Assembly (NCBI RefSeq): GCF_964204645.1
Contig: NC_134030.1
Coordinates: 9,885,222 to 9,949,221, forward strand
DNA length: 64,000 nucleotides
Direction of reading: 5' to 3'
Source: Tubulanus polymorphus
Taxonomy: Eukaryota; Animalia; Nemertea
Part shown: one piece after another, positions 1 through 64,000 of the stretch
How the letters are laid out: every line of letters starts with the position of its first letter
Position numbering within the stretch: position 1 is the stretch's first letter
Position numbers and translations under genes: made by a program
The notes under the pieces: generated by a model
Database searches by the model: none
What the model saw: the letters and a program-made list of their open reading frames with translations, nothing else
Told to the model about the DNA's origin: nothing

Positions 1-168
1 TGCCTGACAGCCGCATCCCAAAGCAACTTCTGTTCGGTGAACTTGCCTCCGGCAAAAGATCAACAGGTGGCCAGAAGAAACGCTACAAGGACACTCTAAA
101 AATGTCCCTTGGTGCATTTGGCATTGATCCCAAAACCTGGGAAAATTCTGCCTCTGACAGAGCCAGCT
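1..168 (+). mobile_element. RTE-clade LINE fragment (C-terminal region after the RT domain); continues left of the window
   Basis: The frame from base 3 reads PDSRIPKQLLFGELASGKRSTGGQKKRYKDTLKMSLGAFGIDPKTWENSASDRAS, matching the RxPKxxLxGEL..G.R..G..KKRxKD..K......I....WE..A.DR pattern of RTE ORF2 C-termini. Confidence 0.8.
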
Positions 169-180
169 TCAAAAGCTTGA

Positions 181-312
181 CCCGCACACAGTGGGCTTCA
201 AAAATCTATCCAAACACATTGGATCGCTAAAAATTTGGTCCAAACACATTGGACGCCCGCACACAGTGGGCTTCAAAAATCTATCCAAACACATTGGATC
301 TGACCACACACA
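181..312. repeat. Short direct repeat (CCCGCACACAGTGGGCTTCAAAAATCTATCCAAACACATTGGATC x2 plus partial copies)
   Basis: Copies start at ~181 and ~256. Confidence 0.8.
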
Positions 313-959
313 GTATCCTAATTGTAGTTCTCTTTGAAATTTGGTAAAGCGCTTTAAAGCCTTCGGGAATGAGGCTCTGTATAGATGAATGCCGCGTCTG
401 TCATTTGTGCATAAACATTTCAAGTTAGTTGAGTCGTTTTCGTTTAGTAAAGAAATTTGTTAGCAAAACCAGAGTACTCTAATTGTACATTCAATCGTGA
501 TTATTCAGTTTATGTCTCGTAAATCCGCGTACCTGAGATCATTTCATATGCTTTTTGCGTTTACCACAAAAAGAACATTTTCGATGTTTATTCTGTGTTT
601 GGTATGTCGGAATAAACTCAAGTTTTTTTTTATTTTCGAGATTAAACAATCTATAATTACCTTTATTTTTAGACTTGAATCGCTTAGGCCTATATTTCGA
701 AACAGATGAATAATGACTATTATCCCTACTACTGGAACTGCAAACAACCACACTTTGCGCAACATTATCTTAAAATGAATTGAACATTGTAATGCAGAAA
801 GCAGACCACGTTGATTGATTAAGTCAGTAGGGAAAATATACCACCACAGCTGTTACTATAGTGTATGTATAGATCGAATAAAAAAACAAATGTTCATCTT
901 AAGGTCAATTTTGAGACATTGCATCCATTAAGGCCCCTGTTTACAATACCTTCGTATTC

Positions 960-1305
960 GTTGGTTGGTTGGTTGGTTGGTTCGTTAGTTGGTCGGTCGG
1001 TCGGTTGGTTGGTCGGTTGGTTGGTCGGTTGGTCGGTCGGTCGGTCGGTCGGTTGGTCGGTCGGTCGGTTGGTCGGTCGGTTGGTCGATCGGTTGGTTGG
1101 TCTGTTGGTCGGTTGGATGGTTCGTTAGTTGGTTGGTTGGTTGGTTGGTTGGTTGGTTGGTTGGTTGGTTGGTTGGTTGGTTGGTTGGTTGGTTGGTTGG
1201 TTGGTTGGTTGGTTGGTTGGTTGGTTGGTTGGTTGGTTGGTTGGTTGGTTGGTTGGTTGGTTGGTTGGTTGGTTGGTTGGTTGGTTGGTTGGTTGGTTGG
1301 TTGGT
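960..1305. repeat. (GGTT)n/(GGTC)n tetranucleotide microsatellite
   Basis: Directly visible; it produces the spurious LVGW/QPTN ORFs. Confidence 0.98.
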
Positions 1306-1511
1306 CTAGCGGAGAACCCGTGGAAGCCACGGGCGTTTCTTAAACGTACAGTGGAACCTCGTTCGATAAATAATATGAGTACTTCGGCCAATAGAAAATC
1401 ATTCGTATTCACGAAAATTCGTAACATGCAACCCGGTATCAAATTTCCCGCCAATACCTGCCTATCGAATCGTTGTACGCCCCCATGTTCTCTGTTTGAC
1501 GTTACGTTTGA

Positions 1512-1816
1512 CAATCACACGTGGGGCGTTTTTGGCCCAGAACAACTGTTCACACGGGTGCCAAATGGGCCCGTACCTGTTTGGACCGACCAAAGACGTC
1601 GAACCAGGCCCGAATCAAATTTTGCACGGACCAAAGCATTGCGTGCGGCAACTTGTTCCGGAAATGATCCACTTGGCTTTGTTTGAGCATCGTTTAGTAT
1701 CGTGTGGGTGGTCTACGTGTGAACACACTCTCTAATTAGGCACGGGCGAAATCTTACTCGGGCCTGATCTGTCGCAATTTGGACCAGGCCGAATCGTCTC
1801 CGTGTGATCGCGGCTT
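1512..1816. mobile_element. MITE-like repeat; same family as 42877-43151, in opposite orientation
   Basis: Ends in GTGTGATCGCGGCT. The internal sequence (ACTGTTCACACGGGTGCCAAATGGGCCC) is the reverse complement of ~43090-43116. Confidence 0.7.
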
Positions 1817-3869
1817 ATCTGTACACGATTCTGAAAATAAAGCCATCAAAATAAAACTTTTTATAATTCATTGATTTCTTGATCAATTAAAACCTTGACG
1901 CGATATCAGATAATGTATTTGTTATACTACACTACTACGACCGATACAGGTGATCGACTAGATCAGCAATTGTATTAACCTCATTGATTTACTTAGGAAA
2001 TGAGACATAGGAACCGGAAATTGTCATTGTTTTAACGAATTTCGTATCATCGTGCTCGTATCAAACTGTTCTTTTACTAGTATTTGTACTACATTTGGTC
2101 GGAACAGACGAAAGTTATCGTTGTACCTTCGGGTTCCGTAATAGGCCGTTGTCTCGCTTTAAGGAGGTTGTCCTGTCGAATATCCAATTTTTCGATTCAT
2201 TACACGTCGTTTACTTATTATATTCTATATAATGGCCTTTAATTTTATCAATATGTGCTCTCTGATCTCCTGCACCTATAAGGGCTGATTCAGACCATTA
2301 AAGAGGGCTAGAGGCACGATAATGAAAATTTTTACACTGTCCCATTTTTTTGTTTTCTCGCGCGAGAAAACAAAACATTTTGGTTTTCTCGCGCGAAAAA
2401 ACAGAAGTTATTGATACAATAGAATGACCCGAATCAGCCACCGATTACGCACACGTAGAAAACGAACAAAAATATAAAAATGGACAAAATGATCTCCAAC
2501 CTTGTAATAATGCTATTTCCAAAATCTCGATGTATTAAATTAGGCAGCCAAGAAAATTCACCCAATCAGTTGCTTGCTGGTTCATACTGAATGGAAGATT
2601 GTTTTAAATGAACCGGAACCAAATTTCCAATTATGTACTTCGATTTCAAAAAAATGACCGCCGATCACACAACTATATTTGTAATTCGATTTCCGATTTC
2701 AAAATCAAACCCCCAGTTTCGCTCCCGGCAGATGTGGTGGGTCCATAAGGGACACTCAATCAAAGAATCAAACGAAATTTACCAGCCAAATAAATAACAG
2801 GGAAATTCCCTATTCTAAGATCAAACACTGTGCATACATTGGTATATGTTATATTCGACCGTGGTTCATGCATCCGCGTGTGAGCCAATGTTGCAGCAGA
2901 GATGTGGTCAAGTAAGTCAGCCCAATGTTTTTGGAGCCCTCGCAGTCCTGGCGGATACGAATTCAAACGTCCGTTCGTCATACAATATGCATAGCGATCA
3001 TGCTAAAAGGAATCGAGTATAAATTTCGTCTCCCCGTCGCGCCGTGGAGAGGAAAAACGCTAATTATGTAAATTAAAGTGAAAAATACAATATCGCTTAA
3101 CTTACTGCCCCTGGAATCTAACAGCTGCACTCTGTGAGATATGATAACATTTTAGGCTGTTCGAATTTCACGGATACCGGACACCGGATACTCGAGATTG
3201 TGAAGGGGTTATAATTTTTGTGAAGGGGTTATGATTAGAGTTATGGGTTAGGGGACCAAACCGAAGGTTTGGAGACCCCACGGGCAGTGGGTTATCCCTG
3301 TAAAGAAAAGTGCGAATTGTCAAAATCCATCCATCGACAGATGAAATATGATACAATACACATCACGGATAGTTTTTAAAAAAGAGAAAAAAATGACCCA
3401 ACAATACTGGACAAAAGTACCCTAACAAAATGGCGGCTAGCAACTGTAAAATGGTTTATTACATCATTTGTTGTAAATTCTGTGGAGAATGAAAATTTAG
3501 AACCATAGATTTGCAGATGTTTGGCTACGAAGACGAAGCCTTTGGTGAAGATAGCGTTTCTAAGAAGTAACAGTTGCATAAACAGTACCTGTAGGCGTGC
3601 ATAAACAGTACCTATAGGCGTTAATACAATTGACAAAAAATGAAGAAACACGATGTGGAGGATCATATGGTCAAGATTCCACTAACGGCATTTGTGACTT
3701 TCTATGTGAATCGTCCGTTTGTACGTATCAAGGACAAGACTAAGGAAAAACTAAGACGAGACGAGTGGATAGAAGGTTAACTTATTTGAAGTACAAGCTT
3801 TCGATACTTATTTCATCAAGTGGTGAAGATACTTTAGATTACGGTACAGTAAACCTCGCCTTAAATCGG

Positions 3870-4135
3870 ACGATTGCTACAAGGTCTAACAGCGTTTTTC
3901 TGCGCCCATTTACGCCGAAACATGGTTAGCACACAATATTTTCCTACGCTTACCCTCGCTTGCCAGGGGTCCGGTATCACTCCCGAACTCGCCGCTTCCG
4001 CCACCAGTTCGGGGAACAGCTTTAGCGTAGTAGGTTCGAATCCCTTAACCGGTGAACATGCGTTGGTATAAGCCCATCCGATTATAAAAAGCTTACAACC
4101 AACGATTAGGTAACTAACTAGGGTTAACACGGCTA
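3870..4135 (+). mobile_element. Interspersed repeat, possibly a tRNA-derived SINE; other fragments at ~11507-11560, 25683-25706 and 35969-35992 (minus strand)
   Basis: Contains a B-box-like GGTTCGAATCCC. The block TGGTATAAGCCCATCCGATTATAAAAAGCTTAC.ACCAACGATTAGGTAA recurs reverse-complemented at ~11510. Confidence 0.5.
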
Positions 4136-5809
4136 CGAACCTAAGACCGAGAAGAGAAACCACACGGCTTTTCCCGACAACTGGGATTCCAAAATCAAAA
4201 TTCCAGGGCTGGGTTTCATAGATGTAGAGAAAAATAGTCCCTGGGAACATTTTGAAATTTGTCAGTTATAACCATGGTTTCTCATTGTTACTATGGTGGT
4301 TGTTACCCAGATTGAGGATTTACCTCTAGGGATAACTTTAATACTCAGTCTATGTAACCGGGCCCTGAAGTTTCAATACGGTGAAATTAAAAGGATTTTA
4401 TAGGCTACTTAGGATGCTATACCATATTGAGGCTTTGATTTTGGATCGCCAGGCAGACCGGTACCGTGAAGTCGCCTGTGAAAGAAACACCATTTTTATT
4501 CCATGACATGAGTTTACTGCATGAAAAAAGTTTCTATCATATCTGTTGTTAATGGAATAGATAAAGACGAAATTAGACAATTAAACTACATGTAAATATT
4601 CAATTGGCTAATATTTGGCAATTCATAAATGCTTACAAAGACTATAACATTTCATTGTAGACCTACTTACGCATAGGACTTGAAGAAGCATATTATATTT
4701 ACAAATTCTATGTGCAGTATAGTCGATCCATTTTATAATTCAAATTTTTGCTTGAGATTGTCTGACTGGTAAGAGTCTATCTGCTGTAGGAATTAACCCA
4801 GCATCACAATTAATTTGATCATTGGATTGCGGTTTCCTCAGTAGTTGCGTCTTAGTAAAAAAGTATCATCACCGATTTCACACCTTCAGAGAACACACTA
4901 TTCTACCTCTTCAATTAGGTGTTCCCTGCTCAGTCCAAACCAAATAGAATAGATAGGTTCACTCCATCTTAGTTCTTGCACTGCAGCATACAAAGAAATC
5001 AATAATGATTAAGGAAGACGAATGGCAACGTTTTTTAATAAAATATCTTTTAAATAAAGTAATTTAGTCGGGAAATGTTTGCTATAAGCCATTATAAAGC
5101 AGTCGGTCTAAAGATTAGCTTTGAAGTTTGATGTGCGTGTCCAGAAGCTTTTTCTCGAGCCGGTCCTGTTTTTTCCTCAAGTATTTCGAACGGATCGAAT
5201 GGATCTTGTAACCGACTGCTATCCCGGCGAGAAACGAGATGGCTGCCATCGTGTAGCAAACTGATATCGGAACTTTCGAGCCCATAATGATGACAAGAAA
5301 TGTAGATCAATAGGGCCTAAATCCAATTTTTTGCAATTTCTTTACGCCGCCTGTTAGTGTTACTACAACATAATATTTTAGAAAATATGTTTCGGAACAG
5401 CTGTTCCGAATTCGGTTGCATGATTGGGCGAGTCCGAACGTACTTTGCGAGTTAAATCCAATTCAATTCCTATTTATTTACACTTTAGATTACAAGTTAT
5501 ATCAGTCGATTATTTTACTGTAACAACAAGACAACTTGAAAGAACCAACATAACAGCTGCACACACAAAGAAGCCACGCAGCAGTTGACGAAGAACTGAC
5601 CGAGGCCGGCCGGGCGCCCTCGCTCCTCAGGAAATACAAATTTAGGCTTTGAGGACAAATTGTCAGCTCACGTAGTTTCATTGCTGTTTTTAAAAGTTCG
5701 AGAGTCTTCTCGGAATGCCCGCAACTTGCAGCGAGTGGACACTCTTGCGAGTGGAAGAGATCTGTCAGATAGCACGCCACTGTGGTTTACGCTATGTCCG
5801 ACTCAATTT

Positions 5810-6775
5810 CTAATTTCGTTTAATGCAGACTATTTTTGTAAAAAAATATTCGCGAATTTCCTTTCCTAGAAAAAGATATATGTAAAAGTTAATTGAAAAG
5901 TTAAAAACCTGAAACTGAGTGAATATATCTAGAAGAAATACTTTTAGCGTTGCTGAGGCGATCGGGAGAAATGCCGTTATGGATGTCGGGAGCGTGAATA
6001 TCGAAAACGCTAAAGAAACTGTTACGAGCATTATTGTTGTACGTTTTGTCGCCGTTTTTGTAGTTTTCTTATCAGACGAAATGAACTTCGAAGACACGAA
6101 TAACTGAATGACTATGATCGAATTCGATGTAATTATCAATGATAAAGGTAAAAGAAAAACGTACGTAACGAAAATGGTTAAGAAAAGGTTCAATTGTTCA
6201 GACGCTATGTAGTAACACCCGAACGTCGGGTCGGAAAATTTCATTATCACAGTAGGATAGATGCAAAGTACCGATATATTCACTATGCAAATGATGACAA
6301 TCACGCATCGGGCGAATCTCGGTGTACATACCAAACGAGATGTGATCGGGAAGAGCACAACTGCCGCACGTTCTAGAGATATCGCCACTATCAACCACGA
6401 ACTACTGCCACCCATAAAATACAACACGAATTCATAGATCCGACAACTGACGAGCGAATTCATCATGAATATATGTCCGCTTTTCACGCGCAAAAGAACG
6501 AAATGTAAAATGGGCATCAGCGTGAAATTCGTGCAAACTAAGAAATCGGAGACGGATAAAACGACGAGATAGTTAGCGTAAGATAAACCGCGAAATCTGT
6601 CACTTATCATAATGAGAAACGTAGCCGAATTACCGAACGCTCCGAACAAGAACAATAAAGACAGAATGACCAACGTAAACGTACGAAAATTACCGGACTT
6701 GTTTTCAACATACATGAGGACTTTGTAACTCGTGAAAGGTCGATCGATCTGCGGCGTCTGCAGCGTAGAATTCAT
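5810..6775 (-). CDS. Intronless rhodopsin-like (class A) GPCR, FMRFamide/peptide-receptor-like orphan, ~321 aa
   Basis: Seven hydrophobic segments; GN in TM1 (GAFGNSA), LSVSD in TM2, TM3 Cys and SLERA (DRY equivalent), FxxFTLP in TM6, NFSINFYIY in TM7. The likely start is MNST (N-glycosylation sequon) at 6775; the open frame extends to 6901. Confidence 0.9.
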   Translation of the reverse strand: MNSTLQTPQIDRPFTSYKVLMYVENKSGNFRTFTLVILSLLFLFGAFGNSATFLIMISDRFRGLSYANYLVVLSVSDFLVCTNFTLMPILHFVLLRVKSGHIFMMNSLVSCRIYEFVLYFMGGSSSWLIVAISLERAAVVLFPITSRLVCTPRFARCVIVIICIVNISVLCIYPTVIMKFSDPTFGCYYIASEQLNLFLTIFVTYVFLLPLSLIITSNSIIVIQLFVSSKFISSDKKTTKTATKRTTIMLVTVSLAFSIFTLPTSITAFLPIASATLKVFLLDIFTQFQVFNFSINFYIYLFLGKEIREYFFTKIVCIKRN

Positions 6776-7492
6776 GATCCGCCGCGGATTGCGTTTTCTC
6801 ACATAAATGAGTTCAACGACGTGAAAGGAGAGATCGATGTTGATTTCGTTGTCGTATTTACGAGGTTTGTCGTTCATTTGTTCGAGGCTTAACGTATGCA
6901 ATGAAAATTCTCTCGGAAAAATTCTAACTTTAATCTAAAGGCCTTGCGAGGACACAATAGGAGGGAGATTTCGTAGAAGACTATTATACTAATAGACTCA
7001 TCTAATCGTTTACTGTGCAACAAAAGCCATGGATGAAACTGGCGTATTTTGATTTTGTTTGTGATCACTGAGAGATGTTATGAAATGAGTATATCTAATT
7101 ACATAAAAATTTACACAGCCCAAAAAACAGGTTCAGACATGATGGGCACGCATTCGTGCAGTTACAGAGTTCATACAATCACAATTTGATAGAGTCGAAT
7201 CTCGGTGTGCATACCAAACGAGATTTGAACGGGAGGAGACAATACTTGTGAATCAATTAACAATAGTTTAAGGCGGACATTGGACAAAACATGTTGAATA
7301 TAAATTAAAGAAACTTTGACCCTTGCTCTATAAAGCGGGCAGAAGGATTACGGAGCTGTTAGCCCTTGGATAACTATACCTCAAAAATATTTTTGAAGGG
7401 TTTTTGTACCGTATTTTCTTTCTCTATACTGGGTTTCTTGGTTTCCCATATGGGCAATGTAATAGACCAATGAAGGGTTCGCGGTGGCCAGT

Positions 7493-9345
7493 GCGGTTTC
7501 TGACATTTTCTCAATATCCGGAATCACTTAGAAATTTCCGGAAAAATCTAAGTAAGCAGGGGTCTTACAATTTAAACAAATAATTCCAAAATTTTCCGGA
7601 AAATTCTAGATATATCATTATCGCAGGGGGGGTCACTTGGAATTCCGGAAAATAAATTCCGGATTTTTCTGGAAATTTCCGGAAATCTCATTCCAAAAAT
7701 CGTGGTGTTACAACTTATACAAATTGTTTTTTTGCTGGTTTTTTGGGGAGTTAGGGTTTAGTGTTTAAGGGGTTAGGGTTTAGTGTTTAGAGGGTTAGGT
7801 TTTAGAGGGTTAGGGTTTAGGGGTTAGTGTTTAGGGGGTAAGTGTTTAGGGTTTAGTGTTTAGAGGGTAAGGGTTTACGGGGTTAGGTTTTAGAGGTTTA
7901 GGTTTTAGAGGTTTAGGTTTGAGGGTTAGTTTTTGGAGGGTTAGGATTTAGTGTTTAAAGGGTTAGGTTGTTAGGGTTTAGGGGGTTAGGGTTTAGTGTT
8001 TAGAGGGTAAGGGTTTAGAGGGTTAGAGAGAAATTAGAGGGTTCAGGGTTAAGAGAGATAGAATTAAGAGGGTTTTAGTGTTCAGAGGGTTAGGTTTTAG
8101 ATGGTTAGGGTTTAGTGTTTAGAGGGTTAGGTTTTAGAGGGTTAGGGTTTAGGGGTTAGTGTTGAGGTGTTAGTGTTTAGAGTGTAAGGATTTAGTTTTT
8201 AGAGGGTTAGGGTTTAGTGTTTAGAGGGTTAGGTTTTTAGGGTTTAGGGGGTTAGGGTTTAGTGTTTAGAGGGTAAGGGTATAGAGGGTTAGAGAGAAAT
8301 TAGAGGGTTCAGGGTTAAGAGAGTTAGAATTAAGAGGGTTTTAGTGTTCAGAGGGTTAGGTTTTCGAGGGTTAGTGTTTAGGGGTTTAGAGGGTTAGGTT
8401 TTAGAGGGTTAGGGTATTGTTTAGGTTTTAGAGGGTTATGTTTTAGGGTTTTAGGGTAAATAGGCTTCAGAAGATTTGGGTTTAGTGTTTAGAGGGTTCA
8501 GGGTTTAGAGAATTAGAGAGAATTTAGAATTAATTGGAATGAGATTTCCGGAATACGAAAAAAACCAAATTAATTTTTAATTGTTGGAGTACGCGAAAAG
8601 ACCGATGAACGGTGCAGTCTTGTTTTGCTCGCATTTTCGTGTTCTTCGTTGTAGAGTGCTTTGAAAGAGGCACCGAAATGATTTATCGAGACGGAAACAT
8701 GTTCAAAATAATCAATGGAAAACGCGGTTTGAGATGTTGATAGAAAATAGGTTTTGTTTGGATTTTCAAAATAATAACGTTCGCCCTTCATTCCATTAAT
8801 TGTGAAATATTGCGGATATCGTTAAAACTTTGTTATGGTAACCAGGTGACCCATTTATTCTGGAACGATCCGGAAATTTCTGGAAAAAGAATTCTGATTT
8901 TCCGGAATTCCGCGATACCCCCCCCCCCCCCCATCCGTGCCGCCGTTACGTGATCAGCTTTCTTGAAAGATCCGGAAATTTCTGGAAAAGCAATTCTATT
9001 TTATTCTAGAACGATCCGGAAATTTCTGGAAAAATAAATCTGATTTTCCGGAATTCCGCGGTACCCCCCCCCCCCATCCGTGCCGTTACGCGATCAGCTT
9101 TCTGGAAAGATCCGGAAATTTCTGGAAAAGCAATTCTATTTTATTCTGGAACGATCCGGAAATTTCTGGAAAAATAATTCTGATTTTCCGCAATTCCGCG
9201 GTACCCCCCCCCCCTCCGTGCCGTTACGCGATCAGCTTTCTGGAGAGATCCGGAAATTTCTGGAAAAGCAATTCTATTTTATTCTGGAACGATCCGGATA
9301 TAGTCAGAAAAACGATAGTAAAGTATGAAAAATGTCAGAAACCGC
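7493..9345. mobile_element. Non-autonomous TIR element with a telomere-like tract and ~120-bp subterminal tandem repeats
   Basis: 17-bp inverted repeats GCGGTTTCTGACATTTT (7493-7509) and AAAATGTCAGAAACCGC (9329-9345). TTTCCGGAAA-rich motifs on both sides; about four repeat units at 8855-9300. No TSD seen. Confidence 0.7.
7750..8515 (+). repeat. Degenerate interstitial telomere-like (TTAGGG/TTTAGAGGG/TTTAGTG) tract
   Basis: Directly visible; it includes an internal duplication (~7985-8100 vs ~8250-8365). Confidence 0.9.
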
Positions 9346-10208
9346 GCAAATCTCGAGGGTTTATGTTTGCGTGAGCTTCGGCTGGAGGCAATCAAACCAT
9401 GGGAAACGAGGATTGGGCGGGGAGTATGGCTCCAGTTGTCAGAATGGAGAAAGCCTGATACAAAGTTCCTAGTTTGTTTCTGTCAAACAATATAACGCAT
9501 TACAAAGTGGCCAAAAGATGGCCAAAAACCAAAAATAATTTTGCATGAGTTTTTGTGGGTTGGGACGAAGACAAATCTCTCAACTTAGAAAAAGTTCGCC
9601 TTTGAATAAGTTATAACTATAAGCGTATATAGACTTGGTCAGCTGTAGCAGAACTCTGGTAAGTGTTCATGTCTTAAATATTCAAAAAGTTATATTCTAG
9701 AATGAAATGGAACTCGCTGCTACCGATGAGATTCATATTGCACTTGTCGCATATACGTTCATCCCTTGGAATATTATGAAAACGATCGGTCGCTCAATTA
9801 GGTTGGTGTTTGTGGTTTGAGTATCATTATCTACATCGATCAATTGTGGAGAGCTAAGGAAAATAAATTTCCTGGACACCAGTAAGGTTTTACATGTATA
9901 ATCTTAATTTTCTACACTATTTCTGTGCCCATTTTCTGGACTCTTGGTCCTGAGAAGTCTCTCAGTCAGCAACGACAGAGAAAGTCAGCGCGGTACTGGA
10001 CCGAGACGCCAAGACTGCCTGAATTAGATTCCTCGGTTTAGTGCATTGATCGAGCCGGCGACCAGGAGGTAGGGATACCCGAATGTTATTTGTTACAGTT
10101 GCTTTACAACAATTTTGTCTCGCGGAAGTGATCGTCATCGAAGTTCGGCAATTTCCATATGGACGAATATTGGTCGTGTAAATTCTGCTATTGTCACCAA
10201 ACATCATC

Positions 10209-14395
<4,187 letters not shown>

Positions 14396-16332
14396 TACAT
14401 GGAGTATTCCGTAATTACTTTTCGTGATTTCGTTTTGGAAATATGATTTCTCTGCAATGGCTTTTGATTTTGAATCAGTAATTTATCAAATTTTTTTTTA
14501 GGCTAAAATAAAATGATACCTTGTTTCTACCTAATCGACCGGGTCACTTGTGTAAACTACAATAAGATTTGTTATCAGTTCAGTTCTATAACTGCCAGGT
14601 CTGTTATGACCAGCTTGATCATGATTTAACAAAATAAAGTAATATGCAGGTTTAAATAGGTGGCCGACTACTATTTTTAAGGTCAGCATAAATGAGAAAC
14701 AAGGTTTTAGCCTTATCTGCTGCAGCAAAGTATTGATTTCTTTTTACTTTCTTCATAGCCGGTTCACACTGAAATGGTCTGAATTTAGACCAGGGCCCAG
14801 TTGCACAGTTAAGTGGTCTTGAATTATAAGATAAGTCTTAAGTTGTTAGCAATGGCCACAGAACCAAGATTGCTTTGTACTGAGCATAAATCTAAAACCT
14901 GTGACACCTAATTATAACTCCAAGTTTCACTGATCTCAAGCATTCGTACTAACGACAAAGTATGTGTTTAACTGGTCTTTTCTATTTTTCAAAAGACAAC
15001 CAGGTAACTTGTACCAACCAAAAATACCATTTCAGGTCCCTTCTGTCCATCAGAATGGACCATTTGGGCAGTTCTGTGTTGTGTGAATTAATAGAAAATT
15101 TCCTCTTAGTCTAAATTGCCTGTTTATCATAGATTTGGATTGTGTGGGGACCAGCTGAAAAAGCTGATGTGAAATATCTGTGTAAATGCATAGTTTGATC
15201 AATTCTGGTCCATGGAAAAAGGATTTAAATTTTGTCCAAGTCAAGTGTACTGTAGAGTCCCCGGCTAAGATACATGTACCTGATAGGTAAATTATTTACT
15301 CGATTCTTGGGAAGTAAGGTTCATCGAGAGTTTGCTGACAGCTCCTGGTTACGTGCCGGTTTGTGCTAGGTTTCACTCAAATTATTTGGACAATCTGAAG
15401 ACTGAAAAGTGCGATACCGGTACCTGTACTGGTAATGTTGTGAGCATTTACTGGTTAATCATGTATGACTACGATGATTATATTGTTAACTTTTCTGTCA
15501 TTTCGTATGTACTTAGAAATTAATTGTCAAATCTTACAGATATTTTAAGCATTTGCAGGGTTCTTTGTTAAAAGTGCTTTCGTTGAAAGATTGATTGTTG
15601 TTACGGATATAAGAAAATCATAGATATTTATGTGAATTGTATAGATATCTTGTGACTCGGGGTGGATTTAGGGGGTAATTTAGGCAGTGCGGAGTCCTAC
15701 CCTCCCATACAAGTTGCCCTTTTCATCGAGACATCGATTGTTAAGACCTGGGAATTTGACACTAATCTTCTCTGAATTTGGATCTGCACGGAAAAGAAAA
15801 TTCAGATATATTTAAGGGCGAGGGTGGCCCTTCGCTGGTGGCTTTTGAAGCAGCTCCTTTTTCCGTATACCTTCTCTCTTCTTCCGGACTCCTGCCTTCC
15901 AATATTTGCTTGATCCACCCCTGGTGACTTATTTTATTAAAGTCATGAAAATGTTTTAATATATATGTATTCAGTTTTTAAAAATTTGTATATCTGTGTG
16001 TACCTCGGTGGTGATAATTATAGTGTTAACAATGTGTAGTGAAGATTGAATGTTCTCAGTCAAAAAGTCGGTAACTTCGGTTATCTTAATTAATGTTAGT
16101 GTGTGCGAGTATGTTGTGTGCGCATTTGGGTCAGGTGAACATATTTCTGTTTCCAAATAAAGTATATTTTCAAAAAAGAAAATTGTTCAATTATTTTATG
16201 CTGCGAGGAGGTAAGGCCACACAAATCCGTGAACGGACTACTAGATTTAAATCACTATTGGATTAGTGGTACGGTACCGATTAGAGTGAGGGGTACTGCG
16301 AGAGAGATTATTGAGACTTGATAATTGGGTAA

Positions 16333-16505
16333 TAAGATAAAATCCCACTATTTACAGATTAAAAGAATTCAAAAACCAGAATTTATTTATTAAATCTAAA
16401 ATATATAAAAGACACGACGTTTCGATCTCACCCTAGAGATCATCATCAGGTGACGATGATCTCTAGGGTGAGATCGAAACGTCGTGTCTTATATATTTTA
16501 GATTT
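16333..16505. mobile_element. Left part of a palindromic Penelope-like mini-element with a hammerhead core; split by a CR1 insertion (right part 19684-19772)
   Basis: 16333-16449 is the near reverse complement of 16451-16505 joined to 19689-19750. The minus strand reads CTGATGAT GATCTC TAGGGT GAGATC GAAAC GTC. Confidence 0.7.
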
Positions 16506-19500
16506 CATCATCATCATCATCATCATCATCAAATACGGTTGCGTAGGCTTTTGCCTTTAAACCGATTAAGACTACTTTGTTAGGGTGCGCGGTTTACAGG
16601 GTGTAGAGACGGTCCCTCTAGTGCCTGTCGAGACTCGACTTGAATGAGTCCATTGTGTCACTCATTACCACTTGACTTGGGAGACTATTCCAGGGTTCAA
16701 TAACTCTCTGGGTGAAACTGTTTTGTCTGATGGTTGTCTTGCATCTTGGTTTGGTAAGTTTAAGTGGGTGACCCCTCGAATGTCTGTCGGTTAGATTTGC
16801 GGTCAGTGGCAAGAGTCTCTCGACGTTAGCTGTCTTGTAATGGCCATGCAGATATGTATAAGTCTGGATCATGTCACCGCGAGCTCGGCGGTAATGTAAG
16901 GATGGGAGTTGAAGGTCCTTGAGGCGTTGTTCGTATGATTTGTCACGAAGACCTGGGACCAGTTTTGTTGCACGACGTTGTACGTGTTCCAAGCTATCGA
17001 TGTGTTTCCGGAGGTAGGGTGACCAGATGCTGGCGGCGTATTCAAGGTGCGGGCGAACAAGGCTTTTGTAGAGGATCTTAAAGGAGTCTTTGTCTAGGGC
17101 TGTGAAGGTTCTCCGAATTATAATCAACATACGTTGCTGTAGTGGTGACTTGTTGAATGTGGGTATCAAATGACAGTGATGGGTCCATGACAACTCCAAG
17201 GTCCTTTTCCTGGGTTGAGGTTTTGAGATGGTGAGATTTACCTTCACTGTCGATCATGGAGTATACATAGTCTGGATGGTTTTTGCCTATGCGAAGGACT
17301 TACATTTGTCAGGATGGAAGGACATCTGCCATTTCTTGGCCCACATGGATAGTTCTTTCAGATCATCATCTAGTATTTTACAGTCGTTGACGCTGTTTAC
17401 AGTACGGTAGATTTCGGTATCATCGGCGTATAGCTTGATAATGCTCTTGATCGAGTTAGGGAGGTCGTTGATGTATATTACGAAAATGATTGGGCCAAGA
17501 ACGCTTCCTTGAGGAATACCGCTAGTGACGTTCGCCCAGTCGGAAATTTCGTCGTTGATCTTAACACATTGCCGCCGATTGTAGAGGAAGTCACCTAGCT
17601 AGTTATTCAAATGGCCTTGAATGCCGTAGTTTCTAAGTTTGACAAGCAAACGCTGGTGGGGTACGGTGTCAAATGCTTTCTTAAAATCTAAAAATATTGC
17701 ATCAATGGGATTTTTGTCATCAAGAGCTGCGTGCCAGTCGTCGATTGTCTCGGTTAGCTGTGTAACAGTGGATCTACCTCCTACAAAGCCATGTTGGTCA
17801 TCTGATAGTAAGTTGTTGTTGTAGAGGTAAGACATAATTTGGTCGCGGACTATGCTTTCGAGAACTTTACATACAGAGGAGGTAAGGCTGATAGATCTAT
17901 AGTTTCCAGCATTGTATTTTGGTCCCTTCTTGTGGATTGGAGTGACAAGCATATTTCTCCATGCATCTGGGATTTTTTGAGTGTTGAGAGATTTTTTGAA
18001 GATAATCAACAGCGCTGGTGCAATCTCTTCGGCTGCTTCTTTCAATACTCGGGGAAAGATGTTATCCAGGCCATGCGATTTGTCGGGTTTGAGAGCTTTT
18101 AGCTTTTTGACAACCATTTCTAGGGTGATCTCGATGTTTGTTAAGGGTGGCCCAGAGTATTGGGGTTCCTCATCAGGGATGGTAGCCAAGTCCTCTGTGA
18201 TGAAGACGCTCGCAAAGTATTGGTTAAGCAGGGTAGCTTTCTGACGGTCGGAGCATGTGCGCTCGTTGGGACGTCCGGTTTCAAGATCTGGTATGATGGC
18301 TGTATTCTTAAGCTTGGAGTTGACATAATACCAGAAAGCCTTTGGGTTTGATCTCGCTTCGCGTGCGATTTTGTGTTCAATTGACTTAATTGCACTGCGG
18401 GTGGCCCATCTTGCTTGATTGCGGGCCCTGGTATATGCCGTGTAGTCAGATCCATCTTGAGTTTGTTGAAAGCGCTTGAGGGCATGGTGCTTTTTCTTTA
18501 CTTTCCGCAGCGTTTTTTCATCCATCCATATAGGCTTGTTTTTTCTCTTTAAGTTGAGGCTTCTTTTCGGGATGTTAGTGTTGACTACAGTGTCTAGTTT
18601 GCGTTGCAGTATTTCCATGCATTTATTCACTGAGTCATCGCTAAGTAAGTTGTTCCAGTCTTGGCTCAGTAACTCGCCTCGAAGGGAGTCGTAGTCACCG
18701 CGGTTTAGGTCGTATCTTTGTTTGTTCGTGTCGGATGCGGCTGTAATGGAACATTCGATGTCAAAGGTTAGAACGGTGTGGTGGCTTTCGCCGATAGGTG
18801 CAGATGATTCTATGTTAGTAACGTTGGTCATGTAGTCAGTCAGTATAAGGTCTAGAGTGTTAGGTTGTTGATTACTGCGGAAGTGAGTTGGTTCGGTTAC
18901 GTGCTGCTTGAGAGATCCTTCCCTGGTAGCATGCAGGAAATTTGCAGCTGGACTTTCATCATTGCAGGAGTAATTTTCGTCAGTCCAGTTGAGTTCTGGG
19001 TGGTTGAAATCACCACAAATCAGGAGTTTATGGTTATTCGATACTAGATCTACCAGCGCCTTGTTGAGTTGGATATCATTCGTTTCGGATTTTGATGGGC
19101 TACGATATATTGATCCAATTGTGAGGGTGCCGAATTTTGTTTTTACCTGAGCCCAAGCAGATTCGCGGAGTGAGTTTGTTATCTTTTCTGTAGCGGATGG
19201 AGTCAATAGCTGTTGGGTTTAGGCTTTTGTGAATGAAGAGGCAGGCTCCGCGATCAAAGTTGCCGTTATAGAGAATAACTGGTAGTTAGGGATGTTGAAT
19301 TCTGACTCTTGGTACGGTGCTTCATATTTCTTGGGGATAATCTCGGTGAGGGCGATGATGTCTGGCTCGCGCTGATTTATGAGGACTTGTAACTCTGCCA
19401 TCTTGTTAGTTAGGGTGTCGGTGTTGGTGTACAAGCCCTTGAAGTGTACCGGTATTTTTCTTTATAGTTGGGGCGGGGATTTCCGCTCCACGACTAGGTT

Positions 19501-19683
19501 GTCTCTGATTACCCATTGCTTCGGGTCTTGACCTGTAGCTGCGGCTTCCTGCCTTTTTGCCTTCAGCAGTTTTCTCAATATACCGGCCTCTTCTTTTTGC
19601 TGGAGGGAGTTCATGTCCCTCCTGACTGACAAGTTTTTTGAAATCGTGTTACTTGACGTTTGTAGTTTGTGCGCGTTGCGCAG
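16506..19683 (-). mobile_element. CR1-clade LINE, 5'-truncated and inactivated (copy 1)
   Basis: End of ORF1, then an APE endonuclease (DIIALTE, IYRSP, GDFNHP, LDLILT), RT (LDFKKAFDTVPH, GIPQGSVLGP, YADD) and the CR1 C-terminus LYKSLVRPHLEY..WSP / RGHPLKL / WNSLP. (ATG)n 3' tail. Frameshifts at ~19210 and ~17250, stop at 17599. GATTT flanks both ends (16501-16505, 19684-19688). Confidence 0.95.
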
Positions 19684-19864
19684 GATTTAATAAATAAATT
19701 CTGGTTTTTAAATTCTTTTAATCTGTAAATAGTGGGATCTTATCTTATTATCCGTTCACCACGTTTGAGTGTGATCATCGTTCTATTGATAATTGGGATT
19801 CGAACTCAATTACGTCAAACGGAGGAGCATTCTGCACGATACGAACTAACCAGCACTGATTTCA

Positions 19865-19875
19865 AAGATGGCGGC
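19865..19875 (+). promoter_or_regulatory. YY1-like motif AAGATGGCGGC overlapping the ZNF830 start codon (also 30151-30161)
   Basis: Matches the known YY1/Kozak-overlapping consensus; function not demonstrated. Confidence 0.4.
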
Positions 19876-22800
19876 CTCCATGAAAAAGTCGAAACAAAAA
19901 TCGAAAAAACCCTTGTCCAAAGATGATCTGAGGCGTCTCATGAAAGTACATCGCACTGAAATAACTAAAAAAGTAGAACATCCATGCGCCAAGTGAGTTT
20001 TGATCAGGAAATTTGATTCGTGATATATTTGGAAAGTGTTTATTTATTGGCAGATTGCATTTCTGGTTGTTTCAGTTTGTTTGTTTGTTCCCCTCTTCGG
20101 CCTCGGCTCCGTCCGGCCCTCGTATTCCTCTCTCGGTCTCTGACTCTGCATTTCTACATGTTCCAAATACATCAGGGTCTTGTTAAGGGCACATATTCAA
20201 GGAGTTTTATCTTTCGATTTTTGTGTTGTGATATTCTATAGTTTTAGTTTGATTTATTTTGCCATTTGATCGTGTTTCAGATATAATTCTTTAGATCAGC
20301 TTATATGCATAGTGTGCAACTCTCAAGTAAAAAATGAAAAACTCTGGAATGCCCATCTTATGGGCCGAACCCACAAGGAGGTATGATATATGTTCTACAT
20401 CATTAGTTTTTTCTTCTCAGTTTTTCTATCATTTGTTTATCGCAACTCTTGCTGATTCCAACCAGAGTCAGTTCAAATGTGCTCCAAATTTGGTATTATT
20501 ACCCCCAACCTATATATAATTCTATACCGTGTATCAGTCATCTAACCCTGGGGAGAAGTAACATCCAAGCAACTGCTTATATTAGTCATGGTTCTATAGT
20601 CAATCTAACACCTGGTAACCTAAGACAAGCTCATTTTGATTCTACAAGAGAATCAACTTAATTCAAATCATTTGAAACCAACGAAATACATTTGACCAGT
20701 TTTTTTTATAAATCTGGGTTAAATATCATATTTTACATGCATTTATTTGTAGATGGACTGAAAGTACATGTAAAGGCCTATAGGGTAATTCACTCTAAAA
20801 TGAACCAATTAGGCGTTCAGGAATCATTTATCTGGCCAGCTACCCATTTACTCCTGGGTGGAGAGAGGCAATGAGGATGTGTGTCTTACCTGGAGACACT
20901 ACTGGGGTTCAAACCCATGCATCTCGCATCCAAAAGTCAAATGCTCTAACCATTAGCCCACACCGCTCGCTCATATACATGTAGCCTATTAGATTGTCAA
21001 GCTCGCTGATGCCAGATAGTCATATTTTTAGGTTTTGGACCATTTTCTAAAATGGTCAAAAATTGAATTTGTTCCATATGTCTGACAGAAATTCCTGTTC
21101 CAAAAAGATCCGACTTAATTCGGATTACAAGAATATATCATATTACCTGTAAATTTAAAGAGTACAAATAAGAAAATTATACGTTTCCGTGTAAATCCTA
21201 TTTAGAATGTGGCAGAATTGAAACGACAAAAAGAACAGCCCACTCCGGAGTCACGACCCAGTCACAAACGACGCGTCAGTGATGATGGCAATGATGCAGT
21301 TACTAAGAAAACGAAACAGAATGCGGAAACAACGGAAAAGTAGGTGTAGTAAATATCATATGTTCAGGGCCCAGTTTCGAGAAGGTTTTTGGGCGAAAAT
21401 TTTTGATTTGATAGCTATGGGTTACTTCATGTTTTCAATGACTACAATTCATATTTTTTAAGCTTTAACTTTCTCATGAAACTGGACCAGAGGCTAGTGC
21501 TGGTGCTAGTGAACAAAGTTTTTCGAACGACTGACCCTTGTTAAAGAATTCTGTGCCCGGTTCAATTTTAGCCACTTAATTTGAAGCAACGTTGAGAAAC
21601 TGACACTGATCCAAATATTTGTTCTCTGGCTTCTGTTACGAGACCCTTATTTTCATACTGTCCGTCTGTGTGTCTGTCTTTCAGCTACTTAGCTTCGTTA
21701 ATAGTGGGTCGCTCTTGATGAAACTTGGTTACAATGTTAGTATGGGGGTCTAGTTGTGCCGTGCAAAGAATGGGCCCAGTGCGCCAGCTAGCAGCATAAC
21801 TAGGCACTAAAAACTTCAAAATTCATAAAGGTGTCACAAGAAGATATAGCTATTGGCACTAAGTAGATACAACATATCCAAAATGCAATGGGGACTAATG
21901 CATGGGATCGAATTTCAGGGTTTAACAGTTCTCGCCTATGGCTCGTTACTTCTAAACTGAAGTACATGTATATGGATAACAATTCAATCGCTTTTGTCGT
22001 AATAATTTATTTATTTCTTGTTTAACACAGAGCTGGAGGAATTGTCTCATTGGGAAGTTATGACTCCTCAGATAACGACGATGATAACGAAAATGAAAAA
22101 GATAAAGAAGACGAATCATCGCCGGCTAATAGTAACCAACTCAAAAATCAACTCCCTCCAGGTTTGTGGTTTGTAATTTTTTTCAAAACACAGCCCTCAC
22201 ATAGCCAAGTCGCCCTCATCGATTAAAGTGCCCATTAGAATTTTCAGCTCCCACCCCGTTGGAAGAATCCTAAATTCAACCAACAACAATAGAAATCAAT
22301 TTTATGATAATTTATTATGAAAACGTGCCCTTTGTCTCAGTCATTGCATTGTTGTTCATTTATTATAGATTTCTTCGATAAAGACGTTCAGCCCGGCTCA
22401 AGTGCTGAACAAGCAGTTGGAGATGAACTTCTGACGAAGTCTGCATCGATGGCCGACGCATTACCTGAAGGTTTCTTTGATAACCCTGTAGAAGATGCCA
22501 AGGTAAAGTTTAATCCATATCTCGATCTAAACTGGATATTACGGTATACATGAATTTAGAGTGAAGCCTATTGAAGTTGGATCTTTTTGAAACCGGAAGA
22601 TCCGACTTAGTGCTAAAATTCAACATTGGGATCATTCATTTATTACGTACGCCTAAAATTTGAATTTTTCAACCCCCCCTCCCCCTCTACGCAAAATCAG
22701 CCATTTTTTTCATATACATTAAGCATTGCAGTACGCAATTGCACTGACCCATCCCCCTCCCCTAATACGTACGTAATTAACCAATGACTCCATTGCAAAT

Positions 22801-24662
22801 ATAGAAAATGGTGCAACATATTCATTATGCCTTATGCGGACATTCGGCATAAGAATCTAAGCAGGCCGGAGTATATATGACGTATAAATGTAAAATGTGA
22901 ATTTCATTGATACCGAATGATCCTGATTCGGCCGCCGGTTGGCTGGATCATGTACATCGGTACTTAGTACCGGTAATCGCACATTGGTACCGCCGCGGAT
23001 AACTATGATTGTCATTTTTTCAATGCAGGTCCGTCAAGTGGAGTACAAAGACAAAATGGACGATGAATGGGAACTCTTTCAAAAGGCTATGAAAGAAGAA
23101 AAATTAGTAAGTTTCGCCTTTCGGTCTTCATCGTGAAGAATCTAATCAATTTCGAGTCTAACTGCTTTCCTACCTTATTCAGTGTCTATGATGGTTGATT
23201 ATTAGTAGATACGTATGAGTACTTTGTACCAAAACATAGCAGTAATGATTCACCAGAAACTATGGACGAATCCCTTTACTGATAAAAGTCTTTACAGTTC
23301 AACGCATCATTCAGGCTGTCAAGCCCAAGTGCCTAACTGAGATATAAAGTCGTGATTGATTGCCAATAAAATCCATCTCGCGATGTCTTGCATTTTACAG
23401 TAAACCTCGGACAAACTGGGACTGACAAAATTGGTCCGAGGTGAGGAAAGTTCGAGTTAAAGCTATAAAAAATAAGTTAGGAAATCACAAAATTGATTTG
23501 GTTTTTGTCCGAGTTAGTCGAAAGTTGGGGTTGGGCATGTAAGGCGAGATTTACTGTACGATGTATTAACTTATTGATGATTTCTATTCCCACGTGGTAC
23601 CATTTGTTGCGATATCGATTTGCTTTTTATTTCGCTGTCCGTTATTACGTAGGTGTCCGAGGCTATAATCGAGGATGAGGAGGAACACATTACTGAGGAG
23701 AGAAACATCGAGGAAATCGACGATCAAATGTAAGTACCCGGTACATTGAATCGATTGCAAATTGATGGATCTGATTTTTGCCTCGGTATGGTAAACTTTC
23801 TCCGAAGAGTTTTCAGGAACTCTCAGCAGGGATTCGAACCTGATGTCGTCGATCGACTCGGGCCACGGCACGAAACCCCATCAACACAATACCGGATGCG
23901 CAGTTTTACCGATGATGCAAATTTCACAGATTTCTCAATCGTTAATGTTTGGTATTGTAAAAATACCATAGTCGTAATACTGCTTTAATTTGTCACTATG
24001 CCAGCTATCCTCCGTGTTAACTTATACTTTTGGTGGACGTTGCTTCAAATCTATTGCTTCATCTCTGTGGATTCTCATTAGATTCAGAGATTCGAAAAAT
24101 TGACGATTTGAACACATTTAAACACAGTCTGAAACACCTGGGCCCAGTTTCACGAAAAAAGTGTACGCCTAAAACGGTTAAGTTTGATTTGTTGTCCTCA
24201 TTGAAAAAATGAAGTAGACCAATAGCAATTACGCACAAATTTTGGGTTTAAACTTTTTTGTGAAACGGGGCCTGCTTTTCTGCAAAGCGTATGGACTGTA
24301 GATGCAGCTTTCACTAATTTTAAAGTGCTGGTTGACATTTTTTTAAATAAAATAGGTAGGCGCTCTACAAATTTTCAGATTATTATTATGATTACTATGA
24401 ACTGAGCCAAGATGATTAAATCAGTGGAACAAGTGAAATTATTTTTTTTGCATATTTTACTCGAGCTAAAATAAAATACAATCTTGAAATTTGTTGCAGG
24501 CGTCGGTGGTCGAAAGTGCACGCTTTGGCCCAGAAGAAAGAGCAAATAATGCAGGAACATAATCTAAATTCGGCGAAGGGATCGGAAAGTGATAGTGACA
24601 TTGATGAACAGGCGTTCGATGAATTTCTCGACTGGCGGTCGAAGTCCGCGTGGAAATCGTAG
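19868..24662 (+). CDS. ZNF830: Zinc finger protein 830 (CCDC16), copy 1, 313 aa; exons 19868-19992, 20281-20380, 21206-21339, 22031-22161, 22369-22502, 23029-23106, 23653-23729, 24500-24662
   Basis: GT-AG introns with consistent phases (942 nt). Motifs DLRRLMK..VEHPCAKYNSLDQLICIVCNSQVKNEKLWNAHLMGRTHKE (zinc finger), LPEGFFDNPVEDAKVR, DEWELFQKAM and C-terminal FDEFLDWRSK. Confidence 0.92.
20838..20968 (-). mobile_element. tRNA-derived SINE fragment in ZNF830 intron 2 (duplicate at 31124-31254)
   Basis: The minus strand starts with a tRNA-like head (GGGCTAATGGTTAGAGCATTTGAC...GGGTTTGAACCCC) followed by a core-like GGTAAGACAC..GCCTCTCTCCACCCAGGAGTAAATGGGTA. Confidence 0.65.
22628..22792. mobile_element. 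PIF/Harbinger-like MITE (duplicate at 32914-33078)
   Basis: Imperfect TIRs GGGATCATTCATTTATTACGTACG / CGTACGTAATTAACCAATGACTCC with internal CCCCCCTCCCCC blocks. Confidence 0.6.
23398..23556. mobile_element. Tc1/mariner-pogo-like MITE with TA flanks (duplicate at 33684-33842; related ends at ~1348, ~11735 and 40950-41117)
   Basis: TA|CAGTAAACCTCG ... CGAGATTTACTG|TA. Confidence 0.65.
24141..24272. mobile_element. Harbinger-like MITE with GGCCC(A/C)GTTTC termini (duplicate at 34427-34558; relatives at ~4205-4367, 13193-13320, 21367-21489, 36909-37667, 50685-50792)
   Basis: GGCCCAGTTTCACGAAAAAAGT / ACTTTTTTGTGAAACGGGGCC inverted ends with CTG-like flanks. Confidence 0.65.
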
Positions 24663-25265
24663 CACACGGAATATTATGTTAACTGCCGAACAGTGTTGCT
24701 AAAAGACTTACGAAATGAGAATTTAAATAATATGCTAGCTGAATTCAGAATAATACTAGACGATTTACACAATACGCCAGATGTACGAATAAAACTGGTT
24801 ATGCTCTTATTCAGGATTGCATTAACCTGTCAGTGCTATTCTTATCAGATTAAGTGTAAATACTAGCAAGTGTTCCATATTGTTTTTGGAAAATGTGGAT
24901 GAGAATTGATGTGTAAGGAATAAATGCCAAGTTAAGAAAAGCCATTTCAGAATTTTTATGGAGCCAGATATTTTCGATATCGATTTAGACCGCGCCTGTT
25001 TTTCCTGCTGTATTTCAGTATTTTTTGATGTCTCGGATTATAGATGTGGTGGCCGGGAGACTGAAAATCAAGATCCAAATGTTCGATCCAGATTTGAATC
25101 CGATTCCGTGTTATACATCAGTATTTTTTTCTGATCCGATTCCGTCTGTTACGCAATACTCGTGGACCCGGAAATAAATGGTGGTGATGCAACTGTCAAA
25201 TAAATTACGAAACATCAAATAAGCATAGATTAGTGAAATAATTCTAAGGTTCGAAATCGAAAAAA

Positions 25266-25450
25266 GGGTAAGATTCAAGAATAGGGGACTAGTGGTTAGG
25301 TTTAGGGTTAGGTTTAGTTCCCTAATCATCATTAATTACTGTATACATTACTATCATTATATATCATCATTATCAATTACTAATATTATTACTTAATTGA
25401 TTACTATCACTACATATATATTGCTATAGTCCCCTATTCTTGAATCCCCC
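25266..25450. mobile_element. Small TIR element with TTAGGG-like motifs and an 8-9 bp TSD (duplicate at 35552-35736; one end also at ~10787-10841)
   Basis: GATTCAAGAATAGGGGACTA / TAGTCCCCTATTCTTGAATC; CGAAAAAA(G) on both flanks (25258, 25451). The element is absent from the paralogous site at ~49375. Confidence 0.8.
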
Positions 25451-25751
25451 CGAAAAAAGCGTGGGTATTAGATAATAAAACTAAAATCAGTTGACACTAA
25501 TGTCTATTTCAACTTGACTTGAGCACACTTGACTGTTGATAGCACATCAAGAGGCCTAGCTCGTCAGCATGGTCAGTTTTGCGGGGAGTTTTTTGATGTA
25601 CATAATTATTAATAAATTTTAATTAAAATTGTAGTAATAAGGTGGCGCCGCTATCGATCGGTGTCTGGGATTGATATAGTCAGTTACCTAATCGTTGGTG
25701 GTAAGCACAGGGTTAGATCAAAATCAGGATTCGATTAAATCAAATGTCGTA

Positions 25752-26570
25752 ATGTCCTATCCACCTCCACAAACTGGATATCCAGACTATCCAATTCCTG
25801 CTGGACAGCCTGGGTGCCCACCGCCGACTGGAGATCTGGGGTATCCATCATCTGGAGGACAGCCGGGATATCCACCACCACCGGGCGCGTCCCCGCCCAT
25901 GGAACCACCTCCAGCTGACACACCGCATGGCACACAAGCACCACTGCCTCAACGACAACAGCAAACTGTTGATGCGCCTCAACAGAAAAAATCAAAGGTG
26001 GGTCAAAACTAAAAGCCTTATAAAAGAACACTTTCAATAATTGTTTAACAAGTTGCTAATATTTTTGAATATATTTTGAGCAGTTGCTGTTTTACGTCAT
26101 TCCCACAAATGACAAATTTCAATAATTTCCCGAGTCATTTAGTGGAGCTGGCTCCAGTGTTCTCTCCTTGAGTTTATAGATGGGTTGCCACCCCCTTCAA
26201 TTTTACCACCCCTCTGAGAACCCATTACATCTTCTGCCCCTACCAGAGTGGTTAACAATATTCTATCAATGTTGATAATTGCTTTGAAAAATAGAAGATT
26301 ACATCAAAATTAGGCTTGCGACTTCAGCAGCCACAACTTTAGAATGCAGTCCATTTAGAACACCAGCACATGGCCTGAGAACACTGAGCCTAACTTGACC
26401 ATAAGATACCTTGCCATATTTTAATGACGTGTCAAAACTACACTAGATTTATAGAATTTTTTATACTTTTCTAGGGAGTCAGCAGATCGTTCGTGCATAA
26501 CTTCTCGCAGGCGATTGTTTCACTTGGAAACGATGTTGGAAAATGTTTTTCCCGTAATGGCCGCGTATTT
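25752..26570 (+). pseudogene. Truncated copy (coding exons 1-2 only: 25752-25997, 26475-26570) of the proline-rich/beta-trefoil gene
   Basis: Appears identical to 36038-36856 but is cut off by the duplication breakpoint at 26718. Confidence 0.85.
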
Positions 26571-26780
26571 GTAAGTTTCTGTGTCAGTTTTAAGAAGAGA
26601 TGGATATATTTTCATCATACCACGGCCGGTTTTATAGACCGATATTAACTTAATCCCGGAGGCAAACTCAATTTGAAATGAATCGATATTTAGGCCTTAT
26701 GTTGCGTAAAAATCGGTGGGAAACATTGGACCACGAAACTGGGAATCATTGGACCACAAATGGGAATAAGTGGACCATGG

Positions 26781-26781
<1 letters not shown>

Positions 26782-26824
<43 letters not shown>

Positions 26825-29800
26825 TACGGTTGCGTAGGCTTTTGCCTTTAAACCGATTAAGACTACTTTGTTAGGGTGCGCGGTTTACAGGGTGTAGAGA
26901 CGGTCCCTCTAGTGCCTGTCGAGACTCGACTTAAATGAGTCCATTGTGTCACTCATTACCACTTGACTTGGGAGACTATTCCAGGGTTCAAAAACTCTCT
27001 GGGTGAAACTGTTTTGTCTGATGGTTGTCTTGCATCTTGGTTTGGTAAGTTTAAGTGGGTGACCCCTCGAATGTCTGTCGGTTAGATTTGCGGTCAGTGG
27101 CAAGAGTCTCGTTAGCTGTCTTGTAATGGCCATGCAGATATGTATAAGTCTGGATCATGTCACCGCGAGCTCGGCGGTAATGTAAGGATGGGAGTTGAAG
27201 GTCCTTGAGGCGTTGTTCGTATGATTTGTCACGAAGACCTGGGACCAGTTTTGTTGCACGACGTTGTACGTGTTCCAAGCTATCGATGTGTTTCCGGAGG
27301 TAGGGTGACCAGATGCTGGCGGCGTATTCAAGGTGCGGGCGAACAAGGCTTTTGTAGAGGATCTTAAAGGAGTCTTTGTCTAGGGCTGTGAAGGTTCTCC
27401 GAATTATAATCAACATACGTTGCTGTAGTGGTGACTTGTTGAATGTGGGTATCAAATGACAGTGATGGGTCCATGACAACTCCAAGGTCCTTTTCCTGGG
27501 TTGAGGTTTTGAGATGGTGAGATTTACCTTCACTGTCGATCATGGAGTATACATAGTCTGGATGGTTTTTGCCTATGCGAAGGACTTACATTTGTCAGGA
27601 TGGAAGGACATCTGCCATTTCTTGGCCCACATGGATAGTTCTTTCAGATCATCATCTAGTATTTTACAGTCGTTGACGCTGTTTACAGTACGGTAGATTT
27701 CGGTATCATCGGCGTATAGCTTGATAATGCTCTTGATCGAGTTAGGGAGGTCGTTGATGTATATTACGAAAATGATTGGGCCAAGAACGCTTCCTTGAGG
27801 AATACCGCTAGTGACGTTCGCCCAGTCGGAAATTTCGTCGTTGATCTTAACACATTGCCGCCGATTGTAGAGGAAGTCACCTAGCTAGTTATTCAAATGG
27901 CCTTGAATGCCGTAGTTTCTAAGTTTGACAAGCAAACGCTGGTGGGGTACGGTGTCAAATGCTTTCTTAAAATCTAAAAATATTGCATCAATGGGATTTT
28001 TGTCATCAAGAGCTGCGTGCCAGTCGTCGATTGTCTCGGTTAGCTGTGTAACAGTGGATCTACCTCCTACAAAGCCATGTTGGTCATCTGATAGTAAGTT
28101 GTTGTTGTAGAGGTAAGACATAATTTGGTCGCGGACTATGCTTTCGAGAACTTTACATACAGAGGAGGTAAGGCTGATAGATCTATAGTTTCCAGCATTG
28201 TATTTTGGTCCCTTCTTGTGGATTGGAGTGACAAGCATATTTCTCCATGCATCTGGGATTTTTTGAGTGTTGAGAGATTTTTTGAAGATAATCAACAGCG
28301 CTGGTGCAATCTCTTCGGCTGCTTCTTTCAATACTCGGGGAAAGATGTTATCCAGGCCATGCGATTTGTCGGGTTTGAGAGCTTTTAGCTTTTTGACAAC
28401 CATTTCTAGGGTGATCTCGATGTTTGTTAAGGGTGGCCCAGAGTATTGGGGTTCCTCATCAGGGATGGTAGCCAAGTCCTCTGTGATGAAGACGCTCGCA
28501 AAGTATTGGTTAAGCAGGGTAGCTTTCTGACGGTCGGAGCATGTGCGCTCGTTGGGACGTCCGGTTTCAAGATCTGGTATGATGGCTGTATTCTTAAGCT
28601 TGGAGTTGACATAATACCAGAAAGCCTTTGGGTTTGATCTCGCTTCGCGTGCGATTTTGTGTTCAATTGACTTAATTGCACTGCGGGTGGCCCATCTTGC
28701 TTGATTGCGGGCCCTGGTATATGCCGTGTAGTCAGATCCATCTTGAGTTTGTTGAAAGCGCTTGAGGGCATGGTGCTTTTTCTTTACTTTCCGCAGCGTT
28801 TTTTCATCCATCCATATAGGCTTGTTTTTTCTCTTTAAGTTGAGGCTTCTTTTCGGGATGTTAGTGTTGACTACAGTGTCTAGTTTGCGTTGCAGTATTT
28901 CCATGCATTTATTCACTGAGTCATCGCTAAGTAAGTTGTTCCAGTCTTGGCTCAGTAACTCGCCTCGAAGGGAGTCGTAGTCACCGCGGTTTAGGTCGTA
29001 TCTTTGTTTGTTCGTGTCGGATGCGGCTGTAATGGAACATTCGATGTCAAAGGTTAGAACGGTGTGGTGGCTTTCGCCGATAGGTGCAGATGATTCTATG
29101 TTAGTAACGTTGGTCATGTAGTCAGTCAGTATAAGGTCTAGAGTGTTAGGTTGTTGATTACTGCGGAAGTGAGTTGGTTCGGTTACGTGCTGCTTGAGAG
29201 ATCCTTCCCTGGTAGCATGCAGGAAATTTGCAGCTGGACTTTCATCATTGCAGGAGTAATTTTCGTCAGTCCAGTTGAGTTCTGGGTGGTTGAAATCACC
29301 ACAAATCAGGAGTTTATGGTTATTCGATACTAGATCTACCAGCGCCTTGTTGAGTTGGATATCATTCGTTTCGGATTTTGATGGGCTACGATATATTGAT
29401 CCAATTGTGAGGGTGCCGAATTTTGTTTTTACCTGAGCCCAAGCAGATTCGCGGAGTGAGTTTGTTATCTTTTCTGTAGCGGATGGAGTCAATAGCTGTT
29501 GGGTTTAGGCTTTTGTGAATGAAGAGGCAGGCTCCGCGATCAAAGTTGCCGTTATAGAGAATAACTGGTAGTTAGGGATGTTGAATTCTGACTCTTGGTA
29601 CGGTGCTTCATATTTCTTGGGGATAATCTCGGTGAGGGCGATGATGTCTGGCTCGCGCTGATTTATGAGGACTTGTAACTCTGCCATCTTGTTAGTTAGG
29701 GTGTCGGTGTTGGTGTACAAGCCCTTGAAGTGTACCGGTATTTTTCTTTATAGTTGGGGCGGGGATTTCCGCTCCACGACTAGGTTGTCTCTGATTACCC

Positions 29801-29969
29801 ATTGCTTCGGGTCTTGACCTGTAGCTGCGGCTTCCTGCCTTTTTGCCTTCAGCAGTTTTCTCAATATACCGGCCTCTTCTTTTTGCTGGAGGGAGTTCAT
29901 GTCCCTCCTGACTGACAAGTTTTTTGAAATCGTGTTACTTGACGTTTGTAGTTTGTGCGCGTTGCGCAG
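26782..29969 (-). mobile_element. CR1-clade LINE, inactivated (copy 2)
   Basis: Same 5' truncation point and disablements as copy 1, plus a 5-bp deletion near 27110 and a longer (CAT)13 tail. Confidence 0.95.
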
Positions 29970-30153
29970 GATTTAATAAATAAATTCTGGTTTTTAAATT
30001 CTTTTAATCTGTAAATAGTGGGATCTTATCTTATTATCCGTTCACCACGTTTGAGTGTGATCATCGTTCTATTGATAATTGGGATTCGAACTCAATTACG
30101 TCAAACGGAGGAGCATTCTGCACGATACGAACTAACCAGCACTGATTTCAAAG

Positions 30154-33100
30154 ATGGCGGCCTCCATGAAAAAGTCGAAACAAAAATCGAAAAAACCCTT
30201 GTCCAAAGATGATCTGAGGCGTCTCATGAAAGTACATCGCACTGAAATAACTAAAAAAGTAGAACATCCATGCGCCAAGTGAGTTTTGATCAGGAAATTT
30301 GATTCGTGATATATTTGGAAAGTGTTTATTTATTGGCAGATTGCATTTCTGGTTGTTTCAGTTTGTTTGTTTGTTCCCCTCTTCGGCCTCGGCTCCGTCC
30401 GGCCCTCGTATTCCTCTCTCGGTCTCTGACTCTGCATTTCTACATGTTCCAAATACATCAGGGTCTTGTTAAGGGCACATATTCAAGGAGTTTTATCTTT
30501 CGATTTTTGTGTTGTGATATTCTATAGTTTTAGTTTGATTTATTTTGCCATTTGATCGTGTTTCAGATATAATTCTTTAGATCAGCTTATATGCATAGTG
30601 TGCAACTCTCAAGTAAAAAATGAAAAACTCTGGAATGCCCATCTTATGGGCCGAACCCACAAGGAGGTATGATATATGTTCTACATCATTAGTTTTTTCT
30701 TCTCAGTTTTTCTATCATTTGTTTATCGCAACTCTTGCTGATTCCAACCAGAGTCAGTTCAAATGTGCTCCAAATTTGGTATTATTACCCCCAACCTATA
30801 TATAATTCTATACCGTGTATCAGTCATCTAACCCTGGGGAGAAGTAACATCCAAGCAACTGCTTATATTAGTCATGGTTCTATAGTCAATCTAACACCTG
30901 GTAACCTAAGACAAGCTCATTTTGATTCTACAAGAGAATCAACTTAATTCAAATCATTTGAAACCAACGAAATACATTTGACCAGTTTTTTTTATAAATC
31001 TGGGTTAAATATCATATTTTACATGCATTTATTTGTAGATGGACTGAAAGTACATGTAAAGGCCTATAGGGTAATTCACTCTAAAATGAACCAATTAGGC
31101 GTTCAGGAATCATTTATCTGGCCAGCTACCCATTTACTCCTGGGTGGAGAGAGGCAATGAGGATGTGTGTCTTACCTGGAGACACTACTGGGGTTCAAAC
31201 CCATGCATCTCGCATCCAAAAGTCAAATGCTCTAACCATTAGCCCACACCGCTCGCTCATATACATGTAGCCTATTAGATTGTCAAGCTCGCTGATGCCA
31301 GATAGTCATATTTTTAGGTTTTGGACCATTTTCTAAAATGGTCAAAAATTGAATTTGTTCCATATGTCTGACAGAAATTCCTGTTCCAAAAAGATCCGAC
31401 TTAATTCGGATTACAAGAATATATCATATTACCTGTAAATTTAAAGAGTACAAATAAGAAAATTATACGTTTCCGTGTAAATCCTATTTAGAATGTGGCA
31501 GAATTGAAACGACAAAAAGAACAGCCCACTCCGGAGTCACGACCCAGTCACAAACGACGCGTCAGTGATGATGGCAATGATGCAGTTACTAAGAAAACGA
31601 AACAGAATGCGGAAACAACGGAAAAGTAGGTGTAGTAAATATCATATGTTCAGGGCCCAGTTTCGAGAAGGTTTTTGGGCGAAAATTTTTGATTTGATAG
31701 CTATGGGTTACTTCATGTTTTCAATGACTACAATTCATATTTTTTAAGCTTTAACTTTCTCATGAAACTGGACCAGAGGCTAGTGCTGGTGCTAGTGAAC
31801 AAAGTTTTTCGAACGACTGACCCTTGTTAAAGAATTCTGTGCCCGGTTCAATTTTAGCCACTTAATTTGAAGCAACGTTGAGAAACTGACACTGATCCAA
31901 ATATTTGTTCTCTGGCTTCTGTTACGAGACCCTTATTTTCATACTGTCCGTCTGTGTGTCTGTCTTTCAGCTACTTAGCTTCGTTAATAGTGGGTCGCTC
32001 TTGATGAAACTTGGTTACAATGTTAGTATGGGGGTCTAGTTGTGCCGTGCAAAGAATGGGCCCAGTGCGCCAGCTAGCGGCATAACTAGGCACTAAAAAC
32101 TTCAAAATTCATAAAGGTGTCACAAGAAGATATAGCTATTGGCACTAAGTAGATACAACATATCCAAAATGCAATGGGAACTAATGCATGGGATCGAATT
32201 TCAGGGTTTAACAGTTCTCGCCTATGGCTCGTTACTTCTAAACTGAAGTACATGTATATGGATAACAATTCAATCGCTTTTGTCGTAATAATTTATTTAT
32301 TTCTTGTTTAACACAGAGCTGGAGGAATTGTCTCATTGGGAAGTTATGACTCCTCAGATAACGACGATGATAACGAAAATGAAAAAGATAAAGAAGACGA
32401 ATCATCGCCGGCTAATAGTAACCAACTCAAAAATCAACTCCCTCCAGGTTTGTGGTTTGTAATTTTTTTCAAAACACAGCCCTCACATAGCCAAGTCGCC
32501 CTCATCGATTAAAGTGCCCATTAGAATTTTCAGCTCCCACCCCGTTGGAAGAATCCTAAATTCAACCAACAACAATAGAAATCAATTTTATGATAATTTA
32601 TTATGAAAACGTGCCCTTTGTCTCAGTCATTGCATTGTTGTTCATTTATTGTAGATTTCTTCGATAAAGACGTTCAGCCCGGCTCAAGTGCTGAACAAGC
32701 AGTTGGAGATGAACTTCTGACGAAGTCTGCATCGATGGCCGACGCATTACCTGAAGGTTTCTTTGATAACCCTGTAGAAGATGCCAAGGTAAAGTTTAAT
32801 CCATATCTCGATCTAAACTGGATATTACGGTATACATGAATTTAGAGTGAAGCCTATTGAAGTTGGATCTTTTTGAAACCGGAAGATCCGACTTAGTGCT
32901 AAAATTCAACATTGGGATCATTCATTTATTACGTACGCCTAAAATTTGAATTTTTCAACCCCCCCTCCCCCTCTACGCAAAATCAGCCATTTTTTTCATA
33001 TACATTAAGCATTGCAGTACGCAATTGCACTGACCCATCCCCCTCCCCTAATACGTACGTAATTAACCAATGACTCCATTGCAAATATAGAAAATGGTGC

Positions 33101-34948
33101 AACATATTCATTATGCCTTATGCGGACATTCGGCATAAGAATCTAAGCAGGCCGGAGTATATATGACGTATAAATGTAAAATGTGAATTTCATTGATACC
33201 GAATGATCCTGATTCGGCCGCCGGTTGGCTGGATCATGTACATCGGTACTTAGTACCGGTAATCGCACATTGGTACCGCCGCGGATAACTATGATTGTCA
33301 TTTTTTCAATGCAGGTCCGTCAAGTGGAGTACAAAGACAAAATGGACGATGAATGGGAACTCTTTCAAAAGGCTATGAAAGAAGAAAAATTAGTAAGTTT
33401 CGCCTTTCGGTCTTCATCGTGAAGAATCTAATCAATTTCGAGTCTAACTGCTTTCCTACCTTATTCAGTGTCTATGATGGTTGATTATTAGTAGATACGT
33501 ATGAGTACTTTGTACCAAAACATAGCAGTAATGATTCACCAGAAACTATGGACGAATCCCTTTACTGATAAAAGTCTTTACAGTTCAACGCATCATTCAG
33601 GCTGTCAAGCCCAAGTGCCTAACTGAGATATAAAGTCGTGATTGATTGCCAATAAAATCCATCTCGCGATGTCTTGCATTTTACAGTAAACCTCGGACAA
33701 ACTGGGACTGACAAAATTGGTCCGAGGTGAGGAAAGTTCGAGTTAAAGCTATAAAAAATAAGTTAGGAAATCACAAAATTGATTTGGTTTTTGTCCGAGT
33801 TAGTCGAAAGTTGGGGTTGGGCATGTAAGGCGAGATTTACTGTACGATGTATTAACTTATTGATGATTTCTATTCCCACGTGGTACCATTTGTTGCGATA
33901 TCGATTTGCTTTTTATTTCGCTGTCCGTTATTACGTAGGTGTCCGAGGCTATAATCGAGGATGAGGAGGAACACATTACTGAGGAGAGAAACATCGAGGA
34001 AATCGACGATCAAATGTAAGTACCCGGTACATTGAATCGATTGCAAATTGATGGATCTGATTTTTGCCTCGGTATGGTAAACTTTCTCCGAAGAGTTTTC
34101 AGGAACTCTCAGCAGGGATTCGAACCTGATGTCGTCGATCGACTCGGGCCACGGCACGAAACCCCATCAACACAATACCGGATGCGCAGTTTTACCGATG
34201 ATGCAAATTTCACAGATTTCTCAATCGTTAATGTTTGGTATTGTAAAAATACCATAGTCGTAATACTGCTTTAATTTGTCACTATGCCAGCTATCCTCCG
34301 TGTTAACTTATACTTTTGGTGGACGTTGCTTCAAATCTATTGCTTCATCTCTGTGGATTCTCATTAGATTCAGAGATTCGAAAAATTGACGATTTGAACA
34401 CATTTAAACACAGTCTGAAACACCTGGGCCCAGTTTCACGAAAAAAGTGTACGCCTAAAACGGTTAAGTTTGATTTGTTGTCCTCATTGAAAAAATGAAG
34501 TAGACCAATAGCAATTACGCACAAATTTTGGGTTTAAACTTTTTTGTGAAACGGGGCCTGCTTTTCTGCAAAGCGTATGGACTGTAGATGCAGCTTTCAC
34601 TAATTTTAAAGTGCTGGTTGACATTTTTTTAAATAAAATAGGTAGGCGCTCTACAAATTTTCAGATTATTATTATGATTACTATGAACTGAGCCAAGATG
34701 ATTAAATCAGTGGAACAAGTGAAATTATTTTTTTTGCATATTTTACTCGAGCTAAAATAAAATACAATCTTGAAATTTGTTGCAGGCGTCGGTGGTCGAA
34801 AGTGCACGCTTTGGCCCAGAAGAAAGAGCAAATAATGCAGGAACATAATCTAAATTCGGCGAAGGGATCGGAAAGTGATAGTGACATTGATGAACAGGCG
34901 TTCGATGAATTTCTCGACTGGCGGTCGAAGTCCGCGTGGAAATCGTAG
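30154..34948 (+). CDS. ZNF830: ZNF830 copy 2; exons 30154-30278, 30567-30666, 31492-31625, 32317-32447, 32655-32788, 33315-33392, 33939-34015, 34786-34948
   Basis: Same exons as copy 1 at +10286; no coding difference noticed. Confidence 0.9.
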
Positions 34949-36037
34949 CACACGGAATATTATGTTAACTGCCGAACAGTGTTGCTAAAAGACTTACGAA
35001 ATGAGAATTTAAATAATATGCTAGCTGAATTCAGAATAATACTAGACGATTTACACAATACGCCAGATGTACGAATAAAACTGGTTATGCTCTTATTCAG
35101 GATTGCATTAACCTGTCAGTGCTATTCTTATCAGATTAAGTGTAAATACTAGCAAGTGTTCCATATTGTTTTTGGAAAATGTGGATGAGAATTGATGTGT
35201 AAGGAATAAATGCCAAGTTAAGAAAAGCCATTTCAGAATTTTTATGGAGCCAGATATTTTCGATATCGATTTAGACCGCGCCTGTTTTTCCTGCTGTATT
35301 TCAGTATTTTTTGATGTCTCGGATTATAGATGTGGTGGCCGGGAGACTGAAAATCAAGATCCAAATGTTCGATCCAGATTTGAATCCGATTCCGTGTTAT
35401 ACATCAGTATTTTTTTCTGATCCGATTCCGTCTGTTACGCAATACTCGTGGACCCGGAAATAAATGGTGGTGATGCAACTGTCAAATAAATTACGAAACA
35501 TCAAATAAGCATAGATTAGTGAAATAATTCTAAGGTTCGAAATCGAAAAAAGGGTAAGATTCAAGAATAGGGGACTAGTGGTTAGGTTTAGGGTTAGGTT
35601 TAGTTCCCTAATCATCATTAATTACTGTATACATTACTATCATTATATATCATCATTATCAATTACTAATATTATTACTTAATTGATTACTATCACTACA
35701 TATATATTGCTATAGTCCCCTATTCTTGAATCCCCCCGAAAAAAGCGTGGGTATTAGATAATAAAACTAAAATCAGTTGACACTAATGTCTATTTCAACT
35801 TGACTTGAGCACACTTGACTGTTGATAGCACATCAAGAGGCCTAGCTCGTCAGCATGGTCAGTTTTGCGGGGAGTTTTTTGATGTACATAATTATTAATA
35901 AATTTTAATTAAAATTGTAGTAATAAGGTGGCGCCGCTATCGATCGGTGTCTGGGATTGATATAGTCAGTTACCTAATCGTTGGTGGTAAGCACAGGGTT
36001 AGATCAAAATCAGGATTCGATTAAATCAAATGTCGTA

Positions 36038-44385
<8,348 letters not shown>

Positions 44386-44974
44386 ATTTCCCCACATCCC
44401 ATGGTTGTTACGCCGGTGTGTATCGTAAATAATTTGATGGTCATCAATTTGCTGAAGCGTGTAAAAAGAAGCGTCAACGACTGTGATTTATCTACAATGT
44501 TTGTGCGAATGGGACAATATATCTCTATAACAGCACGTGAAAGCAGACTCCTCCTAATTCTACTTAATCAGAACCGGTGATAGTTAGGTGATGATTCGAG
44601 TTTGACAATCAACGTCTTGAATTCATATTATGCATTGAAATGGTGCGCAGCTTTGCGGTGTTCGAGTTAAGTGATTATTCGACTTCAAATTGATTCAAGT
44701 TAATCAGAGTTTGACGTATTTCACTGGGTACTCTAGCTGCTGGAGTCTCTGCTGTATCACTGCAGTGATATGGTATATACTGCCGCCTGCCTGTCTCAAG
44801 ATATGCAGTCATCGCGATACACCCCCCCCCCCCCCCCCGATACACCGCCATACCCGCTATACCGCCAAAATCACGAATCCCCGATGTTGGCGGTGTATCG
44901 AGATATGACTGTAATTTTTGTTAACTCCATAGGCTTCTGTTCTCGTCTGCTAAACTACCGCTACTAGATATCAG

Positions 44975-46200
44975 TTGTTGTCTGGCGAACACCAGTTTGA
45001 ATACAATATAGTGGACCTCTGTAGTATCCTCGCCCCGCTTGTCAATCATATTAGCATGAGCATGTGCAGTCTGCCGAGTCGGAAATAAAACAGTTGTATT
45101 CTGCACATCAAACGAAAAGGTCATCTCTCATTCTCTCTGCATCGAAATGATTTCTACTTTGGAACTCCAAGATCTCCACATTTGGTGCCGTGACCAGGAT
45201 CGCTGAGAAAATGCCCGAAGACAATAGGAGACGACTTCTACGCTTACGAGGTCCCTATCGGAGCCCGATTACAAAAACGAAAGACAAGATACAAATCATT
45301 CTATACAGCAAGAAGATTATCCGAAACAGATTACGGACTCCGTACGTTCAAAAAGTCGACAAACTCATAGCATTAGATGACAGCATACTCCATTTAGCGA
45401 TGCTGAAATGGAAGAATTTCTCACCACATCCGACGATTACAACACAGAATTGGCCGAACAAGGACAATTTTTCAATTAAGAATCGAGAAGTAAGGCTACT
45501 GCAGTTCTCCAACTCAATTAAACTCAGGATGTAAACGAACAGTGAATCTTCCGAAATAAACTCTTACATAAGAGAAAATGATGTTCGATGGGAACATTTT
45601 GGACTGGGTGGAATTCTATGAGGCATTCAACTCCGCCGTGTCATCCGATCAAAAGCTTATCCAATGTACAAAAATCCAATACTTGAAAGAATACTTATAT
45701 ATCCGTATGATTTCGTTTTTCTTCTCTTCATTTTCATCTTATTTATTTTTCTTTCTTCTCTTGGGCTGCATTCTTTTGTATAAGCTAACTGTTGCTTCAA
45801 AGCGGTCCTACATTTTTAATGTATTTTCTTACACATTAATTTTGTAAAAATTATACTTGTAAATAAATCATATCATATAGGCCTATAGTCAAGGTCCAAC
45901 TCGAAGGAGAAGCGACCCACGTGATCAACGGACTTGTGTTAACAGAGGGAAATTATGGACATGCCATAGAACGACTTATCGACAGGTATGGTCAGAAACA
46001 TATCATAATCATTGCGTACATGCGGGCATTGTGGGAATTAGGAAAACCGTTGAACAACTACAATTCGTTGAGAGAATTCTATGATAAGTTAGAATCATAC
46101 ATTCGTGCGCTGAAATCACTTAACAAACCGGAGGAGGATACTGCAGTAATTCAGGAACGAAAAACATCTACGTACCGATCAACAGATTACACGTCAACGC
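44975..46200 (+). mobile_element. Degenerate BEL/Pao LTR retrotransposon: 5' LTR (~44975-45180), tRNA-His-like PBS and broken gag (DUF1759-like)
   Basis: TG...CA segment with AATAAA, then TGGTGCCGTGACCAGGAT (45183-45200). Gag fragments FDGNILDWVEFYEAFNSAV..KIQYLK and LEGEATHVINGLVLTEGNYGHAIERLIDRYG..LREFYDKLESYIRALKSL. Confidence 0.85.
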
Positions 46201-48320
46201 GGTGGCAATATTATTTGACTAATTACAGATTTACGGGTCTCACTATATTAAAAAGAAAATTGAGGCTGAAAATAGATCCGAAAACATGTTATTTTGTTAT
46301 TCGTCAGAACGTCAGAAAAATTCGCTATTTTCCGAAAAATCGCTATTTTTGATTTATTGGTTTCATGTTGGTTTCTACTCCTCTATCTCTCTTTGGTCAA
46401 TTCGCTGTTTTTACGGAAAATCCCTATTATTCTCCTTATTAATGTTTGTCAGAACCTGCAGTTTTTACTACACCCGTAACTGAACTTTCCGGAGGGGGCT
46501 TTTACTCTAGAAAATTGAGAAAGGCTCTTTCCCCAGCGAATATAAAGGGGTACGTACATCATTGATCACTGACTTACTAGCCTCATCAGCTAAGAAAAGA
46601 GTGAAACTCAATTTCAATATCCCGGTACAATATATAATTTATTCAAATACGATTTATGTATGATTCGTCCATTTGATTTACAACAATCTGGGCATGTCAA
46701 TTTTCCCCTCGGTTTTCTCCTGACCCCAACACATCTATAGCGAAACTACTTAACCTCACAGTCTTCATCGTCGCAGCATATCATTTTCCCGAACTCTGCC
46801 TGAAAATGTAACAAAATAACTTAATGTCACAGTACAGAGTTCCTTGAATCACGATGCTAAACAGATACAGTAATGGTACTGGCAGTCACTGTAACAATTT
46901 TGTTTAAACCAAATGAGCAAATTGATTGTCTTGTTGTTTCAATTTATCCTTTAATATTTTTCTCAAATGGGTACCCCAAATTAACAAACTATGAATTATT
47001 GGGTATCAAGTTTGAAATTGATTCAGTAAAATCCTTAACCCAAATTTGGATTATGATACATTACAATCGACTGTTTAAAAATGCAAGCACATTCCTTTCT
47101 ACATGAACACCAAATTTGAAATTTAGACAAGAGTTGTCCTTTCCAATAGTTAACTGCAATCAAATTACTAACCAGTCATTTGGCCTTCGTCGTCAACCTT
47201 CCCTTCCTTTTTTCTTTGGCATGGCCAGATTGTCGAACCATCCATAGCCGAAACAAAATATTGCTTCATTGAAATCCCTTCTAAAGATATGAGATATAAG
47301 ACTTTTGGCAGAAAAATAAAATGCTGAAATGCTTTTATCAAACTTAAGGTAAATCTCACCTGGCTCTGGTTGGTGAATGATATCGTTAACAATTGGAGGA
47401 TCCGGTTGAGTTTCGATTTCTGAAATATCCAAATGTCAATGCTATTTCTTAATAATTCCTTTTAAATCTTACACATAATCTCATACAGAACTTTTTTTAC
47501 ATACCTTTTAAATGATTCCACAAAGCGTCCGATAAATTGGAACTGCCATTCCCGATACAACAGTCTCGAATAGTATGCTGGCCGTTCGCCCTCCAATTCT
47601 ACCAGCTGCTTCTTTGAACTGCTTCAAAGAAACAGTTAAAAGTGATTGCCTCTGCAAAAGCACCTTTAACAGCTTCTGGGGCCTTACTGCAATACTCTCT
47701 CGGTATGTCTTATTTACATGAGACATTGATGTCTTGATATATTGTAATAACTGTAAAAAATTTCACAAAATCCATACCTCCCAGAAGCACAGCAGTAAGG
47801 TATGAACTGCGATTGGAACACTCTTCCAGAAAAGTTTCGAATTCCATCTGTATTCGGTATTTGATGAAATGGGCACATTGGCACCCCTGGAAAAATGTCG
47901 TTCAACTAACATTTCGTGCCAATCTTAAGCGTGTAATAACTCTTCATTGGGCTGGAGCGGCATATTCGATTGCAGCTGCAAAGTAGGTGACGCGTGAAAG
48001 TTTTTCTGGATTAGCGACCCAGCAATCCCAAACAGTGAGTTCGAAGTCTATCGATTCAAAGTTACGGAGCCGTAAGCTCACCGTTCATTCTAAATGCTAC
48101 TGTTAAAAAACATTTGATGAACTTTGATTCCGATGCCTCCCGTGTTTTGGAAAGCGATGGTCGATAATATCATCACGGGTGTAAACTCGGAGACCGAAGT
48201 GTTGGACTTCTACCGAAAGCCAACCGGATAAATAATGAATTGATGGAACTTAAGGGAAGTTGATTTTTTGCACATTTTGCTCGAACTTGAATAAAATGTC
48301 ATCTTAAAAATTTGTTGCAG

Positions 48321-48430
48321 GTCGGTGGTCGAAAGTGCTCGCTTTGGCCATAACGAAGGAGCAAATAATACAGGAACATAATCTAAATTCGGCGAGAGGA
48401 TCGGAAAGTGATAGTGACATTGATGAACAA
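48321..48430 (+). pseudogene. ZNF830: Degenerate orphan copy of ZNF830 exon 8
   Basis: GTCGGTGGTCGAAAGTGCTCGCTTTGGCC...GGAACATAATCTAAATTCGGCGAGAGGATCGGAAAGTGATAGTGACATTGATGAACA matches 24502-24610, including the upstream intron. It has indels and is 3'-truncated; no earlier exons are present. Confidence 0.9.
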
Positions 48431-48582
48431 GTGGAACTCCGAAATATTTTTGGGGCTGAAAGCTCGGCAGTCGCTTATCGCGCCGCCAGTAGGGAATTGC
48501 CGGTGAGATGTCCCCTCGGTTCAACTTCAATTTTGGCTATTTCTAGTTGAAGAAAATTGTAGTTTTTAAATTTTTGAAAAAA

Positions 48583-48745
48583 ACGACGTTTCGATCTCAC
48601 CCTGGAGATCATCGTCAGGGTGACCTGACGATGATCTCTAGGGTGAGATCGAAACGTCGTGTCTTTTGTATATTTTAGATTCAATAAATAAATTCTGGGT
48701 TTTAAATTCTTTTAATCTGTAAATAGTGGGATTTTATCTTATTAT
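48583..48745. mobile_element. Palindromic Penelope-like mini-element with hammerhead cores on both strands
   Basis: CTGACGA T GATCTC TAGGGT GAGATC GAAAC GTC at 48625-48658 (+), mirrored at ~48585-48618 (-). Confidence 0.75.
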
Positions 48746-49774
48746 AGGGAGGGTGTTTATGCAAAATTTTAGGAAGTCATAGATAAACACATTTCACTAA
48801 GCTTGTAGAGGTCATCAATGTTATCTCAGTCTGAAAGGAACAATTTAAAGAATTTTTGGTCAGAAAGTGAATGGAACTCTTTCCGGATCCACCAATAACC
48901 TAACGCCCCGCAAACGACATCGCCTAGATCCACGTCGAGATGTACCAAATAGACTTGTTGTGATTCAGGATTGCATTAACCTATATTCCTATAAGATTAA
49001 GCGTAAATGCCACTGAGAAAGTGTGGTTCCATTGTTTTTGAAATGGGACTTGTCTACGGGAATGTAAAGCCGGAATAAATGCCAAGCTATTTCAGAATTT
49101 TTTATGGGGCCAGATGTTTTCGATATCAATATTTAGACCACGCTTGTATTTTTCCTGCTGATATGTATTTCAGTATTTTCTGTGTCTCGGATTAATAATA
49201 GATGTGGAAGAAAATCTAGGTAATGCGAATGTTCGATTCCAGATTTGAATCCGATTCCGTTTTATACATCTGATTTTTAGTCCGATTCCGTCTTTTACGT
49301 AGTACTCGTGGACCCGGAAATAAATGGTATGAACTGTCAAATTAGAAATTAATTCTAAGGCCCTAATTCGAAATCGCAAAAAAGTAGGTATCAGACAAAA
49401 AACTAAAGCAGTCAAATCAGTTGACACTACTAGTGAGTTGCCATGTATAGTCACATTGTCAATTCATTTCACACACACCCTCAGGCACAGAGTCTGAGAT
49501 TAGATGACAGAAAATGAAACTGCTAAAGTTAGTTTCGTCGCCATAGAGTAGACACTGCCCCAATGATGTTGTAGTTTTTTAACTTGGATTGGAGCGACTG
49601 TACATAAGGTGTCCCTTATGGTTATGTGCCTAACCTTGTCCTTACCATAAAAACTTACTTTTATTTTATTACACTACTAGCCCCATGCAATTCAATTGGA
49701 AAGTGACCTATAAACTGCAGTTTGATATTCATTTTTAGATCAAATCAACAGGATTCATTAAATCAAATATCGTA

Positions 49775-52426
49775 ATGTCCTATCCACCTCCGTCAACCGG
49801 ATATTCAGGCTATCCACCTCCTGCCGGACAGCCAGGGTATCCACCGCCGACTGCAGATCCAGGGTATCCATCATCCGGAGGACCGCCGGGATATCCACCA
49901 CCACCAGGCGCATACCCGCCCATGGAACCACCTCCAGCCTATACACCACAAGGCGCACAAGCACCACCGCCTCAACAGAAAACCATTTACGTTCAACAGA
50001 AAAAATCAAAGGTCGGTTATAACTAAAAGCCGTACAAAAGAACACTCTCAATAATTGTTTAACAAGTTGCTGATATCTTTGAATATATTTCGGCAGTTGC
50101 TATATTTACGTCATTCCCTCAAATGACATTCAATAATTCCCTGTGAAATCAATTTAGTGGAGCTGCTCTACTTGAGGTTTAAAAGGGGTTGCCACCCCTT
50201 TCATGTTTACATCCACCACTCTGAGAATCAGCCACCCCTTATATCTTCTGTCCCTACCAGAGTTACTGACAATATGTTATCAATGTTGATAATGCTTTGA
50301 AATATATTGAGCTGAAAAAAAGAAGATAACATCAAAATTAAATTTAAATTTTCTGTAGTTTTTTGGCTGATCAAAAGCCTTGCTACTTCAGCGGTCATGA
50401 TGCCAGAATGCAGTCCTTAGAATACCAGCTTACGGAGAACACTGAGCCTAACCTGACGTTACGATACCTTAGCCATATTTTAACACCGCGTTAAATCTAC
50501 ACTAGATTCATAGAATTTTTTATTCTTTTCTAGGGACTCTTCGGATCACTGATGCAAGACCTCTCTCAGGGGGTTGATTCACTTTCAAATGATTTTCACA
50601 AATACAGTTCCGATAATGGCGGCATATTTGTAAGTTTTTAAGTCAGATTTAGAAAGAGATGAAAATATAATTATTATTGTCTTTGGCCTGGTTCCACAGT
50701 CGTGAGTTAAGGTTTGACCCCGAGTTAAAACATTGAAAATGAACTAATCTTAACTCAGAGTTAACTCTTACCCACAACTATGGAACCGGATCTTGTAGTT
50801 TAGTCTACCGGTATGTGTGATTGGATGTTCATTGAAAAATATTTTCAGAAAAATTTCAACAACGGCAACGTCGTCCAGTTGGTATCTCGATCGAGCGGCA
50901 AAGCATTGCAAATTGTACAATCGGCTGCAGGAGGACTAGTCGTCGATGGTCTAGGCCCTGAAGGACCTCAGTTCTACCACGGTCAGGAAATTCATGCGAA
51001 AACATTCAACATTTTTATTGAATCCGATGTATAGTTGAATCTGGTTAATCTCAATGATCAGTCTAATCCGGATTTCAATCTTATTTGAATATCATTTATG
51101 GTCCATCTGTTGATATGTAAGATTTGATGTCTGTGTGATCAGATTTATTGTTAACCATATGAATTGTGTTGATTCTAAAGGATCTGGATTGAGCGGTTTC
51201 TACTGTAATTGATGCCAGATTGTCCTCTTCGTTTTCAACAACAGAAGAGATTTTTCATCATTGCCTAATTCGCATTTGATGAAGGTCACCGATTAAAACT
51301 TACCTATCTTTCTGTAGAGCCACGACTTAATCTTGGTCTGTATTATATATTTAAACAGCTCACTGGACGGTTAAAAGTTTCTCCAATTACCGAGTTCAAC
51401 TTATAAATAACTGCAACTACCTGGCGATTGTGAATGGATTTACCGTTTTAAGGAATTATGTAAGTGACTGTAAGATTTTGTTACTACATGTGGTCTTACA
51501 CATTTGTATAAACACATTAGCCTTGGGTCAAAGTATGATGGCCCATTTTTTCTTCATCTGTAGCCAAAATGTGGTCACTTAGCCATTTAGTAGAATACTG
51601 GGTAGACACCTCCTTACTTGTTGGTCAACTGCATTTTCCATTGTTTGGAAAACCATTTTCCCTGATTCGGTATCGGGTGAAATATGAGAAATATCTACCA
51701 TCAGGTCACCCTAATGACAAACTCAGTGGTTCACATCGATAAGTATCCATTTGTTTCAGCCACAAGGAACGAATCCGGGTCCAGAAACGCTGTTGAAGAT
51801 GCACTGTGCTGAGGGATCGTTTATTATGTTCGAAAGCACAATCGATCCTGGCCGACATATTGCCATATTACCTGATGGAACTTTGAAATCGGCGCAAGCC
51901 TCTGGCCGAGATGTTCATTCTCAATTTGGAGTCCGTCTCATTGTAAGTAGATCTAGCGCAGTAGCCACTTCTTAACTCGAATTCTTCCAAACCAAATTAT
52001 TACCTTACTCGCTCAAAAGTTGCTGCCAATTGATTCGAGGTAGGAAGGAGTCCAGTAAAGCTGAAAAGAATAATATCTTGTTTCTCCTAGTCGGTCAGGT
52101 CATTTGCAATGAAATGTGTAATTAGTTCTATATTTCTATAGCTGCCTGGTCTGTTATGGTTAGCTTGATTATGATTTAAAAAAAACTATAATTGCCGTAA
52201 CTAATAGAATGATAACCACACTCAAACGTGGTGAACGGATAATAAGAGAAAAACCTACTATCTACAGATTAAAAGAATTTAAAATCAAGAATTTATTTAT
52301 TCAATCTAAAATATATAGAATACACGACGTTTTGATCTCACCCTAGAGATCATCGTCATTAATTTATTTATATATTTCCAGTATTCTCCACATCCCATGG
52401 TTGTGACGCCGGTGTATCGTAAATAA
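49775..52426 (+). CDS. Proline-rich (GYPP repeats, PPxY) plus putative beta-trefoil (FGF/IL-1/fascin-like fold) protein, 264 aa; exons 49775-50011, 50534-50629, 50849-50981, 51359-51459, 51760-51942, 52382-52426
   Basis: GT-AG introns with consistent phases (795 nt). The C-terminal region FNNGNVVQLVSRSSGKALQI..VDGLG..HWTV..VQL..YLAI..FESTIDPGRHIAILPDG..SQFGV shows a three-fold beta-strand pattern; the fold call is inference. Confidence 0.82.
52219..52358 (-). mobile_element. Single arm of the same Penelope-like mini-element, in the last intron just before the splice acceptor
   Basis: Near reverse complement of 19689-19772 plus 16451-16505. Confidence 0.75.
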
Positions 52427-52743
52427 ACTTGATGGCCATCAATTTGCTGAAGTGTGTACAATGAGGTGTCAACGACTGTGATTTGAATTAACTGGCGCAT
52501 GGCAGCCTAATAGCATATATCTGATGTATTTGTAACCGCTGGTAACTAATTCACTATTGTGAACGGGACAATATATGTCTATAACATTAGACAGACAACT
52601 ACTCTGTAGACTCCTCCTTATTCTAATTAATTGGGGCGCACAAAGTTAGGTGATAGTTCGAGTTGGACAATCAACTTTCCGTATTCTAATTAATTGGGGC
52701 GCACAAAAGTTAGGTGATAATTCGAGTTCGACAATCAACTTTC

Positions 52744-53195
52744 ACGGATCCAGGGCCATTCGGTGACTACATCACTCTGAAAAAAGGGCACCAACTTTAA
52801 AAAAGGCCAGTATTAATGCCCAGCGAGCGAGTTTGAGTGCCATTTATTGGTATCATGCCACTAAATTTGCCTTCACATTCAATTTGCTTGTGCCTTTTTA
52901 GATTTTTGGTGAAATTTGCCCTTTTTCGATTAGATTGATAGAACAATAATGTTTTTTAGAAAAGTGCCCTTTTGAGTAAAGGAAAATGCCTTAGATTGCT
53001 TTTTTTGATTTTGGGCAATTTATTTTCATTCACATTTTGCTTTAGTCCTAGTACAGAAAGGCAATTATTTTTTATGGCGCACAAATTGTGTGCCCTTTTC
53101 TTTACATTTTTCCCGAAACAAAAATTTTTCAAGGGCATTTGAAAACTGCGACTACCGCACGTGCTGCATGTGCGATAGTCTGGATCCGTGCCTGA
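52744..53195. mobile_element. hAT-like MITE remnant (CACGGATCCAG / CTGGATCCGTGCCTG); relatives at ~15658-15923, 37182-37438 and 55828-56068
   Basis: Inverted ends; absent from the paralogous site at ~44612. Confidence 0.6.
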
Positions 53196-53850
53196 CTTTG
53201 AATTCATATTATGCTGAAGTGGTTCGAAGCTTAGTTAAGTGATTATTCGACTTGAAATAGATTCATGTTAGGTGGAGTCTGACCTATTTCACTGGGTACT
53301 TTAGCTGCTGGAGTCTGCTATATCACTGGTATATACTGCCTGCCTGTCTCAATGTATTATAGATATTTCTTGTTAAGTCCATAGAGGCTTCTGTTCTCTT
53401 CTGCTAAATACTTGCGCTGCTATATCAGTTGCTGATACCGGTAGTACGTGATTTATTCACATTTCGTAACAAAACAATACAATTTCTCGGAATAAAAGCT
53501 GCTTATATAATTCAATAATGTATTTGTAATAGTGATCTGATATCTTGTGAGTAATTGATTCACTAAAGAAACTTCAGTGCTGGTGCTTGTGGTGTAATTT
53601 GCTTAATTAATGCAACTATTTTTCCTGTCTCAGATTTAACTTAATGTTATTTATGGTGCTATAGATAAATAAATTGATAGTTTTAATCTATTATGAAGTT
53701 TGTTATTCTGGAATCGATATATTTTTCAGCGTCCTGTTTCACTGAGAAACCTTAGTGTCAGTGGTATATCGCTAACGCGACCCCTGGTGGTTCACGCGAG
53801 CTCTTTAGTATAGGCAGTATACGGAGCTCCGCGAACCGGCCATTCTCAGG

Positions 53851-54747
53851 CATGAGTGGCTTAGAATGGGACCACAAAATGCTTAGCTTTTAGTCGAGTT
53901 ACATGTAACTTGTAACATTATATATGATGGGCAGTCAGCCCCTGATATTGCATATAACCTGTTCTTCATAGTGAAACGTAAGTGAATATTTGTAACACCC
54001 TGTAACGCTATATGAAACACTAGTAACTAAAAGTGAAAAATCTGTAACGCTATGTAACACACTGTAACAAGGGTGTAACAGGCTGTAACGCCCTGTAACA
54101 CCATGTGAAACCCCTGTAACTAAAAGCGAAATATGTGTAACGCTATGTAACACCCTGTTACAGGGCGTTACAGCCTGTTACACCCTTGTTACAGGGTGTT
54201 ACATAGCGTTACACATATTTCACTTTGAGTTACAGGGGTTTCACATGGTGTTACAGGGCGTTACAGCCTGTTACACCCTTGTTACAGGGTGTTACATAGT
54301 GTTACAGATATTTCACTTTTAGTTACTAGGGTTTCACATGGTGTTACAGGGCGTTACAGCCTGTTACACCCTTGTTGCAGTGTGTTACATAGCGTTACAC
54401 ATATTTCACTTTGAGTTACAGGGGTTTCACATGCTGTTACGTGGCGTTAAAGGGGTTTCACAAGGCGTTTCGAAATAGCGTTACAGGGCATTACAGCCTG
54501 TTGCACCCTTGTTACAGGGTGTTACATAGCGTTACACATATTTCACTTTGACTTACACAGGGGTTTCAGACTGTTACTGCATTAGGATATTTGCATTCTT
54601 TGACAGTTTCGCAAAGTAGATTGTATGAGGTTACAGGGCGAAAATATCCTTTTGGCTTTCCAAAAATGAAGTACGACCTAATGTTACATGTTACTTGTAA
54701 CTTGATGGGAAGTTAAGTATTTCTCTGTCCCATTTTAAGCCTTATAT
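53851..54747. mobile_element. Foldback-like element: ~60-bp imperfect TIRs and an internal inverted array of GTTACA/TGTAAC-rich ~72-bp units
   Basis: GGCTTAGAATGGGAC..GTTACATGTAACTTGTAACATTA vs the reverse complement of 54679-54741. Repeat polarity flips at ~54153. ATTCTCAGG flanks both sides (53842, 54748). Confidence 0.7.
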
Positions 54748-56204
54748 ATTCTCAGGACTGGGTGAACGTCCTGTTATTTACATTTTTTGCCTTGGTATTT
54801 TGTTTGTTTGTATGGTTTCACTTAAAAAGTCCAGAGATTCCCCGGGAGTGACTTATTCGCATTTATCCTGAATTGAATGTGCCATGGTGCTAAATACAAC
54901 GAGCTTGCTGCTATTTTGGAATTAGACTAAGTGGAACTCAATTTAATCACTATCACTCAAGTTGTCTCTATTTCAATAGTTCCAATTTGTATTTGGGAAT
55001 AAATTGGGATTCGAGCCCAACACGTTAGTATGGGAATTCCCTCTATCACGTGACGGAATTCTGACCATTGGTTGGCTTGCACGCTGAACGAGGAAACCCC
55101 CTACTACTATTCGCGAGTTTAAAGGCAAAAGGTTGAAAGCCTGTTTTGGTCGATGGCGAGTGACGTCACTAGTACAAATTCCGAGCGGTTCGAATCCCAC
55201 AATACGCCAAAATCACTACGGCCGCTCTGAGCGCACATCGCATTTCAACGTTGCCGTTTAATAATTGTAAAATAACTAATAATAGTTTAAGTTTTATAAG
55301 GGTTAGAAGTACATTGTATTTACTGCTAGTGTATGTATATATCATGTACGGTTGCGAGAAATCCCTGCCCTAGTTAAACAGTAAGTCCACTAAATCTTTA
55401 AATTTTAAGTTGTTTAATGAAACTATTATTGTTTTAAATTGTTAAAACTGCAAACTATGGTTGTCGAAGATGCACCTTCTTCACATCCTTTGAAATCCTA
55501 GATAGCATCGCTGTCGGCAAAGACCTTCAGGTCTGTCTTCAACGGCACATCGCTTTGGAACAAGCGACTACTGTGTTATCAAATCTGAACTAGGTAAAAA
55601 AATGTTCCCCAAAAATAAAGACAAGTAAACGGATTAATTTGAGGTTTGAATGTTTTTGTTTATTTGTTGGTTCAAATCGAACCCTCGTCATCCTGATCTC
55701 CATAAATCTAAGAAAAGTATTCGCACACTTAAAACAATAAAATACGAGCAATAAGCAATAACATCAGACTGGAGTAAGTAACTTTACTTAATTCACAGAT
55801 ACAATCCTACACAAAACAATAGCTATTCAGTGGCGGATCCACCCCTCTATTTTTACCGATGTAGCCGCAAATCTATGCGTTACTGAGTAAAAACCGAATG
55901 AAATCTTTCTATTAAGTAATGCTCAGAATGCACCTGCTTGCATCTATTTTTCCAAAAAATTTTTAGGAAGGGTCTTCGCGTTATCGGTGCTTGCTCTGGA
56001 ATGGCTTACAGCCATCTGTTGTTGCTTTCATTTGCCCCCCCCCCTTCAAAATGCTGGATCCGCCCCTGAGTGCAGACAAAATGATCGACAAAGACATACA
56101 GAACTCTAAAACAACAGTTAACAATTTAAGCAACGATAGACAAAACAGATAGCTGATTACTTTACAAACCTGTTGTCAGAACCTTAATTATTTTTACATG
56201 TACA

Positions 56205-57085
56205 TACAGAGGACTGTTAACAATTCAACCAATGAAATTGCGATAGAGATACAGAACATACAGCTTTAACAGTAAACAATGCAACCAATGAAATTGCGAT
56301 AGAGATACAGAACATACAGCTTTAACAGTAAACCATGCAACCAATGAATTGCGATTAACTAAGACCTACGAGCAATTATCAAGTTTGATAATTGCTCGTA
56401 GCTAAGACATACAGGACAAACAGGACTAACTTAATTGCGATAGACATACAGGACATACAGGATTAACAGTAGACAATTCAACCAACGAATTGCGATTAAC
56501 TAAGACATACAGGACTAAACCACAGGACATACAGGACTAACAGTAGACAATTCAACAACCAATGAATTGCGATTAACTAAGACATACAGGACATACAGGA
56601 CTAACTTAATTGCGATAGACATACAGGACTAACAGTAAACAATGCAACCAATGAATTGCGATCGCGATCACAAAGACATACAGGACAAAACCACAGGACA
56701 TACAGGACTAACAGTAGACAATTCATTAACCAATGAATTGCGATTATTTAAGAAATACAGGACTAACTTAATTGCGATAGACATACAGGACATACAGGAT
56801 TAACAGTAGACAATTCAACCAACGAATTGCGATTAACTAAGACATACAGGACTAAACCACAGGACATACAGGACTAACAGTAGACAATTCAACAACCAAT
56901 GAATTGCGATTAACTAAGACATACAGGACATACAGGACTAACTTAATTGCGATAGACATACAGGACTAACAGTAAACAATGCAACCAATGAATTGCGATC
57001 GCGATCACAAAGACATACAGGACAAACAGGAATAAACCACAGTAAATTGCGATAAAAAAGACATACAGGACTAACTGCAGTAAAT
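56205..57085. repeat. Complex tandem array (GACATACAGGACTAA / AATTGCGAT modules) with a ~337-bp higher-order duplication
   Basis: The block starting CAGGACTAACTTAATTGCGATAGACATACAGG occurs at 56421 and 56758. The array lies ~300 bp past the transposase stop codon. Confidence 0.9.
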
Positions 57086-57389
57086 ATATAGGGCCTTAGG
57101 AATGCAAAATTCATTCATTTTGTCATTTGTAAACATTCCACAACTTATTTCATTATGTCATTTCCAGTTTTCAAAGGGAATTTTCTTAACTTCAGATGCC
57201 TCGAGGACATAGAGCACTATAAACACCAGTGCATATACATCGCTTCTTAACCTTATATATAATCGAGTAAATATATAGGTGACTAAGTGACGGTCATTAT
57301 AGGCTTCTACGTTCACCATGGGAAATGAAAATATTTCTAACGTCAGGGATTCATTCGAAACCCGATCAATAATATTCTATACAAACTAT

Positions 57390-60300
57390 TTAGGAAATCG
57401 GGTCACAATGAAAACAAAACCACCTGATATGTTCAGGAGGAGCCTCATTGATTGGAGCACATTTCCAATGATACCATCTATGGCAATTATCACATTCAAT
57501 TGAGAATGTGGACTTTTTCTTAGGATTAGCATTGCAGTTTTTGTGGCAGACAGGGCAGGTTTCAGCAACTAACCGAGAAGGGGTTTTTTCAACTTTTGAT
57601 GACAAAAGATTATCTAGTTTCAATTTTGCTAGGTTTTGGAGGCCTGCATTTCCAGGTTGATCTATAAGAATTTCTAATTCTTTTTCAGAATTGGAATTAT
57701 TGATTTCTGTAATAGGAGAACTGTTGAGATAATCATCTCTATTATTATAATCGATTACAATAGATTTTTTCTTATGATGATTATGTTCAATACGAATGTG
57801 CTTTTGAAGGAATGTTTCACTTGCATATGAATTAATAACCCCATCTGCCCAACAAATAGCACATGAGATAGGTTTCAAAGATGAATGAGAAGTGGATATG
57901 TGCCTATCTAGTTCCCTGCGACATGAACAAAGATATGGAGGATTTATTTTGTCTTTAATACAAAAGGAACAGACAATACTTTTTTCAAATAAAACAGACT
58001 TCGAGTCATTTTTAACAACTGGTATTGACTTAATATCTTTTGGTTTGGTATCTTTTGATTTTTTTGGTAAGGATGATTTATTCTGACTTAAAATATCTGC
58101 TGAAAATTCGATATCATTGCCAGGATCTGGATCAGTGGAGTCTATGGTTTCAATTTCTGATATTTTAGCTTTTTTACCTAGTTTGATAGCAGCATTTTCA
58201 ACCATAGCAGAAAAGGATACACCTCTGTTAGCAGGTCTAATTATCTTTCGCCCTCCGTGTCTTGCATTCTCAGCATCTTTAGGCATTGTAACCTTAGGAC
58301 AGTAAGGGTCTATCACTTCAAGTTCAGGAAGGTTTATGGCAACCTGATTGTCCTTGATTGGACCCTCAGCACGCCTATGAGCCATATTGTGAGGTTGTCG
58401 TTTGGCAGGTCGTCCGCTTATTAACTTAATTCCACAGTGGCTTTCATTATGTAAAATACTTAGAATGTGCCCTTTCCGAGCAGCATTGATATCATTCGAG
58501 CTAGCAATGTGGGAATGATCTTTTAACTTATCAATGAGGGTAGATGAAACAGAAATATTTTGTCGAGTAAAATTGTAAGTTGGCAGAGGCTCCACAATGT
58601 GGAATTTATATGCATCAATTAAAGCCTTCGTTGTGGTTATATTGTTTTTTTGGGCAAAACAGGCAAAAAGATGTTTGCAAAAATATGGTTGTCCAATCAT
58701 TATAAAAGCTTCACAAGTACATATACCTAGTTTCAAATTGATTAAATGGCAATTACCATCTACGTATGAAAGACAATTTTCAGGAACGATTGTAATAACG
58801 TAATTGAATAAGATACGACTGGATATTGAATCTAAATTTCCTATGTACCTTCGGCATTTTTTTGAAATGTCATATGAATGTTCCTCGGATATTGATACTT
58901 TATCGGGGAATCTTTCTTCTAAAACATCAAGCTGATTGAATGTATATTGAGTATCACCATTGAAAAAATTATCATTATCTTCTAACCTATTTAAGTTCTT
59001 TCGTGAAGAACTCTTCACAACAAACCAATTAGTTTCTTCATCATATTTTAAAATCTCATTATTCTGTAATAAATCAAAGGCTCTTTTGCAACACTTTTCT
59101 ATCTTTTCAAGGTGACGTATATTCTTAACTCGTTGGTCAAGTTGCTTAAATTGGAGATTGTTCATATTTGTCGCTTTGATCTCATCATTAAAAACATTTT
59201 CAAACAGTAATCGTACAAAAGATGATATCAGTTTATTTAGGTGTCCACTTAAGTAGACATCATCTATTTGTTTGAATTTGCGCTCAGTAATATTATCAGT
59301 TAATAGCAAAGGGTTATTTCTGTTAGATTGGTCTGACTGATAAATTGATTCAGCATTGAATGCATCAGACCAAATTTGGGAATTAAACCAATTCTTCTTT
59401 AGGTAATCAATAAATAATGTTTTTGTATCTTGCGACATAAGGTCTAAAGAAATATCATTCTCAATAAAACTAATAAATGAATTGGCTATATCAGTTCTAG
59501 AGGAAGCATCCCATGATCTCATAATGCATTTGAAACCAGTTTCTAGAGGCTTGCAAAATAAGCGAAGTTCTTGATTTTCATTCATGAAGCGACGAATACA
59601 CTGCAGGACATGAAAATTACATAGTACTGATTTAAGATTATTGTCAGATGCTCCTTGCTTTAGACTTGCATCTTTATCATGTTGTACAAAAGGACAAAAT
59701 CTAGATGTTGATGAACATGGCTTGATTCTGAAAAAACCATTGCCATCATTAAATATATAGAATTCAGATGGATGATTACATTTTTCGTCTTTACATGGTG
59801 TATTGGCTAGAACTAACTGGATGGTAGTTGCATGAGTAGCCCCCCCTTCATCACTACTAATTGATGCAGCAGCAATACGTCCTTCATTTTTGTTGTCTGC
59901 AAAAGTTACAAATGAAGTTTTGAATTTCCACGAATTGAAATCATGTTTCACGTCAATACCAATGACAGATTGTCCAAAGTTGGATAAATGTTCCAGAGAA
60001 CGAGGATCAGAGAGAATAATGTGATAATTACGTTTGAGTGTGGCATCCCCTCGTTGAAATAAAAGGACAGATTCATAGTTACCCTCTAATAATTTTTCAG
60101 TATTTCTCCAATCAGAACTTAGAATAGGTATTTCGTCTTGAGATTTCATATGTAATTTTATCGAAGATTTATCAATATATTTCAATCTATTTGAAATTTG
60201 ATCTAGGGTATGGTCATGACCGGCGCCATCATTTACATTTGATACATGAAGGTTATTGTGAGCATTGGTGGCAGAAAGAACCTTCATTGCTGTGGCTTTC

Positions 60301-63126
60301 ATCATGACTCTATTTTCATCCCATCTATCTCTAGTAGATAAATTAGGTCGCTTTTTAATTTGTAAAGGAATATTGTCATGATATTGACCATTAAGTGGTT
60401 TGCTGAAGATTCTCCACTTGGATAAATCAGTACTAAATAATACAAGTTTTGTTGCCCAATAACACATAAAATGAGGGTGAATTAATTTTTTTGGCTCAAA
60501 CTGCTGCCTTAACTTCACAGGACGATCACGTTTATTCTTCAGCTTATAGTTGTAACAGTTGGAACAAAGTGTTTCACCATCAGCATTTTTCCTCCATTTG
60601 TTAGACATGGTAATGGAGCAATGAATACATTGTTTATCATTTAAAACAACGTCAATTTGACATGAGGGACAATTAGTGATGTTACTGGACATATTCAACT
60701 TTGAAAGATAATATCCACATGATGATTTACAAACTGAAGACTTTGACGAACATTTTATGAGCATTTCTGCAGCCACAAATTGAGAAGTATCCTCAACAAT
60801 TGGCTCAATAAATTCAAATTTATTATCTAATCTATGGGTTTGCCAATTCTTTTTTAATGTTAAGGAAGCTTTCATCGTTGTCTGGTTACCAACAAATGAA
60901 GGCCGCACATTCTTATGCAGACGAACTGTTTTTGTAAAATCAAAAGTGAATCTATCGAAATAATATTTTGTGTCAGCACCAGTCATTACTTCCCCATTTT
61001 CAACCCATTCATCACTAAGTGGATTCTGGTTGTTGAGGTATTTCTTGATAGTGTCAATGGCTACCTGGTCATTTGTACCTTGGTCTGTACAATGAAAACT
61101 TTTATACTTCGTCTTACTGCCAGTTGAATGAAAAGCAACTTCAAGATAATGCTTTCCTCTCCTGATGCGATGGGAGATAGTAGTTTTAGAACCATTAATA
61201 TGGGAAGTTAATGGTTCAGCTGAATTTAGAGTTAATGAGGATTGAGGATTCAAAATTGAGGATGTAGATTCAGGTGTAGATTCATTATTCGAAATTGGTG
61301 TAGATTCAGGTGTAGATTTAATAGTCAAAATTGGTGCAGATTCACTATTCGAAATTGGTGTAGATTCATTAGTCAAAATTGGTGCAGATTCACTATTCGA
61401 AATTGGTGTTGATTCAGGTGTTGATTCATTAGTCAAAATTGGTGCAGATTCACTATTCGAAATTGGTGTTGATTCATTAGTCAAAATTGCTGCAGATTCA
61501 TAATTCGAAATTGGTGTAGATTCAAGTGTTGATTCATTATTCAAAATTGGTGTAGATTTAGATTTGGCTGTAGTTAAGACTGATTTGCTTTTTTTAGGGG
61601 CAATATAAGAGTCTGACATCTTTAATTCAGAACTAGCTAGTGTATTATTTGACTCAGTTGATCGTTTATGTCTCTGTCTGCGAGATAATCGTGATATCTT
61701 AGAGAAAGTAGTACTATTAGCAGTAGGTTGAGATGACTTTGAGAAGAGTTGAGTAATATCAATTAGATGTTTCATAAGCCAATTAATCAATATCAATCTA
61801 ACAAAATCAGAATAGTTAGAAATGTTCTTAAGATAAGATAATTCATTGGGAGATGAAAATACACTTGAAATATCCTTTTCATAATAGGTTGCAATGCAAG
61901 CACCAATTAATGTAGCAGGGCCACAGACAGATGAACATGATTGGAGTGGGTAATAACTAGTACAATTATTACTACATACATGCACTGAATTTTCAGTAAC
62001 AAAATGAGGATCATGGAGGTGGATATAAACAGGATCAGGGCAATTCAAACCTTTCAAAACAGATCTTAAATGATTTTTAAATTCCCTTGGACAATCCCAT
62101 GCTAGTGTATCAGCATAACACAGTTTGTTACTTTTTGGGTAAAAAACTGCTAGTGCATAATGATTGGCAACAACATGTCCATAAGAATTTAGAAATACGA
62201 AATCGTTTTGGGTGCCAACATGCAGGAAAAAAATTAGTTTATCACAACTTATGAGTGGATTAGGACCGAATCTTTTATATAAATTTGAAACATATTTCTT
62301 AGCATCAAATGTAAGTGGCATCATAAATGCATGAATATTACAGTACTGTTCATTTATCATAGATGCAAAAGCATTTAACACAGATCCTTCAAACCATTTT
62401 TGATTAGTCATCGTCTGAAGTTCTGATACAGATACGCTATTATTATTACCAACTGGAAATTGTTGAGAGGGTTTTAAGGAAAAGAGCATATTTGAAAATG
62501 CTTGAATCTGTTCCCAATCGACTGAATCAGTGGGGCTTAAAGGCTTACTATTTACCCAAAGATTCATGGCAAAAAGATCTTGTTGTTTGGTTTTAGCATA
62601 ATGTAAGAAAAGAAACCTATTAATCTGATCAATAGAATAGCAGCCTGTATCGAGTCTCACATGGATATTAATGGAAGGGTCACGGACAATCCTTGACTGC
62701 ATCTGTGCTTTTATGTCCTCCAACTGATTTTTGTGGGGCATAGTGGGGGCATCATCAGCCAAATGACATGAATTAGACATGTCACAAATTCTGAATGACG
62801 TGACCTTTGATGGCATAACAGGAGGAATTTTCAAAAACTGATAGTCATTGAGGCACATTTCTGTTGGATTGTAACTAAAATTTCTTCTACATACATGTTC
62901 ATCATCAGAATCATTCTCATCACTATCATCAATTATGATTGGTTCGATACCTCCACCACCTGTGATACTTAGCTGTTTTTTGTTTTCCATCCAGCTATCT
63001 TCCTGCATCTTTAATCTTTCTATCCTTTCTTTCGAACTATCTTCCTGCATCTTTTCTGCTTCCTCTATCGTTCCTTCCGAGAAATTGTCACAAGCCGCGT
63101 CCTTTCCTTCTTCCTCCATTGTCCGC
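57390..63126 (-). CDS. Large terminal exon of a Mutator-like (MULE) transposase-related protein: Ulp1-like protease, GATA zinc finger, MULE DDE, SWIM, two C2H2-like fingers, PHD
   Basis: Uninterrupted ~1910 codons. Protease: KWFEGSVLNAF, NHYALAVF, YADTL, QSCSSVCG. GATA: CIHC-x17-CSNC with WRK..DGETL. MULE: VIGIDVKH..DNKNEGRIAA, QHDKD, CNFH, TDNITERKF. SWIM: CTCEAF..FCKH. PHD: CPVC..IECDNCHRWYHWKC..WFCFHC. Confidence 0.85.
61255..61560 (-). repeat. Coding minisatellite encoding ESTPISNSESAPILTN repeats
   Basis: Repeats visible in both DNA and protein; in frame. Confidence 0.9.
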
Positions 63127-63287
63127 CTGAAATACACATTATCAACTCACTTTTTTTAGACATATGAATAGATAGAGTATGAAATTACCCATATAGGCCT
63201 AACATAAAACATGGGTATCTCTGAGTCATTTGCATTAAGTCATTTAGATTTGTAGGTACTAAATTAATTGAATTATGTTGTACTTAC

Positions 63288-63909
63288 ATTTCAGTATGGT
63301 TTAAACTAACATGGTCTAGAAGATCTTTCCAATTGGTGAATTCAACTCCGCAAAAACATGTCGAGTCAGCAGGATCCGTCTGTGGATGAATAACCTAATG
63401 TGGAAGAGCACATTAATCTGTTTTTGCTTCAACATCTAAGCAAAAATAACAAAAATGAACCCGCATCTCGCAGAAAGGGCATCAAACTTACATGTTCCAC
63501 TGACTTCCTTTTTCTGTTAAATCTTTTAGTATTGTGACAACTTCTATTGTAGCATCCCTGAATATGAAAACAAAGCTTTACAGCATAAATCATACCAATA
63601 CCAATGAATTTCTATAATTTCATTTCGAGAAACATATTACTCACGTTCTTAGTCTGATAAAAAGGAGTAAATAATTGAGGCTTTAAACAAATAGCAACAC
63701 CAGCCACATCAATTTTAGTCATGTACTGGAAAAAAAAGACAGATTTGTGCATGCACAGCCTTTAGGTAATTGTGAAATAAAAGTGACCAAACTAATATTA
63801 AATCATAAGTTCTTGAGATGATATGTACCTGGTCGAATGTGAAAAAGGCTCTTTGATCTTCACAACAGAATTGTTTCCTTGTATGATGCGCAACGTCAAA
63901 ACTGCTATA
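63288..63909 (-). CDS. Predicted upstream exons of the MULE gene: 63829-63909, 63645-63653 (9-nt microexon), 63492-63557, 63288-63394; the start probably lies beyond the window
   Basis: Each exon is bounded by AG/GT, with phases 0, 0, 0 and 2 matching the acceptor at 63126. They encode CYNRSC..H|VIH and CFCGVEFTNWKDLLDHVSLNH (zinc-finger-like). Confidence 0.55.
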
Positions 63910-64000
63910 CTGGATTGAAGGATACAAAAAACTGTTAAAATATATCTAACTTTATAAAGATAAATCACGTACAAATCACTTAGGAAAACAACTTTACCAC

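Follow-up and report, generated by a model that had tools for sequence, protein, structure and literature searches.

A giant terminal exon of a Mutator-type transposase gene with a Ulp1-like protease domain and a GATA-type finger in the nemertean Tubulanus polymorphus

A 64,000-nt stretch of DNA from Tubulanus polymorphus (Nemertea; GCF_964204645.1, NC_134030.1:9,885,222-9,949,221), referred to below as the window, was analyzed. Very probably, the giant open frame on its minus strand is the terminal exon of a transposase gene, carried by a Mutator-superfamily (MULE) DNA transposon that is autonomous, moves by cut and paste and has been active recently. The ORF listing and translation revealed a single unbroken ORF of 1915 aa (57390..63137, minus strand) in DNA with a G+C content of approximately 34%, and no other ORFs of at least 100 aa were found between 55 and 64 kb. 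The initial annotation had described a giant intact multi-domain frame, and all the landmarks that it named were found in place in the translation.

Organization and transcription of the gene

The 5.7-kb frame does not encode the whole protein: it forms the final exon of a transposase gene that has at least 13. The coding exon spans 57390..63125 (minus strand, stop codon included), while the mechanical ORF extends to 63137. Its splice acceptor (63125/63126) is defined by a minus-strand intron joint (L031, 489 to 651) of the GT..AG type, and two NCBI gene models, P0001 and P0158, join the terminal exon at the same point as this RNA-derived joint. The domains had been placed “all in one polypeptide”; they do share one frame, but this frame is preceded by at least 12 exons.

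Contigs of run X4 reveal 12 minus-strand introns bounded by GT and AG, and at least 13 exons. The transposase gene is therefore expressed and spliced, although the RNA contigs may stem from this copy or from near-identical sister copies. The NCBI gene models encode proteins of 1995 and 2196 aa. Spliced contigs of run X4 also show a coding exon at 63287..63392 (minus strand) that encodes a C2H2-type finger (CFCGVEFTNWKDLLDHVSLNH; Pfam zf-C2H2, E 0.04) and is included in both P0001 and P0158. GT..AG intron joints and exon-by-exon mapping of P0158 locate three small exons further upstream (63490-63556, 63644-63725 and 63829-63909, minus strand), as well as a minus-strand exon that begins at 63998 and crosses the window end. 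Beyond the window, P0158 maps to SGNH-esterase exons (L031:1702-2447), and residues 1-300 of this model match Pfam Lipase_GDSL_2 (E 1.5e-7). The esterase is partial in the predicted protein, block I with its Ser being missing.

Boundaries, copies and an empty site of the transposon

The element is 11,639 bp long (G000:C6:9940346-9951984, corresponding to window position 55125 up to 66763 on the same scale) and extends 2.8 kb past the window end. The part within the window (55125..64000, minus strand) was delimited by comparison with other copies, since homology begins and ends exactly at the element limits in 8 copies. The 3′ TIR (55125..55168, 44 bp: 33 perfect bases, one mismatch and 10 more) contains TGACGTCA, and its partner lies beyond the window, at G000:C6:9951941-9951984. 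The element is flanked by a 9-bp target site duplication (TSD), identical on both sides: AGTTTAAAG on the plus strand at 55116..55124, and a second copy directly past the 5′ end of the element, beyond the window (G000:C6:9951985-9951993). Five other copies have perfect 9-bp duplications of their own, and in a sixth (C1) the 9 bases are offset by one extra base. In the stretch that separates the stop codon from the 3′ TIR, Tandem Repeats Finder detected a subterminal minisatellite (56219..56999; units of 56, 77 and ~166-171 bp), whose copy number varies among the element copies and to which the length differences between copies map.

The genome contains 62 occurrences of the 33-mer of the TIR (reversed-sequence control, 0), and these termini pair into ~25 elements. 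About 10 are long copies (11.6-12.6 kb, 99.5-100% identical). The recurring sizes of deletion derivatives (4.77-4.79 kb, four copies; 6.86 kb, three copies) indicate that internally deleted elements have themselves been amplified. At the protein level, 70 matches were found in the genome, 7 of which retain the full open frame. In a contig of run X1, the two flanks of this insertion meet at one copy of AGTTTAAAG; the flank is single-copy in the assembly. Several SNPs assign this empty site to another haplotype or individual.

The intact catalytic residues had led the initial annotation to propose that the frame is either young or domesticated. Host-serving genes derived from MULEs, such as FHY3/FAR1 and the ZSWIM genes, provide a precedent for a domesticated gene that merely lies in repeated DNA. 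Such a reading would agree with the NCBI annotation of “uncharacterized protein” loci with isoforms, with the full set of catalytic residues and with the conservation of the family across phyla. However, the gene is located inside intact TIRs with a TSD, the ~25 TIR-bounded copies occupy unrelated sites with TSDs of their own, copies are near-identical, deletion derivatives have multiplied, and an empty allele of this very site exists in a public contig. For this copy domestication is refuted, and it is given next to no weight overall. The same evidence, namely TIRs with a 9-bp TSD, near-identical copies, amplified derivatives and the empty site, bears out the alternative of a young element.

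Catalytic core and DNA-binding modules

The central region (aa 1020-1500; 58638..60080, minus strand) comprises a MULE-type DDE core of RNase H fold with an all-alpha insertion, followed by a SWIM motif. It has D1062, D1154, C1173xxH1176 and E1285 as key residues and contains a Zn-like insert (C1115/C1120/H1122/C1141). When 12 full-length homologues representing at least three animal phyla were aligned, D1062, C1173, H1176, E1285 and the four SWIM ligands proved invariant, and D1154 at least 90% conserved. Since the motifs are invariant or nearly so across homologues of at least three phyla, they are more than chance resemblances. The SWIM pattern (C1473-x-C1475-x11-C1487-x-H1489; 58671..58721, minus strand), invariant in 11 homologues, models as strand-strand-helix.

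Pfam searches with this protein alone recovered only part of the domains listed in the initial annotation: PHD was matched, GATA remained below threshold (17.7 bits), and no match to MULE, SWIM or Peptidase_C48 was obtained. The assignment of the core to the Mutator/MULE type is supported by family profiles, transitive matches and predicted structure. A profile of 11 homologues found 274 proteins among 1.84 billion. Over the core region, the distant relative P0081 matches Pfam MULE (34.8 bits, cut-off 27.6) and distant relatives also match ZSWIM1-3_RNaseH-like and SWIM; another relative, P0109, passes Pfam SWIM. In the AlphaFold2 model of the core (pLDDT 89.9), D1062 lies on strand 1 and D1154 just past strand 4, and a helix carries E1285. 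The best solved Foldseek match was the IS256-family transposase ISCth4 (PDB 6xg8; E 4e-4, probability 1.00), a prokaryotic relative of Mutator transposases, with Hermes next. ISCth4 shares the RNase H-fold DDE domain with an alpha-helical insertion, but identity is 8-9%, the TM-score is ~0.3 over the whole model, and the eukaryotic accessory domains are absent from it. All 10 Atlas structure rows were MULE, FAR1 or SWIM clusters (TM 0.52-0.59), and a feature search on the core returned MULE at 0.95. The proposed MULE DDE and SWIM modules are thus upheld by distant Pfam matches, model, fold and features alike.

Ahead of the core, at 60528..60752 (minus strand), profile and conservation data identify a Cys cluster (C796, C803, C807, C823, C826) followed by a GATA-type finger (C837-x2-C840-x17-C858-x2-C861; nt 60629-60555). 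The four cysteines of the finger are invariant in the 12-homologue alignment, and the family profile matches GATA-3 (E 2.4e-12), which confirms a GATA finger in front of the DDE core. Pfam GATA was detected in six of the 12 homologues (best E 6.6e-6). The further suggestion that this finger binds GATA motifs in the element found no support, WGATAR motifs not being enriched in its ends or in the minisatellite. Directly N-terminal to the catalytic core lies a conserved H-x2-C-x-W...H block (aa ~885-945; 60303..60485, minus strand; invariant H889, C892, W894, K897, N916 and H920). A WRKY-GCM1/FAR1-type DNA-binding finger is usual in MULE transposases, and by its residue pattern this block may be one; a profile search with it gave no match, and the first structure model was poor there.

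Towards the C-terminus, two C2H2-like fingers (aa ~1721-1790; 57753..57971, minus strand) are recognizable at the level of pattern (Pfam zf-H2C2_2, E 1.5), with C/H positions retained in most homologues according to the alignment consensus. The terminal PHD finger (aa 1861-1911; 57405..57557, minus strand) is a Pfam match (E 3.4e-5; 24.2 bits, cut-off 24) and is present in homologues as well; both features had been correctly anticipated.

The PHD finger and the minisatellite raise the question of whether the element belongs to the Rehavkus group (sister or outgroup of canonical MULEs) rather than to the canonical MULEs. Rehavkus elements, one of which is 10.7 kb long and comes from the lophotrochozoan Helobdella, have a single ORF and a PHD finger, TIRs of 26-400 bp, a minisatellite immediately preceding the 3′ TIR, and 9-bp TSDs (PMC6446971). 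Four of these features recur here (9-bp TSD, 44-bp TIR, C-terminal PHD and the minisatellite at 56219-56999; cf. Table 1 and Table S1 in PMC6446971), as do the single large gene and the lophotrochozoan host. Nevertheless, the DDE blocks differ: (L/I)x(L/F)D(A/S)TGS, VVTD(F/H)S, C(C/A)AHF and SN..VE..F in Rehavkus, as printed, against G(I/Y)DxKxDF, QHDKD, LCNFH and NxTERKF in the present family. Moreover, whether judged by profile, features or structure, the core is closest to Pfam-MULE clusters, which makes membership of Rehavkus unlikely. Ulp1, GATA and SGNH domains were not found in descriptions of Rehavkus in the literature searched.

The Ulp1-like protease and its place among known elements

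The N-terminal domain of the exon (aa ~230-470; 61728..62450, minus strand) is, judged by sequence, a Ulp1/SENP-like (C48, clan CE) cysteine protease in which all the putative catalytic residues are kept. It contains an RWL(N/S)D-type motif, His326, Asp343, Gln399 and Cys405 (the last four at nt 62162-61923). The family profile matched yeast Ulp1 (1euv; E 4.1e-7) and then SENP1/2/5, with an HMM alignment spanning the Trp motif, His and Asp only, the Gln/Cys half resting on motif. In a search with language-model features, 29 of the 30 nearest named clusters were Peptidase_C48. The four residues are invariant in 10 of 10 homologues that have the protease region; over the 12-homologue alignment they are at least 90% conserved, and not fully, because P0007 has no such region. 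These data substantiate the Ulp1-type protease postulated ahead of the GATA finger. In homologue P0014 the catalytic Gln and Cys are gone; the protease is thus dispensable in at least one lineage.

The likeness to Ulp1 and SENP1/2/5 consists in the WLxD-type motif and the His-Asp-Gln-Cys order. The spacings also equal those of Ulp1 (His to Asp, 17 residues; Gln to Cys, 6). In contrast to these enzymes, the T. polymorphus domain has further conserved Cys/His residues in the Asp-Gln interval, its active-site motif is Q-x-C-x3-C-G, and alone it falls below Pfam detection. Tandem Ser/Thr/Pro-rich peptide repeats (ESTPISNSESAPILTN-like; aa ~520-640; 61218..61580, minus strand), read from the translation, connect the protease to the DNA-binding part.

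In a proposed mechanism, the Cys cluster, GATA finger and WRKY-like block would bind the element ends, D1062, D1154 and E1285 would hold the metal ions for excision and staggered 9-bp integration, and the PHD finger would anchor the complex on histone H3 tails. The initial annotation had suggested that the PHD finger might read chromatin and that the protease might counter SUMO-dependent silencing, roles that remain hypothetical. As to the Ulp1-like domain, our best guess, a tentative one, is that it could act at the transposition site as a SUMO/Ubl isopeptidase whose substrate would be the transposase itself or factors of chromatin, repair or silencing. It is less likely, though conceivable, that it cuts at the Ser/Thr-rich linker of the 2,196-aa protein and so frees individual modules.

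Giant multi-exon transposases that combine SWIM with a Ulp1 protease were reportedly described by Boehne et al. in 2012 for Zisupton/KDZ elements. Zisupton typically has transposase genes that are giant and multi-exon (PMC9297572), as does the T. polymorphus element. The KDZ-type protein P0165 (1864 aa) shares a Ulp1-like domain of the same subtype (26% identity over 295 aa, E 3e-29) and also has a PHD at its C-terminus and a “KDZ-associated” CxC4 cluster that passes the Pfam cut-off with 32 bits. However, P0165 aligns with the T. polymorphus protein only in the protease and PHD; the catalytic core and cysteine clusters differ. Pfam detected no KDZ (PF18758) or CxC match in this protein or its full-length homologues, and by profile, feature and fold alike the core has MULE and IS256 as its neighbours. 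Nor does the 9-bp TSD agree with the 8 bp of Zisupton or the 7 bp of Kyakuja (PMC12730594). A Zisupton/KDZ-superfamily element is therefore disfavoured as highly improbable.

Within the Mutator superfamily, the architecture, which the initial annotation did not recognize, is in part known. Plant KI-MULE/CUMULE elements carry ULP1, and in plants ULP is usually a separate captured gene. Among animals, Bao, Kapitonov and Jurka 2010 (PMC2836005), who present alignments of the Ulp1 and PHD domains found in Ginger1 and Mutator transposases, cite Repbase Reports (2008-2009) of Ulp1-bearing MuDR-type transposons from Hydra magnipapillata and Branchiostoma floridae. As far as that citing paper describes them, these elements likewise join a Mutator-superfamily transposase to a C48/Ulp1-like protease. 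Ulp1 and PHD modules are thus already on record for animal Mutator transposases, but in the literature searched these were not found with a GATA finger, an esterase or an N-terminal protease. In the T. polymorphus element the protease is N-terminal and in frame, with the GATA finger after it and the C2H2 and SGNH exons before it.

The esterase part resembles the SGNH/GDSL modules of retroelements (ORF1p of CR1/L2, PDB 4c1b; rotifer Terminons, PMC6431247), all being of GDSL_2 type and encoded by mobile elements. In contrast to those, the T. polymorphus esterase part, without its Ser-bearing block I, occurs in a cut-and-paste DNA transposon and is spliced onto the transposase.

The giant reading frame and its transcripts

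ORF listing and translation revealed a single long frame in the last 9 kb of the window (57390..63137, minus strand), which comprises 1915 stop-free codons and lies in DNA of about 34% G+C. The initial annotation had described this region as one polypeptide of unfamiliar architecture, and each of the landmarks it listed was found at its position in the translation. Numbered along the frame, which constitutes the last exon of the transposase gene, these are a protease signature (His326, Asp343, Gln399, Cys405), a Ser/Thr-rich peptide repeat (aa ~520-640), a GATA pattern (C837-x2-C840-x17-C858-x2-C861), the catalytic motifs (D1062, D1154, C1173xxH1176 and E1285), a SWIM pattern (C1473-x-C1475-x11-C1487-x-H1489) and, in the C-terminal part, two C2H2-like patterns followed by a terminal PHD finger. 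The end coordinate originally assigned to the protein proved to be a splice acceptor (window 63125/63126), at which the giant frame starts. The observation is confirmed and its interpretation is partly supported: the element is an intact, expressed and very recently mobile giant MULE with unusual, only partly unprecedented accessory domains.

Pfam analysis of the frame protein detected the PHD finger and, below threshold, the GATA finger. The predicted MULE, SWIM and Peptidase_C48 domains gave no match with the whole protein or with four separate pieces of it (E up to 10). Since Pfam applied to the protein alone recognizes just PHD and a weak GATA, the motif calls required independent support, which was sought with family profiles.

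Contigs assembled from a public sequencing run (X4) skip twelve segments of the 5′ part of the element. These segments have CT..AC ends on the plus strand, i.e. GT..AG on the minus strand, and the contigs therefore represent spliced minus-strand transcripts. They define an upstream exon encoding a C2H2 finger (window 63287-63392) and small exons at 63490-63556, 63644-63725, 63829-63909 and from 63998 onwards (all on the minus strand), while other upstream exons are located outside the window. The upstream exons are used in NCBI isoform X1 (P0158, 2196 aa); the exons were searched singly, and the joined protein considered here is this NCBI model.

The first ~115 residues of P0158 correspond to positions 65-177/178 of Lipase_GDSL_2 (E 1.5e-7; 32.5 bits vs a Pfam cut-off of 32.9). 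A comparison of this esterase region with solved sequences gave no significant match, the nearest being the Oskar OSK domain and the ORF1p esterase of a zebrafish L2 retrotransposon. A further transcript exon, outside the window (L031:2333-2447, minus strand, in the locus covering the 5′ part of the element), encodes ...RIGLVADSIL...CPGGT..., a sequence resembling blocks I and II of SGNH domains. Its reading frame continues into the following exon; no ATG occurs ahead of the one chosen by NCBI, and the exon upstream of it is closed by an in-frame stop. The predicted esterase is thus devoid of the nucleophile block. No SGNH exons were found upstream of the Patella homolog (L047), and in an ENA contig (L048) the upstream search yielded just a weak block-III-like match (E 0.04). 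The N-terminal extensions (~500 aa) of homologs P0008, P0010 and P0011 were also considered as possible SGNH domains, and this identity was rejected on account of their content, low-complexity sequence and a C2H2 finger. GDSL/SGNH esterases are known in ORF1 proteins of CR1/L2 elements and in rotifer Terminons (PMC6431247), and no description of an SGNH esterase spliced onto a cut-and-paste transposase was found in a literature search.

The catalytic core and its place in the Mutator superfamily

A search of the core region against 5.8 billion proteins returned one 100% identical NCBI entry, [quoted passage not shown] (1995 aa), as well as ten full-length relatives (32-44% identity) from the limpet Patella caerulea, the mantis shrimp Oratosquilla oratoria and ENA assemblies. 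An alignment of 12 sequences showed no variation at D1062, the CxxH residues, E1285, the cysteines of the GATA finger or the ligands of SWIM, and at least 90% conservation of D1154 and of the protease His, Asp, Gln and Cys.

A profile built from 11 homologs (aa 880-1500) and run against 1.84 billion representative proteins produced 274 matches, a number low enough to indicate a small family. Pfam PF10551 (MULE) did not match the window protein, either as a whole or as a 500-aa piece (E up to 10), while homologs recovered by the profile at E 1e-13 to 1e-34 do match Pfam MULE at the aligned catalytic region. Thus, P0081 (profile E 1e-17) scores 34.8 bits at the aligned place, above the cut-off of 27.6, P0037 and P0069 match both MULE and ZSWIM1-3_RNaseH-like there, and P0109 matches MULE and SWIM, the latter above its cut-off. 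The window transposase family has diverged too far to be recognized by the Pfam MULE model.

The core was modeled with AlphaFold2 (aa 1020-1500, 51-sequence alignment), with pLDDT 89.9 and pTM 0.88; an earlier model of aa 880-1500 from 11 sequences (pLDDT 52) was set aside. In the model, D1062 is placed on the first strand and D1154 directly after the fourth, C1173 and H1176 open the next helix, E1285 is on the helix following an all-alpha insertion, and the SWIM ligands occupy a strand-strand-helix unit. Foldseek comparison with the PDB ranked the transposase of ISCth4, an IS256-family element, first (E 4e-4, probability 1.00), followed by the hAT transposase Hermes; IS256 is a prokaryotic family related to Mutator transposases. 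When the ESM Atlas was searched by shape, all ten rows returned were MULE-domain clusters, including FAR1/FRS and SWIM types (TM 0.52-0.59 over 300-340 residues), and together with the ISCth4 match they support the MULE fold proposed initially. A language-model feature search likewise returned MULE (0.95).

The SWIM pattern follows the MULE core as C-x-C-xn-C-x-H, with C1473, C1475, C1487 and H1489 invariant, in agreement with the SWIM class, and Pfam SWIM gave no direct match on the window protein. The element displays further features of Mutator/MULE transposons, namely a target site duplication (TSD) of 9 bp (range in the superfamily, 8-11), terminal inverted repeats (TIRs) and a DDE RNase H-fold whose second Asp is followed by a C/D(2)H motif. 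The profile matches, the predicted structure, the feature neighbors and the 9-bp TSD place it in the Mutator superfamily.

The opening guess for the core had been a Zisupton/KDZ transposase. This was given up in view of the 9-bp TSD (Zisupton elements generate 8 bp and Kyakuja 7 bp), the MULE neighbors, and the content of the proteins: neither the KDZ domain (PF18758) nor CxC clusters were detected in the window protein or in 11 full-length homologs. Membership in the Rehavkus group, described as having a 9-bp TSD, a PHD finger and a minisatellite preceding the 3′ TIR, with a 10.7-kb representative in a leech (PMC6446971), is quite unlikely. The window element shares all three of these traits, whereas the printed Rehavkus blocks (D(A/S)TGS, VVTDxS, CxAHF and SN..VE..F), compared by eye, are unlike those of the window family.

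Element boundaries, copy number and recent transposition

The T. polymorphus assembly (268 Mb) contains 70 matches to the core. Eight of these are full-length at ~100% identity, seven with a complete open frame, and the remainder include truncated or frameshifted copies as well as separate families at 40-55% identity. Alignment of the flanks revealed that homology starts and stops at identical bases in eight copies, whose ends are formed by 44-bp inverted repeats with one mismatch: GCAAAAGGTTGAAAGCCTGTTTTGGTCGATGGC(T/G)AGTGACGTCA. Perfect 9-bp TSDs, which vary in sequence from copy to copy, flank six of the seven copies with both ends readable (AGTTTAAAG in the case of the window copy). In the seventh (on contig C1) the 9-bp duplication is shifted by one extra base, and the eighth copy (C13) begins at a contig edge and has no matching flank. 

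The window copy is 11,639 bp in length (G000:C6:9940346-9951984, in the T. polymorphus assembly); its 3′ end corresponds to window 55125 and its 5′ end is located 2,763 bp past the window. A palindrome, TGACGTCA (a CRE/ATF-type site), is present inside each TIR, 36-43 bases from the tip (window 55158-55168 at one end of the element and L031:4084-4094 at the other).

Identity between the copies is 99.5-100%, most of the differences being due to minisatellite length and to an insertion of ~543 bp that two near-identical copies (on C1 and C8 of G000) share within the 5′ untranslated part, at element position ~661. The 33-base core of the TIR occurs 62 times in the genome, compared to 0 occurrences of a reversed control, and pairing of these cores delimits about 25 elements: some ten of 11.6-12.6 kb, one of 17.2 kb (C2:19705419-19722669), whose size implies a larger insertion, and the rest internal-deletion derivatives. 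Among the latter are four of 4.77-4.79 kb (4,765-4,791 bp; on C1, C2, C4 and C6) and three of 6.86 kb (G000, C3:6469429-6476293, C3:19918258-19925121 and C11:12983883-12990747). The presence of derivatives of identical size at unrelated loci indicates that they were mobilized in trans after the deletion arose.

A contig from another public run of the same species (X1) passes from one flank of the window insertion to the other through one copy of AGTTTAAAG, and it differs from the assembly by a few SNPs. Since a repeat check showed the flank to be single-copy in the assembly, this contig was read as an allele and not as a paralog. On this reading, the contig provides direct evidence that integration duplicated the 9 bp and that the site is polymorphic for the element. 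The intact catalytic residues had left two options for the element, young or domesticated; the near-identical copies, the amplified deletion derivatives and the empty allele bear out the former.

A demonstrably young, very large animal MULE is a rare case, and the element is probably still mobile, as indicated by its intact ends, the intact frames of seven copies, the spliced transcripts, the empty allele and the amplified deletion derivatives. On this evidence, transposition assays with the element, and its development into a gene-transfer tool for large cargoes in lophotrochozoans, are realistic prospects. For genome annotation, it is of importance that NCBI enters copies of the element as ordinary "uncharacterized protein" genes.

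Accessory domains and their possible role

The accessory set is unusually complete: an esterase remnant, C2H2, a Ulp1-like protease, GATA, MULE-DDE, SWIM, C2H2-like patterns and PHD. By its catalytic order and motifs, the N-terminal domain of the frame is predicted to be a Peptidase C48 (Ulp1/SENP)-like protease of clan CE. Pfam PF02902 gave no direct match on the window protein. For this domain, the family profile recovers yeast Ulp1 (1euv; E 4.1e-7), and then SENP2, SENP1, SENP5 and a chlamydial deubiquitinase/deneddylase; in the Ulp1 alignment, the RWLxD motif and the catalytic His and Asp are covered. The motifs RWLxD, NH(F/Y), Y(A/I)D(T/S)L and PxQxCxxxCG are present, the last being invariant, with His and Asp 17 residues apart and Gln and Cys 6 residues apart, spacings equal to those of Ulp1. 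In the feature search, Peptidase_C48 was found in 29 of the 30 nearest named clusters. The profile match, these neighbors and the invariant residues agree with the Ulp1-type identity proposed at the outset.

All four protease residues are invariant in 10 of 10 homologs containing the protease region, and the catalytic residues have been kept across molluscs, crustaceans and nemerteans. Homolog P0014 (1744 aa) has the full architecture with the catalytic Gln and Cys gone (YPVEQADAAYG vs YPLQSCSSVCG), which indicates that the protease can be dispensed with.

The GATA finger, with its C-x2-C-x17-C-x2-C ligands invariant, is likewise upheld: the family profile matches GATA-3 (E 2.4e-12), and Pfam GATA was found in six homologs, the window protein alone reaching 17.7 bits vs a cut-off of 26.8. 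The idea that this finger binds GATA-like DNA was examined on the element ends and found no support there, WGATAR not being enriched (2-5 occurrences in the first and last 1 kb, the 3′ region and the minisatellite vs 2.5-8.2 in shuffled sequences). Just before the core, H889-x2-C892-x-W894...H920 may represent a finger of the WRKY-GCM1/FAR1 type, which is usual in MULE transposases (PMC1702500); no profile or structural support for this identity of the block was obtained. The PHD finger (PF00628; aa 1861-1911) is borderline (24.2 bits vs a cut-off of 24) and recurs in homologs.

The view that this architecture was unrecognised holds for the set as a whole, which is unusual, and fails for some of its parts, since Ulp1 and PHD domains on Mutator transposases have precedents (PMC2836005, PMC1702500). 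As far as the account in PMC2836005 goes, Ulp1 domains occur on Mutator transposons of plants and, citing Repbase Reports, of Hydra and the lancelet; the same paper presents alignments of these two domain types, Ulp1 and PHD, from Ginger1 and from Mutator transposases. [quoted passage not shown]

In the proposed mechanism, the zinc modules ahead of the core would bind the element ends, the DDE triad would cut and join with a 9-bp stagger, and the PHD finger would bind histone H3 tails. Our preferred reading of the protease, for which the case is nearly balanced, is that it may act as a SUMO/Ubl isopeptidase on factors involved in chromatin, repair or silencing, or else on the transposase itself. 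It is somewhat unlikely that the protease serves for self-processing at the Ser/Thr-rich linker, as was proposed for an OTU-fused MULE (PMC1702500).

A full-alignment homolog search returned two proteins, one of which, P0165 (ENA, 1864 aa), contains a Ulp1-like domain of the same subtype (E 3e-29) and a PHD finger, with a CxC4 cluster typical of KDZ/Zisupton transposases in its middle part. The window transposase thus resembles this KDZ-type giant in its Ulp1-like subtype and PHD finger, which suggests exchange or parallel recruitment between superfamilies. SGNH esterases are otherwise known from retroelements. It is unlikely, yet worth stating, that the Ulp1-like/PHD pair was swapped between, or independently recruited by, the window MULE family and the KDZ-type protein P0165, with an SGNH esterase added to it in the nemertean lineage. 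If so, large animal DNA transposons would share an anti-silencing toolkit removing SUMO-type marks at PHD-read chromatin, which might blunt SUMO-dependent piRNA or heterochromatin silencing. The element offers a tractable system for asking why transposons as unrelated as plant MULEs, Ginger1, Zisupton and Helitrons repeatedly acquire SUMO/ubiquitin-type proteases.

Several other features were identified elsewhere in the window. A tandem segmental duplication of 10.2 kb (16505-26718 and 26796-37004; 99.9% identity) carries in each unit a 535-aa ORF (17599-19206 and 27885-29492) with Exo_endo_phos_2 endonuclease and reverse transcriptase domains, and each unit therefore holds a non-LTR retrotransposon fragment. 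An intronless 363-aa ORF (5810-6901, minus strand) encoding a rhodopsin-family 7TM receptor (Pfam 7tm_1, E 8e-18) is probably a host GPCR gene. For a 208-aa ORF at 13769-14395 (plus strand), the match to the Hsp70 model (E 1e-41) is confined to positions 217-378; the ORF represents either an HSP70 exon or part of a broken HSP70 gene. Finally, the stretch 38744-40723 contains a Pro-rich repeat ORF (262 aa; Cornifin/SPRR-like, E 1.6e-13) and shows a strong GC skew (0.32-0.33) and an internal direct repeat of ~0.9 kb with 95% identity.
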